From: Pseudomonadota bacterium
Lineage (GTDB): Bacteria > Bdellovibrionota_G > JALEGL01 > DATDPG01
DNA: 64,000 nucleotides
Reading direction: 5' to 3'
Assembly (NCBI GenBank): GCA_043809315.1
Contig: JAZDDX010000020.1
Coordinates: 64,001 to 128,000, forward strand
The notes beneath the pieces are model-generated. The model made no database searches and was not told the origin of the DNA. It was given only the letters and a program-made list of their open reading frames with translations. A program made the position numbers and the translations under genes. This document shows positions 1-64,000 of the stretch, piece by piece (the first letter of the stretch is position 1; each line of letters begins with the position of its first letter).

Positions 1-189
1 TTCGAACCCCGTTAAGAGGGTCGAGTAGTAGTTTCGCGAGAGAACGGAGCTTGCGGAAACCCATCCGGTCTTCGTCTGCGCATGGAGGAGATGATCGATC
101 ACCGAGAAGTCATAATCGGAATGCGAGAGGGTGAGTGCGAACACCGAAACCGGGGCCAACAGAATGAAAAGAATGCCGAGTCTTTTCAT
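1..189 (-). CDS. Secreted hypothetical protein, partial (runs off left edge)
   Basis: ATG at 189 overlaps the TGA of the upstream ORF (ATGA). Reads MKRLGILFILLAPVSVFA..., signal-peptide-like, and is open to the window edge. Confidence 0.65.
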   Translation of the reverse strand, partial: MKRLGILFILLAPVSVFALTLSHSDYDFSVIDHLLHAQTKTGWVSASSVLSRNYYSTLLTGFE

Positions 190-452
190 TTCGCCGGCTC
201 CGGAGACTTGTTGGGAAGTTGCGGAAGCGCAGGAGCTTCCGGCCCGATGACCGCTTCGACAGGTAGAACTTTCGGTGGCGGCGCCACCGGTTTTTCCCGA
301 AGGGCGGAGTAGACCAATGCGCCAAGAAGGGCGAACGCCGTCACCGATGCGCCCCCCATCAGTGTGTATCGGACTTTGTTCTCGATCGACGCTCGGGACG
401 ATCCGGGGATCAGCAAGATCGCCGATACGAGAAGAGCGAAAAGCCTCGACAT
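186..452 (-). CDS. Small exported/membrane hypothetical protein with Pro-rich tail
   Basis: MSRLFALLVSAILLIPGSSRA signal-like N-terminus, a second hydrophobic segment and a Pro-rich C-terminus. Translationally coupled to the next gene. Confidence 0.6.
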   Translation of the reverse strand: MSRLFALLVSAILLIPGSSRASIENKVRYTLMGGASVTAFALLGALVYSALREKPVAPPPKVLPVEAVIGPEAPALPQLPNKSPEPAK

Positions 453-546
453 ATCGGGCTCTTGTATCATCGTTTTTCCGATCGGGCGAACGAAACAGTC
501 CCCGTTCCCGTGGCGGTCTAAGGACCAACCGTGTAATCTTATACAG

Positions 547-933
547 ATGGGACGGCATCCGAGGGTACAGGCGGTGATGACCGTCCTTTTTCTGTTTTTC
601 GTTCTCCCTTCTGCGACGGCTGGAGGCGACTGTCCCCGGAACGTTGCCCCGGAGATTTGTGCGGCGGCGGCTCAATTCCTGGCCGGCGCTTCGCCGGCAA
701 ATAGCCGGAGAATTCACATCGATGAGATCGGAATGATCCAGGTCTATTTACACGTGACGAAAGCGAGCTCGAAGCTCCAGAAGAATCTCTCCCGTCTTGG
801 TTTCCGGACGGATCTGTTCAACGCGAAACAGAGGATTTTCCAAGGATGGGCTCCGTCCCGCGAGATTCAGAAGATCGCGACTCTCCGCGATGTCGTTCGG
901 ATTACCCTTCCCCGCTATGCGGTGCTTCGATGA
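547..933 (+). CDS. Secreted stand-alone subtilase propeptide-like protein
   Basis: Signal-like N-terminus. The last 75 aa align ungapped (29/75 identical) with the prodomain of the adjacent S8 protease. TGA overlaps the protease ATG. Start could be 547 or 577. Confidence 0.75.
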   Translation: MGRHPRVQAVMTVLFLFFVLPSATAGGDCPRNVAPEICAAAAQFLAGASPANSRRIHIDEIGMIQVYLHVTKASSKLQKNLSRLGFRTDLFNAKQRIFQGWAPSREIQKIATLRDVVRITLPRYAVLR

Positions 934-3053
934 GCGGCCGTATTCTTGCTCTGGCTTTGGTGTTCTCCCTATCCCCCGCACTTCATGCGGGAGACGTGAG
1001 CGGTGCTTTCAACGCGATACGGACGCAGCTCCGCGCGCACGGCGTGACAAGAGCGAATCCACGGCCACGCCTCGCGGAGCAGCTGAGTACAAGGCGGGTG
1101 CATGTCAGCCCCGCCGGTGAGCTTCAGACGTACATCCAGGTTTCGCGTTGGAGTCGGGAGGATCAGGCGGCTCTGCGCGCGCGGCATGTCCGCGTCGATC
1201 TCTCGAACTTGAATCTCGGAATCGTTCAGGCTTGGATTCCCAACGAGGAGATCGATCGGGTCGCTTCTCTCTCGTTCGTTCGCAACATTCGACCGCCGAA
1301 ATACCCCGTACTTCGCACCGGGGGAACGATGACCGAGGGGGATGCGGTCGTTCGGGGGGATATCCTCCGGGCTTCCGGCTTCACCGGAAGTCACGCGAGG
1401 GTCGGGGTGATCTCGGACGGCGTCGACAACCTCGCCGAATCGGTCGCCTCCGGCGATCTCCCGTCCGGAATCACGACGCACGGCACATGCACCATGCCGA
1501 CCACTTGTAACGAGGGGACGGCGATCCTCGAAATCATTCACGACATCGCCCCCGGGGCAGCCCTTTCGTTCGGCGCGGTTGGAACCGACCTCGAATTCAT
1601 TCAACGCCTGGACGATCTCGAGGCGGACAACTGCCAGATCATCATCGACGACCTCGGCTTCTATGACGAACCGGTATTCGAAGACGGTCAGATCGCCCTG
1701 GCGGTGAAAGCCAAGACCGACAGCGGGATCATCTATGTTTCTTCGGCCGGAAACGACGGCGAGAGCTCGTATCAGGCCGATTTCAATAATAACGGTGGAT
1801 ATCACGACTTTGGCGTAACGGCTGGAGAGACATCCGATCTCGGGATGAAGGTGTTCCTCCCCGCCGGCGGATGGTTCGATGTTTATTTTCAGTGGAACGA
1901 CAAGTTCGGAACGGGGGTCGTGAACGACTACACACTGGAGTTTCGTATCAACGGAACCCCAATCCCAACGCCGACCCCGATCCCCACGACAACCACCACT
2001 CCTACCCCGACGCCGATCGAAAATCCCTTGAGAATCGTGACTTTTCCCTACAACACGACCTACCCATCGGTTCAACACGTGGAAGTCCGCGTGAAGAAAC
2101 TCTCCGGCGCCGACCGGCGGATCCAGCTCTTCTTCATGGGGTATGGATACCCCGAGGAATACGTCACACCGCAGGGAAGCATTTTCGGCCATCCTGCGAT
2201 CGCCGACGTTCTCGCCGTCGGAGCGATCCGCTACAGCACGCCGACACAGATCGAGTACTTCAGCTCTCTGGGCCCGAGCCTGATCTATTACGACAACACG
2301 GTCGCCCCCAGCGGGACGCCAACGCCGTTCCCGACGCCGACCATTCGCGCCAAGCCGGACGTCGCCGGAATCGATGGCGTCTCGGTTTCCGGTGCGGGCG
2401 AATTCCACACCCCGTTCTACGGAACTTCAGCCGCCGCCCCGCACGTCGCGGCGGTTGCCGCCCTCCTCTACGATCCGGACATTTCGACCGACAAGATAGC
2501 GATCCGGAACGCGATCCGACAGAGCGCCGTCGATCTTGGAACTGCCGGATTCGATAACACGTACGGATACGGCCGCGTCGATGCCGGGAGAGCTGCCGCG
2601 TATCTCCTCGGCGATCAAACGAATCCGGATTCCACGATCACATCACCGACCGGCGACGTCACGATCGCACAGCACGATTCCGTGACATTCGAAGGAAGCT
2701 GTACCGACGCGACCTCCACCGCACACATGACTTACGACTGGTCGTTCAGCGCAGGTTCCGGAATTCTCGCTTCGACGGCTGAGAGCCCGGGGGCCGTCAC
2801 GTTCGCTGCCGTCGGAACGTTCCCGGTCACGTTCACCTGCACCGACCAGGTCGGGAATGTCGACCCCACTCCTGCGACGGTTCACGTGACCGTGACGGGG
2901 GTCGGAACGCCGACCCCGACACCCACCCCCGCATCCTCGGGTGGATCCTCGGGCGGGTGTGCCGCAGGTGCCAAAGGATCCCAATTGACTTTTCTCGCTC
3001 TCGCGTTGGTGGGGCTGCTTTTGCTGCGGAAACGCCGGCTGTTCTCCCCCTGA
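930..3053 (+). CDS. Secreted S8/S53-like serine peptidase with PKD-like domain and Cys-containing C-terminal sorting tail
   Basis: Signal peptide; motifs VGVISDG, NEGTAILEIIHDIAPGA, SSAGN, KPDVAGIDG, GTSAAAPHVAA, GYGRVDA; Pro/Thr linkers; ends GGSSGGC + hydrophobic helix + RKRR. Confidence 0.9.
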   Translation: MSGRILALALVFSLSPALHAGDVSGAFNAIRTQLRAHGVTRANPRPRLAEQLSTRRVHVSPAGELQTYIQVSRWSREDQAALRARHVRVDLSNLNLGIVQAWIPNEEIDRVASLSFVRNIRPPKYPVLRTGGTMTEGDAVVRGDILRASGFTGSHARVGVISDGVDNLAESVASGDLPSGITTHGTCTMPTTCNEGTAILEIIHDIAPGAALSFGAVGTDLEFIQRLDDLEADNCQIIIDDLGFYDEPVFEDGQIALAVKAKTDSGIIYVSSAGNDGESSYQADFNNNGGYHDFGVTAGETSDLGMKVFLPAGGWFDVYFQWNDKFGTGVVNDYTLEFRINGTPIPTPTPIPTTTTTPTPTPIENPLRIVTFPYNTTYPSVQHVEVRVKKLSGADRRIQLFFMGYGYPEEYVTPQGSIFGHPAIADVLAVGAIRYSTPTQIEYFSSLGPSLIYYDNTVAPSGTPTPFPTPTIRAKPDVAGIDGVSVSGAGEFHTPFYGTSAAAPHVAAVAALLYDPDISTDKIAIRNAIRQSAVDLGTAGFDNTYGYGRVDAGRAAAYLLGDQTNPDSTITSPTGDVTIAQHDSVTFEGSCTDATSTAHMTYDWSFSAGSGILASTAESPGAVTFAAVGTFPVTFTCTDQVGNVDPTPATVHVTVTGVGTPTPTPTPASSGGSSGGCAAGAKGSQLTFLALALVGLLLLRKRRLFSP

Positions 3054-3059
3054 TTCGGA

Positions 3060-3350
3060 CTACCAACCGTACGAGAAACCGAAGTCGCCGTCCGAATCGA
3101 TCCGGATCCGCCATTCCGGTTCCTCGCGGCGATAGATTCGCTCGCGCACGACCGGGGCGTAGTAGTACGGCCGATAATGCGGTCGGTGCCAGTACGGGTT
3201 GACCACCACCGGACGGCTGTAGGGATCCCAGCCTCCGTGGCCGTACCTTCCGTGGCGCCGGCCATGATCGGCGAACGCCGATGGGACCGCGGCGCCAAAC
3301 ACAATCAGAAGTGTGAGAGCGAAAACGATTTTTCCGAATCTCGATTTCAT
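3060..3350 (-). CDS. Small secreted His/Arg/Tyr/Pro-rich protein
   Basis: AAGGA RBS; signal peptide ending PSAFA; mature part DHGRRHGRYGHGG...YRPYYYAP...FGFSYGW. Confidence 0.75.
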   Translation of the reverse strand: MKSRFGKIVFALTLLIVFGAAVPSAFADHGRRHGRYGHGGWDPYSRPVVVNPYWHRPHYRPYYYAPVVRERIYRREEPEWRIRIDSDGDFGFSYGW

Positions 3351-3381
3351 GGGGACATTTCCTTTCTTCATGACGGCTCCC

Positions 3382-3415
3382 ACAATACGGCACCCCCCCT
3401 GAACGGAAGCTGAAT
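3382..3415 (-). promoter_or_regulatory. PhoP-box-like direct repeat plus -10 element
   Basis: Minus strand ATTCAG-CTTCC-GTTCAG (3415-3399), then 11 nt, then TATTGT. Same geometry as the site at 7467-7501. Confidence 0.65.
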
Positions 3416-3483
3416 GCCCGTTGGGGCATTGCCATCTCGGGTCGGGTACCGCCGCCCCATGGAACATTTTAAGATTCATATGA

Positions 3484-3514
3484 TATCAATAAGTTATGAT
3501 GGCATAGCCATTGC
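3484..3514 (+). promoter_or_regulatory. Sigma54-type -24/-12 promoter with adjacent IHF site
   Basis: TATCAATAAGTTA (3484-3496) matches WATCAANNNNTTR. TGGCATAGCCATTGC (3500-3514) has GG-N10-GC spacing. Confidence 0.65.
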
Positions 3515-3527
3515 GTTACTTGCACTC

Positions 3528-4154
3528 ATGTTCAAGAATATGATCTCCTTCGGAACCCTCCTTTTTGCGCTCTTCTTCGCGTTCCCCTCGTACGCCCAGC
3601 AGGCCAAACCGTCCGACGCGTACTGCATCGCCTTGGGGGTCTTCATCGAAGCCGCGCAGAGCAACAAGATCTTGCTCGACTATATGCTCGACAATCCTCC
3701 GAAACCGTTTCAAGCCGACTCCACGCGTGCTGGCCTGGGAGTCCTTACGGCGGTCTGGCACAAAAGGCTCGAGGCCGCCGAGGACCTTTGGCAGGGCGAA
3801 GATCAATGCCCGAAAGCGAATGGACAGAAGGGCTCACTCCTTTTCAACACCCTGCGGTCGTTCATCATCAACTCCCACGCGATCGTCGAGAACGACTTAA
3901 GCGCCGAGGATAGATGCCTCGCCGCTTCATTCATGCACTACTTGTTCGAAAACGATCGGTGGATCAGCAAGAGCCGATCCTACTTTGAGAACTTCAACAT
4001 TGAGGCCTATCGGGCACCGACCAAACTGAAGGACATTATCGTCTACCTGAATCAAACCGTGAAGACCTGCCCGGCTTCCACGCGGCAGATCGGATCGGAT
4101 ATCGCACAGGAGTTATTGAAGCTTCGGGCTGAAAACTGGCAGTCGAGCGAATGA
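3528..4154 (+). CDS. Secreted hypothetical protein
   Basis: Signal peptide ending FPSYA; several Cys; no family recognised. Start could be 3528 or 3540. Confidence 0.7.
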   Translation: MFKNMISFGTLLFALFFAFPSYAQQAKPSDAYCIALGVFIEAAQSNKILLDYMLDNPPKPFQADSTRAGLGVLTAVWHKRLEAAEDLWQGEDQCPKANGQKGSLLFNTLRSFIINSHAIVENDLSAEDRCLAASFMHYLFENDRWISKSRSYFENFNIEAYRAPTKLKDIIVYLNQTVKTCPASTRQIGSDIAQELLKLRAENWQSSE

Positions 4155-4648
4155 GAACGATCCTGACCGCCCTCTTTCTTCTCGCCTCTCTCTCGCTCGG
4201 GTGGAGTCCGGGAGCTTCGGCGCAGGATACCGTCCCACCCAGCAAGGTATTCGAATTTCTCCTCAAGGGGCTTAAGGCGGTCCGGGACAACGCCGGAAAA
4301 CCGGGAGTGCAGGTTTTCGCTCTGACCCTGAGCGAACGGGAAGATTCTGCTGCTGCTTCCAAGATCGTAAACAAACTCGAAGAAGCCAAGGTGAGCGTCG
4401 GCCAGCGACCTCTGACCTTCCTGATGTCGTACAAAACCCCTCTCCCGAAACCGAAATCGGAGCTTTTCATCCCCCTCGAAGACTCGTTGAAGAAGGCCGG
4501 CATCGACGATTATTCGATCTGGAGTGTCTTCGGATGCGTTGCAAACTGCACGCGAGGCAATTCGCTCGACTCGTCTGAAGTGATTGCGTTACGCCACGAG
4601 CTCTTGATGAAGGCGCGGGAAGAGCTCAAGGCCAAGAAGCCGAATTAG
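4151..4648 (+). CDS. Secreted hypothetical protein
   Basis: ATGA overlap with the previous gene; signal peptide ending GASA; CxxxC motif near the C-terminus. Confidence 0.7.
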   Translation: MRTILTALFLLASLSLGWSPGASAQDTVPPSKVFEFLLKGLKAVRDNAGKPGVQVFALTLSEREDSAAASKIVNKLEEAKVSVGQRPLTFLMSYKTPLPKPKSELFIPLEDSLKKAGIDDYSIWSVFGCVANCTRGNSLDSSEVIALRHELLMKAREELKAKKPN

Positions 4649-5943
4649 ATCGGAATCGAGAGGGAGACCTTTCCCCCTCCAGAGCCGCTCTCACCCAACT
4701 CGAGTTCCCCTTCGTAGAGATGCACGATCTCCGCGACGACCGCCAAGCCGATCCCCTCCCCCGCCACACGCCGATCGGCCCGCACACCGCGCCTCAAAAG
4801 CTCCCCGCGGTTCTCTTTCGGGAACCCGGGGCCGTCATCCTCGACCGTGATCCTCATCCGACCGATATCGACGGTCCCCGAGATCGCAACTCGCCCCTTG
4901 CACCACTTGGCCGCGTTGTCGAGCAGGTTCCCGAAGATCTCCATCAAATCCCCTTCGTCGACCGGCACCGCGACGGTCTCTTCAACCCGGTTCTCGAACT
5001 CGACCCCCTTTTCCCGGTAGACCTTCGAAAGCGCCGAGATCAACTTCCCCGCCACCCCCTTCGCCTCGATCCGTTGCGTGAACGCCGTCCTCCCGACCGT
5101 CGACGCCTTGCGGACCTGATAATCCAGGATCGTCGAGATCTGTTCGATCGGCCCCGCTTGACGCTCATCCCCCGCCGCCCGGAGCGCCGCTAGAGGCGTT
5201 TTCAAACTATGGGCCAGATCGTCGAGCGCGTGGCGGAACCTTTTCTGCTGTCCCCGCTCGTGTCGGAGAAGAGAGTTCAACCCCTCGGCCAGCGGATGAA
5301 GCTCGTGCGGCAGTCCGGTCCCGACCCCTTCCCGGTTTCCGGCACGGATTTCGTCGAGTTCATTCACGACTCTCTTCAACGGCCTCAGAACCCAATTCAA
5401 GAGAGCAAGCAACGTGATCAGAAGCAGGACGAAGGCACCGATCAACCAGTGAACGAGGGTTCCGTGAAAAATTCGGAGCTGATGAGAGTACTGCGCCCCA
5501 TTCTCGCGGACGTAGATCGTGAACTTCCGGCTCTTCTCCGGTTCCGTCGCCCACGACACTCCGAATCCGAGCAGAAATTCCGGTGATGGGGAGAAAGTCC
5601 ACTGCCCCGTTTCGACCGGTCCAGCGGGGAACGCTTGCCGGTTCTCCATCGACGGGGAGTTCCAGATCACCGCGCCATCCTCGCCAACGACGAGCGCTTC
5701 CAGCCCCGACCCTTTCGAGAAGAACCGTTGTTCCTGCACCGTCATCTCGTTTAAGACGAGCGGGCCGTCCGGCTTGGCGTCGATCGAACCGAGAAGGGCA
5801 TAGACCAGCCCCTTCATCTTCTCTTCCTGGGCCGAAACGGCGCTGGCGTGGAACGACCGGTTCAGCGCGACAAAGACCGAGAACCCGAAGACGGTGAGGA
5901 TCACGGTACCGGCGACGATCAGGCGGGAGCGAAGCGACTTCAT
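4645..5943 (-). CDS. Membrane sensor histidine kinase, PhoQ/CarS-like
   Basis: Two TM segments, HAMP region, H-box LAHSLKTPL, N-box GNLLDNAAKW, G1 VEDDGPG, G2 GIGLAVV. Confidence 0.92.
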   Translation of the reverse strand: MKSLRSRLIVAGTVILTVFGFSVFVALNRSFHASAVSAQEEKMKGLVYALLGSIDAKPDGPLVLNEMTVQEQRFFSKGSGLEALVVGEDGAVIWNSPSMENRQAFPAGPVETGQWTFSPSPEFLLGFGVSWATEPEKSRKFTIYVRENGAQYSHQLRIFHGTLVHWLIGAFVLLLITLLALLNWVLRPLKRVVNELDEIRAGNREGVGTGLPHELHPLAEGLNSLLRHERGQQKRFRHALDDLAHSLKTPLAALRAAGDERQAGPIEQISTILDYQVRKASTVGRTAFTQRIEAKGVAGKLISALSKVYREKGVEFENRVEETVAVPVDEGDLMEIFGNLLDNAAKWCKGRVAISGTVDIGRMRITVEDDGPGFPKENRGELLRRGVRADRRVAGEGIGLAVVAEIVHLYEGELELGESGSGGGKVSLSIPI

Positions 5944-5946
5944 GAC

Positions 5947-6633
5947 TTAGGGCGCCGGCGTGCGCTCCAGCGTAAAGCGATAACCCCGCCCCCGCAGCGT
6001 TTCGATCGGATGGATTTTTTCGTCGGGATCGAGCTTCTTCCGCAGGCGCCCGATCAGAACCTCGAGAACGTTGCTGTCCCGCTCGGAATCCTCCGAATAG
6101 ATGTGTTCGGTGAGGTCCGTCTTCGAGACCACCCGGCCGGCGTGAAGCATCAGGTACTCGAGAACTTTGTACTCGAACGCAGTCAGCTCGATCGATTTTC
6201 CGCGGACCGTGACCGCCTGTCCGGCCGGATCGAGGGAAACCGGTCCGCAGGTCAGAATCCCCTGCGCCCAGCCGGCAGAGCGCCGGAGGAGCGCCCGCAT
6301 CCGAGCGAACAGCTCCTCCATCTGGAACGGCTTCACGACGTAGTCGTCCGCTCCCGCTTCCAACCCTTCTACTTTTTCCTGCCACCGGTTGTGGGCGGTC
6401 AGGATCAGGATCGGAAACTTCTTCCCTTGCGAGCGGGTCTTCCGGATCACCTCGAGCCCAGAAAGCTTCGGCAGACCGAGATCGACGATCGCGAGGTCGA
6501 GCGGATACTCCGTGGCGTAGTGAAGCCCCTCCTCACCGTCGGCGGCGACATCGACCGCGTACCCTTCCTTTTTCAGGCGCGTGGCTACTTCCGATAGAAG
6601 CGTCGGGTCATCCTCGATGAATAGGATCCGCAT
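5947..6633 (-). CDS. OmpR-family response regulator, PhoP-like
   Basis: MRILFIEDD, DLGLP (phosphoacceptor), GADDYVVKPF, winged helix ending IETLRGRGY. Confidence 0.93.
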   Translation of the reverse strand: MRILFIEDDPTLLSEVATRLKKEGYAVDVAADGEEGLHYATEYPLDLAIVDLGLPKLSGLEVIRKTRSQGKKFPILILTAHNRWQEKVEGLEAGADDYVVKPFQMEELFARMRALLRRSAGWAQGILTCGPVSLDPAGQAVTVRGKSIELTAFEYKVLEYLMLHAGRVVSKTDLTEHIYSEDSERDSNVLEVLIGRLRKKLDPDEKIHPIETLRGRGYRFTLERTPAP

Positions 6634-6635
6634 CT

Positions 6636-6905
6636 TCACTCACCAGCGGAGGCGTCGACGTTCACGATCCGGACCTTCCCGTTCTGAAGCATCTTGATCC
6701 GGTAGTGGGCTCTCCCTCCTCCGTCCTGGATGAGATCGACGGAGAGAACTCTGCCTTCATTCTGACGCCGGGCTTCTTGCGCCGCCTGTCCGGGGGAGAC
6801 GAATCTTCTTCCTTTCCCGTGGATCGAGTGCCAACCCTGTGCGGAAGCGCTTCCGAAAGCCCCCAGGAGGACCAACAGCGGGACGATCGTGCGCCAACGG
6901 TTCAT
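6636..6905 (-). CDS. Small secreted PepSY-like protein
   Basis: Signal peptide; pattern GRVLSVDL...YRIKML.NGKVRIVNVDA; position upstream of an RR-HK pair is typical. Confidence 0.75.
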   Translation of the reverse strand: MNRWRTIVPLLVLLGAFGSASAQGWHSIHGKGRRFVSPGQAAQEARRQNEGRVLSVDLIQDGGGRAHYRIKMLQNGKVRIVNVDASAGE

Positions 6906-6911
6906 ACCCTC

Positions 6912-7460
6912 CTATGGTGCCATGGGATCGACGGTGACGCGAACCCTAATTCGGTTGTCGGGACGATACGGCAGATGCGCGTGGTAGATCTCCCCGCGGT
7001 ATTCGTAGTCGACGTAATACCCGTCAATTCGCTCCTCGGTCCGAGAATGATTGATGGTCCGGCACTCCCGGACGTTGCGGACCTCCTCGTTCGAGCTGCG
7101 CCGGTTTGCACGGTCTGCAGACGACCCGCCGATGAAGGCTCCCAACGCCGCCCCCCCGACCGTAGTTGCGGGGCGGGCGTGTCCTCGTCCGAGGAGCGCC
7201 CCGAAAGCCCCTCCGATCAGACCGCCGGCGATCGCCGACCCTGCGACGGAGCGACCCCCTCCTTCGTGGATCACCTGGACCTCCCGGTCCCGGCACTCTT
7301 CTTCCGGCGACCAGAGATCGACCTGACGGATCAACGGCTCGACGCGGATGACGCGCGCCCAGTCGTAGGAGGATTCCCGAAGTTCAAACGGATCGGCATA
7401 GGCCGGAAACGGAAGCCCTGCCATTCCGATGACGAGGAACATCGCGATCGTTCTTTTCAT
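6912..7460 (-). CDS. Glycine-zipper 2TM exported protein (YcfJ-like)
   Basis: Motifs ARVIRVEP...EEC, GGLIGGAFG...ATTVGGAALGAFIG, C..+ GYYVDYEYRG. Confidence 0.85.
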   Translation of the reverse strand: MKRTIAMFLVIGMAGLPFPAYADPFELRESSYDWARVIRVEPLIRQVDLWSPEEECRDREVQVIHEGGGRSVAGSAIAGGLIGGAFGALLGRGHARPATTVGGAALGAFIGGSSADRANRRSSNEEVRNVRECRTINHSRTEERIDGYYVDYEYRGEIYHAHLPYRPDNRIRVRVTVDPMAP

Positions 7461-7466
7461 GAGTCC

Positions 7467-7501
7467 ACTCTACGAAACGATGGCTGAATGAAAGCTGAAC
7501 G
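7467..7501 (-). promoter_or_regulatory. PhoP-box-like direct repeat plus -10 element for the ycfJ-pepSY-RR-HK operon
   Basis: Minus strand CGTTCAG-CTTTC-ATTCAG (7501-7484), then 11 nt, then TAGAGT. The ATG lies 6 nt further on. Confidence 0.7.
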
Positions 7502-7537
7502 GTTGACAGCCTCGCCGGGATCGGCTGTATTTCGCTT

Positions 7538-7630
7538 CATCCAGCCGGGGAGCTGCCGAAAAGGCGGCTGAGAGGTCCGTGACCGGGCGACCCTACGAAC
7601 TTGATCCAGATAATGCTGGCGAAAGGAGAT
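7538..7630 (+). ncRNA. TPP riboswitch
   Basis: Conserved segments GGGGAGC...GCTGAGAG...ACCC...GAACTTGAT-CCAG-ATAATG-CTGG-CGAAAGGA. Directly upstream of thiamine diphosphokinase; the 3' strand of P1 overlaps the GGAG RBS. Confidence 0.92.
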
Positions 7631-7637
7631 TCACGGA

Positions 7638-8258
7638 ATGCCCAAACGCGCTCTCGTCGTCTTGAACGGCGAGCCTCCTTCGAAGCCGCTGCTCCGTCAC
7701 CTCTGCTCGGACGCGGACCTTGTTGTCGCCGCCGATGGAGGAGCGAACGTTCTTCATCGATACCGACTCTCCCCCGATGTCGTGATCGGCGACCTCGATT
7801 CGATCCGTCCGGTCACGCGAAAACGATTCGCGAGTGCCGCGTTTTTTCACGTCCCCGATCAGAACTCGACCGACTTCGAGAAAGCCCTCGAATTTCTGAA
7901 ACGGATTCAGATTCGTGACGTCGTCGTCGCCGGCGCGACCGGCCGCCGGATCGATTTCACTCTGGGAAACTTCGTTTCGCTCTGGAAATACCTGCCTCGA
8001 CTCCGGCCGACGCTGGTCGGCGACGGATGGGAAGGGATGCCGGTCGTGCGACGGCTCGATCTCTCCCCGCCGGTCGGAACAACCGTCAGCCTGATCCCGT
8101 TCTCCCGCTGTACCGGCGTCACGCTCCGCGGCTTCCGATACCCGCTTCGGGGCGCGACCTTGAGCTACGGGTCGCTCGCCGTTAGTAACATGAGCGAATC
8201 GAGACGCTGCTCCATCTCCCTCCGCTCCGGAAAACTCCTCGCGATCGTCCTCCGATGA
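7638..8258 (+). CDS. thiN: Thiamine diphosphokinase
   Basis: Motifs VAADGGAN, IGDLDSI, DQNSTDFEKAL, GATGRRIDF, GFRYPL, VSN. Confidence 0.93.
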   Translation: MPKRALVVLNGEPPSKPLLRHLCSDADLVVAADGGANVLHRYRLSPDVVIGDLDSIRPVTRKRFASAAFFHVPDQNSTDFEKALEFLKRIQIRDVVVAGATGRRIDFTLGNFVSLWKYLPRLRPTLVGDGWEGMPVVRRLDLSPPVGTTVSLIPFSRCTGVTLRGFRYPLRGATLSYGSLAVSNMSESRRCSISLRSGKLLAIVLR

Positions 8259-9631
8259 CGATCTCCCTGTCCTCCGCCGATCTCGCGATCATCGCGGGGT
8301 ATTTCGTCGCCGTTCTCGTCATCGGCTTCGTCTCGAGCCGCCGCCGCCCCGACGCGGTGGAATTTTTATTGGCCGGACGGTCGCTGACCCTCCCGATCTT
8401 CGTCATGACGCTCGTGTCGTCCTTCTATGGCGGAATCCTCGGCGTCGGCGAGTATTCGTACCTCTACGGGATCTCGAACTGGGTGACGCAGGGGATGCCG
8501 TACTACTTCTTCGCGGCCCTCTTCGCCTTCCTCCTGGCCGACCGCGTGCGGCGGACGAACCTCATGACGATCCCGGACAAGCTCGAGCAGTCGTACGACA
8601 AGAAGACCGCCGTCTTGGGATCGTTCCTGACGTTCATCCTGATGACCCCGGCCCCCTACATTCTGATGCTGGCGGTCCTGATGCAGCTGTTCACCGGATG
8701 GAGTCTCTCCTTCTGCCTCATCGCCGGGACCGTCGCGACCACCGCCTACCTCTTCACCGGAGGGTTCCGATCGGACGTGAACACGAACGTCTTGGAATTC
8801 ATCCTGATGTTCGGCGGTTTTTCTCTGATTCTGCCGTTCGCGCACGCGAAGTTCGGGGGACTCTCGTTTCTGACGAGCCACGTCCCGGCAGAGCACCTGA
8901 CCTGGACCGGCGGGAATTCGATCCAGTTCGTGATCGTCTGGTTCTTCATTGCGCTCTGGACGTTCGTCGACCCGAGCTTCCACCAACGCTGCTACGCCGC
9001 GCGCTCCGGCTCCGTCGCTCGTAACGGAATCCTGATCTCGATCCTCTTCTGGTTCGTTTTCGACGGCATGACCTCGATCGCAGGCCTTTACGCCCGCGCG
9101 GCGCTTCCGAACCTCAGGGAGCCGATGATGTCGTATCCGTTGCTCGCCGAGCTGACGCTTCCGTCGGTGGCAAAGGGGTTCTTCTATGTGGGGATGCTGG
9201 CGACGATCATGTCGACGCTCAACACGCAGGCGTTCCTGGCGGCGCAAACCCTGGGCCGGGACGTCTATTGGAGGATCCGGAAGAAGGACGAGAGGTGCGT
9301 GACTCGGTACACGCGCTGGGGTCTACTGATCACCGGCGTCCTCTCGATCTCGATCTCCTGGTGGATCCCTTCGGTCGTCCGGATCTGGTACACGATCGGA
9401 ACCGTCATCATCCCGGGCCTCCTCGTGCCGCTCGTGACGAGTTACTTCGATCCGCTCAAGATTCCGGCCTCCTACGCCTTCGCGACGATGCTCTCGGGAT
9501 GGTTGGTCTCCTTAGGATGGTTCCTCGCGCGACAGTTCTACCCTCTCCCGATCGAGCCGATGTATCCGGGATTGGCCGTTAGTTTATTGATCTGGTTCGT
9601 CGGTTGGCTGCGTCACCACCGGTTCCGGTGA
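8255..9631 (+). CDS. Sodium:solute symporter, probable thiamine or precursor importer
   Basis: About 13 TM; motifs FLLAGRSL, GGFRSDVNT, HQRCYAA, ATIMSTL. Coupled to thiN under the TPP riboswitch. Confidence 0.88.
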   Translation: MTISLSSADLAIIAGYFVAVLVIGFVSSRRRPDAVEFLLAGRSLTLPIFVMTLVSSFYGGILGVGEYSYLYGISNWVTQGMPYYFFAALFAFLLADRVRRTNLMTIPDKLEQSYDKKTAVLGSFLTFILMTPAPYILMLAVLMQLFTGWSLSFCLIAGTVATTAYLFTGGFRSDVNTNVLEFILMFGGFSLILPFAHAKFGGLSFLTSHVPAEHLTWTGGNSIQFVIVWFFIALWTFVDPSFHQRCYAARSGSVARNGILISILFWFVFDGMTSIAGLYARAALPNLREPMMSYPLLAELTLPSVAKGFFYVGMLATIMSTLNTQAFLAAQTLGRDVYWRIRKKDERCVTRYTRWGLLITGVLSISISWWIPSVVRIWYTIGTVIIPGLLVPLVTSYFDPLKIPASYAFATMLSGWLVSLGWFLARQFYPLPIEPMYPGLAVSLLIWFVGWLRHHRFR

Positions 9632-10122
9632 ACGCGGGTTGCGTCGTATCGATCGAGTCGCTGCGCCGGTTCGGCGGGATGACCGACCGCCACCAGCGCG
9701 AACGGAACGATCCCCTCCGGAACCCTGACCAGCTCCCGCATCTTCTGAATCCGTTCCGCCTTCGGATAGATCCCGAGCCAAACGGCGCCGAGCCCTTTCC
9801 CATGCGCCGCCAGGAGAAGGTTCTGAACGGCAGCGGAGCAGTCGAGAGGAAAATATCCCGGTCCCCGCTGCAGGTTTTCGTCCCCGCAAACAAGAATCGC
9901 CAGCGAAGCTTCGTGCAGCATCAGAGAGTATGGATGGAACTTGGGGACTTCTTCTAAAACCGACCGATCGTCGATCACCACGAAATGCCATGGCTGCTTG
10001 TTCCCTGCGGAGGGGGCGGTCATCGCAGCATGTAAGAGATCTTCGATGAAATTTTCGGGGACAATCCCCGGCCGATACTTGCGAATGCTTCGTCGAGTAA
10101 AGATTGCGTCAAACAGCTCCAT
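9613..10122 (-). CDS. Nitroreductase family protein
   Basis: Motifs RRSIRKY, APSAGNKQPWHFVV, QNLLLAAHGKGLGAVW. The likely true start is internal to the listed ORF. Confidence 0.92.
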   Translation of the reverse strand: MELFDAIFTRRSIRKYRPGIVPENFIEDLLHAAMTAPSAGNKQPWHFVVIDDRSVLEEVPKFHPYSLMLHEASLAILVCGDENLQRGPGYFPLDCSAAVQNLLLAAHGKGLGAVWLGIYPKAERIQKMRELVRVPEGIVPFALVAVGHPAEPAQRLDRYDATRVHRNRW

Positions 10123-10167
10123 GAACGGATCTTGGCAGGTCGAACGCCACCTGGCATCTTCTTCCGG

Positions 10168-11307
10168 ATGCCCCGCGCTTATCATTACGTCATCTGGTTG
10201 AGCGTCATCGCGGCGATCACAGCCGGGATGCACGTCTATATCCGCTGGCGACTCGTCGTCGCGACCGACATGGCCCGTCCGTGGCGATCCATTTTCACGA
10301 TCCTCTTGATCGTCCTCGCAGCCTCGTTCCCGCTTACATTCTTCGCCAACCGGGTCTTCCCGCCGTTTTGGCGCGAGATCGTTCTGGCGATCGGCTTCAC
10401 CTGGCTGGGAATCTCGTTTCTCCTCTTCGCGGGGCATCTCGCGGTTGAGCTTCCCCGCCTCTTCTTTGGGCCTGCCGGTTCTACGGTTTCGCGGTCGATC
10501 ACCTGGAGCACGACCGGAGCCGTTTTCATCCTCTCCGTTTTCAGTGTTTGGAACGCCATTCGCGAACCGGCGATGACTCATCTCCGAATCACGCTCCCGT
10601 ACCTTCCGAAGAGCCTCTCGGGGACGACGATCTTACAAATCAGCGACATTCATGCGGGAGGACTGATCCCGAAATACCGGATCCGAGAAATCCTCCGAAA
10701 TGCGAAAGAACTGAAACCGGATCTCGTCGCGATCACCGGAGATCTCGTGGATGGCAGCGCCGCCTACCATGCCGAAACCCTCTCCATGATCGGTGAACTC
10801 AAGGCGAAGTACGGCGTCTACTTCGTGACGGGGAACCACGAATACTACTCCGGGGTCGAGGAGTGGTTGTCGTTCTTGAAGAACCTCGGCGTCCGGGTTC
10901 TTCGAAACGAGCGGGTCGCCATCGGGACGAAAGAAGCGAGCTTCGACCTCGCCGGCGTTGACGACCCGACCGGCCGGATGGCGCCGGGGCACGGGACCGA
11001 CATCCCGAAAGCAATGCAGGGAAGAGATCCCGGCCGTGCCGTCGTTCTCCTGTCGCACAATCCGATCCAGGTTTTCGAAGCGGCGAAATACGACGTCGGG
11101 CTGGTTCTTTCCGGCCATACACACAACGGCCAGATCTGGCCGTTCAACTATCTCGTCAAGATTCATCACCCGCATATCACGGGGGTACATCACGTCGGGA
11201 ACACAGAACTCTACATCAGCCAGGGAACCGGTTTCTGGGGTCCCCCGATGAGGTTTCTAACTCGCGGCGAGATGACGCTAGTCGAGTTGGTTTCGCCAAC
11301 TATATAA
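10168..11307 (+). CDS. Membrane-anchored metallophosphoesterase (YkuE/YaeI type)
   Basis: N-terminal TMs; motifs SDIH, TGDLVD, GNHE, LSHNP, SGHTHNGQ. Confidence 0.92.
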   Translation: MPRAYHYVIWLSVIAAITAGMHVYIRWRLVVATDMARPWRSIFTILLIVLAASFPLTFFANRVFPPFWREIVLAIGFTWLGISFLLFAGHLAVELPRLFFGPAGSTVSRSITWSTTGAVFILSVFSVWNAIREPAMTHLRITLPYLPKSLSGTTILQISDIHAGGLIPKYRIREILRNAKELKPDLVAITGDLVDGSAAYHAETLSMIGELKAKYGVYFVTGNHEYYSGVEEWLSFLKNLGVRVLRNERVAIGTKEASFDLAGVDDPTGRMAPGHGTDIPKAMQGRDPGRAVVLLSHNPIQVFEAAKYDVGLVLSGHTHNGQIWPFNYLVKIHHPHITGVHHVGNTELYISQGTGFWGPPMRFLTRGEMTLVELVSPTI

Positions 11308-11340
11308 AAAACAAGGGCGGGGCCGTTTCCGACCCCGCCC
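11306..11340 (-). terminator. Intrinsic terminator between convergent genes
   Basis: Stem GGGCGGGG/CCCCGCCC (11315-11340), followed on the minus strand by TTGTTTTT. Confidence 0.75.
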
Positions 11341-11364
11341 CGTCTTTAAGACTACTAGCGAAGA

Positions 11365-11715
11365 CTAGCGATTGTAACGATAGTCGCCGCGGTCGCTGCC
11401 GCCACGCCCACCGCGTTCGCCGCCCCGGCCACCGCCGAAGCCACCACGGCTTCCGCCGTCGCGGGTCTGCTCGCGAGCTTCATTCACAACGATCGCGCGC
11501 CCATTGACTTCTTTGCCGTTGAGCTCGTTGATCGCCGCCGTGGCATCCTGCTCGGACTCGAACTCCACGAAGCCGAAACCCCGGGAACGCCCGGTGTCAC
11601 GATCCGTGATGATCTGCGTGCGCGCAACTGTGCGCCCGTTGGCCCCGAACAGCTCCTGAAGCGTTGACTCCTGAGCGTCAAAGGAAAGATTACCTACATA
11701 CAGTCTCTTTTTCAC
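11365..11715 (-). CDS. RRM (RNP-1) RNA-binding protein with Gly/Arg-rich tail
   Basis: RNP2 LYVGNL, RNP1 RGFGFVEF, VNEAR, RGG tail; GTG start. Confidence 0.95.
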   Translation of the reverse strand: MKKRLYVGNLSFDAQESTLQELFGANGRTVARTQIITDRDTGRSRGFGFVEFESEQDATAAINELNGKEVNGRAIVVNEAREQTRDGGSRGGFGGGRGGERGGRGGSDRGDYRYNR

Positions 11716-11893
11716 AAACTATCCCTATACCCCCGGTTTATTGGTTTTTGACTAGTTTCACTGTTTTGGGAGCGCGAAAAACGTAACGATCAACCGGGCA
11801 AAGAATCGATAGACGCGAACCAACAAAACATACTGACGCGGGGAACCTAGCCTATCCTGCCTCTCAAAGTAAAGGAGTATTTCGCAAACGCGT

Positions 11894-12844
11894 CTAAGAT
11901 ACCCGTAATACTATCTTTCCCCGCGTGTGAAGCGTTTCCAGGGCTGCGTGAGCTTTGGCCGCTTCCTCGAGACGATACTCCTGCAAGGCAGGGGATCGAA
12001 TCGCCCCCTTTTGGATCAGGTCCGCGATTTCTTTGAGTTGAGACCCATTCGGTCGGACGAAAGTATAGGTGCCGGTGACGCCGTACTTCTTGTCCAACTC
12101 CGGATCGAGCTGGGTGGCGATCGTGTTGATCCTTCCCCCCTTCTTGAGACAGGGGTAGCTCTTCGAAAATACGTCCCCCCCGACACAGTCGTACACCGCA
12201 TCGACACCGTCCGGGTAGATCTCCCGAAGGGGGGTGGCAAAGTCGCCTTTGGTGTAGTCGATCGCATGTTCCGCCCCGAGTTCCCTCACATACCCGTGGT
12301 TTTTCGAGCTTGCGGTGGTCACGACCTGGGCCCCGGCCCAGCGGGCGAACTGGATCGCGAAGCTCCCGACCCCCCCCGCCCCGGCATGGATCAGAATCGA
12401 TTCCCGTTTCTTCAGGTGAATCGCCTCGAATAGGGACTGCCATGCGGTCAACGCCGCCAAGGGAACCGCCGCCGCATCCCGGAAGCTCAGGTTCTTCGGC
12501 TTGCGGGCCGGAAAATCGTGTGGGACGGCTACATATTCCGCATACGTCCCCCACTGAATCGTCGGCTTCCGGCAGTACGAGTAGACTTCGTCCCCCTCCC
12601 GCCATTTGGTGACGTTCTTCCCGCACTTCGCGATCGTTCCCGCGGCGTCCCAACCCGGGATCAACGGAAACTCGCAGGGAAGACGCTTCGCCAGCATCCC
12701 GACACGGATCTTCCAGTCGACCGGGTTCACCCCGGCGTAGGCGACCTTGATCAGGACCTCGTCGTCCCCCGGGACCGGCGTCGGGACCTCTTTGAGTTTC
12801 AGGACATCCCCTTTTCCGAACTTGTCGATGGCAATCGCTCGCAT
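11894..12844 (-). CDS. NADP-dependent MDR-family (quinone) oxidoreductase
   Basis: Motifs AGVNPVDWK, IHAGAGGVGSFAIQ, HTRGKIVL. Confidence 0.92.
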   Translation of the reverse strand: MRAIAIDKFGKGDVLKLKEVPTPVPGDDEVLIKVAYAGVNPVDWKIRVGMLAKRLPCEFPLIPGWDAAGTIAKCGKNVTKWREGDEVYSYCRKPTIQWGTYAEYVAVPHDFPARKPKNLSFRDAAAVPLAALTAWQSLFEAIHLKKRESILIHAGAGGVGSFAIQFARWAGAQVVTTASSKNHGYVRELGAEHAIDYTKGDFATPLREIYPDGVDAVYDCVGGDVFSKSYPCLKKGGRINTIATQLDPELDKKYGVTGTYTFVRPNGSQLKEIADLIQKGAIRSPALQEYRLEEAAKAHAALETLHTRGKIVLRVS

Positions 12845-12898
12845 GGGGGAGGCGTTACCACAACTCAAACGGGAAAACCAAGGGGTGGCGAACGGCTG

Positions 12899-13837
12899 TC
12901 ACCCCTTTCGAGTTTGGATGATCTCGGCGGCGATGCTAACGGCGATCTCCCCCGGTGTCTGGCTTCCGATCGGAAGACCGATCGGCATCCGGACGCGATC
13001 GATCAACGCTCTCGGATATCCTTCGGAGAGCAGATTCTTCGAAACTTCGAAAACCTTCCGACGGCTCCCCATCAACCCAAGGTACCGGAACTTTTTCCGG
13101 ATCAGTTGCCGCAGGACCGTTTCGTCCGCCGCATGCCCCGGCGTCATGATCGCAACGTAGTGGCGATCCCCCGAAGGAATCTCTTTCCCGATCTTTCGAA
13201 ACGAAACGATCCGCTTCTCGTGCGCGCAGTCGTTTTCGATCAACGTTCCAACCGTCGGCCTCTCGTCGAGGACGACGACGTGAAACCCGAGTGTCGCCAT
13301 CACCTTGGAAAGCGCAAGCCCCACATGCCCGCCCCCCACGATGAAGATCTTTTCCGGAGCCGGAATCCGCTCTTCGTACGACCACTTCGTCCCGCGAGAG
13401 GTGAAGCGGCGACGTTCTTGACCCCCTCCCGATCGCCGGAACGAAATCCGATCGGCCGAGAGCCGGAGCGTTCCCCCCGTTCCGTTCTGCGCGCTTTTAG
13501 CAAGCGACTTCAAAGCCGTTCGGTCGGCGGCACGGATCGGACAGATCGCCATCGTCTGCTCGCCACCGCAGATCATCCCGGACTTCTGGTCACTCTCCAG
13601 GCGATGGACTTTGCGTCGGACCACGGACCGGGGCGTGCGGCTCCGAAGAAGAGCCCGCGCCTCCTCCACCAGATCATGCTCGACTTTTCCCCCGCCGATC
13701 GTCCCGAAAAGCGAACCGTCCGAGGAAACCGCCATCTTGAAGCCGGTCCGCCCCGGCGTCTCGCCACGCGCATCGACCACCGTCAGCAGCGCGACGCGCT
13801 TCCGGGGGAGGAGGAAGCTCCAGATCTCTTTCTTCAT
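12899..13837 (-). CDS. xdhC: XdhC/CoxI-family Moco insertion chaperone
   Basis: Motifs TPGRTGFKM, GTIGGG, GMICGG, GGGHVG, YLGLMGS, MPIGLPIGSQTPGEIAVSIAAE. ATG overlaps the xdhB stop region. Confidence 0.92.
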   Translation of the reverse strand: MKKEIWSFLLPRKRVALLTVVDARGETPGRTGFKMAVSSDGSLFGTIGGGKVEHDLVEEARALLRSRTPRSVVRRKVHRLESDQKSGMICGGEQTMAICPIRAADRTALKSLAKSAQNGTGGTLRLSADRISFRRSGGGQERRRFTSRGTKWSYEERIPAPEKIFIVGGGHVGLALSKVMATLGFHVVVLDERPTVGTLIENDCAHEKRIVSFRKIGKEIPSGDRHYVAIMTPGHAADETVLRQLIRKKFRYLGLMGSRRKVFEVSKNLLSEGYPRALIDRVRMPIGLPIGSQTPGEIAVSIAAEIIQTRKG

Positions 13838-16086
13838 CGCCCGGTCGCCGTTAACGTCATGAGGATCCGCTCCGACGTGAGCGGCGCGTGAAAGAACGGT
13901 TCGAGACCGGGCCGGAACGCTCGCAGGGCGTTCAACGCCGCGAAATAGGTTCCGATCCCGTACATGAACGGCGGCTCCCCGATCGCCTTCGCCCCGACCA
14001 CGCCGACCGGAGCATGCGGCCCCTCGGCGAAGCGGAATTCGACGTCGGCTGGAGCGGCGTACAGATCGGGGACTTTGTACGTCGTCAGCGTGTCGGTCAC
14101 GATTTTCCCGGTCGGATCGTGCAGGATCTCCTCCATCGTCATCCACCCGATCCCTTGGATCAGCGCCCCTTCCGCCTGCCCCCGGTCGATCGTTCGATCG
14201 AGGCTCTTTCCCACGTCATGAATTGCCCGGACGGCATCGACCCGGAGCGTCCCGCGGAGACCGTCGATCGTCACCTCGGTCACCGCCGTGCCGGTCGCGT
14301 GGTAGGCGAACGGTTCCCCCTTCTCGGTTTTCTTATCGAAATGGATATCCGGGGTGACGTAATGGGCCTGCGCGGAAAGGCTGACCCTGCTTGCGTAGGC
14401 GGATCCGACCAGCTTTTTCCAGTCCCACTCCGTCTTGCGCCCGTTCGCACAGACCCAACCGTCGCGGACGAGCACATCGCCGGAACCGGTCACCTTCGCG
14501 GCGACCTCCTTCAGTCGCCCGAGAACCTGCAAACAGGCGAGGCGCGTGGCGTTCCCGTTCAGATCGGCGCTACTGCTCGCGGCGGTCGGGGAGGTGTTGG
14601 CGACCCGGGCGGTGCTGGTGCTCTCGATGCGGACCAGCTCCGGATCGATCGACAGCGTTTCCGCCGCGACGAGCTGGATCTTCGCATTGACCCCCTGCCC
14701 CATCTCGACCGCCCCGGTCGAAACGCCGACGCTCCCGTCGGCATAGACGTGAACCAAGGAACTCGCCTGATTCAGCATCGTGTTGGTAAAAGAGATCCCG
14801 AAGCAGACCGGCTGGAGCGCCAGCCCCTTCTTTTCCATCCGGTGGCTCGCGTTGAACTCCGCGATCCGCGCCCGCCAGGCCTCGATGTCGAACAGCCGCT
14901 CCGCCTCTTCGTAGCTCTTGAGAAGCGGCCGGCTCTGGAACCGCTGGCCGTACGGGAACGAATCCCCCTCCTTGAGGAGGTTCTTTTTCTGGATCACCGA
15001 GGGATCGACCTGGAGTTCCCGCGCCGCTTGAAAGATCGCGGACTCCAGGACAAACATCGCTTGAGGTCCTCCGAACCCCCGGAACGCCGTGTTCGGAGGA
15101 AGATTCGTCCGGCAGCTCGCGGCGGTGGCTTTGACGTTCGGGATGAAATAACTGTTCGTGCAATGGAACAGGGTCCGCTCCAGGATCGCGGTCGAGAGAT
15201 CGGCGGCGGCCCCGGCGTTCTGATAGAAGAATGGCTCGTACGCCACGATCGTTCCGTCCGCTTTAAGACCGATCCGGAAATCGGATGAGTACGGATGGCG
15301 TTTCCCGGTCCAGCGAACATCCTCGCTCCGGCGGAGAACCAATTTGACCGGCCGGTCGAGTTTCCGGGCCGCCAACGCAGCGAGAGCCGCCCAAGCGGTC
15401 GCCTGATCTTCTTTGCCTCCAAAGCCACCGCCGAGGCGTCGAACATCGACCTCCACTTTGTGCATCGGGAGGCCCATCACCTTCGAAACCGTTCGCTGAA
15501 CGGTGGTCGGTGACTGCGTAGCGGACAAGATCCGCAATCCGCCCCCCTCCACCGGAATCGCCATCGCACCCTGAGTTTCCAGGTAGATATGCTCCTGAGC
15601 CCCGGAATCGGCCCGGCCGGTGATCACGACGTCGCACGTGTCCCAAGCCTTCCCGATGTCGCCGAGCTCGAACGTTCTCTGCGGCGCGATCAACTCCCCC
15701 TTTGCATACGCCTCCCGCGGATCGAAAACGGCCGGGAGCGGATCGATCTTCATCTTGACGGTGCGGGCCGCTCTTCGGGCCACCGAATCCTCCCGGGCCA
15801 CGACCAGAGCCACCGGCTGCCCCACGTAATCGACGATGGCGTCGGCCAAGAGAGGTTCATCCTGGATGATTCCGCCGATCTGGTTTTCCCCCGGGATCTC
15901 TTTCGACGTGAAGACCGCCACGACGCCGTCGGCCTTTTTTGCGGCTGAGGTGTCGATCGAGCGAAGGTGTCCGTGCGCGACCGGCGAAGGGACGACCGCC
16001 GCATAGAGAAGACCGGATGGGAGCGGTTCGTCGTCGACGAAACGGGATTCGCCCCGAACGTGAAGGATGGTGTCGCGGTTCTTCAC
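13834..16086 (-). CDS. xdhB: Xanthine dehydrogenase molybdopterin-binding subunit
   Basis: Motifs QEHIYLETQ, RRLGGGFGGKE, AFRGFGGPQ, EMGQG, SPTAAS, KAIGEPP. Confidence 0.95.
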   Translation of the reverse strand: MKNRDTILHVRGESRFVDDEPLPSGLLYAAVVPSPVAHGHLRSIDTSAAKKADGVVAVFTSKEIPGENQIGGIIQDEPLLADAIVDYVGQPVALVVAREDSVARRAARTVKMKIDPLPAVFDPREAYAKGELIAPQRTFELGDIGKAWDTCDVVITGRADSGAQEHIYLETQGAMAIPVEGGGLRILSATQSPTTVQRTVSKVMGLPMHKVEVDVRRLGGGFGGKEDQATAWAALAALAARKLDRPVKLVLRRSEDVRWTGKRHPYSSDFRIGLKADGTIVAYEPFFYQNAGAAADLSTAILERTLFHCTNSYFIPNVKATAASCRTNLPPNTAFRGFGGPQAMFVLESAIFQAARELQVDPSVIQKKNLLKEGDSFPYGQRFQSRPLLKSYEEAERLFDIEAWRARIAEFNASHRMEKKGLALQPVCFGISFTNTMLNQASSLVHVYADGSVGVSTGAVEMGQGVNAKIQLVAAETLSIDPELVRIESTSTARVANTSPTAASSSADLNGNATRLACLQVLGRLKEVAAKVTGSGDVLVRDGWVCANGRKTEWDWKKLVGSAYASRVSLSAQAHYVTPDIHFDKKTEKGEPFAYHATGTAVTEVTIDGLRGTLRVDAVRAIHDVGKSLDRTIDRGQAEGALIQGIGWMTMEEILHDPTGKIVTDTLTTYKVPDLYAAPADVEFRFAEGPHAPVGVVGAKAIGEPPFMYGIGTYFAALNALRAFRPGLEPFFHAPLTSERILMTLTATGR

Positions 16087-17495
16087 GTCGTCAGTTCCTC
16101 GCCAAGCTCCGGCGCCAGTTTGAAGAAGTGGGCGGTCAGAAGTCTTCGCAACAAGGTCCGCTTGTAGTTCGCCGAGCCACGGACATCGCTGATCGGGGAG
16201 ATCTCCTTTTCAGCCTGATCCAGAGCCTTCCGGAACGCGGTCGCGGTCAGCCTCTCCCCGCACAGCGCCTCGGAGGCGGTTCGGAGATAGAGCGGGATCG
16301 GCGCCACCCCGCCGGCGGAGAGGTGGATCGAGTCGATCCTCCCCTCCCAGACGACGGCCGACATCGCCGAGTTGACGCTGGCGATGTCGAGGTTGGCGCG
16401 ACGGCAGACTTTTTCAAAACTGAACCGAGCCCCTTTCACCGACCTTTCAAACGAAACCTCTTTTACGATCTCGTCCGGCTTCTTCCTCAACTTTTTGTAT
16501 CCGACGTAGAGATCCCGGAGTTTCATCCGGCGCTGCGCCTTCCCCCGGATCAGCGTCAGGTCGGCATCGAGAGCGAGAAGAAGGATCGTCACGTCGGCGA
16601 TCGGCGATGCGTTCACGATGTTCCCCCCGACCGTCGCCCGGTTCCGGATCGGGCGCGACGCCATCCGCTGGAACCAGTTGGAGGATTCCGGAAAGATCTT
16701 GCGAAAGATCGGAGAATCTTCGAGATCGGCCCACGGCGTCCCTCCGCCGATCACGACACGGTTGCGGACGAGGCGGATCCCTTGGAGGTCTTTCCTGCGA
16801 CTCAGGAAATTCAGACGAGCGTTCAACAACGCCTCTGGTCGTTGAACGTAGACATCGGTACCGCCGCCGATTTGTTGGACACCACGGCCGGAGGATGCAC
16901 GAGCCGGCGCGGTTGGAAGCGAGCTTAGGCGCGTGGGGATTTTACTGATGTACTTAGGTATCAAGCCGGCGGAGATGAGAAGGCGGAGACGTTCGGGGGT
17001 CCCTGCTTTGGGAGGCGTTCCCAGCCCTTTGCAGATCTTCCCGACGGCCCGGCGGATCGAGACGTGACCGGTGCAGCGGCAGATGTTCCCGGCGACGGAG
17101 TCCAATCCCGACTCCGTGCTCCAATCGGGGGAGGAAAGGAGAAAACCGGCCAACGAAACGATGAAGCCGGGAGTACAGAACCCGCATTGGGTCGCCCCCT
17201 CCTCGACGAACGCCTGCTGGACCAGCGAGAGGGATTCGGAGTTCAACCCTTCGATCGTGACGACATGCCGATGTTCCACGTCCCCGAGAGGGAAAAGGCA
17301 GGAGTTGACGGCGCGATAGGAAATCCCCCCCTTGTCCGGCTCTCCGACGAGGACCATGCAGGCGCCGCAGTCCCCTTCTCGGCACCCCTCTTTCACACCG
17401 ACCAGCCGTTTCTCCTGGCGCAGAAAATCGAGCAGGACCATGCCTGGCGGGAGTTCGGTCGAGATCGTCTCGTCGTTTAGGAGAAACCGAATCAT
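16083..17495 (-). CDS. xdhA: Xanthine dehydrogenase FeS/FAD subunit
   Basis: Motifs GCREGDCGAC, QCGFCTPG, CRCTG, GGGTD, IRNRATVGGNIVNASP, PISDVRGS. Confidence 0.95.
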   Translation of the reverse strand: MIRFLLNDETISTELPPGMVLLDFLRQEKRLVGVKEGCREGDCGACMVLVGEPDKGGISYRAVNSCLFPLGDVEHRHVVTIEGLNSESLSLVQQAFVEEGATQCGFCTPGFIVSLAGFLLSSPDWSTESGLDSVAGNICRCTGHVSIRRAVGKICKGLGTPPKAGTPERLRLLISAGLIPKYISKIPTRLSSLPTAPARASSGRGVQQIGGGTDVYVQRPEALLNARLNFLSRRKDLQGIRLVRNRVVIGGGTPWADLEDSPIFRKIFPESSNWFQRMASRPIRNRATVGGNIVNASPIADVTILLLALDADLTLIRGKAQRRMKLRDLYVGYKKLRKKPDEIVKEVSFERSVKGARFSFEKVCRRANLDIASVNSAMSAVVWEGRIDSIHLSAGGVAPIPLYLRTASEALCGERLTATAFRKALDQAEKEISPISDVRGSANYKRTLLRRLLTAHFFKLAPELGEELTT

Positions 17496-17528
17496 TGAAT
17501 TTTTGCGCGGCAAAGGATAGTACGCGCC

Positions 17529-18752
17529 ATGGCCTCACAGAACAAGATCACCCCGGAGTTCATCCGCCGGATCCCAAAGACCGACCTTCACCTCCACCTC
17601 GACGGCTCTCTTCGTCTGGGAACCCTGATCGACCTCGCGAAGAAGGAGAAGCTGGAGCTCCCCTCGTACGAGGAACAGGGGCTCCGGGATCTGGTCTTCA
17701 AGCCGCGATACGCGAGCCTCGCGGAGTACCTGCGGGGGTTCAAGTACACCTGCGCCGTCCTTCGGGAGGCGGAGAACATCGAACGGGTGAGCTACGAGCT
17801 GGCGGAGGACAACATTGCCGAGGGGGTCCGGTACATCGAGATCCGTCTGGCACCGCAGCTCCTGATGCACGAGAATCTGACGGCGGAGGACGTGGTTCGC
17901 GCCGTTTCCGACGGGGCCCGGCGCGCAAGGAACCGCCATAACGAGACCGACGTGGTCAAGAAGGGGAAAGACCTCCCGTTCGATTTCGGCGTGATCGTCT
18001 GCGGGATGCGGGCTTTCAATTCGAAGATGGGGAGCTACTATAAGAATCTGCTGAGCGTCGCCTCCCGAGCTCCGAAGAAGGAGGTCTTCTCCATCGCATC
18101 GCTCGAGATGGCGCGCGAAGCAGTCGCGCTGCGCGACGAACAGGGGTTACCGGTCGTCGGGTTCGACCTGGCCGGCGAGGAGGCCGGGTATCCGTCAGCC
18201 TACCACGTTCAGGCGTATGAGTATGCGCACAAGAACTTTCTCAAAAAGACCGTGCACGCCGGGGAGGCATACGGCCCGGAGTCGATCTTCCAGGCGATCA
18301 CGGAGTGCCACGCGAACCGGATCGGGCACGGGACGTTCCTCTTCGCGAAGGAGATGATCCAGGACGCCTCGATCGAGGACAAGGCCGGGTACATCAACGA
18401 TCTCGCGGAGTACATCGCCAGCCGCCGAATCAACATGGAGGTCTGCATCACGAGCAATCTGCAGACCTGCCCGCAGATCACGAAACCGGAGGACCATCCT
18501 CTTTCGCAGATGTTGAAGCATTACCTGTCGATCTCGATCTGCACCGACAACCGACTGCATTCGAACACGACGGTCTGCAAGGAGCTGGAACAGGTGGCGA
18601 AACATTTCCCGATCACGCACGAGCAGTTCCGCAGCGTCGTCATCGCCGGGTTCAAGGGGAGTTTCTACGGCGGGAGCTACACCGAGAAGCGCGCGTACGT
18701 CCGCCAGGCGATTGATCTCTACGACGCCGTCGCGGCGGAGATGTTGAAGTAG
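17529..18752 (+). CDS. Adenosine deaminase family protein (long form)
   Basis: Motifs PKTDLHLHLDGS, GFDLAGEE, TVHAGE, RIGHG, CITSN, CTDNR. Confidence 0.9.
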   Translation: MASQNKITPEFIRRIPKTDLHLHLDGSLRLGTLIDLAKKEKLELPSYEEQGLRDLVFKPRYASLAEYLRGFKYTCAVLREAENIERVSYELAEDNIAEGVRYIEIRLAPQLLMHENLTAEDVVRAVSDGARRARNRHNETDVVKKGKDLPFDFGVIVCGMRAFNSKMGSYYKNLLSVASRAPKKEVFSIASLEMAREAVALRDEQGLPVVGFDLAGEEAGYPSAYHVQAYEYAHKNFLKKTVHAGEAYGPESIFQAITECHANRIGHGTFLFAKEMIQDASIEDKAGYINDLAEYIASRRINMEVCITSNLQTCPQITKPEDHPLSQMLKHYLSISICTDNRLHSNTTVCKELEQVAKHFPITHEQFRSVVIAGFKGSFYGGSYTEKRAYVRQAIDLYDAVAAEMLK

Positions 18753-18760
18753 GGACCGAC

Positions 18761-19573
18761 ATGCAACCCTCCATCCTCGGCCTCGGCACCTGGGGAATGG
18801 AGTGGGACGACCGCGCCGAGGTGACACGCGCGATTCACAAGGCGATCGACCTCGGGATGACCCACATCGACACCGCCGAAATGTACGGATCGGGGAAGGT
18901 CGAAGAGATTCTCGGGACAGTGCTCGAAGGAAAAAGGGATCAGGTCTTTCTTGTCTCAAAGGTCCTGCCGTCCAACGCGACGTACGACGGAACGATCCGA
19001 GCGTGCGAACGTTCGCTTCGCCGTCTCAAGACCGATCATCTCGATTGCTATCTACTTCACTATCTGGGGGACCATCCGCTCGAAGAGACGATCCGGGCGT
19101 TCGAGACCCTCCAACAGACCGGGAAGATCCAATCGTACGGCGTCAGCAACTTCAATTTGGACCAAGTTCGGAACGCAACGCGAATCTCAAACAACAAGAT
19201 CGCCTGCAATCAGGTTCTCTATCACTTGGAGGAGCGCGGGATCGAACACTACGTCATCCCCGGCTGCCGCGAGCTCGGGATCTCTGTCGTCGCCTACTCC
19301 CCTCTCGCGCAAGGGAAGTTCCCGCCGAAAGATCCCATGAAAAGCGCGGTGCTGACGGAGATTGCGCGTGCCCACAACGTGACGCCAGCTCAAGTAGCAC
19401 TCGCTTTCGTGATCCGAGATCCGAACCTTTTGGCGATCCCGAAGAGCGGGAGTGTCCGGCACGTCGTCGAGAACGCCGGGGTGACCTCCGTACACCTCAC
19501 GGAAGACGAGATCGCCAAGCTGGATCTGGCTTTTCCGAAGGGACCAGTGCGAAACGATGTGCCGATGCTTTAG
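18761..19573 (+). CDS. Aldo/keto reductase (YeaE-like)
   Basis: Motifs GLGTW, IDTAEMYG, LVSKV, GVSNF, AYSPL, AIPKS. Confidence 0.93.
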   Translation: MQPSILGLGTWGMEWDDRAEVTRAIHKAIDLGMTHIDTAEMYGSGKVEEILGTVLEGKRDQVFLVSKVLPSNATYDGTIRACERSLRRLKTDHLDCYLLHYLGDHPLEETIRAFETLQQTGKIQSYGVSNFNLDQVRNATRISNNKIACNQVLYHLEERGIEHYVIPGCRELGISVVAYSPLAQGKFPPKDPMKSAVLTEIARAHNVTPAQVALAFVIRDPNLLAIPKSGSVRHVVENAGVTSVHLTEDEIAKLDLAFPKGPVRNDVPML

Positions 19574-19574
19574 G

Positions 19575-20039
19575 CTAGGCGGCATTTCGGAATCGGATTT
19601 CGAGCGGCAAACCCAATACGCCGGCGATCTTATACAGTTGCTCGAGGTTCTTGTTCAGGATTGCTGGACTCAAAAGGCGGTGGACTTGATTGCTGGAGGT
19701 ACCCAACCTCTCCGCGAGATATCGCTTCGAAATGTTCCGCTTTTTCAGCGTTCCCTTGATTGTCGCCGTCAGCACTTCGATATGGGTCTGAAGGAGAAAC
19801 TCAGGATCTTTGGCAAGAGCTAATGGCTGGTCGAACGGCATGAAATCGGTCCGCCCATCCGAGAATTCAAACCCGATAGACCTCCCCCGCGTCTCATGAT
19901 CGATCCATGCCTTCCGGATCCTCCCCTTGATCCCCACCTGTCCAAAATGAAACGTGATTTTCTTCTTCGAGCCATAGACGACCGAGATCTGCTTCTTTCG
20001 GTTGTTGACCGACACGGATTTTAGTTTGTCTTGTCTCAT
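19575..20039 (-). CDS. Putative antitoxin with C-terminal HTH
   Basis: ATGA coupling to a small HxxxHxH gene; HTH-like SKRYLAERLGTSSNQVHRLL; lower GC. Confidence 0.65.
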   Translation of the reverse strand: MRQDKLKSVSVNNRKKQISVVYGSKKKITFHFGQVGIKGRIRKAWIDHETRGRSIGFEFSDGRTDFMPFDQPLALAKDPEFLLQTHIEVLTATIKGTLKKRNISKRYLAERLGTSSNQVHRLLSPAILNKNLEQLYKIAGVLGLPLEIRFRNAA

Positions 20040-20230
20040 AATTCTCCTTGTCGAATCAGATCAGCAAAGATCCTCCTCAGCTTCTTATTCAGCCGCCCCT
20101 TGAGCACGAGGAGTTGCGGCACCTGCACCTTCGCCACCTCTTTTCCATCTTTGTACACGTGGGCATGTTTTGGCATGTGATCTCCCATCCACCATTCGAT
20201 CAGATACCCCGCACGTTGGATCCGTCCCAT
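20036..20230 (-). CDS. DUF4160-like small protein (putative toxin)
   Basis: 64 aa with DHMPKHAHVY motif typical of DUF4160-like proteins. Confidence 0.7.
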   Translation of the reverse strand: MGRIQRAGYLIEWWMGDHMPKHAHVYKDGKEVAKVQVPQLLVLKGRLNKKLRRIFADLIRQGEL

Positions 20231-20239
20231 TCCAGCATC

Positions 20240-20274
20240 TACTAAAGTATACTATATTTAGTAAATGTTATGAA
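20240..20274 (-). promoter_or_regulatory. Sigma70 promoter overlapped by an inverted-repeat operator
   Basis: Minus strand TTCATA-17-TATACT. Inverted repeat TACTAAA-N10-TTTAGTA at 20240-20263. Confidence 0.6.
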
Positions 20275-20403
20275 GCGCCGGCAGGCCGGGCTCCCCTGCC
20301 TCGGATGGCAAGAGTCATGCCCGAAGTTAACTGGATGAAAGAACTGAGAATCGATGGATCGGGAAAACGGCGGGAGACCGGAAATCGGACGGTCGCAGCG
20401 CTA

Positions 20404-21192
20404 TTATCGAAGCGCCTGGTCGAGCAGTTCCTTGAGCTTTTCCTTCGTCAACGCTCCGCCCTTGCAGTAGGAGATCGGTCGGTCTTTCTTCACGATGCAC
20501 GTCGCAGGAACCCTGTGGATCGTGTAATCCATCGCCACGTCATTGTTCGAGTCGAACAGAACCGGCCACTTCATGCCGTACCTCTTCGCAAACGAGGCCG
20601 TCTTTGCGGCACTTTCCTCCAACGTCGTGCTGATCGATACGAACTCGACCCCTTTTTCTTTGTACTCTGAGCGAACTTCCACGAGATCCGGTGTTTCCTT
20701 CTGACAGGGCTTACACCAGGTGTTGAAGATGTTCACCAGGACGACCTTGTTGTCTTTGAGGAGATCCATCAGACGGACCATCTTCTTGTCGGACACGTCC
20801 TGAATCTTGAAATCAGGTGCGTACTGGGTGCAGTGCGTTTCTTCCTCCGTAAGCGTCTGCTCTTCAGAGTCTCCCCATGAAACGGTCCAGAGATCCTCTT
20901 GTCCCTGCAACGTGTAGTTGGAGTTCGGATAGGAAAGGGGGATCTGCTTGATCTCCGGCTTCCGCCAAATTTCAACGTAATCATCATAAGAGTACGTGGT
21001 TGATCGGACCTTCTTCTTCCCCGGAATCGCCTCCTCCACAATCAGCTCGCGGTAATCCGCCTTGTCCAAGCCCTTGAAGACCGAGACTTGAAGCGTCCGC
21101 TTCTCCAGCTTCGGGGCACAGGAAAGAAGAAGCTCCTTCGCGGAGGCGCTGGAGACGAAAAGAAGGGCGGCAATGGCGGCCAGGGGTTTCAA
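20404..21192 (-). CDS. Secreted protein with C-terminal TlpA-like thioredoxin domain
   Basis: Signal peptide (TTG start); NIFNTWCKPCQKETP and VPAT; the N-terminal domain was not recognised. Confidence 0.85.
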   Translation of the reverse strand: MKPLAAIAALLFVSSASAKELLLSCAPKLEKRTLQVSVFKGLDKADYRELIVEEAIPGKKKVRSTTYSYDDYVEIWRKPEIKQIPLSYPNSNYTLQGQEDLWTVSWGDSEEQTLTEEETHCTQYAPDFKIQDVSDKKMVRLMDLLKDNKVVLVNIFNTWCKPCQKETPDLVEVRSEYKEKGVEFVSISTTLEESAAKTASFAKRYGMKWPVLFDSNNDVAMDYTIHRVPATCIVKKDRPISYCKGGALTKEKLKELLDQALR

Positions 21193-21200
21193 CGCAGCGC

Positions 21201-21229
21201 ATTATATTGAATCCTACACCCCTGCGCAA
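21201..21229 (-). promoter_or_regulatory. Sigma70 promoter
   Basis: Minus strand TTGCGC-17-TATAAT, 8 nt before the TTG start. Confidence 0.65.
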
Positions 21230-21236
21230 GGGGGGG

Positions 21237-22262
21237 TCAGACGTGCAGCTCGACGACGTCCTTGTCGACCAACCGGTGCTCCGGCCCGACCGGCTGCCCG
21301 TCGAACCGCCCACTCCCCCAAAGCTTCGCGAACTTGAGCATCGAGGCGATCTCTTTGTGAACCAGGACCGCCAGGTCGTGGACTGTTCCTCCGTGGCGGA
21401 GGGTGTACGGCTTCGTCAGCTCCGGCGGCTTCCCCGGCGGCTTCGTGTAGGCCCGAATCAGTCCTAGCTTCTTGAACAGAAACGGCCCCAACTCGGATAA
21501 CCCCTCCCTCGTCTCCGCCGAAACCGTAAACGCCGGGAACTTCACCCCGACCAGCTCTTCTAAGACCTTTACCTCCTCCGGATCGGGGTCGAGATCCCGC
21601 TTGTTCGCGACGAGGATCGTCGGAAGATGGAGACGGAACGGATCGGGGGTCTCGTCACGACCCACCGGAACCGCACTCTCCGGATCGAGAGGCCACCGCT
21701 CCGTCAGCGTCACCTTCTTCTCGTGCAGGCGCGAAAGAATCGCCGGCAGATCGTCTGTCGCCGCCGGATCGGTGACATCGACGACCAACATCGCCGCATC
21801 GGCCGTCTGGAGAGCGTTCGCGTACCACCCCTCCATGAACTCCTTCGATATCGGTGGAAGATCGATCAGCTGGAGGTGAACATCCTCGTATTTGAGCATC
21901 CCGGGGAACGGGGTCTTCGTCGTGAACGGGTACGGACCGACCTCGGCATGTGCGCCGGTCAAGCGGTTCAAGAGCAACGACTTCCCGGCGTTCGGAGGAC
22001 CGATCAAAACGATCTGCGCCGCCCCCTCGGAGCGGACCGCCTGGATTACGCCGCCGCCCCCCCCTTTTTTTTCCCGGATCGCGGTCTCTTCCGTTAGATC
22101 CTTGATCCGGGTCTTGATGTCCGCCTGAAGATGATCCGTCCCTTTGTGCTTCGGAACCGTCCGGAGCATCTCCCGCAACCACTTGAGCTTCTCATGCGGA
22201 TCGCGCGCCTTCTTGTATTCCGCTTCCGACCGCTTGTACTCGGGTGTCGTGTTCGTCGGCAT
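21237..22262 (-). CDS. DRG-like OBG-family GTPase with TGS domain
   Basis: PKHKGTDHL N-terminal motif, GPPNAGKS, YPFTT, DLPP, ANKRD, C-terminal TGS ending HRLVDKDVVELH. Confidence 0.9.
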   Translation of the reverse strand: MPTNTTPEYKRSEAEYKKARDPHEKLKWLREMLRTVPKHKGTDHLQADIKTRIKDLTEETAIREKKGGGGGVIQAVRSEGAAQIVLIGPPNAGKSLLLNRLTGAHAEVGPYPFTTKTPFPGMLKYEDVHLQLIDLPPISKEFMEGWYANALQTADAAMLVVDVTDPAATDDLPAILSRLHEKKVTLTERWPLDPESAVPVGRDETPDPFRLHLPTILVANKRDLDPDPEEVKVLEELVGVKFPAFTVSAETREGLSELGPFLFKKLGLIRAYTKPPGKPPELTKPYTLRHGGTVHDLAVLVHKEIASMLKFAKLWGSGRFDGQPVGPEHRLVDKDVVELHV

Positions 22263-22264
22263 CG

Positions 22265-22879
22265 TTACTCCGCGGCAAGCCGCGCCATCTCCGCCGGGGT
22301 GTTGGCATTCCAAAGGATCCGCGGGTCGTCGACTGGAACCCGGACCCTCTGGTCCTCCTGCAGCCTTCGGATCTGTTCGTCGAGCCTCGCTTCGGACGAC
22401 CCGAACGGCACTTGAGCGAGTTGTTTTAGGAACGTCGCGGCGAGCAAGACCGGATGTCCCCCCTTCTTCTTGAAAACGGGGACACACGACTGGACCCGAA
22501 TTGAAAATGCACCCGTAAGAGCCTTGCACACCTCCGCACTCGGAACCGGAACATCGATCGGAAGGAGAAACGCGGCCGGTTCGGTCAGAATCCGTCCGGC
22601 ACTTACGATCGACGAGAAGGGGCCGTGTTCGGGGGCATCGTTGATGACAAACGTATGGGGAGAGTCTTGCCGGAGCCACGGGAGCGCTTCGAAATACCGG
22701 TCTGCATCGTACCCGAGGACAACGATCACTCGACTTCCGCTGATCTTCGAGAACAGCGCCAGCTGCCGTTCGATCCAGTACTCCCCGTCGGTCCGGACCA
22801 ATCCTTTCGGGACCCCCATCCGTCCCGATTTTCCGCCGCACAGAACGATCAGCGGGAATCTTCCGACGTCACCCGCCAT
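22265..22879 (-). CDS. MocA/YgfJ-like molybdenum cofactor nucleotidyltransferase
   Basis: Motifs LCGGKSGRMGVPKGL, GPFSS, PIDVP, GGHPVL, NANTP. Confidence 0.82.
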   Translation of the reverse strand: MAGDVGRFPLIVLCGGKSGRMGVPKGLVRTDGEYWIERQLALFSKISGSRVIVVLGYDADRYFEALPWLRQDSPHTFVINDAPEHGPFSSIVSAGRILTEPAAFLLPIDVPVPSAEVCKALTGAFSIRVQSCVPVFKKKGGHPVLLAATFLKQLAQVPFGSSEARLDEQIRRLQEDQRVRVPVDDPRILWNANTPAEMARLAAE

Positions 22880-23294
22880 TCAACCACTCGCTGGTACCGT
22901 CCCGATACGTCTGTTTCTTCCAGATCGGCGTCCGGCGCTTCAGCTCCCCGACGATATATTCACAGGCACGAAATGCTTCCGATCGATGCTCGGCGGAGAC
23001 CGCAACGACGACCGAAACCTCCCCCGGCTCCAAAACTCCGGCCCGGTGGAGGATCGAGCAAGCCGCAACACCGAACTTCTTCTCCGCCTCGTTCCCGATC
23101 TCACCGAAGACCTTTTCCGCCATCGGGACGTACGCCTCGTACTCGAGACGAACCACATCCCGATCCCGGTCACGACCTCGAACGGTCCCGACAAAGACGA
23201 CCTGGCCGCCGTTGACACCGGAAGGTGGGAACAAAGAGGGGTCGATCGGCTTCCGGGTGATTTCGAAGCGGGAGCTCACAATCTCAACCTCCAC
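22869..23294 (-). CDS. moaE: Molybdopterin synthase catalytic subunit
   Basis: Motifs FVGTVR, LEYEAY, HRAG, HRSEAF, PIWKK. Confidence 0.95.
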   Translation of the reverse strand: MEVEIVSSRFEITRKPIDPSLFPPSGVNGGQVVFVGTVRGRDRDRDVVRLEYEAYVPMAEKVFGEIGNEAEKKFGVAACSILHRAGVLEPGEVSVVVAVSAEHRSEAFRACEYIVGELKRRTPIWKKQTYRDGTSEWLNGG

Positions 23295-23508
23295 TCATCG
23301 GGGGGAGAAAGGCGACCTCGTCCCCCTCTTGAAGCTTCCGATCGCCGGTCACAACCGTTCGATTGACGGCAACGGCAACCCCCTTTCCAAGGTTCGGGAG
23401 TCGTTTCAGGAGGTCGGCCGTCGACGCCCCTTCGTTCAAATCGAGCGCTTCTTTCTCCTTGCCTAGAAGCTCTCTATGTCCTGCAAAATAAAATACTTGA
23501 ATCTTCAT
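23284..23508 (-). CDS. moaD: Molybdopterin synthase sulfur carrier
   Basis: 74 aa ending GDEVAFLPPMSGG. Confidence 0.95.
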   Translation of the reverse strand: MKIQVFYFAGHRELLGKEKEALDLNEGASTADLLKRLPNLGKGVAVAVNRTVVTGDRKLQEGDEVAFLPPMSGG

Positions 23509-23515
23509 ATCTAAT

Positions 23516-24748
23516 CTAATTCTTCACTACTGAAGTTCGTATACCCGGACATCTTCCCCCTTCGCGAATCGGTTGATCCCCTTCCGGAATGAAGATTAAA
23601 ACCTCGGCCTCTTTGAGCGAGCTCAAAAGGTGTGAATCCTGATGAGTCAGGGGCACGGCACCCCACCGCTCCCCCTCGCGAACGAGCTTCCCTTTCAACC
23701 ACTGGGCCCTGGAATCGCTCCGGGGTGTCTCGCTCAGCAGGGGAACCGTCCGGCATCGAAGATCGACGTCTGTCGCCCCCATGAGGGTCAGAATCGCAGG
23801 ACGGGCATACATGTAGAAACAGGTGAAAACGGCGAACGGGTTCCCCGGAAGGGCCAAGATCAGCCGTTTCCCCTGGAAGCCGGCATAAATCGGTTTTCCC
23901 GGCTTCTGAGCTACGCGCCAGAACAGCTCCTCCACGCCGAGACGCGCGAGTGCCTCCCTCGTCACGTCGTGCTCTCCGACCGAGACCCCTCCGGTCACGA
24001 GAAGGAGATCGGACTCTTCCAAGGCCTGCCCGATTTTCTCGATCGTCTCGTCGAGATCATCGCCGACCCGTTCGAGGCGTTGGACCGGGCATCCGATCTC
24101 CCGGAGCGCCTGTCCGAGGATTACCGAGTTCGATTCGAACGTCTTCCCCTCTCGGAGATCTTTTGGATCCATCACCAACTCGCGGCCCGTCACGATGACC
24201 GAGACTTTCGGAAGCTTTGCTACCTGAACCTTCCGGATCCCTATCGAAGCGAGGATCCCGGCCAAACCGACCGTGACGCGTGCCCCGATCGAAGCGACGA
24301 TCTCCCCTTCGCGAACGTCCCCGCCCCTCGGCCGAATGAATCGGCCGGTCGCAACCGGATCGGAAAGCTCGATCCAGCCCGTCCCCTCCCGAACCACCTC
24401 CTTGGGAACGACGGCGTCCGCTCCTTTCGGGATCGGGGCGCCGGTCATGATCTGGATGGAGGTCCGGGGAGAGCTGAGCGTCAGCGACAAATCTCCGGCC
24501 TGCGTCGTCCCCGCTAGGTCGAGTCGGACCGGATTCGCCTTCGAAGCGGTCGTCGTCTCGGAGGCGCGGACGGCGAACCCATCCATCGCCGAGTTATCAA
24601 AGTGAGGAACGTCGATCGGCGCTCGGACACTCTCCGCGACGATCCTCCCACCTGCCTCCGAGAGAGAGACGGTCTCCGAAGGCCAGGCGTTCGACCAGGA
24701 TCGTACTCGGGTCAGGAGCCGCTCGCGGGCCTCGCCGACCGTGATCAT
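23516..24748 (-). CDS. moeA: Molybdopterin molybdenumtransferase
   Basis: Motifs FDNSAMDGFA, IMTGAPIPKGADAVV, TGGVSVG, QKPGKP, LPGNP. The last residues may be frameshifted. Confidence 0.93.
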   Translation of the reverse strand: MITVGEARERLLTRVRSWSNAWPSETVSLSEAGGRIVAESVRAPIDVPHFDNSAMDGFAVRASETTTASKANPVRLDLAGTTQAGDLSLTLSSPRTSIQIMTGAPIPKGADAVVPKEVVREGTGWIELSDPVATGRFIRPRGGDVREGEIVASIGARVTVGLAGILASIGIRKVQVAKLPKVSVIVTGRELVMDPKDLREGKTFESNSVILGQALREIGCPVQRLERVGDDLDETIEKIGQALEESDLLLVTGGVSVGEHDVTREALARLGVEELFWRVAQKPGKPIYAGFQGKRLILALPGNPFAVFTCFYMYARPAILTLMGATDVDLRCRTVPLLSETPRSDSRAQWLKGKLVREGERWGAVPLTHQDSHLLSSLKEAEVLIFIPEGDQPIREGGRCPGIRTSVVKN

Positions 24749-25497
24749 CCGAGGGTCCAGAAAAGCCTCCCGGCCACAAAAAGGATCAGGCACGCGGTCG
24801 TACGCTGGATCGCAACCAAGGGGAGTCGTCCGACGCTCAGGCGGCTTCCGATCTGGCCTCCCAGGAAAACCGCTGCTGCCAGCGGAACGATCGTTGCCAG
24901 ATCGTACGCGTACGCCGATTTCTGAAACTGCCCCGCTAGGCCGGAAAGTGAGTTGACCAGGATAAAGAAACTGGAAGCTGCGGCGATCTGCCGGGCGTTC
25001 CCCCAACGGAGAAAATAGAGGAGCGGCGCAAGAAAGATCCCGCCGCCGATCCCGACCACCCCTCCCAAGAATCCCAGGATCGCGCCGGCCACCAATCCGA
25101 TGGGGACTTCCCGAACAAAGCGCTTGGAGATTCTCTCTTCCATGCCTCGACCGGAGAAGAAGAGAGCCAGGCCGGCAACAGCCAGGGAAAATGCCGCCAG
25201 GATTAGGAACGTCTCTTTCGCGATCGGATACCGCCCGCCGAAATAGGCGGCCGGAACCGATCCGACGACGAACGGCAAAACGCGCCGGAACGGGAGCCAT
25301 CCCCCTTTTACGTAATGAATAACCCCACCCGAAACGACGACAAGGTTACAAAGAAGCGCGATCTTCGGAGCGACCGTGTGCGGAAGACTGAACAACAGAA
25401 GGAGAGCCACATACGTCGAACCGCCGCCGAAACCGGCTGCCGAGTAGACCAGAGCAGTGAGAAAAAAAAGAGGGACCAAGGCGAGAACCGCCGTCAC
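24745..25497 (-). CDS. TSUP (TauE/SafE) family membrane transporter
   Basis: Duplicated motif AAGFGGGS / VVGIGGGIFLAP; about 8 TM. Confidence 0.88.
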   Translation of the reverse strand: MTAVLALVPLFFLTALVYSAAGFGGGSTYVALLLLFSLPHTVAPKIALLCNLVVVSGGVIHYVKGGWLPFRRVLPFVVGSVPAAYFGGRYPIAKETFLILAAFSLAVAGLALFFSGRGMEERISKRFVREVPIGLVAGAILGFLGGVVGIGGGIFLAPLLYFLRWGNARQIAAASSFFILVNSLSGLAGQFQKSAYAYDLATIVPLAAAVFLGGQIGSRLSVGRLPLVAIQRTTACLILFVAGRLFWTLG

Positions 25498-26405
25498 GAC
25501 CCGTGCCCCCCGCCTTCGAGCACGTGGTAGACGTGAAAGAGGACCGGGAAGATCGCGTCGATCGACTCCTCGGCCGCCGTTGCCGACCCGGGGAGGTTCA
25601 CCAAGACCGTAGCCCCTCGGACGCCGGCCGTCCCGCGGGAGAGAACCGCCCTTGGGTTCCTCCTCCGCCCGTGGCTTCGCATCGCTTCAGACAGACCGGG
25701 GATCTTCCGTTCGATCACTTCTTCCGTCGCCTCGACGGTCACATCCCGCGGTCCGAGCCCGGTCCCGCCGGTCGTCACGATCAGGGAGACCCCCTCTTCG
25801 CAGAACTGGAGAAGTTTCCTTTTGATCACTTCCTGATCATCCGGAACGATGGCCCGCTCCACGTTCCGGATCCCGAGCCCCTTGAGCCTCTCGACAATCC
25901 GAACTCCCGACTCGTCCTTCCGTTTTCCTTCGAATACCCCGTCCGACGTCACGACGACGGCGGCGCGAAAACCGTTCGGAACCTTCTCGATGAAATCGGA
26001 TTTTCCGCCTTTCTTCGAGGAAACCTCGATCCCGCCGATCTCCATCTTCGGATCGATCCCTTTGAGCATGTCGAAGATGGTGAGAAGCGCAACGGCGACG
26101 GCGGTGAGCGCCTCCATCTCGACCCCCGTCTTCCAGACCGCCTTCACGGTCGATTCCACCCGGATTCCCCCCTCCTCGAGCTTGAACCCGATCGAGATCC
26201 CGTCGAGGGGGATCGGATGACAGTACGGGAGGATCTCCCAGGTCTTCTTTGCCGCAAGGATCCCGGCCGTCCGCGCAGCCTCCAGAACATCCCCTTTCGG
26301 AACCTTCTTCTCTTTCACCATCCCCAGCACGTCCGGCGACACCGTGATCCGGCCGGAAGCGGTCGCAGTACGAAGTGTGTCGATCTTGGAATCGGTAAAG
26401 ATCAT
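25494..26405 (-). CDS. moaC: Bifunctional MoaC-MoaB/MogA fusion
   Basis: MoaC motifs PKGDVL, PYCHPI, TGVEMEAL, DMLK; C-terminal motifs TTGGTGLGPRDVT, NLPGS. Confidence 0.93.
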   Translation of the reverse strand: MIFTDSKIDTLRTATASGRITVSPDVLGMVKEKKVPKGDVLEAARTAGILAAKKTWEILPYCHPIPLDGISIGFKLEEGGIRVESTVKAVWKTGVEMEALTAVAVALLTIFDMLKGIDPKMEIGGIEVSSKKGGKSDFIEKVPNGFRAAVVVTSDGVFEGKRKDESGVRIVERLKGLGIRNVERAIVPDDQEVIKRKLLQFCEEGVSLIVTTGGTGLGPRDVTVEATEEVIERKIPGLSEAMRSHGRRRNPRAVLSRGTAGVRGATVLVNLPGSATAAEESIDAIFPVLFHVYHVLEGGGHGS

Positions 26406-27392
26406 CTATCCTCCCAAAACCCGGATTCGCGGCAACGGGTCCTGCCCCTTCTTCCACTCCGAGAAGGCGCTTCGCTCTCTCGGTTTTTGGAGAACCGCTC
26501 GGCGGATCTGGCTCTCGATCTCCTCGTCCCCGGATCCGTCACGAACCGCCGCACGCAGATCGAACTCCAGGGGGGAGAAAAGGCAGAGATGAACTCTTCC
26601 CGTCGCCGTGAGGCGCAGGCGGTTGCATGCCTCGCAGAACGGTTCGGTCAAAGAGGCGATGAAGCCGACCGTGCCGCGGGCCCCATCGATCGCGAACGTT
26701 TCGGCCGCGTGCGGTCCGCGATGCTGACGGCGCAGGGGATATTCATTGGAAATCCATCGTCGGACCGTCCCGATCGGAAGCATCCGGTCCGGGGTCCACC
26801 CCTCCCCGCAGAGAGGCATGAATTCCAGGAACCGGACCGATATCGGCCGCTCGAACGCCATCCGGCAGAACTCCAGGACCTCCTCCCGACTCAGGTCCAT
26901 GAGCGCCATGACGTTGATCTTCACCCGGAGCGACATTGCGACGGCCCGATCGATCCCTGCCATCACCTCTTTCAACCGGTCCCGCCCCGTGATCCGCGCG
27001 AACCGCTCCCGGTTCAGGGAGTCGAGGCTGACGTTGACGGCGGAAAGTCCGGCCCGCTCCAGCGGTTCCGCAAGAGAGGCGAGGAATGAACCGTTCGTCG
27101 TCAGGGCGATGTCTTCGAACTTCGAGAACCCGCGAAGCGTCCGAACCAGGGAGACGATGTCACGCCGCAAGAGAGGTTCCCCTCCCGTCAGCCGGACCCG
27201 CCGGATCCCGAGACGGGCGAAAATCCGGAGGAGGCGGATCAACTCATCGGACGCAAGGAGTTCTCTCGGCGGGGCAAGCGTCACCTTTTCCGTGGGGGCG
27301 CAATAAACGCAATGGAAATTGCAGCTTTCCGTGAGCGAAACCCGCAGATAGTCGATCTTGCGCCCGAAGGAGTCGAGTAGCGGCTGTTCCAT
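26406..27392 (-). CDS. moaA: GTP 3',8-cyclase
   Basis: Motifs YLRVSLTESCNFHCVYC, TGGEPLLR, FCEACNRLR...LCL, C-terminal GG. Confidence 0.95.
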   Translation of the reverse strand: MEQPLLDSFGRKIDYLRVSLTESCNFHCVYCAPTEKVTLAPPRELLASDELIRLLRIFARLGIRRVRLTGGEPLLRRDIVSLVRTLRGFSKFEDIALTTNGSFLASLAEPLERAGLSAVNVSLDSLNRERFARITGRDRLKEVMAGIDRAVAMSLRVKINVMALMDLSREEVLEFCRMAFERPISVRFLEFMPLCGEGWTPDRMLPIGTVRRWISNEYPLRRQHRGPHAAETFAIDGARGTVGFIASLTEPFCEACNRLRLTATGRVHLCLFSPLEFDLRAAVRDGSGDEEIESQIRRAVLQKPRERSAFSEWKKGQDPLPRIRVLGG

Positions 27393-27512
27393 CGATTCAG
27401 CGGTAGTCAGTACTATGCGCCCCGCCCCAAGGCAAGCGCGCGCGGCGGCAAAGGGGTGACAGAAAAACGAACCGTTGATATGAAGGCGATCCCACGGGGA
27501 AAAGGAGAAAAC

Positions 27513-29015
27513 ATGGCTAAATTGGGGCTCGAAACTCACATCGTCGATCCGACCGTCTACGACCGGGTGATCCAGCGGTTCCGCGAGGCAAAAATCGCTC
27601 TTCCAACCTTCGCACAGCTGGCCGATCCAAAGACGATCCCGTCGAAGGTCCGCTCCGCTCTCGCGAACGTCGACCCGAACTCCCCGAACTCCTTGAACCT
27701 CTTCCGGGTTCATTGGTTCAACTCGGCGAATCAGAAAGAGATCGTCGACGTTCCGGAACATATCGTTCTCCCCCCCTCTTTGACGGGGGTCAAAGCCCAG
27801 ATCGTCGTCATGATCGGCGCCCACTTCCCGATGATCTCAGCCCACAAAGTGTTGGCCGCATACGGATGCCTCGTTCCCCGTCTCGTGACGGGGCAATTCG
27901 ACCCGGTCGCACACAAGGCGATCTGGCCCTCAACCGGAAACTACTGCCGGGGCGGCGTGGCGATCTCCCGCATCACCGGATGCCGGGGGGTAGCGATCCT
28001 GCCGGAGGGGATGAGCCAGGAGCGGTTCAACTGGCTCGACAAGTGGGTCTCCCATCCCGACGACGTGATCAAGACGTACGGAACCGAGAGCAACGTCAAG
28101 GAGATCTACGACAAGTGCAACGAGCTCGATCGGGATCCGAAGAACGTCATCTTCAACCAGTTCTGCGAATTCGGAAACCACCTGGTCCACTACCTCTGCA
28201 CCGGCAAAGCAGCCGAGACCGTCTTCAAGGCACAGCAAGCGAAGAATAGGGACTCCAGGCTTCGAGCCTTCGTCTCCTGTTCCGGCTCGGCCGGCACGAT
28301 CGCCGCGGGGGATTACCTAAAAGAGAAATTTGGGTCGCTGATCGTCGGCTCGGAAGCGGTGGAGTGCCCGACCATGCTCTACAACGGGTTCGGCGAGCAC
28401 AACATCCAGGGGATCGGGGACAAGCACATCCCGTACATCCACAACGTGATGAACATGGACGTGGCGGTCGGAATCACCGACAAGGCGACCGACACGCTCG
28501 ACGTCCTCTTCAACACGGAGGCCGGGCGGGAGTACCTCACCCAGCGGAAAGGAGTTCCGGCGGAGATCGTGAACCGCCTCTCCCTCCTCGGATTCTCCTC
28601 GATCTGCAACATCTTAAGCGCGATCAAGACGGCAAAGTACTACCAGATGAATGCACGCGACGTGGTCGTGACGGTCGCAACCGACAGCGCGGCGATGTAC
28701 GGAACCGAGCGTGAGAAAGCGCTCAAAAAGTATTTCCCGAAGGGATTCGACACCGTCGAGGCGGCCGAAACGTACGGACGACACATGGCGGGGACCCAAA
28801 TCGACCACCTCCGTGAGCTCTCGTTCCACGAACGGCACCGGATCTTCAACCTCGGCTACTACACCTGGGTCGAGCAACAGGGGGTGACGGTCGAAGAGTT
28901 CAACGCCCGGCGGAAGCCGGAGTTCTGGACGGAGCTTCAGACCCGGATCGCGGCGTGGGATAAGATGACGGAAGAGTTCAACAAGAAGACGGGCGCCCTG
29001 GATCGGATCGGATGA
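27513..29015 (+). CDS. Fold-type II PLP-dependent enzyme (cysteine synthase/Trp synthase beta superfamily), substrate unknown
   Basis: GGAG RBS; motifs AHKV (PLP lysine), WPSTGNYCRGG, GSAGT, HNIQGIGDKH. Confidence 0.88.
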   Translation: MAKLGLETHIVDPTVYDRVIQRFREAKIALPTFAQLADPKTIPSKVRSALANVDPNSPNSLNLFRVHWFNSANQKEIVDVPEHIVLPPSLTGVKAQIVVMIGAHFPMISAHKVLAAYGCLVPRLVTGQFDPVAHKAIWPSTGNYCRGGVAISRITGCRGVAILPEGMSQERFNWLDKWVSHPDDVIKTYGTESNVKEIYDKCNELDRDPKNVIFNQFCEFGNHLVHYLCTGKAAETVFKAQQAKNRDSRLRAFVSCSGSAGTIAAGDYLKEKFGSLIVGSEAVECPTMLYNGFGEHNIQGIGDKHIPYIHNVMNMDVAVGITDKATDTLDVLFNTEAGREYLTQRKGVPAEIVNRLSLLGFSSICNILSAIKTAKYYQMNARDVVVTVATDSAAMYGTEREKALKKYFPKGFDTVEAAETYGRHMAGTQIDHLRELSFHERHRIFNLGYYTWVEQQGVTVEEFNARRKPEFWTELQTRIAAWDKMTEEFNKKTGALDRIG

Positions 29016-30409
29016 CGGCGGCGGGCCCGACCTTCACCTGCAGCGGTTGCGAGTATGTCGTTCCGAAAACGGAACGGTATCCGTTCCGCTGCCCCAAGCA
29101 GAAGACCGGCGACAACATCGACCATGTCTTGCGGGAGGAACTTCCGGCCAAAGATCCGACCCTTGTGGCCCTTTTCGACTCGACGGAACCGAATCCGTTT
29201 CTGAAGTATCGAACCCTCTTTCACTCCTATCGTGCCGCCCGGTCCTGGGGGCTTTCGGATGCCGACTATATCGGGATCGTGCAACGCCTCGACGAAGCAG
29301 TCGCGAAGATCGACGGGCGCGGGTTCGTGGAGACCCCTTTCGCTTCGATCTCGAAACTCGGTGACGCACTTGGCTTCAAAGAACTGTGGGTAAAAGATGA
29401 AACCGGAAACGTCTCCGGTTCGCACAAAGCCCGTCACACCATGGGGATCATGATCTGGATGGAGATGGTCCGGAAGGCGTTCCCGAACGGATCCAATGAA
29501 CCATCTTTGGCGATCTCGAGCTGTGGAAACGCCGCACTCGCGGCAGCGGTCGTCGCGAAGGCGGCCGGCCGGACACTCGACGTCTTCGTCCCCCCCGACG
29601 CCCACCCGAACGTCGTCCACCGGTTGCAGGAACTCGGGGCCCGCCTCGTCACCTGTCGTCGCGAGGGGAATCAACCCGGCGACCCCTGTTATCTCCGCTT
29701 CAAAGAGGGGATCGCAAAAGGCTCCCTCCCGTTTACAGTTCAGGGGAACGAGAACGGGTTGACGATCTCCGGAGGGAAGACACTGGCCTATGAGATGGTC
29801 TCCCGATGGCGAAGCGGACGTCCGGTCGATCGTCTCTTCGTCCATGTCGGCGGTGGAGCGCTGGCGAGCGCGATCATTCAGGGGATGGAGGATGCGAAAG
29901 CGATCGGTCTCATCGATCGACTTCCCCGAATTCATACGGTTCAGACCGAAGGGGCTTATCCACTCGCGAGGGCGTACCAGAAAGTGGCCGAGCGAGTGGC
30001 GTTCCGAAATTTGTGCGCCGAAAAAGAAGTCGAGAAACGATCCATGTTCTTATCCACCGACAAATCGAGACAGATCGTGAACGAAGAGCTTTGGTTCGCG
30101 GCGAACCACCGTTCGACCTTCATGTGGCCGTGGGAGAGCGAGCCGAAGTCGATCGCGCACGGGATTCTGGATGACGAAACGTATGACTGGCACGCGGTCG
30201 TGGGCGGGATGCTCCGGAGCGGTGGATATCCCGTCGTTGTTTCGGAAGAGAATCTGAAAGAAGCCCACCGTCTCTGCCACGAGCATACGAAGATCCGCGC
30301 CGACCACACGGGAACCGCAGGCTTGGCCGGTGCCCTGAAGCTCCGTCAGGACGGAGTGATCCTTCCGAACGAGACGGTCGCCGTCCTCTTCACCGGCGTG
30401 GAACGCTGA
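29012..30409 (+). CDS. Threonine-synthase-like PLP enzyme with N-terminal Cys motif
   Basis: Motifs CSGC...RCP, KDETGNVSGSHKAR, SSCGNAA, VGGGAL, LFTG. ATGA coupling to the previous gene. Confidence 0.88.
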   Translation: MTAAGPTFTCSGCEYVVPKTERYPFRCPKQKTGDNIDHVLREELPAKDPTLVALFDSTEPNPFLKYRTLFHSYRAARSWGLSDADYIGIVQRLDEAVAKIDGRGFVETPFASISKLGDALGFKELWVKDETGNVSGSHKARHTMGIMIWMEMVRKAFPNGSNEPSLAISSCGNAALAAAVVAKAAGRTLDVFVPPDAHPNVVHRLQELGARLVTCRREGNQPGDPCYLRFKEGIAKGSLPFTVQGNENGLTISGGKTLAYEMVSRWRSGRPVDRLFVHVGGGALASAIIQGMEDAKAIGLIDRLPRIHTVQTEGAYPLARAYQKVAERVAFRNLCAEKEVEKRSMFLSTDKSRQIVNEELWFAANHRSTFMWPWESEPKSIAHGILDDETYDWHAVVGGMLRSGGYPVVVSEENLKEAHRLCHEHTKIRADHTGTAGLAGALKLRQDGVILPNETVAVLFTGVER

Positions 30410-30413
30410 CCGT

Positions 30414-30644
30414 TTGACCGACAAAGAAGCGAAAGAGTTGTTGATCCGCCGCTATCGGCGCCGAGGCTTCCTTGTGAAGCAGGTGCGGAGGTTCGAGCAT
30501 TCGTACATCGTTGTCTTCGGCCAGGACGAGAAAGGGAGCGGGCTCGGTCCTCGGGGCTTGAGCTTCGCTCGGTGCAATCCTCCGACCCTGGATTCGGGTG
30601 CACAGCTCGAGCTGCCGGTGAAAAGAAAAAAACGCCGTCCGTAA
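30414..30644 (+). CDS. Small basic hypothetical protein
   Basis: TTG start 4 nt after the upstream stop; fills the gap; no motif recognised. Confidence 0.4.
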   Translation: MTDKEAKELLIRRYRRRGFLVKQVRRFEHSYIVVFGQDEKGSGLGPRGLSFARCNPPTLDSGAQLELPVKRKKRRP

Positions 30645-30754
30645 CTCCGAAATAAAACTGAATTTCGGTCCATTTCCGACCGGTTTCCGGACCCATCCAA
30701 CAAGCTCGACTGCTCAACCTCCCGTAACCACAATAAGTTCTTCGAAATCCCGGT

Positions 30755-30770
30755 TGGCACACCCCCTGCT
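30755..30770 (+). promoter_or_regulatory. Sigma54-like -24/-12 element
   Basis: TGGCACACCCCCTGCT (GG-N10-GC). Upstream CAATAAGTT is shared with the IHF site at 3484-3496. Confidence 0.45.
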
Positions 30771-30788
30771 CCGCTCTTTGGAGCCTGA

Positions 30789-30818
30789 TTGACGATTGTA
30801 TACTACTTTGTGTACACT
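30789..30818 (+). promoter_or_regulatory. Sigma70 promoter/operator of hicAB
   Basis: TTGACG-18-TACACT with repeated TGTAYACT at 30797 and 30811. Confidence 0.55.
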
Positions 30819-30834
30819 TATGGGGTGTTGAGTC

Positions 30835-31017
30835 TTGAAAAAACGCGATCTCGAACGAATTCTCAGAGGTTTGGGTTGGCGTCTCCTGCGCCAGGGTGGA
30901 AGCCACGAAATCTGGACCAACGGAACCGAAACGGAATCAATTCCACGGCATGTGGAAGTGAACGAGATGGTCGCAAGAGCCATTCTTAAACGGGTGAGGA
31001 AACATCATGAATCTTGA
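30835..31017 (+). CDS. hicA: HicA-family toxin
   Basis: 60 aa; GW...RQGGSHEIW...IPRH. Confidence 0.9.
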   Translation: MKKRDLERILRGLGWRLLRQGGSHEIWTNGTETESIPRHVEVNEMVARAILKRVRKHHES

Positions 31018-31429
31018 AGGAAGAGTCATTCCCCCCAAGGGGCGAAGAAACCCGCACTGGTCGGTGGAAATCCCCCTGCTGGAGATCTACACACAAGGAA
31101 GATCCCGGAACGATGCCTACCGGATGGCCAGGGATGCGGTCGAAAGCCTCGTCAATCGGAAGGGATTCCACGTGACCGTAACGCCGGGGAAAGGGAACGC
31201 GTTCGACGTCTCGGCAAACGATTTCCCGATCTTCCTGGCCTTTGTCTTGGCCCGTCTTCGAACCGGTCATCGCCTCTCCACGCGGCAGGTGGCCGAACGC
31301 CTTTCGTCCACTTCGCCCAATGCTTACGCCCGGTACGAGCGGGGACGCGCCATGCCGAAATTGGATACACTCTTGACCCTCCTACGTGCCATCAATCCTC
31401 GACTGTCTCTCGTGCTACGGACAGCCTGA
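31007..31429 (+). CDS. hicB: HicB-family antitoxin with C-terminal HTH
   Basis: WSVEIP...TQG...A..MARDA; HTH with YARYERG; overlaps hicA. Confidence 0.87.
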   Translation: MNLEGRVIPPKGRRNPHWSVEIPLLEIYTQGRSRNDAYRMARDAVESLVNRKGFHVTVTPGKGNAFDVSANDFPIFLAFVLARLRTGHRLSTRQVAERLSSTSPNAYARYERGRAMPKLDTLLTLLRAINPRLSLVLRTA

Positions 31430-32866
31430 TCGCGAACCGAACCGGACATACAACCGAGCCCCGCCGACCTCCCGAACGGGCCGGTAGCGTCCCTTGAGCA
31501 GAGGTTCAAATCCCGCGGGGGTATCGAGGCCGGTCACCACGAGTGCGGGCCGGCCGTTCTCGATCCACCGAACGATCTGGGGCACGGTCGCGATCCGGTA
31601 CCGCGCAACCTGCTCCGGCGTCAGCTTCTCCTCCATCTTCGTCACGACAAACCCTTGATTCATCCCCGGTAGAAACCTTCGTCCAGACTCCACGAGGTAC
31701 CCGTTCCACCACGACAGAACCTCGTCATCGGGACAGGTGAGTTCCTGGATCGCCTCCCCAACGGCATGGACCTCCCGGCGATCATTCACAGACGACGTTC
31801 CGTCTCCGCCGGCGATCCATTTCAGATCTTCGACAACCGGGAAGAGGCTCCAAACCGCGGCACAGATGCCGACGAGACTCAGAATCTTCCTGCCACGGGA
31901 ATCGGCGCCAATCCGCGCGACGACCGCCACGAGCGTAAACACCCAAACCGGAAGCACGTATTCGGGATAGAAGGGAACCAAGCGGATCGAACCGATCGCC
32001 ATTAGGAGCCCTGCCAGGAACAGCCCTAGGACGGACTCCAATCCCCGTTTCTTTTTGCTCCAGATCCAGACGGCCATCGCGAGAAGCGGAAGGAGGAGCA
32101 GCCAGTGTGCTCCCGAAAACGACCATCCGAACGACACAAGCTGATGAACAATTCCGCGCGTCTGCCACACGCCGCGGAGACGGTGATATCCGATCCAGTT
32201 GAAGCCGACGACGTCCGGAGACATGCAAAAAAGAATCAACGACGGGATGCAGGGGACGAGACACCCGAAGAGAAAACTTCTGAGTTGTCCCGTTTTTCGC
32301 GCACGAATGCCGACAATCAATGCCGGCAGTGCGAAAAGAAGGCGGATGTTTCCCGCCCCCCCCGAGAGAAGACCGGAGCCGAATGCGAACGTCCTCGCCC
32401 CCTCCATCTTTTCCCCCGCACGGTCGACCAGAACAAACGACCACAGAACCAGCGCCATGGCCAGCGCATGAGGCTTTACGATCGGAAAACAGACCCAGGA
32501 GAGCGGATGTCCAAAGAGAATCCAGAGACAGGCCAGGCGGTCCCACGGAGAAACCCCGGATTTCCGGAGATAGAACCAGACCCCCGTCCCGAGAAAGATC
32601 AGGGAGAAGAACGACAAGAAACGCCCCGCGATCAGGCTACCGCCGAAGAGCGCGCCCCATCCGGAAAGAATCGGCAGGTAGAGCGGCATCTGTTCGTAGA
32701 AGAAATCGAGATGCGGGAGAAACCCCCGACGCAACTCATGGGCTGCGACCAGATACAGCCCCTCGTCCCGGCTCCAGGGCAAGGCAAACAAGTGTACGAG
32801 CCAGATGGAAACAAGGAGCCCAAGCCCCAGGACGAGAGCTTGATTTCGCCTTACGGAACGATCCAT
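31415..32866 (-). CDS. Polytopic membrane glycosyltransferase (GT-C, ArnT/PMT-like)
   Basis: SRDEG after TM1, DFFYEQMPL, many TMs, extracytoplasmic C-terminal domain. Confidence 0.75.
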   Translation of the reverse strand: MDRSVRRNQALVLGLGLLVSIWLVHLFALPWSRDEGLYLVAAHELRRGFLPHLDFFYEQMPLYLPILSGWGALFGGSLIAGRFLSFFSLIFLGTGVWFYLRKSGVSPWDRLACLWILFGHPLSWVCFPIVKPHALAMALVLWSFVLVDRAGEKMEGARTFAFGSGLLSGGAGNIRLLFALPALIVGIRARKTGQLRSFLFGCLVPCIPSLILFCMSPDVVGFNWIGYHRLRGVWQTRGIVHQLVSFGWSFSGAHWLLLLPLLAMAVWIWSKKKRGLESVLGLFLAGLLMAIGSIRLVPFYPEYVLPVWVFTLVAVVARIGADSRGRKILSLVGICAAVWSLFPVVEDLKWIAGGDGTSSVNDRREVHAVGEAIQELTCPDDEVLSWWNGYLVESGRRFLPGMNQGFVVTKMEEKLTPEQVARYRIATVPQIVRWIENGRPALVVTGLDTPAGFEPLLKGRYRPVREVGGARLYVRFGSRSGCP

Positions 32867-32960
32867 GTTCCGGCCTGCCCTTGGAGGGCCTTGCCGACGC
32901 TTTCCGGGTTCGTGATGAGCACCTGCTTCCCGCCGTTTTCGAGGTACCAGACCACCGCCT
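32851..32960 (-). pseudogene. Displaced 3' end of the carbamate kinase gene (repeat copy 1)
   Basis: Encodes AVVWYLENGGKQVLITNPESVGKALQGQAGTWIVP*. 32860-32960 is 92/101 identical to 33691-33791. Confidence 0.92.
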
Positions 32961-33697
32961 CAACCCGACAATCGAACTTCGATTCGATTGGACGTCACGC
33001 CTGCCGCGGTCACGCGGACCATGTGTTTTCCGGGAGCGACGCGGGGTTCGAGTTCCTCGAACCGGATATTGAAACCATACCCCCCATTCGGAGCCGCCAT
33101 GGGGTTTCCCGAGAAACGACTGACCCTATACCTGTGGATGGTTCCGTCCACCTCCACCGCGAAAACAATTGCAGGGCCAATCACCTGCACGGGCTGGGTG
33201 TCGTGGTTGAAGAAGTTACATTTCAAAAGCGGTCCCCCCTGCGAACGGGCACCGATAAACTCAATCATCAACGATGGAACCGCCTTCAGAGCTTCGAGCG
33301 GAACGATGTGGAACGAAGCTTTGTTGGATGGAACTCCGTTCACTGACAGAACCGTCTGGTACTCCCCGATCGGGAGGTGAAGGGGCGGATAGGCCACCCA
33401 CGTGGAGTGGGTCGCTCGGATCGGATCGGTCAGATCCTTCCAGGGATGGTCGTACATCGCTCTCCCTTTGGAATCGGTGATCACAATGTGGGCGTTCCGC
33501 AGCCGAACGGGCTTTTGCGACTCGGGGTAAACCCTGAATTGAAATACGACCGTTTGATCAGCCGTGTAGGCGACCGAACTCGTGTTTGCGGTTACTCGAA
33601 GCTGCTTATCGTTCGTCGGGGCCCCGCGCCCTTGACTGATCCCGACCGTGAACAGAGCCAGGAGAATAAGGGGCTTGGCAACTAGGGCGTGATCCAT
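32960..33697 (-). CDS. Secreted beta-rich hypothetical protein inserted between the repeats
   Basis: Signal-like N-terminus; two apparent Ig-like halves, ending V.GVPSN and AAGVTSN; lower GC. Confidence 0.75.
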   Translation of the reverse strand: MDHALVAKPLILLALFTVGISQGRGAPTNDKQLRVTANTSSVAYTADQTVVFQFRVYPESQKPVRLRNAHIVITDSKGRAMYDHPWKDLTDPIRATHSTWVAYPPLHLPIGEYQTVLSVNGVPSNKASFHIVPLEALKAVPSLMIEFIGARSQGGPLLKCNFFNHDTQPVQVIGPAIVFAVEVDGTIHRYRVSRFSGNPMAAPNGGYGFNIRFEELEPRVAPGKHMVRVTAAGVTSNRIEVRLSG

Positions 33698-34638
33698 GTA
33701 CCGGCCTTACCTTGGAGAGCCTTGCCGACGCTTTCCGGGTTCGTAATGAGCGCCTGTTTCCCTCCGTTTTCAAGGTACCAGACCACCGCCTGGATCTTCG
33801 GCGCCATCGAACCTTTCGCGAAATGCGTCCCCTCGGCGAGGTACTTCTTCGCCTCGGCCAGCGTCATTTTGTCCAGCCACTTCTGATCCGGCTTCCCGAA
33901 GTTGATGGCGACCTTTTCGACCGCTGTTGAGATCACGAAGAGATCGGCCTTGATGTTCTGGGCCAGAAGGCTCGTCGCGAAGTCCTTGTCGATCACCGCT
34001 GCGATTCCGATGTAATCGCCGTTCCCTTTGTCGACGACCGGGATTCCCCCACCGCCGGCGGTGATCACGATGATCCCCTTTTCGATCAGCGCTTTGATCG
34101 AATCGAGTTCGACGATCTCCTTCGGCATCGGAGAGGCGACCACGCGGCGCCAACCGCGCCCGGCATCCTCCGACACGCTCCACCCGGATTGTTCAGCCCG
34201 TTTTTTCGCTTCCGCCTCCCCCATGAACCCGCCGATCGGCTTGTTCGGGTTCGCAAAGGCCGGATCGTTCTTATCGACCAGCGTCTGCGTCACCAGGCTC
34301 ACGCACGACTTCTTGATCTTCCGGCGGAACAGCTCGTTCTGCAGGTTCTGCTGGAGCGCATACCCCAGAGCCCCTTGGCTGTCGGCGCCGCAGACGTCGA
34401 GCGGCACCTCGTGCAGCCCTTCCACCCGGTGGGCGATCTCGCTCCTTCGCAAGATGAACCCGACCTGCGGACCGTTCCCGTGCGTCACCACGACCTCCCA
34501 CCCCGCCTCGATCATGTCGGCGATGTGGTAGCAGGTCTGTTTTGCCGCTTGGTACTGGTCCGAGACCGAACGACGATCCTGATCGACGATCAGCGAGTTC
34601 CCGCCGATCGCGACCACCGCGGTTTTTTTTGTGCCCAT
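33682..34638 (-). CDS. arcC: Carbamate kinase
   Basis: Motifs VAIGGNSL, THGNGPQVG, PNKPIG, RRVVASP, GGGGIPV, AVIDKD, GSMAPK. Confidence 0.96.
   Translation of the reverse strand: MGTKKTAVVAIGGNSLIVDQDRRSVSDQYQAAKQTCYHIADMIEAGWEVVVTHGNGPQVGFILRRSEIAHRVEGLHEVPLDVCGADSQGALGYALQQNLQNELFRRKIKKSCVSLVTQTLVDKNDPAFANPNKPIGGFMGEAEAKKRAEQSGWSVSEDAGRGWRRVVASPMPKEIVELDSIKALIEKGIIVITAGGGGIPVVDKGNGDYIGIAAVIDKDFATSLLAQNIKADLFVISTAVEKVAINFGKPDQKWLDKMTLAEAKKYLAEGTHFAKGSMAPKIQAVVWYLENGGKQALITNPESVGKALQGKAGTWITP
33691..33791 (-). repeat. 101-bp direct repeat copy 2 (current 3' end of arcC)
   Basis: Ungapped match to 32860-32960 with 9 mismatches; offset 831 bp. Confidence 0.95.
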
Positions 34639-34648
34639 GGTTTCTCCT

Positions 34649-35629
34649 TTACGCCATCGTGAGGGCCATGACGGCCTTCTGCGCGTGCATCCGGTTCTCC
34701 GCCTCGTCGTAGACGACCGAGTGCGGGCCGTCGATCACGGCATCGGTCACTTCGACGTTCCGGTCGGCCGGGAGCGGGTGCATGTAGATGGCGTCCGGCT
34801 TGGCAAGCTTCATCTTTTTCTCGTCCGTGATCCAGGACGAGTACTTCTTGATGATCTCGGCCCCTTTCGCCGCATCGGTCGTGGTCAGCATCGCCCCCCA
34901 TGACTTCGCGTAGACGATGTCGGCCCCCTTGCAAGCCTCCTCCATGTTGTCGGTCATCTCGAAGCCGGTGCCGTATCTCTTCGCTTCCGACTTTGCCGCC
35001 TCCATGACCTCCGGCATCAACTTGAACTCCGGCGGATGGGCCAGAACCACATCCATGCCGAACCGGGGCATCTGAAGGACCAGCGATTGCGGGACGCTCA
35101 TCGGCTTCTGGTACGAAGCCGCGTACGCCCACGAAACCACCATCTTCTTCCGGCGCAGGTCCCTCCCCTTCTTCTCGATGATCGTCATCAAGTCGGCCAG
35201 ACACTGGAACGGATGGTAGACATCGCACTGCATGTTGAGGACCGGCGATCGCGAGTGCTTCGCGACGTCGTTCAGGTACTTGTTCCCAAGCCCCCAATCA
35301 CAGTGACGGATGGCGATCCCATCAAAGTAGCGCCCGAGGATCTCGCCGATCTCCTTCGGCGTATCGCCGTGGGCGATCTGCGTCGTCTTACTCTCGATGA
35401 AGGCGGCGTGCCCTCCGAGCTGCGCCATCCCCGCTTCAAACGAACAGCGGGTCCGTGTCGACGAGAAGAAGAAGAGCATCGCGAGCGTCTTGTCGTCCAG
35501 GTACTTGTGGGCTTCTCCCAGAGCGCGCTTCCGCTTCAGATCCCATGCCACGTCCAATACGGTCTCGACCTCCTCTTTCGTGAAGTCGAGGTCGCCGATC
35601 AGGTCCCGGTTTCGCAGGTTCGTTTGCAT
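34649..35629 (-). CDS. YgeW-related (knotted-type) carbamoyltransferase
   Basis: Motifs SSTRT, NMQCDVYHPFQ, SWAYAASYQKPMSVPQS, RFGMDVVLAHP, YAKSW, MHPLPADR, as in YgeW; shorter than E. coli YgeW. Confidence 0.85.
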   Translation of the reverse strand: MQTNLRNRDLIGDLDFTKEEVETVLDVAWDLKRKRALGEAHKYLDDKTLAMLFFFSSTRTRCSFEAGMAQLGGHAAFIESKTTQIAHGDTPKEIGEILGRYFDGIAIRHCDWGLGNKYLNDVAKHSRSPVLNMQCDVYHPFQCLADLMTIIEKKGRDLRRKKMVVSWAYAASYQKPMSVPQSLVLQMPRFGMDVVLAHPPEFKLMPEVMEAAKSEAKRYGTGFEMTDNMEEACKGADIVYAKSWGAMLTTTDAAKGAEIIKKYSSWITDEKKMKLAKPDAIYMHPLPADRNVEVTDAVIDGPHSVVYDEAENRMHAQKAVMALTMA

Positions 35630-35632
35630 CGC

Positions 35633-36592
35633 CTACTCCCGGATTCCCATGACGAGGGCCAGGAGCGACATCCGCATCACGACGCCGTTGAACGCCTCCT
35701 GCCAGTACCGCGACCAGCGGGTGATATCGACATCCGAGGGGATCTCGTCCATCCGCGGGAGCGAATGGAGAAGGATCGCGTCCGACTTCGCTTTCTTCGA
35801 GAGAAGCTCGCGCGTGATCTTGTAGTTGGCGGGGGTCAAATCGACCTCCTGCCCCTTATCCCGTTCCTGCCGCGACTTCGTGTAGTCGGGCTGAACGACC
35901 GGCTCGACCAGGATGACGTCGGCGTCGCCGATCGCCTGCTCGACATGCTCCGCTTCCTTGAAGTTCAGGTTGTACTCTTTCAGCTCCTTCTTGAACTCCG
36001 GCTTCAAGCTCAGCTCCGGGGGAGCGACGAACGTGATCGGGCAGTCGAACTGCGTGAGGGCGTAGGCCAAGGAGTGCATCGTCCGCATCCGCATGTCGCC
36101 GACCGCGAGCCATTTGAGGCCGTCGATCCGTCCCTTTTCCTGCTGCACAGTATAGAGGTCGGTCAGAATTTGCGTCGGGTGTTCGCCCCAGCCGTCGCCG
36201 CCGTTGATGATCGGAACGGAGGCCCACTTCGCCGCTTCGTGCGGGGCCCCTTGTTGGAAGTGCCGCATGACGATCACGTCGCCGTAGAACTCGAGCATCT
36301 TGACCGTGTCTTTGATCGACTCCTGATAAAAGTCGCCGGCCCGGGTCATTTTCGCATCGGAGAAGCCGTTCACGTGGCCGCCGAGACGGTGCATTGCCGC
36401 CTCGTGCGCGAGGCGCGTACGGGTTGACGGCTGATAGAACGCCGTCACCATCGTCTTGTCCTTCAATAGGTCGCTGTTTCGCCGGTTCCGAGCGATCGGC
36501 TCCAGCTCCTTGGCCACCTCGAACGTCCGGAAGAACTCGTTCCGTTCGAAATCTTTAAGCGAAAGAATGTCCCGTCCCGCGAAGCTGCGCAT
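35633..36592 (-). CDS. Aspartate carbamoyltransferase-like protein with altered acceptor site
   Basis: Motifs QPSTRTR, VMRH, NGGDG..EHPTQ, HSLPR are present. The canonical KGE and TRxQxER aspartate-binding motifs are absent. Confidence 0.85.
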   Translation of the reverse strand: MRSFAGRDILSLKDFERNEFFRTFEVAKELEPIARNRRNSDLLKDKTMVTAFYQPSTRTRLAHEAAMHRLGGHVNGFSDAKMTRAGDFYQESIKDTVKMLEFYGDVIVMRHFQQGAPHEAAKWASVPIINGGDGWGEHPTQILTDLYTVQQEKGRIDGLKWLAVGDMRMRTMHSLAYALTQFDCPITFVAPPELSLKPEFKKELKEYNLNFKEAEHVEQAIGDADVILVEPVVQPDYTKSRQERDKGQEVDLTPANYKITRELLSKKAKSDAILLHSLPRMDEIPSDVDITRWSRYWQEAFNGVVMRMSLLALVMGIRE

Positions 36593-36730
36593 GATTTATA
36601 TCTCCTTAAATTTATTCATATTTTGAATATCGACCGCGACCCCTCTCGCGACTCGGAACTCGATTACCTATATCCAAAGCGGCTTTGCCGCAAGTTTCCC
36701 GGGAGGGGAAATAGGTATGGTGTCCCCCGA

Positions 36731-38050
36731 TTAGAACCGGGCCCAGAGGGCGGTGGAGAGCTCGCGGGCACGGGCGGAAATGCGGGGTTCGTCGATCCCG
36801 ATCAACTTCTTCCCTTGCATGAGAACCTTCCCGCCGACGATCGTCGTGTCGCACGCGACCTGCGACAACCCGAACAGCAGGTGCCCCAGGAACGTCTGGT
36901 CGCTGAACTCGGTCGGCGGGTCGTAGTCGAAGAGGGCGAAGTCGGCCTTGTACCCTTCCCGGATCTCTCCGATCTTCGCCGGGAAAAGCCTCTGCGCGAT
37001 CTTTGCGTTGTTCGAAAGGAGGGCGTTCAAGACCTCCATGAACCCGACGCTCGGCTCCTTCTTCGAAAGATGAAGCACCCAGAGCGCGCACCGGGCCTCC
37101 TCCAACATGTTCTCGGTCATCGCGTCGGTCCCCAAGCCAACCAGGATCTTTTTCTGAACCATCTTCAGGAGATCTGCGACGCCGACTGCGTTGTTCATGT
37201 TCGACTGCGGGTTGTGGACCAGGATCGTGTCGCTCTCGGCCAGAAGATCCATCTCCCGGTCATTCAAGTGAACGCCGTGGGCACAGATCGTTTTCTTCCC
37301 GAGTATCCCGAACTTCTTGAGCCGCTCGACGACGCGCATCTTGTGCGTCTTCTCGCACTGTTCCTGGTCGGATGCCGCTTCGGCCGTATGGACATGAAAT
37401 CCGGCGTTCAAACCCCTCGACGCCTCCACTGCGCGCTCCAACGTCTTGTCCCCGATCGTGAATTGCGCATGCAACCCGAAGAGACCGGTCAACCGGTCGG
37501 TCGGCTTCCGCTTTAAGAACTCGACGTTCTCCTGGATCCCTTCGGCAGCTTTTTCCGGACCATCCCGGTCGGAAAGCTCGTAACAGAGGCAGGCCCGAAT
37601 TCCGGTTTCCGCGACGGCATCGGCAATCTTCGATAACGACCCGGTGATAGCGAACGGGCTCGCATGGTGATCGATCCCCGTCGTCGTCCCGTGGCGGATC
37701 GCATCGATCGCGGTCAAGAGGGCACTGTAATAGTTGTCGTCGGCGGTCAGTTTCTTGTCCAGCCTCCACCAGAGATTCTCCAGTACTTCGACGAAGTTCT
37801 TCGACAGCTTCGCCTTCCCGAGGCCTCGCGAAAAAGCGCTATAGAAATGGGTGTGGGCGTTGATGAAGCCGGGGAGAACGACTTTCCCCTTGGCATCGAT
37901 CGTCGTGTCGGTCTTCTCTTTTCCGAGTTCAGAGTCGGGTCCGACCTTACGGATCGTGTCCTCTTCGACCAGAACCGAATGATTCGGGAGAACCCGGTTC
38001 GAAGCTCCCAACGTCACGACCGTCCCGTTCCGGATCAACATTCGCTTCAT
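36731..38050 (-). CDS. ssnA: SsnA-like amidohydrolase
   Basis: Motifs INAHTHFYS, LENLWWRLDK, IDHHAS, CYELSDRDG, GLHAQFT, HNPQSNMNNAVG, LGTD. Confidence 0.9.
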   Translation of the reverse strand: MKRMLIRNGTVVTLGASNRVLPNHSVLVEEDTIRKVGPDSELGKEKTDTTIDAKGKVVLPGFINAHTHFYSAFSRGLGKAKLSKNFVEVLENLWWRLDKKLTADDNYYSALLTAIDAIRHGTTTGIDHHASPFAITGSLSKIADAVAETGIRACLCYELSDRDGPEKAAEGIQENVEFLKRKPTDRLTGLFGLHAQFTIGDKTLERAVEASRGLNAGFHVHTAEAASDQEQCEKTHKMRVVERLKKFGILGKKTICAHGVHLNDREMDLLAESDTILVHNPQSNMNNAVGVADLLKMVQKKILVGLGTDAMTENMLEEARCALWVLHLSKKEPSVGFMEVLNALLSNNAKIAQRLFPAKIGEIREGYKADFALFDYDPPTEFSDQTFLGHLLFGLSQVACDTTIVGGKVLMQGKKLIGIDEPRISARARELSTALWARF

Positions 38051-40614
38051 TACAGCACCTTCTTGTCTTTGATCGGCAGCGTGTACCGCCGTTTCTTGTC
38101 GTACTGGTAGAGTGCGTTCGCGACCGCCGCCGGTGTCGGGACGAGGCCGATCTCGCCGACCCCCTTCGCGCCGAACGGACCGTTCGGATCGGCCACCTCA
38201 ACTCCTTTGACCACCACCTTCGGCATTTGCTTCGCGCGGAGAACACCGCACTTCGCCAGCTTATCGAAGACCAGGTGCCCGTCCTTCATCGGAAGCTCTT
38301 CTGTCAGCGCATACCCGAGCCCCATATGGATCGACCCCTCGATCTGCCCCTCGAAGAGGGTCGGGTTCATGATCCTCCCGGCGTCGTGGGCGGCATAAAC
38401 CGTGTCGATCTTGCCGTTTTCATCGAGCACCACGACCTGAGTCGCATACCCGTACGAGTAGTGCGTGTGATGCTCCCCCTTCTCGTTGGGATGGTCCGGC
38501 TTCGTCGTCCAATCGCAGTTCCATTCCCCGGCGTAAAGCTTGCCCGAAAGCTCTTTCAAGCTCTTCTTCTTGAGATCGGCTTTCAGCTCTTTGCAGGCAT
38601 TGATCACCGAATGAGCCAGGAGCGACGTCCCGCGCGAAGCGGTCGTCATCCCGCAGACCGCCTCGGCCGATGTGTCGACCCGGACCTCCACGATCGACGG
38701 GTCGATCCCGGTCTCCTCGCAGAGCGCCTGGACCCCCATCGTGTGGATCCCCTGCCCCATCTCGGTCCAGCCATGATGGAGAATCACTTTTTTCTCCGAA
38801 ACGATCTCGATCTTGCACCGGCCAGTGTCCCACATCCCGTTTCCGATCCCGGTGTTCTTGATGCCGCAGGCGATCCCGGCATGTTTCGCTTTCCGAAAGA
38901 CGTCTTTGAGCGCAAGGAGCGTCTGGCGGACCCCCGCACCGCCCCGAATGATCTGTCCGGTCGTGATCATCTCTCCGTCCCGGACGGCGTTGTCATACCG
39001 GAACTGCCACCGGTCGAATCCCCCCTTTTCGCAGAGTTCGTCGATCAAGCTTTCGATTGCAAAGGTCGACTGGGGGACGCCGAACCCCCGCATCGCCCCA
39101 CACGGGATGTTGTTGGTGTAGACCTCGAGCCCTTCGACGTCGACGTTCGGGACGATGTACGCCCCCGCCGCGTGCCCCACGGCCCGCTCGACGACCTTGG
39201 CCCCGACTGAAGCGTAGGCGCCGCCGTCGGCAACCATTCGTGCGTAGAGAGCGGTCAGCTTCCCGTTCTTGTCACACCCGACCTTGTAATCCATGACGAA
39301 CGGGTGGCGCTTCGGGTGCATCCGAATCGACTCGGTCCGGTCGAGAATGATTCCAACCGGCTTTTTTGTGAGCCAAGAAGCGAGCGCCGCATGCCCCTGA
39401 ACGGTCAGGTCTTCTTTCCCTCCGAACCCTCCCCCGGTTTCGACCTGAATGACGTTCACGTTCGATTCGGGAAGTTTCAGGAGCTTGGCGATCTGGGTCC
39501 GATCTTCGTACGCCCCCTGCCCCTGGGAGAAGACTTTGAGCCCCTCCTTGGACGGTTCGACGAAGCAGGCTTCCGGCTCGGCGAAGGCATGTTCGACCCG
39601 TTGAGTGGTGAAACGTCCTTCCGACCGGTAGGCAGACTCAGCTAATGTTTTTTCTACATTTCCACGCTTAACCATGCTTACCGAAAGAATATTTCCATTC
39701 TTATGAATCTTCGGTGCTTGCGGTTTCAGAGCTTCGAACGGATCGGTGACGGGAGTCAGAACCTCATACTTTATCTCGATCGCGTCGACCGCTTTTCGGG
39801 CGATCGACACGCTATCGGCGGCAACGCAAGCGAGGACATCTCCGATGTATCGGGTCTCCTCCCCTTCCCGGATCATGAGCGGCCAGTCTGGGGTAATCGT
39901 CCCCATCCTCCGGTCGCCGGGGATCTCCTTGGCGGTGAAGATCCCTTGGACGCCGGGGATCTTCTTCGCCTTCGACGTGTCGATCGAGACGACCTGAGCA
40001 CGGGGGTGATCGCTGAACTTGAGCGCCCCGTGGAGCATCCCGTCCCGTTTCATGTCGCCGACGAAGATGTGCCGGCCGAGAACGAGATCGCGGGCGTTGT
40101 ATTTCGAGTATCGCTTCCCGACACCGGCGGAGAGAGTCTTGCGAGGGACCTTCTTGTTCTCCCGGATTGCTTCCGCCGCCAGGAGGATCGCATCGACGAT
40201 CTTGTGGTACCCGGTGCAGCGGCAGAGGCTCTTATTCAGATTCTGGACGACCTGTTCGCGGGTCGGGGTCGGATTCTTATCCAGCATCGCTTTCGCCTGG
40301 ATCACGATCCCCGGCGTGCAGAAGCCGCATTGGACCGCTCCTTTTTCGACGAACGCATCGGCGAACGCGTCCTGGATTCGCGGCTCCCATCCCTCGATGG
40401 TGACGACCTTGGCCCCTTCCACATCCTTCATCAGCGTGTGACAGGAAAGGGTGGTCTTGTTCTCCAGTTCTACGGAACAGTACCCGCAGGCTCCCTCCCC
40501 CGCACAACCCTTTCGGACGGAGGTCAGCCCCGCGATGTCACGCAGGTAGTCGAAGAGAGAGAGTTCCGGATCGCCCGAGTAGTTGATCTCCTTGCTGTTG
40601 AGCCGAAACCGCAT
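38050..40614 (-). CDS. Single-chain FeS-Mo hydroxylase, selenium-dependent xanthine dehydrogenase (XdhD-like) type
   Basis: Two [2Fe-2S] motifs fused to a Mo domain; GGGFGGKED, HPKRHP, AMRGFG, GIACGIKNTGIGNG, TTASRG, GAKGVGEI; no FAD domain. Confidence 0.9.
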   Translation of the reverse strand: MRFRLNSKEINYSGDPELSLFDYLRDIAGLTSVRKGCAGEGACGYCSVELENKTTLSCHTLMKDVEGAKVVTIEGWEPRIQDAFADAFVEKGAVQCGFCTPGIVIQAKAMLDKNPTPTREQVVQNLNKSLCRCTGYHKIVDAILLAAEAIRENKKVPRKTLSAGVGKRYSKYNARDLVLGRHIFVGDMKRDGMLHGALKFSDHPRAQVVSIDTSKAKKIPGVQGIFTAKEIPGDRRMGTITPDWPLMIREGEETRYIGDVLACVAADSVSIARKAVDAIEIKYEVLTPVTDPFEALKPQAPKIHKNGNILSVSMVKRGNVEKTLAESAYRSEGRFTTQRVEHAFAEPEACFVEPSKEGLKVFSQGQGAYEDRTQIAKLLKLPESNVNVIQVETGGGFGGKEDLTVQGHAALASWLTKKPVGIILDRTESIRMHPKRHPFVMDYKVGCDKNGKLTALYARMVADGGAYASVGAKVVERAVGHAAGAYIVPNVDVEGLEVYTNNIPCGAMRGFGVPQSTFAIESLIDELCEKGGFDRWQFRYDNAVRDGEMITTGQIIRGGAGVRQTLLALKDVFRKAKHAGIACGIKNTGIGNGMWDTGRCKIEIVSEKKVILHHGWTEMGQGIHTMGVQALCEETGIDPSIVEVRVDTSAEAVCGMTTASRGTSLLAHSVINACKELKADLKKKSLKELSGKLYAGEWNCDWTTKPDHPNEKGEHHTHYSYGYATQVVVLDENGKIDTVYAAHDAGRIMNPTLFEGQIEGSIHMGLGYALTEELPMKDGHLVFDKLAKCGVLRAKQMPKVVVKGVEVADPNGPFGAKGVGEIGLVPTPAAVANALYQYDKKRRYTLPIKDKKVL

Positions 40615-40689
40615 GGCGCCTTACCTCCCGCGGGAGGCAGATTATCCTGACTCCCCTCGGATCGCTATATCGTATATTGTCCGACCCCT

Positions 40690-43188
40690 ATGCCGATCAT
40701 GACCGAAGCCCAGATCCGTCACGAGATTTCGCGGTGCGAGTACTGCGAGAAGAAACCGTGCCGGGACGGCTGCCCCGCGCACTGCTCCCCGGCCGATTTC
40801 ATCATGGCGATCCGGGTCGGTTCCCAGGCCGATTACCTCCGCGCCGCCGGCGAGATCTTGGGCAAAAACCCCCTCGGCGGGATCTGCGGGGCGGTCTGCC
40901 CCGAGCGTCATTGCATGGCAGCCTGCTCCCGTGAGGCGCTCGACAAGCCGATCGAGATCCCGAGCCTCCAGGAAACGATCATCCGGAAAGCGGCCGGCGG
41001 AACGGGGTATCCGGTGTTCGAAGAACCGCTGGAGAATGGAAAAAAGATCGCGATCATCGGTTCCGGCCCATCCGGCCTCGCCGCGGCCTTCACTCTTTCC
41101 CACCTCGGATACCGTGTCGAGATCTTCGAACAGGACCGGCGACCCGGAGGGGCCCTAAACCTGATCCCCCCGCACCGTCTCCCTCCGGAAGTCCTGAATG
41201 GAGACCTCAAGTTTCTCCTTTCGTCGAAACGGATCACGCTTCACCTCGGCGAGAAGATCTCCAACCCGAAACACCTGGTCGGCTACGACGCCGTGATCGT
41301 GGCGGTCGGGTTGACCGACCCGGTCCGGCTCGGGATCCCCGGGGAGGAGAAAGCGATCACCGGGTGGGAGTACCTCTCGGACCCAGCACAGTTGAAAATC
41401 CATGGTCCGGTCGCCGTGATCGGCGGCGGAGCGGTCGCGCTCGACTGCGCCGTCACCGCACGCCGCAGGGGGGCGAAACAGGTCGAGATCTTCTCGCTCG
41501 AAAAGTTCAGCGAGATGCCGCTTGCCGCTCGCGAACGACACGAGATTCTCGAAACCGGTATCCATGTGAACGGACGAATGCGCGTCACGAAGATCGTGAC
41601 CGGCCCCGGCGGAATCACTGGGATCGAAACCGTCCGGATCGCCTATCCGAAGGGGGATCGGAGCCTCGACGCCACACCCGAGAAACCGGAACCGTTCGAT
41701 CCGAGGGGGATCGTCGATCTTCCCGGAACGGAGCAGAAGCGTCCCGGATTTGACCACGTCATCGTCGCAATCGGGCAACGCCCGTCGATCAAGACAACCG
41801 CCGACATGCACGTCGCCGGCGACTGCGTGACCGGTCCTTCGACCGTCGTCGAGGCCGCAGCCGAGGGGAAAAGCATCGCGGTCGAGATTCACTCCCGTCT
41901 GACCGGTACGCCGTACGTCTGCCCCGACCGCCCGCGGAAGAGCCGTGCCACGATCTCCGGATTCCGGAATTGCCCCGTTCCGCTCGAGACCGATTTCTTC
42001 GGCCGGAAGATCCCCTCCCCCTTCCTCCTTTCCGCCGCCCCACCGACCGACGGGTACGAGCAGATGAAGAAAGGGCTCCAGGCAGGATGGGCCGGCGGGA
42101 TCATGAAGACGGCGTTCGACGGGATCCCGATTCATATCCCCTCCGAGTACATGTTTACGTTCGACTCCAAGACGTGGGGAAACTGCGACAACGTCTCGGG
42201 GCACGCGCTCGAACGCGTTTGTCGAGAGGTCGAAAAGCTGACGAAAGAGTTCCCCGATCGGCTGATCATGGCATCGACCGGTGGTCCGGTGACCGGGAAT
42301 GACGCCGATGACGCGAAGGGGTGGCTAAGCAACACGAAGAAGCTCGAGTCGGCCGGCGTGATGGGGATCGAGTATTCGCTTTCCTGCCCGCAAGGGGGGG
42401 ACGGCACCGAAGGGGACATCGTTTCCCAGAATGCGGCGCTGACGGTGAAGATCATCGAGTGGGTTCTTCAAAAGAGTGACCCAAACGTCCCAAAGCTGTT
42501 CAAACTGACGGCCGCGGTCACCTCCATCCCGAGCATCGTCGCGCCGATCAAAGTGCTCTTATCCAAATACCCAAAAGCGAAGGTCGGGATCACGCTCGCG
42601 AACACTTTCCCGACCCTCGCCTTCCGTCCGGCGAGCGGAAAGAAGTGGGACGAAGGAGTGATCGTCGGGATGAGCGGCGAAGGGGTGACGCCGATCAGCA
42701 ACCTGACGCTGGCAAAGGTGGCGCCATTGGGCGTCGCAGTCTCCGGGAATGGCGGGCCGATGAACTACAAGGCGGCCGCCGATTTCCTGGCCTTGGGAGC
42801 CCGCACGGTTCAGTTCTGCACCGCCGCGATGAAGTACGGATATGGCGTGATCGATGAGTTGCACTCCGGGTTGAGCTATCTCATGAAAGAGCGAGGCATC
42901 GGTTCGGTGGAGGAGCTGATCGGCATCGCCCTCCCGAATCCGGTGACCGACTTCATGGCGCTTTCGGCGACCAAGGGGATCTCCGCGGCACACGACGAGA
43001 TCTGTGTGAGCTGCGGCAACCGCACCCGCTGTCCGTACCTTGCAATCACGCTCGACACCCAGAACCACCCCGTGACCGACGCATCGAAATGCGTCGGGTG
43101 CAGCATCTGCGCGAAGATGTGCATGTCGGGGGCGCTCTATCTTCGGGAACGAACCGCCGATGAGTTGGTTTCTCTTAAGGAAAGCTGA
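40690..43188 (+). CDS. Dihydropyrimidine dehydrogenase-like fused flavo-FeS protein (PreT-like + PreA-like + ferredoxin)
   Basis: N-terminal Cys clusters, GSGPSG, GGGAVALD, TIM barrel with LSCP, KLT, ANT and VQFCT, C-terminal ferredoxin. Confidence 0.88.
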   Translation: MPIMTEAQIRHEISRCEYCEKKPCRDGCPAHCSPADFIMAIRVGSQADYLRAAGEILGKNPLGGICGAVCPERHCMAACSREALDKPIEIPSLQETIIRKAAGGTGYPVFEEPLENGKKIAIIGSGPSGLAAAFTLSHLGYRVEIFEQDRRPGGALNLIPPHRLPPEVLNGDLKFLLSSKRITLHLGEKISNPKHLVGYDAVIVAVGLTDPVRLGIPGEEKAITGWEYLSDPAQLKIHGPVAVIGGGAVALDCAVTARRRGAKQVEIFSLEKFSEMPLAARERHEILETGIHVNGRMRVTKIVTGPGGITGIETVRIAYPKGDRSLDATPEKPEPFDPRGIVDLPGTEQKRPGFDHVIVAIGQRPSIKTTADMHVAGDCVTGPSTVVEAAAEGKSIAVEIHSRLTGTPYVCPDRPRKSRATISGFRNCPVPLETDFFGRKIPSPFLLSAAPPTDGYEQMKKGLQAGWAGGIMKTAFDGIPIHIPSEYMFTFDSKTWGNCDNVSGHALERVCREVEKLTKEFPDRLIMASTGGPVTGNDADDAKGWLSNTKKLESAGVMGIEYSLSCPQGGDGTEGDIVSQNAALTVKIIEWVLQKSDPNVPKLFKLTAAVTSIPSIVAPIKVLLSKYPKAKVGITLANTFPTLAFRPASGKKWDEGVIVGMSGEGVTPISNLTLAKVAPLGVAVSGNGGPMNYKAAADFLALGARTVQFCTAAMKYGYGVIDELHSGLSYLMKERGIGSVEELIGIALPNPVTDFMALSATKGISAAHDEICVSCGNRTRCPYLAITLDTQNHPVTDASKCVGCSICAKMCMSGALYLRERTADELVSLKES

Positions 43189-43192
43189 TCCG

Positions 43193-43915
43193 TCACTTCT
43201 TCGAATCGGGCCCGATCGGAATCACGTCGTCTGAAAGATAGATGCCGAGAGGGCTGACGCCGGGTTTCCCTACCGGGACCCGTTCCCCCCTCTTCTTGAA
43301 ATAATCTTTCCAGATTTTCCACGCACGATCGCGAGGGTTTCGCGGATCCCCGAAGTACATCGGCCGATACGAAAACAGTCTGCGATTGGGCAAGGCCTTG
43401 GAGAAGACGTCCGCGACCAGCTCAGAGCAATAGTACTTCCCGTTATTCCGGAGAAACGCTTCGTCGTAAGGTCTCCCCAAATATCGCTTCGCGACCCCGA
43501 CGATGCGCACGCGATCCTCCAAGGAAAGACCCCGGATGTGTCCGAACCGCCGCCGTTGTTCGGGGTGCGGAAGCTTCCTCAGGCGGGCACTCACTTTTTC
43601 ATACGGAGTCCGTTGAACCCCGTCCCAAGCCTCGTACAGGAACCAGCGCCCCTCCTCCTCTGAAAGAATACCGACATGCGACAGAGAGGGTCCCTTCACG
43701 CGGAATTGCCGTTTCGTGACGTCCGCGATCGCGTCACACAACTTGCCGCATCCCAAATCAAGAAACACGAGATCGCCGGACTGAATCGCCGGCGGACTCG
43801 CAACGGGCGGAGGAGGGGGTGGGACACACGCCGAAGAGATGAGTCCGACAAGGAGCGCCAGGATTCTGAATTCGGGGTTCAGTCGTTTGTCCCCATTACC
43901 GGAATTCCCGGACAA
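43193..43915 (-). CDS. YiiX/YebB-like permuted NlpC/P60 lipoprotein
   Basis: Lipobox-like ISSAC; motifs GDLVF, SHVGI, LGRPYD, YYCSELV. Start uncertain. Confidence 0.82.
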   Translation of the reverse strand: MSGNSGNGDKRLNPEFRILALLVGLISSACVPPPPPPVASPPAIQSGDLVFLDLGCGKLCDAIADVTKRQFRVKGPSLSHVGILSEEEGRWFLYEAWDGVQRTPYEKVSARLRKLPHPEQRRRFGHIRGLSLEDRVRIVGVAKRYLGRPYDEAFLRNNGKYYCSELVADVFSKALPNRRLFSYRPMYFGDPRNPRDRAWKIWKDYFKKRGERVPVGKPGVSPLGIYLSDDVIPIGPDSKK

Positions 43916-46154
43916 TCTCCCAGAGCGTTTCGCGGACGACCGTGTTTTCGCGGAAATAAACCGTTTCTTTGAGTCGATCCTGGCACGACTCGAGAAGCGA
44001 AGTGATCACCCCGTCGACGGATTTAGTGATCGTCTCTTCGTCCTCTTTCTTGGCCAGCGCTCGGAGCCCCTCGGTCCCGACCTTTTGTTCCTTCAGAACA
44101 CGCGCCAAATCGGAATGGATGAGTTTCATCCCTTCCCGGATCCCCGCCTGTTCCTTCTCCGGCGACTCCGCAGACATCTTGAGTTTCTCTTTCCTGTCGA
44201 CCACCTCCTGGAACCGATCGATCGCCTCGCTTGAGCACAAAGCCGCTGCGAACTTGGTGGTCAGCTCCTCGGACGTCAACGCCTTCGGCTCGCTCTTCCC
44301 GCGCTTCACCTTGTCGATCATCCGGATCACCTCTTTTTTCCGGTCGATTGCTTCGTACGCCTGCTCCATCGCGTAGAGGTAGCCGTCCCACGCTTTCCCT
44401 TTCTTGAGAAAGAGGATCATTTTCTTCACCTTCGGGAACGCTTCCGGCCGGATCGACGAGCCATACGTGTCGAGGATCGAGATCGGGTACGGCTTCCCTT
44501 TTTTCAGGTCGGTGGCGATCGCGTCGAACAGTTTCTGGTTGGGTGATTGCACACGGAACTCCACCGGCAGGATCAGATCATCGGAGTTGAACAGGGTTTC
44601 CCGCGACAGAAACCGTTCCTCGTTCTTCGCCGTTTTTTCGGGAAAAGCTCGCGTGGCTAGGACGATCGTTTCAGACGCCGCAACTACCTCTTCCAACGAT
44701 TTCTCGAGAGTCGAAGCGGTGGTCCGCCCGCCGGCCAAACAGAACAGGCCGGCCAGCGCCATCCCCATCCCTTGTCGGAGAAGCCGACCGAATCCCTTTT
44801 TCCCCACGAAGCCCCCTTCCCGTGCACCCACCCGGCCGCGCAAGATCACGGTCTCTGGGGATCCCCGGACCTCCATCCCTTCATAGAGGTTGTAATCGAC
44901 ACGCATGTGGTGAGTCTGAGGATTTTTCGCGCTCATCGTCTTCTCCCGGTTCGGATCGAAAATCACGAGATCAGCGTCACTTCCGACGGCGATCGTTCCT
45001 TTTTTCGGATATAGGCCAAAAAATTTCGCGGCCGCCGTCGATGTGATCTCGATGAACAGGTTGACCGAGATCCGTCCGTCGACGACCCCTTGATAGAGAA
45101 GACTCATCCGGTTCTCCACCCCCGGCCCTCCCCCGGGAATCTTCGTGAAGTCGATCTTCGATCCCTCGACTTTTTCTTTTAGCAGGAAAGGACAGTGGTC
45201 GGTGCCGACGCACTGGATATCGCCATCCGCCAGCCCTTTCCACAGCGCCTCTTGATCCTGTTTCCCTCGGAGCGGAGGGGACAGCACATATTTCGCCGCT
45301 TCCCCTGGGTCTTGATCGTAGAGGGAACGATCTAGGAAAAGATATTGGGGGCAAGTTTCTGTCACGACTTTCAAACCCCGCGTGCGAGCGTGGTGAATTT
45401 CTTCGAGGCCTTCCTTCGACGACAAGTGCACCACGTAAAGGGTTGCTCCTGTCTGCTCGGAAAGGAGGATCATCCGGCGGATGGCATCGGCCTCGGTGGA
45501 GTTCGGCCGGGTCAATGCATGATACTTTGGTGCGGTCTGCTTCTTCTGGAGAGCCTCGACGATCCGTCTCTCGATCTCCGGACCATCTTCGCAATGGAGG
45601 CAGATGACGGAGCCATCTTTCACACTCTGCCGCATCGCCTGTTCGATCACAGAATCGGGCAACATGAGGCGCCCAGGGTAGGCTGTGAAAAACTTAAATG
45701 ATCTCGTTCCGTCGAGAGTCAAGGCTGACATCTCAGGCAAACGCTCGTTCGGAAGGTCGCACACCATCATATGGAAGGCGTAATCAATGACCGCCTTCCC
45801 CTCCGCCTTCCGGCGCCATTCGTCCAACCCCTCCCGTAACGAACGACCTTTTGTCTGCCCGGCGTAGTCGATTACCGTCGTCGTCCCACCGCAGGCAGCG
45901 GCGATCGTCCCAGTCTCAAAGTCATCCGACGAGACGGTGTCGCCGTACGGCATGTCGAAATGGGTGTGAGGATCGATCCCCCCCGGAATCACGAGCTTCC
46001 CGGTCGCGTCGATGGTCAGGTCCGCAGTACGATTCAGCTTGGATCCGATCTTCGCGATCGTCTCCCCTTCCACATAGACATCTGCGGTGAGCGTCTTTTC
46101 GGCCGTAACGACCGTCCCACCCCGGATCAGGAGCGAACTATTCTTGCGCGGCAT
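43896..46154 (-). CDS. hydA: Dihydropyrimidinase/D-hydantoinase, in frame with a ~290-aa unrelated C-terminal region
   Basis: Motifs PGGIDPHTH, SFKFF, LHCED, VVHLS, ETCPQYL, TDHCPF, DADLVIFDP in aa 1-~462. The extension starts MGMALAGLFCLA. Confidence 0.88.
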   Translation of the reverse strand: MPRKNSSLLIRGGTVVTAEKTLTADVYVEGETIAKIGSKLNRTADLTIDATGKLVIPGGIDPHTHFDMPYGDTVSSDDFETGTIAAACGGTTTVIDYAGQTKGRSLREGLDEWRRKAEGKAVIDYAFHMMVCDLPNERLPEMSALTLDGTRSFKFFTAYPGRLMLPDSVIEQAMRQSVKDGSVICLHCEDGPEIERRIVEALQKKQTAPKYHALTRPNSTEADAIRRMILLSEQTGATLYVVHLSSKEGLEEIHHARTRGLKVVTETCPQYLFLDRSLYDQDPGEAAKYVLSPPLRGKQDQEALWKGLADGDIQCVGTDHCPFLLKEKVEGSKIDFTKIPGGGPGVENRMSLLYQGVVDGRISVNLFIEITSTAAAKFFGLYPKKGTIAVGSDADLVIFDPNREKTMSAKNPQTHHMRVDYNLYEGMEVRGSPETVILRGRVGAREGGFVGKKGFGRLLRQGMGMALAGLFCLAGGRTTASTLEKSLEEVVAASETIVLATRAFPEKTAKNEERFLSRETLFNSDDLILPVEFRVQSPNQKLFDAIATDLKKGKPYPISILDTYGSSIRPEAFPKVKKMILFLKKGKAWDGYLYAMEQAYEAIDRKKEVIRMIDKVKRGKSEPKALTSEELTTKFAAALCSSEAIDRFQEVVDRKEKLKMSAESPEKEQAGIREGMKLIHSDLARVLKEQKVGTEGLRALAKKEDEETITKSVDGVITSLLESCQDRLKETVYFRENTVVRETLWEIVREFR

Positions 46155-47145
46155 ACCGATCGACCTCGCGGAGGAGTTTCCGCCTCCTCGGTTCCGGAAG
46201 AAGGCTCGCCTCGAATGAATTCCGGACGAGCGTTACGATCTCGTCGCGCGTCAGTTTCAAAGCCTTCTGCGCGGCAAGGAAGTTCTCGTTCACGTATCCG
46301 CCGAAGTAGGCCGGGTCGTCCGAGTTCACCGTGACTTTGAGCCCCGCTTGAAGCATTTTCCGGAGGTTGTGGTCCTCCATCTTCCGGAACACGCCGAGCT
46401 TCACGTTCGACAGGGGGCATACTGTGAGGGGAATCTTGCGGGTGACTAAGCTGCGGGTGAGCTTCCGATCATCGAGCGACCGGATCCCGTGATCGATCCG
46501 GCGAACCTTGAGGTGTTTGAGCGAGTCCCGGATATACGAAGCCGGCCCCTCCTCTCCCGCATGCGCGAACGTCTCGAAGCCGAGTCTCCGGGCCTCCGTG
46601 AACACCTCCCGGAATTTTACAGGTGGGTGGCCAACCTCGTACGAGTCGAGACCGACCCCGACGATCTTCTTCCGGTGCGGCAACGCGTGACGGAGCGTTT
46701 CCGTCGCTGCTTCTCCGCTTAAGTGACGGAGAAAACAGAGGATGAAGTAACTCGACAGATCGAGCTTCCGCTTGGCTTCCTTCGAAGCCTCCCACAGCCC
46801 TTCGATCACCGCATCGAATGGAACTCCACGATGGACATGCGTTTGCGGGTCAAAGAAGATCTCCGCATGGCGGACATTCTGACTCGCCGCTTTTATGAAA
46901 TATCCCATCGCCAGATCGTAGAAATCCTCCGCGTTCCGTAATACCGATGCCCCTTCGTAATACACATCAAGGAAAGTTCGTAACGAGCCGAAGTGGTACG
47001 CTTTCCGAATCTCGCTCAGGGTCTCATGCCGGATTCTGATCCCGTTCCGTTTCGCCAGACGGAGCATCAACTCCGGCTCAAGACACCCCTCGATGTGCAG
47101 GTGCAATTCGCACTTCGGAATCCGTTTGATGAACTTTTGATCCAA
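46138..47145 (-). CDS. Adenine deaminase (adenosine deaminase superfamily)
   Basis: Motifs PKCELHLHIEG, EIFFDPQTH, AHAGEEG, RIDHG, CPLSN, NSDDPAYFGG. Confidence 0.9.
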   Translation of the reverse strand: MDQKFIKRIPKCELHLHIEGCLEPELMLRLAKRNGIRIRHETLSEIRKAYHFGSLRTFLDVYYEGASVLRNAEDFYDLAMGYFIKAASQNVRHAEIFFDPQTHVHRGVPFDAVIEGLWEASKEAKRKLDLSSYFILCFLRHLSGEAATETLRHALPHRKKIVGVGLDSYEVGHPPVKFREVFTEARRLGFETFAHAGEEGPASYIRDSLKHLKVRRIDHGIRSLDDRKLTRSLVTRKIPLTVCPLSNVKLGVFRKMEDHNLRKMLQAGLKVTVNSDDPAYFGGYVNENFLAAQKALKLTRDEIVTLVRNSFEASLLPEPRRRKLLREVDRYAAQE

Positions 47146-47161
47146 CCCATTCCCCGTGTTC

Positions 47162-48469
47162 TCAATGATACGGATAGAAGACGAAAAACACGAGGGAAGC
47201 CAAGGCCAATACGAGGCGGGGCCAAGTCAGCGCCTTCCACTCCCGTTTTACGAGTTTCAAGAGGGGGTAGAGAATGAAGCCGACCATGATCCCGATCCCG
47301 ATGTTGTAGGTGAAACTCATCAGCATCACGGTCGCAAGGGCAGGCACCGATTCCGAGAAGTCCGAAAAATCGATCTTCCGGACCGCCTCGATCATCAGAA
47401 TCCCAACAAAGATCAGGGCCGGCCCGTAGGCCAACGGCGGGATCGCGGTCACGAGAGGGGAGAAGAATAGAGCGCCTAGGAACAAGACGGCGGTCACGAC
47501 GGCCGAGAACCCACTCCGTCCTCCCGCCTCGACCCCTGCCGCGCTCTCGATATATGCACCCGCCGTCGTCGTCCCGAGCAATGGAGCAAGGGTCGTAGCC
47601 AACGCGTCGGCCAGCATCGGCTTCTCGATCTCCGGGAGGTTCCCTTTCTCGTCCAGGAAGCCGGCCCGGGCGGAGACACCGATCAGCGTCCCCATCGTGT
47701 CGACGAAGTCCATCAGGAAGATCGTCAGGATCACCGGGAAGAATCCCCAGGTCAGCGCCCCCCGAATATCGAGTTGGAATGCGATCGGGGCAAGCGAGGG
47801 AGGCGCGCTGACGATCCCTCCGGGTGCCGGAGCCGCCCCGGTTACGAATGCAACGAACGCCGTCCCGAGAATCCCGATCAAAAGTGCGCCCGGAGTCCGG
47901 AGCTGGTTCAACACGACGATCAGAAGGAAGCCGAGGACCGAGAGAAGAACGCTCCACTGCGCGATCTGCCCGATCTTGACCGGCGCCCCCGGCTCGCCGA
48001 GGGCGACGATCCCGGCCTCATTGAGGCCGATGAACGCAAGGAAGAGACCGATTCCCACGGCAAAACCGTATTTCAGATTCTCGGGAACGGCCTCCGCTAA
48101 GAGGGAACGGAGACGGGAGATCGTGAGAAGTGTGAACAGAATCCCCCCGATGAAGATCGCCCCGAGGGCGGTCTGCCACGAATAACCGAGGACCTTGACC
48201 ACCGTGTAAGCGACGAAGGCGTTTTCCCCCATGTACGGAGCGATCGCGAACGGCCGTTTCGCGTAAACGCCCATCACGAGCGTTCCGACGAACGCCGTCC
48301 AGATCGTGGCGACCATCGACGGCCCTTTCGGGATTCCGGCCGCCTCCAGAATCGCCGGGTTGACGACGATGATGTAGGCGGTCGTCACGAAGGTCGTGAC
48401 CCCTCCCAGGATTTCGCTTTTCCAATTCGTTCGCAGTTCCTGAAAGCGGAAGAATCGGGCGATCATCAT
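47162..48469 (-). CDS. NCS2/AzgA-family purine permease
   Basis: Motifs GGVTTF.T.AYIIVVNP.IL, APYMGENAF, DTMGT, YIESAAGV..GGRSG. Confidence 0.93.
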   Translation of the reverse strand: MMIARFFRFQELRTNWKSEILGGVTTFVTTAYIIVVNPAILEAAGIPKGPSMVATIWTAFVGTLVMGVYAKRPFAIAPYMGENAFVAYTVVKVLGYSWQTALGAIFIGGILFTLLTISRLRSLLAEAVPENLKYGFAVGIGLFLAFIGLNEAGIVALGEPGAPVKIGQIAQWSVLLSVLGFLLIVVLNQLRTPGALLIGILGTAFVAFVTGAAPAPGGIVSAPPSLAPIAFQLDIRGALTWGFFPVILTIFLMDFVDTMGTLIGVSARAGFLDEKGNLPEIEKPMLADALATTLAPLLGTTTAGAYIESAAGVEAGGRSGFSAVVTAVLFLGALFFSPLVTAIPPLAYGPALIFVGILMIEAVRKIDFSDFSESVPALATVMLMSFTYNIGIGIMVGFILYPLLKLVKREWKALTWPRLVLALASLVFFVFYPYH

Positions 48470-48472
48470 GAT

Positions 48473-49822
48473 TTACCTTTCCGAGCGAAGCGATTTCAGG
48501 ACCATTTCGATCCAGTGAGGTGGAAAAACGCCGTCCGCCTCGAAGATCGACCGTTGCTTTTCGAGTCGGTCGGCGACTTCGCCGAAGCTTCGGGGAAGCG
48601 CTTGTGCCTGGCTCTCCTCTTTTCGGACGGAGGCCGCTGTTTTTCGGAGCAATTCATCGATCTTCGGAATCGATCGCGCGGCCGACATCGCCTGGGCGAC
48701 TCCGGCCAGAAGCAGGTAGGGGTGAGCCGAACCGTCCGGCAAACGGAACTCGATCGTCGGGACCGAAACCGCTCTCCCCGAGGCGGTAAATGCGACGGTC
48801 GGAATCCGGATCAGCGCCTTCCGGTTGTTCTGTCCCCATGTGATGAAGCTCGGGGCCTCTTTCCCCTGCCGGAGACGGATGAACGATCCGGGGTTCCGGT
48901 TGCCGAACGCCATGAGCGCCCCGGCATTCTTGACCAGACCGCCGATCAACCACTGAGCCGGTTCCTCCATCGACCCGTCGGGCCGCCGTCCGACGACCCC
49001 ACGCCCTTTCAAGCGGGGCGAGAAGTGGAAATGTAGCCCCGATCCGGCGTGCCCCTCCCGCAAGATCGGATCGAACGTCACGCGGAACCCCATCTGTTGG
49101 GCCAGGTTGCGGAGAACCCATTGGGTGAGAATCACCGCCTCCGCCGCCGCAGGAAGCGGGGCAAGCCCCATCTCGATCTCATGTTGCTCCCAGATGAACC
49201 CTTCGAGATCGGTGGAAGCGACATACCCGACCTCGCTGTGACCGTACTTGATCGGAACGCCGAGATCGGCAAGGAGCGTGAGCGCCTTCCGACGGAACGC
49301 CTGTCCGAAAACGACCGGCGCCGCGGCGTGATACCCGTGCTCATCCGCGACCCGCATGTCGACTTCCGAAGCCCGGTGTCCCAGGAAGAACTCTACCTCC
49401 CCCAATGCGTGAAGATCGACGCCGGTCTCCCCTTTCAACCGCTCGTACGCTTTCCCGAGAATGCTGTCGGGAGATTCCGGCAAGGGAGCGCCGTCCCGCC
49501 CGACATGTCCGCAAAGCACGCAGAGCGTGGGGATCTCTGAAAACGGATCGAGGAACGCTCGATCGAGACGGGGGCGAAGCAACATATCGGACGACTTCGC
49601 CTTGATGCCCGATCCGGAAAAGAGGCTCGAGCCGTCGGCCCGCTCCCCCCCTTCCAGGATGTCGCGCAGATGGCTGGCGTCCCGTGGGGCGAAATCGAGA
49701 ACCTTCACGTTTCCGTCCCCGCCGATATGCATCAGGCTCACGAGGCGGATTTCCCGATCCCGGACGAGACGGATCAGCCGATCGACATCACGTTCCGCTT
49801 GAGCCTTCCTTTTTCGCGCCAC
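48473..49822 (-). CDS. Glutamine synthetase family protein
   Basis: Motifs DGSSL, GEVEFF, HSEVG, QHEIE, AGSGLHFHFS, EAP, NRKALIRIP, IEFRLPD. GTG start with GGAG RBS. Confidence 0.88.
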   Translation of the reverse strand: MARKRKAQAERDVDRLIRLVRDREIRLVSLMHIGGDGNVKVLDFAPRDASHLRDILEGGERADGSSLFSGSGIKAKSSDMLLRPRLDRAFLDPFSEIPTLCVLCGHVGRDGAPLPESPDSILGKAYERLKGETGVDLHALGEVEFFLGHRASEVDMRVADEHGYHAAAPVVFGQAFRRKALTLLADLGVPIKYGHSEVGYVASTDLEGFIWEQHEIEMGLAPLPAAAEAVILTQWVLRNLAQQMGFRVTFDPILREGHAGSGLHFHFSPRLKGRGVVGRRPDGSMEEPAQWLIGGLVKNAGALMAFGNRNPGSFIRLRQGKEAPSFITWGQNNRKALIRIPTVAFTASGRAVSVPTIEFRLPDGSAHPYLLLAGVAQAMSAARSIPKIDELLRKTAASVRKEESQAQALPRSFGEVADRLEKQRSIFEADGVFPPHWIEMVLKSLRSER

Positions 49823-49967
49823 CCGAACCTCCTCTCCGTTTTTCGTATGACAACCGTTTGAAGTCAAAAACCTCGCATGGCGAAAACCGGTGTTCCGTGC
49901 GCAAATCTTGAGCGCTGTTGACGCCTGGCGTTATTCAACAACTTCAACATCTTACACTTCTTACTAC

Positions 49968-49984
49968 TTGGCACGCCTCTGGCA
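49968..49984 (+). promoter_or_regulatory. Sigma54-type -24/-12 promoter
   Basis: TTGGCACGCCTCTGGCA (GG-N10-GC) after an AT-rich tract, 43 nt before an ATG with AGGAGG RBS. Confidence 0.6.
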
Positions 49985-50027
49985 CAGAACAACTCTTTGA
50001 TTACCGGAGAAGGTCAAGGAGGACCCC

Positions 50028-51545
50028 ATGGAAAACCACAAATATGCGCTCGGCACCGTGGCGATCGCGATCACGATCGCATTCACCGGGCCGCTCTCCT
50101 TCGTCTACGCTGACGATGTCTGCAGCGATATGGGACGATTTACCAGGGCCCCTGGATTCTATCCGGATGGAACGGGAAACGATGGGAAGGGGGGTGCACG
50201 GAACGTCGAAACGGAGCAACAACTGATCGCCGACTTTCATCATAAGCATCGCAAGGATATCGCGGAACGCTTTCGCGCCATTCTCCAGCAACCTGACATG
50301 TCGAACTTCCGCAAGACGGCGATCGCCGCGTTCGGAATCGAATGTGACCTGGTGTGCAAGGCGCAGATGAAGAAGGACATGTTGGCCGGGGATCCCCTCG
50401 AAAACACCGCGAACGCTCTCGCCGGCTTGGTTCTCAATTCGCTCCTGATCCTCGGCACCGAGGATATGGGGGGCTACCACGTTGTATCGGATAAAGACCG
50501 GCGCTTCCTCCTGGCGAATTCTGTTTTCAAGGATCAGCGGAAACTGGCCCGGAAGAAAATCCTCGACGACGCGGAGGTCGGCGATCCGGACAAGACGGTC
50601 AAAGCAGTCTTCGACCGGGTCGTTCCGATCATGAAAGAGGTCGTCGTTCAGGCGGTGCCAGATATCGCCTGGAGGGACTGGATGAACAACCGACTTTCAA
50701 ACATTCAGTTCACGGGGACCGACTGCGGCACCTCGGATCAGAAGGAACCCGAGCTTGGCCAACTTCTTCAAGCCAATGCAGGCTACGATCCCGTATCCCA
50801 AACCTTTACGTATTGCCGCGGATTGATCCTGTTGAATTCCAGCGAGTTCTCCATGGCCGGCGTTATCGCCCACGAGCTGGCGCACTCAATTGATCCTTGT
50901 CGAATCGCCCAAGGGCCGGGAAACTACCGCTTCAAGTACCACCAACTCCTCGATCCCAAACTCGCTGCCGCTGATTACCCGATTCCGAACCTGATCCAGT
51001 GTTTGCGGGACGAGCGTTCCGTGCATGCCTACCGCGCGGAAGCCACCAATGAAAAGGGAACTGCTTCCCGGAACATTCTATACGATAGGGCGAAGCCAAT
51101 CAGACCGACGAAGTCGCGTAAGGCGACCTACTCCGTATTCTGCGGAGGTGACGGGCCAACCCAGATGGATCAGATCCCTGAGGCGACTGCCGACTGGTTT
51201 GCCGCAGAGGTGATACCGCGATACATCGAAAAATATCATCCGGATCTGAGTGAGACATTCCTACAACACGGTTATTCGAATTACCTCCGTGGACTTCAGC
51301 CCCTGTTTTCCAGAATCAGTGAGTTCAAGGACCCGACCGATGAGCACCCGCAACTGGAAGACCGAATTGACCGGATCCTGATGGCACAACCCAAGATCCG
51401 GACTCAGCTGGGATGTGGGGAGAAGACAGACGGGGAGCCGCTCTACTGTCCTTCCGAGTTCAAGCCGTCGGACGACAAGCAGGAGATGAATTCAAAATCA
51501 GAAGAACCAAAGGCTGACCAGACCAAAGATCGGGATCAAGATTAG
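50028..51545 (+). CDS. Secreted Cys-rich protein with HExxH zinc-metallopeptidase motif
   Basis: Signal peptide; motifs ANAGY, VIAHELAH, EATADWF and HP...RI (M48-like arrangement). Confidence 0.75.
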   Translation: MENHKYALGTVAIAITIAFTGPLSFVYADDVCSDMGRFTRAPGFYPDGTGNDGKGGARNVETEQQLIADFHHKHRKDIAERFRAILQQPDMSNFRKTAIAAFGIECDLVCKAQMKKDMLAGDPLENTANALAGLVLNSLLILGTEDMGGYHVVSDKDRRFLLANSVFKDQRKLARKKILDDAEVGDPDKTVKAVFDRVVPIMKEVVVQAVPDIAWRDWMNNRLSNIQFTGTDCGTSDQKEPELGQLLQANAGYDPVSQTFTYCRGLILLNSSEFSMAGVIAHELAHSIDPCRIAQGPGNYRFKYHQLLDPKLAAADYPIPNLIQCLRDERSVHAYRAEATNEKGTASRNILYDRAKPIRPTKSRKATYSVFCGGDGPTQMDQIPEATADWFAAEVIPRYIEKYHPDLSETFLQHGYSNYLRGLQPLFSRISEFKDPTDEHPQLEDRIDRILMAQPKIRTQLGCGEKTDGEPLYCPSEFKPSDDKQEMNSKSEEPKADQTKDRDQD

Positions 51546-52760
51546 AGTCGAATAGGCCATGTAACCGAAGAAGTGCGGAACCGGGACCCCCTGCTCCTCG
51601 GCGATCGCCTTCACCATGAAATTGGGACCGTTCCCGATATAAGTCATCGCCCCCATGAAGACCGCGCCACAACTGATCGCACGCAACAGCTCCACTCCCA
51701 CTCCCGCAATTGCAGGAACCGACCCGGCGGCCGCCGTAACTCCCTTCCCGAGGGAGAAGAACGTGAGATAGGTCGGCGCATTATCCAGGAACGAACTTAA
51801 GCCCCCTGTGAGCCAGAAAAACTGCCACGGTTTCGTGACGCCGAGATCGGCCCCTCGAATCTCCAATATTTTCAAGAGAGGCACCATCGTAACGAAGATC
51901 CCGGCGAACAGCACCGCCACCTCGACGATCGGTCCCCAACTGAAGCGGTTGTGTTTCCGCACTGAGCTCTTCGTGAAACGAAGAGAGAGCACGGTCATCG
52001 CGATCATGATGATTTCACGATAGGGCGCCGGAGCCGCCAGAGCGACCGAAAGAAGCACACCAAGGAGAAATACGAAGTTGAGGCGCCCCGAAAGTCGAAG
52101 CGGTGCAATCTCCCTCCGATCCCGCGCAACGGCACGAGCACTTTCTTTCCGATGGGCGATCGTGTCCCAGGCGTAGAAGACCGAGAGAACCAACCCGACA
52201 GAGACCAACCATTCCGGCCAGAGCGTGAGCGTCCAGAAAAACGGAACCCCCCGCAAGTACCCCAAGAAGAGGGGCGGATCGGCCAGCGGCGTCAGACACC
52301 CGCCGATGTTCGAGACTAGAAAAATAAAAAAGACCGGGATGTGTCCGGTATGTTTCCGCTCCGAATTCGTTCGAAGGAGCGGGCGGATCAGGAGCATGCT
52401 GGCTCCGGTCGTCCCCACGAAGTTCGCAAGAATCGCCCCGATCAGAAGGAAGATCGTGTTCACCTTCGGCGTCGCTTCAATATCTCCGGTGAGGGAGATC
52501 CCCCCGGAGATCACAAACAACGACCCCAGCAGAACGATGAACGACACGTACTCCTCCGCCGTCCGACCTAATTCCAAGGGTAAGTTCACCACGAGCCAAA
52601 GCGCGGCCGGCAGGCTTAGGAGCACGACAACCCACCCCTTATTCCGGTTCTTGTGCCAAAACCTCGGCCAAGCGAGGGGCGCAATGGCAATCGCCAGAAG
52701 AAGAATGACGAACGGAAAACAGGCCAAGAAAGGAATCGAGGGCATGCTTACGTTCCCCAA
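51498..52760 (-). CDS. Ion-transporter superfamily membrane protein (putative Na+/H+ antiporter)
   Basis: Motifs GTTGASMLLIRP, SNIGG.LTPLADPPLFLG, SSFLDNAPTY, TYIGNGPN. Start may be 52745. Confidence 0.85.
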   Translation of the reverse strand: MGNVSMPSIPFLACFPFVILLLAIAIAPLAWPRFWHKNRNKGWVVVLLSLPAALWLVVNLPLELGRTAEEYVSFIVLLGSLFVISGGISLTGDIEATPKVNTIFLLIGAILANFVGTTGASMLLIRPLLRTNSERKHTGHIPVFFIFLVSNIGGCLTPLADPPLFLGYLRGVPFFWTLTLWPEWLVSVGLVLSVFYAWDTIAHRKESARAVARDRREIAPLRLSGRLNFVFLLGVLLSVALAAPAPYREIIMIAMTVLSLRFTKSSVRKHNRFSWGPIVEVAVLFAGIFVTMVPLLKILEIRGADLGVTKPWQFFWLTGGLSSFLDNAPTYLTFFSLGKGVTAAAGSVPAIAGVGVELLRAISCGAVFMGAMTYIGNGPNFMVKAIAEEQGVPVPHFFGYMAYSTLILIPIFGLVSLWFF

Positions 52761-53245
52761 ATGCAGGTCACCTCACCCCAATAGATTCGGTGGTAATCTT
52801 TCGCGGGGTAGATCCCCGCGACCTCATGGGCGATGAACTTTCCAGGATCGAAATCCTGGTACGCCATGACACGGCACTCGAACGAGAGGCGGGCTTCCCG
52901 GATGTGCGGAACCGCGATCGTCTCGCTCCTCTCCGGATTCAGTCCGGCCGCTTTCCATTTGTCGGAATCACGTCCGCTCGTCGAACCGCAGAGATCGAGC
53001 TTTTCGCGAAACGATTCCGGGAGAAAATTGAGCGTGAACTCCTCGCTCTCGTTCAGAAGTCCGTAGGTATACCGAGTCGGCCGTACATAAACCGTGACCG
53101 CCGGTTTGTTCCAGAGCGTCCCGAACCCGCCCCACGAAACCGTCATCGGATTCGGGCTTCCTTTCCCAGACACGAGAAGAGCCCACTCCTCGTCCAGGAG
53201 ATGAAATGGACGGACTGAAAGTTCTGCCGGATCGATCTTCCGCAT
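52748..53245 (-). CDS. Flavin reductase/flavoredoxin family protein
   Basis: Motifs NPMTVSWGG, VRPTRYT, CGSTSGRDSDK, FECRV, H.IYWGEV. Confidence 0.88.
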   Translation of the reverse strand: MRKIDPAELSVRPFHLLDEEWALLVSGKGSPNPMTVSWGGFGTLWNKPAVTVYVRPTRYTYGLLNESEEFTLNFLPESFREKLDLCGSTSGRDSDKWKAAGLNPERSETIAVPHIREARLSFECRVMAYQDFDPGKFIAHEVAGIYPAKDYHRIYWGEVTCIWGT

Positions 53246-53256
53246 ACGCGCCCCCT

Positions 53257-55272
53257 CTACCGCAACATCGGCTTTCCAAGTTTGAGATACAACGGAAGAT
53301 ACAGGGCCAAGTTGAGAGCGACCAGCGTCAAGATGATCGCCCGCCGCATCACGGGATCCTCCCAGACCGAATACCCCTTCCGCACCATCATCAAGGTGCT
53401 CTCGCGTTCCTTCCACGACTTCCCCGTTTCGAGCGACATCAACTTCTCAAAGAGCGACCGGAGACGTTCCGTTACCTCCGTCTCGACGTCGGAGAGTTCG
53501 ACCACGCTGCGCCCCTTCGACCAGGAGCGAACCACCCCCGCGCAGTTCGCCTTCTTTACCCCGGGGAACCCGGGGATCACCAGCTGGACCCGAACCGGCG
53601 TCCCGGCTTTCAGAGAATCGGGGGAGGCGACCTTGAGCTCCCCCGCCTCGATCGACGTTATGTAGGTCCGGATGAACTCCTCCGCCGTCTGGAACGTCCG
53701 AACGAGGATCAGCCCCGATCGCGGTGCGGCCGGCGCTTCTTTTCGCGGTGCCGCCCGTGTCGGCGCGGGACCGACCCCGTCGGAAAGAAGCCGGATCATC
53801 TTTTCCAGCGGCGCCCGTTCCTCCGACGTCCGGTACTCGAACTGAAATTCCCCCGCCCCTTCCTCGACCGCAAGGGCGATCCCCTTCACCTCGGCCAAAG
53901 TCTCCCCCTGCCGCTCGAACTTGATCGAAGACAGTTCGCCCGGGGTGAACCCTCCCGAGAAACGGATCCGGGAATGGGTGAGACTCAACCAGACCAGCTT
54001 CCCCCGAATCTCGGGCTTGTTCTCCCGCAGGATCCGTGCGTCGATCTCGATCTCCTTCGCCTCGTACCGAGGGAAGATCAGCCCTTTTAGTTTGGCTCCC
54101 GCAAGGAGGCGAAGGACCCCCATGACGGTTTCCGCTCCCGCCCCCTTCTCCGGAAAGCCAAGCACCAACCGCTCCGCGGTGATCTCCTCCACGCGGGCCG
54201 TGAGAGGGGGGATCTTGGCCATTTCTTGCCGTAATCGCTGCCCCCCCGCTGGAAACCGCAAGGGGACGCGATCCCCTTTCTGGACCGGGCTACCGGGAGC
54301 GACCACCTGGACGGACCACGTTCGCGCGGAGACCTCTTCCAGGGTTCCCCGGGTCTTCCCTTCTCCTGAACCGATTTCCGCTTCGACTCCGAGTTCCACC
54401 ACACGAAGCCCCGCGGAAAGAGCCTCCTCTTCCCAGTCTTCCGCGACGACATCGGAGACGACGGTCTCCATCGCCTGGCGCATCTGCTCGGCCCGGTTCC
54501 GGACGACATCCTCGATGGCGCGCAACAGCGGCGGGTGGTTCTTCAGGAGATCCCGGAATCGTTCCCCTTTCAGGATCATCAGCTCGACCCGCCCGATCGC
54601 GCTCGCCGAAGCCGAGCGCGGCTGCCCGGTCACGACCGCCATCTCCCCGAAAAGATCCCCGGGCCCCAGCTCTTGCAGCGTGACCGTCGTCCCGCCTTTC
54701 GCCTTGGTAACCGCGACCTTCCCCTGCTTGATCACGTACAGGTCGAGGCTCGTTTCCCCCTCTTTGAGGATCGGGGCCCCCCCTTCGTGTGCAACGAGTT
54801 CCATCTTGGAAACGAGGTCATCGAGTTCTTTCGGCGCCAGCAGAGAGAACAGAGGGGACGAACGAAGAACGTTCGTCAGAATCCGCGATCGGAAGAGAGC
54901 TTGGAGATGAAGTTGAAGCGACGGGTATTTCTCCGACGCCGAGTGGAGCCACCCCGATTCGAGGAGAAGGATCGCCGACTCTTCCATCGCCACGGCCGAA
55001 AACGAGCGCGGTTTCCCCGTGAAATACGAGAACTCGCCGAAGAGATCCCCCTCCTTGAGGACCGCAACCGGTTTGAGTTCACCGCCGGGCCCTTTCCCAA
55101 CGATCTCGACCCGCCCCCGGAGAACTCCCAGAACGTCGTATTCGAGATCCCCTTCGGCGAAAATCGCGATCCCTTTCGGGTATTTCACGATCGGGAGCTG
55201 ATCCAATCGGTCGATCAGCTCGCGTTCTTCGATTCCCTTGAACAGGGAGAAATCTTGCGGAAGAAGGAACAT
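53257..55272 (-). CDS. Tandem cNMP-binding domains + PilZ-like domains + C-terminal TM anchor
   Basis: FGEFSYFTGKPRSFSA and FGEMAVVTGQPRSASA. The last domain (F..AEEFI..Y...I..G.L.V...L..GT.V.V.L..PG) resembles the myxobacterial PilZ type. Hydrophobic C-terminus. Confidence 0.8.
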   Translation of the reverse strand: MFLLPQDFSLFKGIEERELIDRLDQLPIVKYPKGIAIFAEGDLEYDVLGVLRGRVEIVGKGPGGELKPVAVLKEGDLFGEFSYFTGKPRSFSAVAMEESAILLLESGWLHSASEKYPSLQLHLQALFRSRILTNVLRSSPLFSLLAPKELDDLVSKMELVAHEGGAPILKEGETSLDLYVIKQGKVAVTKAKGGTTVTLQELGPGDLFGEMAVVTGQPRSASASAIGRVELMILKGERFRDLLKNHPPLLRAIEDVVRNRAEQMRQAMETVVSDVVAEDWEEEALSAGLRVVELGVEAEIGSGEGKTRGTLEEVSARTWSVQVVAPGSPVQKGDRVPLRFPAGGQRLRQEMAKIPPLTARVEEITAERLVLGFPEKGAGAETVMGVLRLLAGAKLKGLIFPRYEAKEIEIDARILRENKPEIRGKLVWLSLTHSRIRFSGGFTPGELSSIKFERQGETLAEVKGIALAVEEGAGEFQFEYRTSEERAPLEKMIRLLSDGVGPAPTRAAPRKEAPAAPRSGLILVRTFQTAEEFIRTYITSIEAGELKVASPDSLKAGTPVRVQLVIPGFPGVKKANCAGVVRSWSKGRSVVELSDVETEVTERLRSLFEKLMSLETGKSWKERESTLMMVRKGYSVWEDPVMRRAIILTLVALNLALYLPLYLKLGKPMLR

Positions 55273-55275
55273 CGC

Positions 55276-55686
55276 TTACTCCTTCACCCGCTTCCCGACG
55301 ACCACCTCGGCCCTGCGCCCTCCCCCTTCGGGGGTTTCGTAGGCGATGATCGCAAGATCCCAAGCCGAAGGTTTCCAATCGCTCGAGAACACGTACCTGT
55401 AGGCCGGCCGATAGGTCAGAAGATACCGCTCGATCGCCGGCGGCTCGTTCGCGAGACGGACCAGCGCCACCCGATATTCGAGGAACGATCTCTCGACCTT
55501 CTCCTTCTCCTTCAGCACGAGCAGTTTGCCGGCCACCTCCCCGCGGATTTCGTCGACCGATCGCCAGATCGAGTCGATCGCCTGGGGGGGAACCCGTCCG
55601 ACGGTTCCGAAAATCCAAACTCCGATTCCGGCGAGGAGCGACAACAGGAGAGCGATGGCGACATGCCGAAAATCCCGCCCCGTCAT
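55276..55686 (-). CDS. Membrane-anchored hypothetical protein
   Basis: N-terminal TM; ATGA coupling upstream, 3-nt gap downstream. Confidence 0.65.
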   Translation of the reverse strand: MTGRDFRHVAIALLLSLLAGIGVWIFGTVGRVPPQAIDSIWRSVDEIRGEVAGKLLVLKEKEKVERSFLEYRVALVRLANEPPAIERYLLTYRPAYRYVFSSDWKPSAWDLAIIAYETPEGGGRRAEVVVGKRVKE

Positions 55687-56489
55687 GGTTGGACCGCCTC
55701 CGCCGTCAGCGGCCATGGATTGAACTTCAAGGCATCCCCTGTCAGCACCCAATATCCCGAATCGATGGCCCGATGAAACGGTGAAAGCTGGATCCTACGC
55801 GTGAGGTCACACCCCTCGGATCCCAATCGGATCCGGATCAATCGTTCCCCGCGATCGGTATCGATTTCGAGCGCCGTGAGGCCCGCGGCGACCGGGACCG
55901 GAGCCTGCCCCTCCTCCGAAACGGTGACCATCGCTCCGCCCCCACGGCGACGTTGGGCCAGCGAATAGCGGGCCGGTTTAAACTGAGCCACGATCATCCC
56001 GCGCGTGAGGGAACGCGGCCGTTTTTCCCCGGGAAACTCCAGATCGATCGCCGTCCGCTTCTGACCCGGCTGCACAGAGGCCCCGATTTTCGCCAGGTAC
56101 GATTCCCCATCCGCACAGACCCAGGCCCAGGCTCCGGGCCGAAACATCTGGTCGGTCGGCACGAGCGCGGTCGGAGGCTCCGAGTCTGCGACGATCGGAC
56201 GGGCCGAATCGAAGATGGCAACCTCGTACCCCGGCGGATTCTCTTTTCGGGTAATGAGCGGAACAGCGGCTCCAAGACATCTGGACGCATACATCTCCCA
56301 GTGCCGGAGATCGGTCTCCATCCGCTCCACGACCCCCACCCAACCCCATTTCTGTTGAGCGCACTCCAGCAAAGGTTTCTCCGCCCGCCGCGCACGGGAC
56401 ACCAGGAACCAAGCCACCGCCGCGTTCAGCAGGAGCAGAACGGTGATTCCGATCGGAAGAGCTTTGGAACGAACCGGCTTGTCCGTCAT
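55683..56489 (-). CDS. Membrane-anchored hypothetical protein
   Basis: N-terminal TM, 4 Cys; ATGA overlaps at both ends. Confidence 0.65.
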   Translation of the reverse strand: MTDKPVRSKALPIGITVLLLLNAAVAWFLVSRARRAEKPLLECAQQKWGWVGVVERMETDLRHWEMYASRCLGAAVPLITRKENPPGYEVAIFDSARPIVADSEPPTALVPTDQMFRPGAWAWVCADGESYLAKIGASVQPGQKRTAIDLEFPGEKRPRSLTRGMIVAQFKPARYSLAQRRRGGGAMVTVSEEGQAPVPVAAGLTALEIDTDRGERLIRIRLGSEGCDLTRRIQLSPFHRAIDSGYWVLTGDALKFNPWPLTAEAVQP

Positions 56490-56980
56490 GGGGTCCGGAT
56501 CTCGATCGCACCGCCGGTATAGACGTAGAACGATTTCGTGCGCGCGACCCCGACCCCCTCGATCGTCAGGTACGGCGACCCCGTTTTCCCGTTCTGAAAT
56601 TGATAGATCCCGCGCGCCGTCGCCTCGAGATTGCTTCCGGCGTTGGAAAAACTCTCCGTCATCAAATAGATGTCGTTCGGCATCTGACGGTTCTGACTGA
56701 ACTGCACCCACGATGCCGGGAAAAGCGTGTCGTCGTAATACTCGAGAACCCACTGGGTCTCGGAGGTCCAGCGGATCCGGTGCGTTTTGCCGACCGCGAT
56801 CGCCTTGCTCCGGATCAGGATCAGGTCGTCGTAGACCAGGCTGGACGCCCGGTCGAGACTGTCACGCTGGCGCAGCCCGGAAAGGGTCGCGACCCCGAGC
56901 CCGAGCAGCCCGGCGATGATCGTGACGGTCACGATGACCTCGACGAGCGAGAACCCCCTGTTCCGGTTCACCGGCGCCAA
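56486..56980 (-). CDS. Type IV prepilin-like protein (FimT/GspH-like)
   Basis: Class III signal RG|FSLVEV followed by a hydrophobic helix; RSKAI; C-terminal TGG. Confidence 0.87.
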   Translation of the reverse strand: MAPVNRNRGFSLVEVIVTVTIIAGLLGLGVATLSGLRQRDSLDRASSLVYDDLILIRSKAIAVGKTHRIRWTSETQWVLEYYDDTLFPASWVQFSQNRQMPNDIYLMTESFSNAGSNLEATARGIYQFQNGKTGSPYLTIEGVGVARTKSFYVYTGGAIEIRTP

Positions 56981-56983
56981 GGA

Positions 56984-57316
56984 TCAGCGCAAGCCGGCTT
57001 CGTACAGCTTCGTCGCGACTTGCCAGCGGTTCAGGTTCGTGGCGTAGAGGCCGAGATTGCTCTTCTCCGCGAGTTTGACGACGTCTTCGGGGATCGGCTT
57101 CCCCTGCGTCACGACGATCCCGCAGAGATCCACCAAATTCGCCGCCGCAATCACGTTCGCATGCACCTGGATCGTCACGAGGACGTTCCCCGCTTTTGCG
57201 TTCGCAATGACGTCGCTCACCATGTCCGAGATGTAAACCCCGGTCACGTCCCCCTCGGCCGGCTTCTGGGTGAGGGATTTCAACTCCAATTTCGCCGCGA
57301 TCTCTTTCAGTTTCAT
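56984..57316 (-). CDS. Stand-alone DRTGG-domain protein
   Basis: Motifs VTGVYISDMVSDVI, VTIQ.H.NVIA.A. This domain type is common beside Hnd/Hyd-type operons. Confidence 0.82.
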   Translation of the reverse strand: MKLKEIAAKLELKSLTQKPAEGDVTGVYISDMVSDVIANAKAGNVLVTIQVHANVIAAANLVDLCGIVVTQGKPIPEDVVKLAEKSNLGLYATNLNRWQVATKLYEAGLR

Positions 57317-57879
57317 CGTCCGTTCGCCTCCATGGATGTCATACCGAAATCGACCATGATCTCGCCGAACGTCAGATGCCGGTAGACATCGAAGTGGTCG
57401 GGCAGGATCACGATCATCTTGTTTTGGGTGAGCAACCGTTCGTTGAAGGCTTGGGTTAACGCCTGGAGTTTCTCGAGCGAGAGGGGCTTCGGAACTCCCC
57501 CCTTCCCCTCCGCGGTGACCGCCACGTAGACGTGGATCTTCCGCCCGAGCGCCAGCTCCCCGATCTTGTGGAAGTCGCTCCCCGGCTTGGCCGACGCGAA
57601 GTACATGAGCCCCAAAAGCTCATCCAACTTCGTCACCTCCCCGGTCCGGGTGTCCCTAAGGTCGAAACGGACCGATTGGGCGTCGGCCACGTGCGACCAT
57701 CTCCGTCCCCCCTCCTGATAATCCTCGCGGGGTGCGGTCGATCCTTCCGCAAAATAGGCGCGGTGCCGGCCGGTCCCTCCCTCTTCCTCGATCACCACGA
57801 ACCCGGGACGGGCATTGACCCGCTCGTATCGGTACCCTTCGCTCATCGGCGCAGCGACTCTATCTTTCGGCCCGTGCAT
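57313..57879 (-). CDS. Hypothetical protein
   Basis: Host-like codons; coupled to both neighbours. Start could be 57879 or 57846. Confidence 0.65.
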   Translation of the reverse strand: MHGPKDRVAAPMSEGYRYERVNARPGFVVIEEEGGTGRHRAYFAEGSTAPREDYQEGGRRWSHVADAQSVRFDLRDTRTGEVTKLDELLGLMYFASAKPGSDFHKIGELALGRKIHVYVAVTAEGKGGVPKPLSLEKLQALTQAFNERLLTQNKMIVILPDHFDVYRHLTFGEIMVDFGMTSMEANGR

Positions 57880-57881
57880 GG

Positions 57882-60800
57882 TCAAACCTGCTCGGCGGTC
57901 GCCTCTCTCCGTTGTGGGGCCGACTCGATCTGGACCAACCGGGGATGGCCGTTTGGGGCGACCCCCTCTTTCCGCGCCGCCTCGGCATCGGCGAAGATCT
58001 TCTCGAACCACCGGTCGAAGCGGCTTTCCAGATTGTCCAGAGGCCGGGTCGGCGTCGGACGAACCGGCTTCCTCGTGTGCGTATCGGATCGGCCCTCCGG
58101 GAGCGGAAAAGCCGAAAGATCCCAGAGGCCGTCCGAGTCCTGACTCCCGATCTTCACGTTCCGATAGATCGGGACCGTTTTCCGGATCTCCTCCGTGACG
58201 TCCGATACCGCACCGTATTTCATCTTGAAGCGGTATCCCATCCGTCCGGCGATCTCCCGCAAGATCTCCCAGCTCTCCATCCCGGTGACAGGACGGACGG
58301 CGCGCGTAAGACCTTGAACGCGGCGCTCCTGGTTCGTCATCGTCCCGCTCGTCTCGGCGGTTGCCGAAAGGGGAAGGACGAGGTGGGCCGAACCGGCCGT
58401 TTCGGTCATGAAGAGATCCCCCACGACTAGGAATTCCACGGAACGGAGACCTTCCTTGACCTCCGCCGGCAGCGTCGGGCTTCCGAGCGGATCCTCTCCG
58501 AGAACCACGGCAACGCGGATTTTCTTTTGAGCCAACGCCTCCGCCAGATCGGGGGACGGCTTCTCCAGGTCGTGGAGAACCACACACCACTCCTTCTCCA
58601 ACTCGTCGGTCACGGCGCGGTCGGTCGAAGAGAGATAACCGGGAAGCGTGGCGGGGTTCGCCCCCATGTCGGACAGCCCCTGGGCGTTCGATTTCTCCCG
58701 GAGGGCAAGGAGCGTGGCCCCCATCGCTTTCGCCGTCTCCGCGAAGATCCGTTCGTCCCCCGGGACGCGCAACCCGCGATAGTCTTTGTTGAAGACGACG
58801 ACCTTGATCACCGCTTTCTTCCAGATCTCCGCCGCGGCCTGGATCTCGGGGGATTTCTTCTCCCCCTTGCCGGCAATCGTCGCTTCGAGGCGGCGGACCC
58901 ATTCCGTCTGCGTTCCGTCCTCACAGGGGATGAAGACGTCGGCGAAGCGTGACACTCGGTTTTCTTCCGGCCCGATGTAGATCAGGTGCGTCCCTTGTCG
59001 CACGGCCCGTTTGACCAGGAGATCGGTCACGAAATGCTCTTCGGCCGTGTCGGAGTTGACGACGACGATCGCCTGCGCGTCGAGAAGGTCGGGGTAACTC
59101 CCGGTGGAAACGACCTCGGGACATGCGAACTCCCGGTTCACCAGGTTTCCGAACGTCGAGACGTTGTGCGTCCGAAGGGCGACCCGCGCGAACTTCTGCG
59201 CGAGGTAGATCTCCTCGTTCGTCATTCGGGGGGAAACGAACAGGGCGATCTGCCCGCCGTTGTATTTCCGGAGCAGTTCCTTGAATCGCATCGCCGCGTA
59301 GTCCAGCGCCCCCTCGAACGGAATATCCTGCAGTTCGCGTCCGGCGCGGATCTTGGGGCTCTTGAGCCGATCGGGCGCCTGGACGTACGAATATCCGAAA
59401 CGCCCACGCTTACAGTGGTTCCCGAATGTGTTCTTGGGACCCTCCACCCTCGACACCTTCACGAGCGAATTCCCGAACACGTCATAGTCGTATGTGCATC
59501 CGACGCCGCAGTAATGGCAGACGGTCTCTTTCGGTTCGGTCTTCCAGGGACCGGGTTTGGAAAGCGAGATCTTCTCCACGATCGCCCCGGTCGGACAGGT
59601 GCTCAGACAGAGACCGCACGAGACACAATCGGTGTCGAGCAACGACCCGCCGAGGGTCGGCTTCACCACCGTCGAGAACCCGCGGTTGATCAGACCGTAG
59701 GCGTGCGCCCCGACCACTTCGCCGCAAACCCGGACACAACGAGAGCAGAGGATGCATTTGTTCGGATCGAGTTCGATCAACGGGTGGGTCCCGTCGAGCT
59801 TGTACTCTTTCGCCTCCCCCATGAACGACTTGACCTCGGCATCGTACTCGGTCGCGTACTCCCGGAGACGGCAGTGGAAGAGCGCGAGGCAACCGCATTC
59901 GAGACAGCGGTGCGCCTCCCGCACCACATCCTCCGGGGTGTACCCTTGCTCCACCTCGGCAAAGCTCGAGATCCGTTCCTCGACCGGGAGAACCGCCATT
60001 TGGCGACGGGCGTACCGCGATCCCGCCCGGAGGTCCTCCTTCGTGATCTTCCGGAAGAGATCCCTCCGGCTGTTGAACTCTTGCGGCTCGGCTTCCGCCT
60101 TGCCGGTCGTCAGATACCGGTCGATCGCGTGCGCCGTTTTCCGCCCGGCAGCGATCGCCTCGATCGCGGTCGCCGCTCCGGTCACGACATCCCCTCCGGA
60201 GAAGACCCCTTCGACGCTCGTCTCGAACGTCCCTTCGTTCACCGCGACCGTCTTCCAACGGGTCAGATTCAGCGTCTCCCCGAACGGTAGGAAATTCGCC
60301 ACGCCACCGCCCAGAAAATCGGACACGGTCGTTGCCTGGCCGATCGCCGCGATAACAAAATCGCACGGGATCTCAAACTCCGAACCGCGGACCGGTTTCG
60401 GACTCCGGCGCCCGCTCGCGTCCGGCTCCCCCAGCTCCATCCGCAGGCACTCGAGCGCCGCGACCTTGCCGTTCTTTTCGATCACCTTCTGCGGGGCGAC
60501 CAGGAGGTCGATCTGAACCCCCTCGTGCTCCGCCTCCTCGATCTCCACCGCGTTCGCCGGCATCTCATTCTTCGTCCGGCGGTAGACGATCCGGACTTCC
60601 TTCGCCCCGAGGCGAAGAGCCGTCCGGGCACAGTCGATCGCCGTGTTCCCCCCTCCGACGACGAGAACCTTCCCATGCACTTCCGGCTTTTTCCGCAGAC
60701 CGAACGCTTTCAGGAACTCGATCCCGGAAAGAACGCCCGGGAGATTCTCGTTCTGAACGCGCATCTCAGACGACTGCCAGGCACCGATTGCGAGAAAGAT

Positions 60801-61652
60801 CGCCCCGAACCCCTGTTCCTTGAGACTTGCGATCGTGAAGTCCTTCCCGAGCGAAACGTTCGTCGAAAGCAGGACCCCCAGGTCGAGAATCTGGCTGATC
60901 TCGAGGTCGAGGATCTCCTTCGGAAGGCGGTATTCGGGGATTCCGTACCGGAGCATCCCCCCCGCTTCCGGCAGCGCTTCGAAAATGTGCGCCGCGTATC
61001 CACGAAGGGCAAGATAATGGGCGCAGGAAAGCCCGGCCGGACCTCCGCCGACGATCGCGACCTTCTTCCCGTTGGGAGGCGGGGCCGCCATCTTGAACGG
61101 CTCTTTCCGCCCCAGATCCATGTCGGCCAAATACCGCTTGATGTAGTCGATCCCGACCGGCTCATCGAGGAGCGTTCGGCGGCAGCCGCGCACCTCGCAC
61201 GGCCGGGTGCAAACGCGCCCGCAGATCGCGGGAAGAGGGTTGTCCTCTTTGATGAGGCGGATGGCGTCCTCGTATTTCCCGAGGGCGGCGAGAGCGAGGT
61301 ACCCCTGGATGTCGATCTCCGCCGGGCAGGCGAGCTGGCAGGGGCCGACGCAGTCGGCATAGTGATTCGACAGCATCAGCTCCAAAGCCGCTTTCCGCGA
61401 TTTCCGGACGTCCGGCCCGTCGGTTTCGACCACCATTCCCCCGGTCACCTTCGTCGAACAGGCAGGGATCAGCGTCCGTGCCCCTTTCACCTTCACGACA
61501 CAGACGAAACAGGAGGAGAACGGCTCCAACTGATCGTCATTGCAGAGGGTCGGGATCCCGCGAATGCCGTTTTCCCGGGCAACCGCGAGAATCGTCTGGT
61601 TGCTGTCGGCGATGACCCGTTTTCCGTCGATCTCCAACTTGACTAGCGCCAT
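57882..61652 (-). CDS. StnC-like large subunit: [2Fe-2S] + GltD-like FAD/NADPH module + FeS + FDH-like domain
   Basis: Motifs IPTLC...CFVC, CGRVC, GGGPAG, YGIPEYRL, GGGNTAID.ART..R, YRR, CILCSRC, CVSCGLC, CHYCGVGC. No Cys or Sec at the Mo-ligand position. Confidence 0.85.
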   Translation of the reverse strand: MALVKLEIDGKRVIADSNQTILAVARENGIRGIPTLCNDDQLEPFSSCFVCVVKVKGARTLIPACSTKVTGGMVVETDGPDVRKSRKAALELMLSNHYADCVGPCQLACPAEIDIQGYLALAALGKYEDAIRLIKEDNPLPAICGRVCTRPCEVRGCRRTLLDEPVGIDYIKRYLADMDLGRKEPFKMAAPPPNGKKVAIVGGGPAGLSCAHYLALRGYAAHIFEALPEAGGMLRYGIPEYRLPKEILDLEISQILDLGVLLSTNVSLGKDFTIASLKEQGFGAIFLAIGAWQSSEMRVQNENLPGVLSGIEFLKAFGLRKKPEVHGKVLVVGGGNTAIDCARTALRLGAKEVRIVYRRTKNEMPANAVEIEEAEHEGVQIDLLVAPQKVIEKNGKVAALECLRMELGEPDASGRRSPKPVRGSEFEIPCDFVIAAIGQATTVSDFLGGGVANFLPFGETLNLTRWKTVAVNEGTFETSVEGVFSGGDVVTGAATAIEAIAAGRKTAHAIDRYLTTGKAEAEPQEFNSRRDLFRKITKEDLRAGSRYARRQMAVLPVEERISSFAEVEQGYTPEDVVREAHRCLECGCLALFHCRLREYATEYDAEVKSFMGEAKEYKLDGTHPLIELDPNKCILCSRCVRVCGEVVGAHAYGLINRGFSTVVKPTLGGSLLDTDCVSCGLCLSTCPTGAIVEKISLSKPGPWKTEPKETVCHYCGVGCTYDYDVFGNSLVKVSRVEGPKNTFGNHCKRGRFGYSYVQAPDRLKSPKIRAGRELQDIPFEGALDYAAMRFKELLRKYNGGQIALFVSPRMTNEEIYLAQKFARVALRTHNVSTFGNLVNREFACPEVVSTGSYPDLLDAQAIVVVNSDTAEEHFVTDLLVKRAVRQGTHLIYIGPEENRVSRFADVFIPCEDGTQTEWVRRLEATIAGKGEKKSPEIQAAAEIWKKAVIKVVVFNKDYRGLRVPGDERIFAETAKAMGATLLALREKSNAQGLSDMGANPATLPGYLSSTDRAVTDELEKEWCVVLHDLEKPSPDLAEALAQKKIRVAVVLGEDPLGSPTLPAEVKEGLRSVEFLVVGDLFMTETAGSAHLVLPLSATAETSGTMTNQERRVQGLTRAVRPVTGMESWEILREIAGRMGYRFKMKYGAVSDVTEEIRKTVPIYRNVKIGSQDSDGLWDLSAFPLPEGRSDTHTRKPVRPTPTRPLDNLESRFDRWFEKIFADAEAARKEGVAPNGHPRLVQIESAPQRREATAEQV

Positions 61653-61665
61653 CGGTGATTCCCCC

Positions 61666-63429
61666 TTACATCCTTGTGATCGCGTGGAACCGACATGTTT
61701 TGTAACACTCGTCGCACTGAATGCACTTCGACGTGTCGATCTCGTGTTTCTTCTTCAACTCCCCTGTGATCGCCTTCGCGGAGCAGACACGGCCGCAGGC
61801 CATGCAGCCGTTGCATTCGTCAGTGATCAGGTAGGTCAAGAGCTTCAGGCAGTGATGCGCCGGACAACGCTTGTTCGAAATATGGGCCTCGTACTCCGCC
61901 CGGAAATACTTGAGCGTCGTCAAGACCGGGTTCGGAGCGGTCTGCCCCAAGCCACAGAGGGAGTTGTTCTTGACGAGGTTCGCCAGCCTCTCGAGCAGTT
62001 CGATGTCCGCTTCCCGTCCCTCCCCCTCCGTGATCCTGGTGAGGACTTCGAGCATTCGCTTCGTCCCGACCCGGCAGAAGGTGCACTTTCCGCATGACTC
62101 CCGCTGAGTGAAATCGAGGAAGAACCGGGCCACTTCTACCATGCAGGTGGTCTCGTCCATGACGACGAGTCCCCCCGACCCCATGATCGCGCCGGTTTTA
62201 TTGATCGACTCGTAGTCGATGATGGTGTCCCCAAGCTCGGCCGGGATACAGCCGCCCGAAGGGCCTCCCATCTGAACCGCCTTGAACTTCTTGTCGTCGA
62301 CGATCCCGCCGCAGATCTCCGTGACGATCTCCCGGATCGAGATCCCCATCGGGACCTCGACCAGTCCTCCGCGTTTGACCTTGCCCGCCATCGCGAAGAC
62401 CTTCGTCCCCTTGCTCTTCTCGGTTCCCAGGGAGTTGAACGCCCCCGCCCCCTTGAGGACGATCCACGGGACGTTCGCGAACGTCTCGACATTGTTGATC
62501 GACGTCGGGCAGTCCCACAACCCCTTCGACGCCGGGAACGGCGGCCGGAGACGAGGCATCCCGCGTTTCCCCTCGATCGACTGGATCAACGCCGTCTCCT
62601 CGCCGCAGACGAAGGCTCCCGCCCCTTCCTTCAAACGGACCTCGAAGTCGAAGCCGCTCCCCAGGATGTTCTTCCCGAGGAAGTTCTTCTTCTCCGCCTG
62701 GGCGATCGCGATGTTCAGTCGCTCGATCGCCTTCGGATACTCCGCCCGAACGTAGACGTAGCCGTAGTTCGCGCCGATCGCATAACCGGCGATCATCATC
62801 CCCTCGAGAACGCTGTGCGGATCGCTCTCGAGAACCGACCGGTCCATGAACGCCCCGGGGTCCCCTTCGTCGGCATTGCAGATGATGTATTTCGTCGTTC
62901 CGGGGGCGAGGCGCGTGAAACGCCACTTCATCCCGGTCAGGAAGCCGGCACCGCCACGGCCGCGCAATCCGGATTCCGTGATCCCGTCGATCAGCTTGTC
63001 GGGGTTCTTCTCCTTCAGAACCTCCGTGATCGCGCGATACCCGTCATGTTTCTGATAGTCCTCGATCGATTCCGGATCGATGATCCCGGAGTTCCGAAGG
63101 ACGATCCGCTGCTGCCGGTCGAGGTAGTTTTTCTCGCTCCCCTTCCCGGCATCGCTCCAGACCAACCACTCCTCCACCGGCCGGTCGCTCAATTGTTCGT
63201 CCAACAACCGATCGATCTTGTCCGCCGTGATCCCGCCGTACGTGAAACGCGCGCCGCTCTCCGTCTGGAATTCGACCATCGGCTCGCGGTAACACATCCC
63301 GAGACAGCCGGTTTTCGCAAGCGTCCAGGCGCCCCCCCTGGCTTTCAGTTTTTCCGCAAGCGTCCGGTACGTGTCTTGCGCGCCGGCCGCGATTCCGCAG
63401 GTTCCGAGTCCGACCAAGATCCGGTTCAT
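61666..63429 (-). CDS. NuoF/HydB/StnB-like FMN-NADH subunit, electron-bifurcating type
   Basis: N-terminal [2Fe-2S] domain, LRGRGGAGF, CNADEGDPGAFMDR, CGKC..C, C-terminal 2x[4Fe-4S]. Confidence 0.92.
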   Translation of the reverse strand: MNRILVGLGTCGIAAGAQDTYRTLAEKLKARGGAWTLAKTGCLGMCYREPMVEFQTESGARFTYGGITADKIDRLLDEQLSDRPVEEWLVWSDAGKGSEKNYLDRQQRIVLRNSGIIDPESIEDYQKHDGYRAITEVLKEKNPDKLIDGITESGLRGRGGAGFLTGMKWRFTRLAPGTTKYIICNADEGDPGAFMDRSVLESDPHSVLEGMMIAGYAIGANYGYVYVRAEYPKAIERLNIAIAQAEKKNFLGKNILGSGFDFEVRLKEGAGAFVCGEETALIQSIEGKRGMPRLRPPFPASKGLWDCPTSINNVETFANVPWIVLKGAGAFNSLGTEKSKGTKVFAMAGKVKRGGLVEVPMGISIREIVTEICGGIVDDKKFKAVQMGGPSGGCIPAELGDTIIDYESINKTGAIMGSGGLVVMDETTCMVEVARFFLDFTQRESCGKCTFCRVGTKRMLEVLTRITEGEGREADIELLERLANLVKNNSLCGLGQTAPNPVLTTLKYFRAEYEAHISNKRCPAHHCLKLLTYLITDECNGCMACGRVCSAKAITGELKKKHEIDTSKCIQCDECYKTCRFHAITRM

Positions 63430-63902
63430 TTCTTCCCCTCCTGGGTCTTCTCGTACTTCTTGAGGATCTTCCGGACCTCCCGGTGACTGAGCTTCCCATG
63501 CGTCGTCTCCCCCACCATGATGACCGGAGCGAGAGAACAGCACCCGAGACAGGCGACCGTCTCCAACGTGAACTGTTTGTCTTTCGTCGTCTCGCCGTCG
63601 CCAATCCCGAGTTTGTCCTGGACCGCTTTCGAGATGTCGTTCGCGCCGTTCACGTGGCAGGCGGTCCCGTGGCAGACTTTGATGATGTTCTTCCCGACCG
63701 GTCGGTGACGGAACTGCGAATAGAAGGTCGCGACGCCGTAGACGGCGGAAAGAGGAGCTCCCGTCTTCTTGTGGATCTCGATCAGCCTTTCCCGGCTTAA
63801 GAATCCGTCTTCCGCCTGCACTTTCTGGAGCATGGGGATCAGTTTTCCCTCCTGCCCGGCCCAGGTATGGGTCTTGAGATTGTACTGTCGATGCATTTCC
63901 AT
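63426..63902 (-). CDS. NuoE/HydC/StnA-like [2Fe-2S] subunit
   Basis: Motifs YGVATFYSQF, CHGTAC, CLGCC. Confidence 0.93.
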   Translation of the reverse strand: MEMHRQYNLKTHTWAGQEGKLIPMLQKVQAEDGFLSRERLIEIHKKTGAPLSAVYGVATFYSQFRHRPVGKNIIKVCHGTACHVNGANDISKAVQDKLGIGDGETTKDKQFTLETVACLGCCSLAPVIMVGETTHGKLSHREVRKILKKYEKTQEGKK

Positions 63903-63921
63903 GGTTTCCCTTCGCTCCCGG

Positions 63922-64000
63922 TCAATCGTACGGAGTCTCGAACATCTTGTTCATGAGCTGCATCATCTGGTCGATGTCGCCGACGCCGCCGATCGCATGT
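63922..64000 (-). CDS. C-terminal fragment of an upstream gene (partial)
   Basis: ...HAIGGVGDIDQMMQLMNKMFETPYD* in host-like codons, ending 20 nt before the nuoE-like ATG. Confidence 0.55.
   Translation of the reverse strand, partial: HAIGGVGDIDQMMQLMNKMFETPYD

What the first reader, a model, noticed from the sequence alone, without database searches (positions are those of the whole stretch)
33682..36592. Two different carbamoyltransferases plus carbamate kinase: a possible double-ATP variant of anaerobic urate breakdown
Seen: an operon of an ATCase-like gene, a YgeW-like gene and carbamate kinase directly follows ssnA and the XdhD-like gene. The ATCase-like protein keeps the carbamoyl-phosphate motifs (STRT, HPTQ, HxLPR). 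It lacks the aspartate-binding motifs: the KGE region reads DFYQES and TRxQxER reads EPVVQPD. No YgeY-like M20 hydrolase is in the window. Established: in the ygeW/ygeX/ygeY/hyuA/ssnA/ygfK pathway, 2,3-diureidopropionate loses one carbamoyl group by YgeW phosphorolysis and the other by YgeY hydrolysis. Inference: here the second ureido group is also removed by phosphorolysis, by a repurposed ATCase. That would give two carbamoyl phosphates, and two ATP, per purine. I do not know of this being described.
Basis: partly seen in the sequence, partly recalled or inferred. Interest (0 to 1): 0.85.

Follow-up and report, generated by a model that had tools for sequence, protein, structure and literature searches.

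The report
Twin carbamoyltransferases in urate-breakdown cluster
A gene that looks like the pyrimidine-building enzyme aspartate carbamoyltransferase is really a breakdown enzyme that, with a YgeW-like partner and carbamate kinase, probably lets this anaerobe turn both urea-like groups of a uric-acid breakdown product into ATP.

Summary
On the minus strand, Se-type XDH and SsnA are followed by an ATCase-like gene (35633-36592), an OTC/YgeW-like gene (34649-35629) and the genome's only carbamate kinase (33682-34638). The ATCase-like protein keeps the carbamoyl-phosphate site and Arg167 but lacks Lys84 and Arg229. It belongs to the 'pseudo-ATCases' described in 2013, one group of which was already seen beside a ygeW homologue, xdh and hyuA. 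The middle gene is this lineage's YgeW equivalent: in a 201-genome Chloroflexota class sample, true YgeW was found in 0. P0002-like genes lie within about 5 kb of YgeY in 46 of the 61 genomes that have the P0002 type but no pseudo-ATCase. YgeY is not strictly excluded by the pseudo-ATCase (31 of 43 genomes have one), so the predicted mutual exclusivity fails. But YgeY is near-obligatory without the pseudo-ATCase (59 of 61). The strong YgeY matches (a proxy for the operon-linked type) drop from 56 of 61 to 12 of 43 when the pseudo-ATCase is present. That fits a hydrolase being displaced by a second phosphorolysis (two ATP per urate). No enzyme has been assayed. This assembly holds no canonical pyrB, which stays a caveat. 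The double phosphorolysis was not found in print. The same scan has noted the arrangement on other DNA (seven earlier notes).

The parts
35633..36592 (-). Pseudo-ATCase-type carbamoyltransferase (P0001, 319 aa). The carbamoyl-phosphate site and Arg167 are kept; Lys84 and Arg229 are replaced; the motif reads HSLP instead of HPLP.
   Evidence: TIGR00670 255.8 bits (cut-off 236.95); PRK00856 228 bits (cut-off 263).
34649..35629 (-). Compact YgeW-like carbamoyltransferase (P0002, 326 aa), the lineage's YgeW equivalent.
   Evidence: Orthologues lie next to YgeY and carbamate kinase in genomes without the pseudo-ATCase.
33682..34638 (-). Carbamate kinase, the only one found in the genome.
   Evidence: 51% identity to E. 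coli YqeA.
36731..38050 (-). SsnA aminohydrolase.
   Evidence: NF005540 545 bits, cut-off 444.
38050..40614 (-). Selenium-dependent XDH-type molybdoenzyme (XdhD/DOPDH-like), fused to a 2Fe-2S domain.
40690..43188 (+). Dihydropyrimidine-dehydrogenase-like fusion (GltD-like part, PreA/DHODH-like part and 4Fe-4S), a candidate for the YgfK/UacX step.
   Evidence: All NCBIfam hits are below their cut-offs; the role is inferred.
43896..46154 (-). D-hydantoinase (HyuA-like; residues 8-460) with an unassigned extension of about 290 aa at the C-terminus.
   Evidence: TIGR02033 567 bits, cut-off 393; 42% identity to E. coli HyuA.
27456..29015 (+). CysK/TrpB-like PLP enzyme (start uncertain), a candidate replacement for the missing YgeX.
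   Evidence: Relatives occur in 168 of 201 class genomes, often beside SsnA.
29012..30409 (+). ThrC-like PLP enzyme, the second candidate for the last step.
   Evidence: A ThrC-like gene is present in 29 of 80 trio loci.
46138..48469 (-). Adenosine deaminase (46138-47145) and a xanthine/uracil-family permease (47162-48469), the feeder genes.
13834..17513 (-). Second xanthine dehydrogenase, XdhA/XdhB type.

Best explanation
The three genes form the ATP-yielding end of the reductive (2,8-dioxopurine) urate pathway. XDH, the DPD-like reductase, SsnA and the hydantoinase would produce 2,3-diureidopropionate. The compact YgeW-like enzyme (P0002) removes one ureido group with phosphate, as E. coli YgeW does. 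The pseudo-ATCase (P0001) removes the other ureido group with phosphate, the step done by the hydrolase YgeY in the known pathway. It most likely acts on the N-alpha-ureido group, because ATCase chemistry works on the alpha-nitrogen and the alpha-carboxylate ligand Arg167 is kept, while the beta-carboxylate ligands Lys84 and Arg229 are lost. Carbamate kinase converts both carbamoyl phosphates into ATP. 2,3-Diaminopropionate would then be deaminated by the nearby PLP enzymes, since YgeX is absent.

Shown: gene content, motifs, family placement and co-occurrence. Inferred: every substrate, the order of steps and the yield of two ATP.
For: (1) Context. The trio follows ssnA directly in a purine-catabolic island. 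The same order XDH-SsnA-ATC-OTC-CK-PLP-PLP occurs in L078, and SsnA is adjacent in L055. SsnA lies within 15 kb in 7 of 43 sampled carriers (read by eye). In this genome's own family SsnA and the trio travel together: G000 and G001 have both, and G002-G004 have neither.

(2) P0002 as the YgeW equivalent. True YgeW was found in 0 of 201 genomes. P0002-type orthologues (65% identity or more) are in 103 of 201. YgeY lies within about 5 kb of them in 46 of the 61 genomes that lack the pseudo-ATCase (by eye). Carbamate kinase is directly downstream in 4 of 5 genomes checked. P0002 is sister to E. coli YgeW in the quick tree (SH-aLRT 89).

(3) Displacement pattern.
- Genomes with the YgeW-like gene only: YgeY over cut-off in 59 of 61.
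- Genomes with the pseudo-ATCase: 31 of 43 (uncorrected Fisher p 0.0007).
- Strong YgeY matches (E up to 1e-125, a threshold chosen after seeing the data): 56 of 61 against 12 of 43.
- YgeY within about 5 kb: 46 of 61 against 11 of 43.
- Both states occur in all three identity bands of the pseudo-ATCase.

(4) This genome. No YgeY, YgeX, YgeW or allantoinase over cut-off, and only one carbamate kinase.

(5) Active site. The carbamoyl-phosphate residues and Arg167 are kept; Lys84 becomes Tyr and Arg229 becomes Pro; acidic residues are gained beside them.

(6) Precedent. A group-1 pseudo-ATCase phosphorolyses allantoate, another diureido acid (PMC4016543, section 10).
Against: - YgeY is present in 31 of 43 carriers and directly upstream in the same operon in 27 of 80 loci. 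There the two enzymes would be redundant.
- The co-occurrence counts are not corrected for relatedness. The handle lists were transcribed by hand, and two of the three contrasts use thresholds set after seeing the data.
- A second pair, YgeY-B with a YgeW-like-B gene, exists in the class and may supply the hydrolase in some carriers.
- No canonical pyrB was found in this assembly although other pyr genes are present.
- No canonical 2,3-diaminopropionate ammonia-lyase was found (1 of 50 carriers), so the end product is not established.
- There is no biochemical or expression evidence.
Confidence: 0.58

Rival explanations
1. P0001 is a catabolic carbamoyltransferase for a different ureido compound. 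Candidates are allantoate (as for the group-1 UGTCase), N-carbamoyl-beta-alanine from uracil reduction, carbamoyl-aspartate from orotate, or an earlier urate intermediate such as ureidomethyl-hydantoin. Only P0002 would act on diureidopropionate.
For: One pseudo-ATCase is an assayed allantoate phosphorolase (PMC4016543, section 10). YgeY co-occurs with P0001 in 31 of 43 genomes and is adjacent in 27 of 80 loci, which leaves room for a non-overlapping role. The cluster holds a DPD-like reductase and a dihydropyrimidinase-type hydantoinase that could also process pyrimidines. In most loci the trio sits beside 8-oxoguanine deaminase, adenine deaminase and a nucleoside ABC transporter, not beside SsnA.
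Against: No allantoinase is over cut-off in the genome. This reading does not explain why YgeY is lost almost only where P0001 is present. P0001 lies next to P0002 in 39 of 43 sampled carriers (by eye). Arg167 is kept, which suggests an alpha-carboxylate that ureidomethyl-hydantoin and N-carbamoyl-beta-alanine lack (inference).
Confidence: 0.22
2. P0001 and P0002 form one hetero-oligomeric enzyme, or a channelling complex with carbamate kinase, that carries out a single YgeW-type step. P0001 would not remove a second ureido group.
For: The two genes are near-obligately adjacent (39 of 43). P0001 is unusually conserved: median 88% pairwise identity among 62 loci, against 80% for the OTC-like protein and 74% for carbamate kinase (the loci were chosen for likeness to P0001). 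Against the window gene the median is 87% amino-acid but 77% nucleotide identity.
Against: P0002-type genes work without P0001 in 61 of 104 sampled genomes that hold either gene. P0001 keeps a complete carbamoyl-phosphate site of its own. This reading does not explain the loss of YgeY. It was not tested here.
Confidence: 0.08
3. P0001 is, or also serves as, this organism's aspartate carbamoyltransferase for pyrimidine synthesis.
For: It is the only hit over the TIGR00670 cut-off in the genome (255 bits). pyrC-carA-carB, pyrF and a pyrE-like gene are present. Relatives G001 and G004 have a canonical PyrB with KGE, RxQ and HPLP, but G000 shows none, even by tblastn. In 10 of 50 other carriers no PyrB over 300 bits was found.
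Against: Lys84 and Arg229 are replaced; that these residues are needed for aspartate binding is recalled knowledge of E. coli ATCase. In 40 of 50 carriers a canonical PyrB is present as well. The gene sits in a catabolic operon with carbamate kinase, not with pyr genes. The assembly is 96% complete in 44 contigs, so a pyrB could lie in a gap.
Confidence: 0.06

Closest known systems
Pseudo-ATCases of Barba, Dutoit, Legrain and Labedan 2013 (PMC4016543), above all subgroup 2 (Nocardioides sp. JS614)
   Same: Annotated as ATCase. STRT and HPTQ are kept, the HPLP motif is changed to H[ST]LP and the RxQ aspartate motif is lost. In subgroup 2 the gene lies beside a ygeW homologue, xdhABC and hyuA, the same neighbourhood as here.
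   Different: Subgroup 2 has no assigned function. At E. coli positions 229-231 my alignment reads P-V-V. That matches neither the published GX[SC] of subgroup 2 nor, unshifted, the VXP of subgroup 3. The Nocardioides sequence and the paper's supplementary tree and alignment could not be seen, so subgroup membership is untested.
Ureidoglycine carbamoyltransferase Rxyl_2847 of Rubrobacter xylanophilus (pseudo-ATCase subgroup 1)
   Same: A catabolic ATCase paralogue next to carbamate kinase that phosphorolyses a diureido acid of purine breakdown (allantoate). It was assayed with arsenate and with an OTCase-coupled test (section 10).
   Different: It has HPLA, not HSLP. It belongs to the oxidative uricase/allantoinase route, and no allantoinase is found in this genome. 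In the quick tree the one HPLA-type representative lies in another sub-branch.
E. coli and C. sporogenes reductive urate pathway: XdhD-YgfM, YgfK, SsnA, HyuA, YgeW, YqeA, YgeY, YgeX (PMC12507026; bioRxiv 10.1101/2025.04.24.650524; PMC12990295)
   Same: SsnA, a HyuA-like hydantoinase, an XdhD-like enzyme, a YgeW-related carbamoyltransferase and carbamate kinase are all present. ATP formation through carbamoyl phosphate has been demonstrated for YgeW plus YqeA.
   Different: Here there is no YgeY and no YgeX. A DPD-like fusion stands in place of YgfK. A second, ATCase-derived carbamoyltransferase and two other PLP enzymes are present.
Canonical ATCase catalytic chain PyrB (for example E. coli PyrB; P. 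abyssi 1ml4)
   Same: Same fold family (E 9e-70 to 1ml4). The carbamoyl-phosphate site and Arg167 are the same.
   Different: Lys84 and Arg229 are replaced, there are insertions in the 80s and 240s loops, no pyrI was found, and the operon is catabolic.
L-2,3-diaminopropionate transcarbamylase of zwittermicin and viomycin biosynthesis (reviewed in PMC4581275)
   Same: It interconverts diaminopropionate plus carbamoyl phosphate and beta-ureidoalanine (albizziin), the reverse of one of the steps proposed here.
   Different: It is biosynthetic, has an HDLP motif and lies on the OTCase side of the family. No sequence was compared here.

Membership tests
Aspartate carbamoyltransferase (PyrB) | Carbamoyl-phosphate motifs STRT and HPxQ, and Arg105 | tested here: met
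   STRTR at residue 56, MRH at 109 and HPTQ at 138.
Aspartate carbamoyltransferase (PyrB) | Aspartate ligands Lys84, Arg229 and Gln231 (the RxQ motif of Table 1 in PMC4016543) | tested here: not met
   Lys84 becomes Tyr and R-V-Q becomes P-V-V; Arg167 is kept.
Aspartate carbamoyltransferase (PyrB) | HP[LG]P motif | tested here: not met
   The motif reads HSLP.
Aspartate carbamoyltransferase (PyrB) | Score over the curated model cut-offs | tested here: inconclusive
   TIGR00670 255.8 bits against 236.95 (over); NF002032 227.9 bits against 263 (under). Canonical PyrB of other carriers scores 310-388 bits.
Pseudo-ATCase (Barba et al. 2013) | STRT and HPTQ kept, the third motif changed (HPLA, H[ST]LP or HSLP), RxQ lost | tested here: met
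   The protein groups with 28 other non-canonical representatives (SH-aLRT 88, quick tree).
Pseudo-ATCase (Barba et al. 2013) | A paralogue that coexists with a genuine ATCase in the same organism | tested here: inconclusive
   Not met in this assembly. Met in 40 of 50 other carriers and in relative G001.
Pseudo-ATCase subgroup 2 | Lies beside a ygeW homologue with xdh and hyuA; GX[SC] at positions 230-232 | tested here: inconclusive
   The context is met. The motif reads P-V-V in my alignment.
YgeW (knotted carbamoyltransferase, TIGR03316 / NF005538), for P0002 | Score over the curated cut-off | tested here: not met
   198 bits against 500, and 207 bits against 453. P0002 is about 70 aa shorter and lacks YgeW's insertions.
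YgeW, for P0002 | Motifs HP[TMF]Q and H[AVC]LP (Table 1, PMC4016543) | tested here: inconclusive
   HPFQ fits; HPLP does not.
YgeW, for P0002 | Catabolic placing next to carbamate kinase and YgeY in SsnA-bearing genomes | tested here: met
YgeW, for P0002 | Trefoil knot | not tested
   No structure was predicted.
Carbamate kinase | Score over the TIGR00746 cut-off | tested here: met
   382 bits against 358.

The most novel reading that the evidence does not exclude
An ATCase-derived enzyme has repeatedly displaced the hydrolase YgeY in the reductive urate pathway. Both ureido groups of 2,3-diureidopropionate would then be phosphorolysed and two ATP made per urate. The module occurs in about a fifth of one large Chloroflexota class and has reached at least one other phylum. 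Because ATCase chemistry acts on the alpha-nitrogen, this would also indicate that YgeY's natural substrate is the 2-ureido compound, which bears on the open dispute over the order of ureido cleavage.
Probability: 0.5. Interest if true: 0.72.

Novelty: new variant of a known kind. Interest (0 to 1): 0.62.

Why it matters
It would give a function to pseudo-ATCases, which have been known since 2013 and are still annotated as aspartate carbamoyltransferase in the sources that name them. It would double the substrate-level ATP yield assigned to anaerobic urate breakdown. It would show a hydrolytic step being replaced by an energy-conserving one. It also offers a handle on a question the field lists as open (PMC12990295): which ureido group YgeW removes and which YgeY removes.

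For annotation, the class sample shows that the Chloroflexota version of the pathway uses neither true YgeW nor YgeX. Searches built on the E. coli gene set will therefore under-call it.

Tried and rejected
- Strict mutual exclusivity of the pseudo-ATCase and YgeY: tested and rejected.
- Recent horizontal transfer as the reason for 85-90% identity to Chloroflexota proteins: rejected. Nucleotide identity is a median 77%, and only 49% of identical residues use the same codon.
- Biosynthetic reading (carbamate kinase feeding an ATCase and an OTCase): rejected. carB and an acetylornithine carbamoyltransferase in an arg operon are present elsewhere, and both window enzymes lack the canonical second-substrate motifs.
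- The PLP enzymes as markers specific to the trio: rejected. The CysK-like enzyme is in 168 of 201 genomes whatever the trio status.
- Promoter and terminator scan of 30300-41000: nothing above the shuffled expectation.
- The ORFs downstream of carbamate kinase (31415-32866, a membrane protein; 32960-33697, a secreted protein) have no family hits and look unrelated.
- Sequencing runs: no RNA holder listed, and no reads were laid.
- The careful tree search did not finish, so the quick tree was used.
- A script comparing conservation of neighbouring genes failed part-way and was not rerun.
- No structure prediction, complex prediction or atlas search was run. A heteromer prediction between two paralogues would pass through likeness to homotrimers and would not have discriminated.
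- Supplementary files of PMC4016543 and PMC12507026 were closed. They may hold the pseudo-ATCase tree and alignment, and neighbourhood data on clusters with two OTCace-domain genes.

Full report
WHAT IS THERE

The window is part of contig C20 of a 2.42-Mb, 44-contig assembly that is 96% complete. Its minus strand carries a run of purine-related genes, listed here in the order of transcription:
- a xanthine/uracil-family permease (47162-48469);
- adenosine deaminase (46138-47145);
- a D-hydantoinase (43896-46154);
- a selenium-type XDH (38050-40614);
- SsnA (36731-38050);
- after a 138-bp gap, an ATCase-like gene (35633-36592, P0001);
- 3 nt later, an OTC-like gene (34649-35629, P0002);
- 10 nt later, carbamate kinase (33682-34638).

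A DPD-like reductase fusion lies on the plus strand (40690-43188). Two PLP enzymes lie at 27456-30409. Molybdenum-cofactor genes lie at 23516-27824, and a second XdhAB-type dehydrogenase at 13834-17513.

THE ATCASE-LIKE PROTEIN

P0001 aligns end to end with solved ATCases; the best match is P. abyssi 1ml4 at E 9e-70. It keeps STRTR, Arg105, HPTQ and Arg167. It has Tyr at Lys84 and Pro at Arg229, insertions in the 80s and 240s loops, and HSLP in place of HPLP.

A search of cluster representatives listed 150 proteins. Of these, 89 were 290-360 aa long and were aligned. They fall into two kinds:
- canonical ATCases, with KGE, RxQ and HPLP;
- a non-canonical set with a 'T-R-A-G-D-x-Y-x-E' loop and no RxQ.

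The tree has 92 rows: 84 representatives, after I dropped five that looked broken or chimeric, plus eight rows I added. It is the quick tree, because the careful search did not finish. In it P0001 lies inside a 29-row group that is entirely non-canonical (SH-aLRT 88). That group stands apart from E. coli PyrB and from the canonical PyrB of relatives G001 and G004.

This is the family that Barba et al. called pseudo-ATCases in 2013 (PMC4016543; sections 6-10 read). They defined three subgroups:
- Subgroup 1 (HPLA) includes Rxyl_2847, which they assayed as an allantoate phosphorolase.
- Subgroup 2 (H[ST]LP) is the Nocardioides JS614 gene, which lies next to a ygeW homologue, xdhABC and hyuA.
- Subgroup 3 (HSLP) is marine.

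The review PMC4581275 (passages read) repeats this. P0001 has the subgroup-2 context and an HSLP motif. I could not test subgroup membership because the reference sequences and the paper's supplements were out of reach.

THE MIDDLE GENE

P0002 is below every curated cut-off. Several things nevertheless mark it as YgeW-related:
- Its nearest E. coli protein is YgeW, at 35% identity.
- It shares YgeW-type sequence blocks while lacking YgeW's insertions.
- It is sister to E. coli YgeW in the quick tree, with SH-aLRT 89 and thin sampling.
- Stronger evidence comes from other genomes, described below.

GENOME-LEVEL CHECKS IN THIS ORGANISM

Four carbamoyltransferase genes exist:
- P0001;
- P0002;
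- an acetylornithine carbamoyltransferase inside an arg operon on C38 (409 bits, cut-off 288);
- an OTC with the SMG motif, cut by the end of contig C5 and frame-shifted.

No second ATCase was found by the TIGR00670 model or by tblastn with G001's PyrB. Yet pyrC-carA-carB (on C16), pyrF and a pyrE-like gene are present. No YgeY, YgeW, YgeX, PyrI or allantoinase passes. There is one carbamate kinase.

DISTRIBUTION

P0001 has very many close relatives. All 120 proteins listed by the protein search are 87-98% identical to it, and those that carry a name are called aspartate carbamoyltransferase. The best 80 are 85-90% identical, and nearly all come from records titled Anaerolineae, Anaerolineales or Chloroflexota.

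This genome's own phylum has only 15 held genomes that are at least 85% complete. Only G000 and G001 among them carry the gene. Synonymous sites are largely randomised: median identity is 87% at the amino-acid level and 77% at the nucleotide level. So this is strong constraint or old transfer, not recent transfer.

Contents of the 80 loci:

| Gene | Loci out of 80 |
|---|---|
| OTC-like gene, following P0001 | 71 |
| Carbamate kinase | 62 |
| GntR regulator | 61 |
| 8-oxoguanine deaminase | 50 |
| Adenine deaminase | 48 |
| ThrC-like PLP enzyme | 29 |
| YgeY-family hydrolase, directly upstream on the same strand (461 bits, cut-off 321.5) | 27 |
| CysK-like PLP enzyme | 10 |

Most of the loci that lack the OTC-like gene or the kinase are cut by contig ends. 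Among the 61 loci with enough flank on both sides:

| Content | Loci out of 61 |
|---|---|
| YgeY only | 17 |
| A PLP gene without YgeY | 24 |
| Both | 3 |
| Neither | 17 |

Fifty carrier genomes were searched as whole genomes:
- a canonical PyrB over 300 bits is present in 40 of 50;
- SsnA is over cut-off in 41 of 50;
- YgeX is present in 1 of 50.

THE CLASS SAMPLE

I drew an even sample of 201 genomes (at least 90% complete) from the class that holds one carrier, G050:

| Query | Genomes out of 201 |
|---|---|
| P0001 orthologues | 43 |
| SsnA over cut-off | 156 |
| YgeY over cut-off | 159 |
| True YgeW | 0 |
| CysK-like PLP enzyme | 168 |
| P0002-type orthologues, best E up to 1e-140 (a natural gap in the list; 65% identity or more) | 103 |

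| Group | n | YgeY | SsnA |
|---|---|---|---|
| P0002 type without P0001 | 61 | 59 | 60 |
| With P0001 | 43 | 31 | 40 |

In the group without P0001, reading coordinates by eye, YgeY lies within about 5 kb of P0002 in 46 of 61 genomes. Carbamate kinase is immediately downstream in 4 of 5 genomes checked. That operon, YgeY-P0002-CK, is the functional counterpart of E. coli ygeW/ygeY/yqeA. It explains why true YgeW is not found in the class.

In the group with P0001, 42 of the 43 genomes also have the P0002 type, and the two genes are adjacent in 39. The uncorrected Fisher p for the YgeY contrast is 0.0007. Two further contrasts with the group without P0001:
- Strong YgeY matches (E up to 1e-125, a threshold chosen after seeing the data, as a proxy for the operon-linked subtype): 12 of 43, against 56 of 61.
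- YgeY within about 5 kb: 11 of 43, against 46 of 61.

Genomes with and without YgeY are interspersed across the 86-90%, 81-85% and 67-75% identity bands of P0001. That argues for several independent losses, but no relatedness-corrected test was run.

In this genome's own family, G001 carries SsnA on the same small contig as the trio and has no YgeY. G002-G004 have none of the three.

READING

Three operon states are seen:
- YgeY-YgeW'-CK;
- YgeY-pseudoATC-YgeW'-CK;
- pseudoATC-YgeW'-CK without YgeY.

The window shows the third state, placed directly after ssnA. The simplest account is that the pseudo-ATCase performs YgeY's step by phosphorolysis and that YgeY then becomes expendable.

The chemistry is plausible. 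Arg167, the alpha-carboxylate ligand, is kept. The ligands of aspartate's beta-carboxylate are replaced and acidic residues are gained, as expected if the side chain is CH2-NH3+ or CH2-NH-CO-NH2. These residue roles are recalled from E. coli ATCase work and do not come from a call here.

The two papers on the pathway disagree on which ureido group YgeW removes (PMC12990295, whole text read). If an ATCase-type enzyme replaces YgeY, that favours YgeY acting on the 2-ureido group, which is the order proposed by Liu et al.

RESULTS AGAINST THIS READING

- YgeY and the pseudo-ATCase coexist in most carriers, and in a third of the loci they share one operon.
- A second pair, YgeY-B with a YgeW-like-B gene (47-55% identity to P0002), exists in the class and may serve some carriers.
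- This assembly has no canonical pyrB.
- No canonical diaminopropionate ammonia-lyase is present, so the last step is a guess.
- No activity or expression data exist.

NOVELTY

The pseudo-ATCase family and its placing beside ygeW are in print. The double phosphorolysis, the displacement of YgeY and the compact YgeW type were not found in the following checks:
- full-text searches;
- the main texts of the two pathway papers, which never mention ATCase or pyrB.

Li et al. counted any PF00185 protein near SsnA as 'YgeW', so they would not have separated the two genes.

This scan has noted the same arrangement on other genomes seven times. Those notes are leads, not evidence.

Noticed in passing
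window 43896-44774 (minus strand): The hydantoinase reading frame runs on for about 290 residues past the hydantoinase domain. The extension has a hydrophobic stretch and then a charged helical region, with no Pfam match. It is either a fusion or a downstream lipoprotein-like gene read through for lack of a stop codon.
   Followed up: partly
G000 contig C16:46310-52615, and the whole genome: pyrC-carA-carB lie directly after lepA, with no pyrB upstream. No canonical pyrB is found anywhere in the 96%-complete assembly, although relatives G001 and G004 have one. In G001 it lies next to the orthologues of the window's permease and adenosine deaminase genes.
   Followed up: partly
G000 contig C5:60602-61008: An ornithine carbamoyltransferase with the SMG motif is cut by the contig end and changes frame just after its HCLP motif. 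This could be an assembly error or a pseudogene.
   Followed up: no
window 35633-36592, compared with loci L029-L108: The pseudo-ATCase is unusually conserved: median 87% amino-acid identity at 77% nucleotide identity, and only 49% of identical residues use the same codon. This holds even though the window's genome belongs to a different, small phylum than nearly all other holders.
   Followed up: partly
class sample G081-G279: Two parallel pairs seem to exist in this Chloroflexota class. One is YgeY of the high-scoring type with the P0002 type. The other is a lower-scoring YgeY type next to a paralogue about 345 aa long that is 47-55% identical to P0002 (for example in G085, G107, G132 and G235).
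   Followed up: no
class sample: The CysK-like PLP enzyme is as widespread as SsnA (168 and 156 of 201) and often lies beside it (for example in G106, G114, G115, G128, G130 and G185). Canonical YgeX is almost absent (1 of 50 carriers). It is a candidate replacement for diaminopropionate ammonia-lyase.
   Followed up: partly
loci L029-L108, about 2.5-6 kb upstream of the trio: 8-Oxoguanine deaminase (691 bits, cut-off 532) and adenine deaminase precede the trio in 50 and 48 of 80 loci. A PnrA/Bmp-type nucleoside ABC transporter follows it in many of them.
   Followed up: partly
window 57882-63543 (minus strand): A 1256-aa fusion of HoxU/GltD-like and formate-dehydrogenase/NuoG-like parts lies next to a NuoF-like protein. 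This could be an electron-supply complex for the reductive steps.
   Followed up: no
L091 (genome G069): An odd locus: the pseudo-ATCase (87% identity) lies apart from a distant OTC-like gene (34%) and carbamate kinase (40%) on the other strand. This is the only one of 50 carrier genomes with a canonical YgeX.
   Followed up: no
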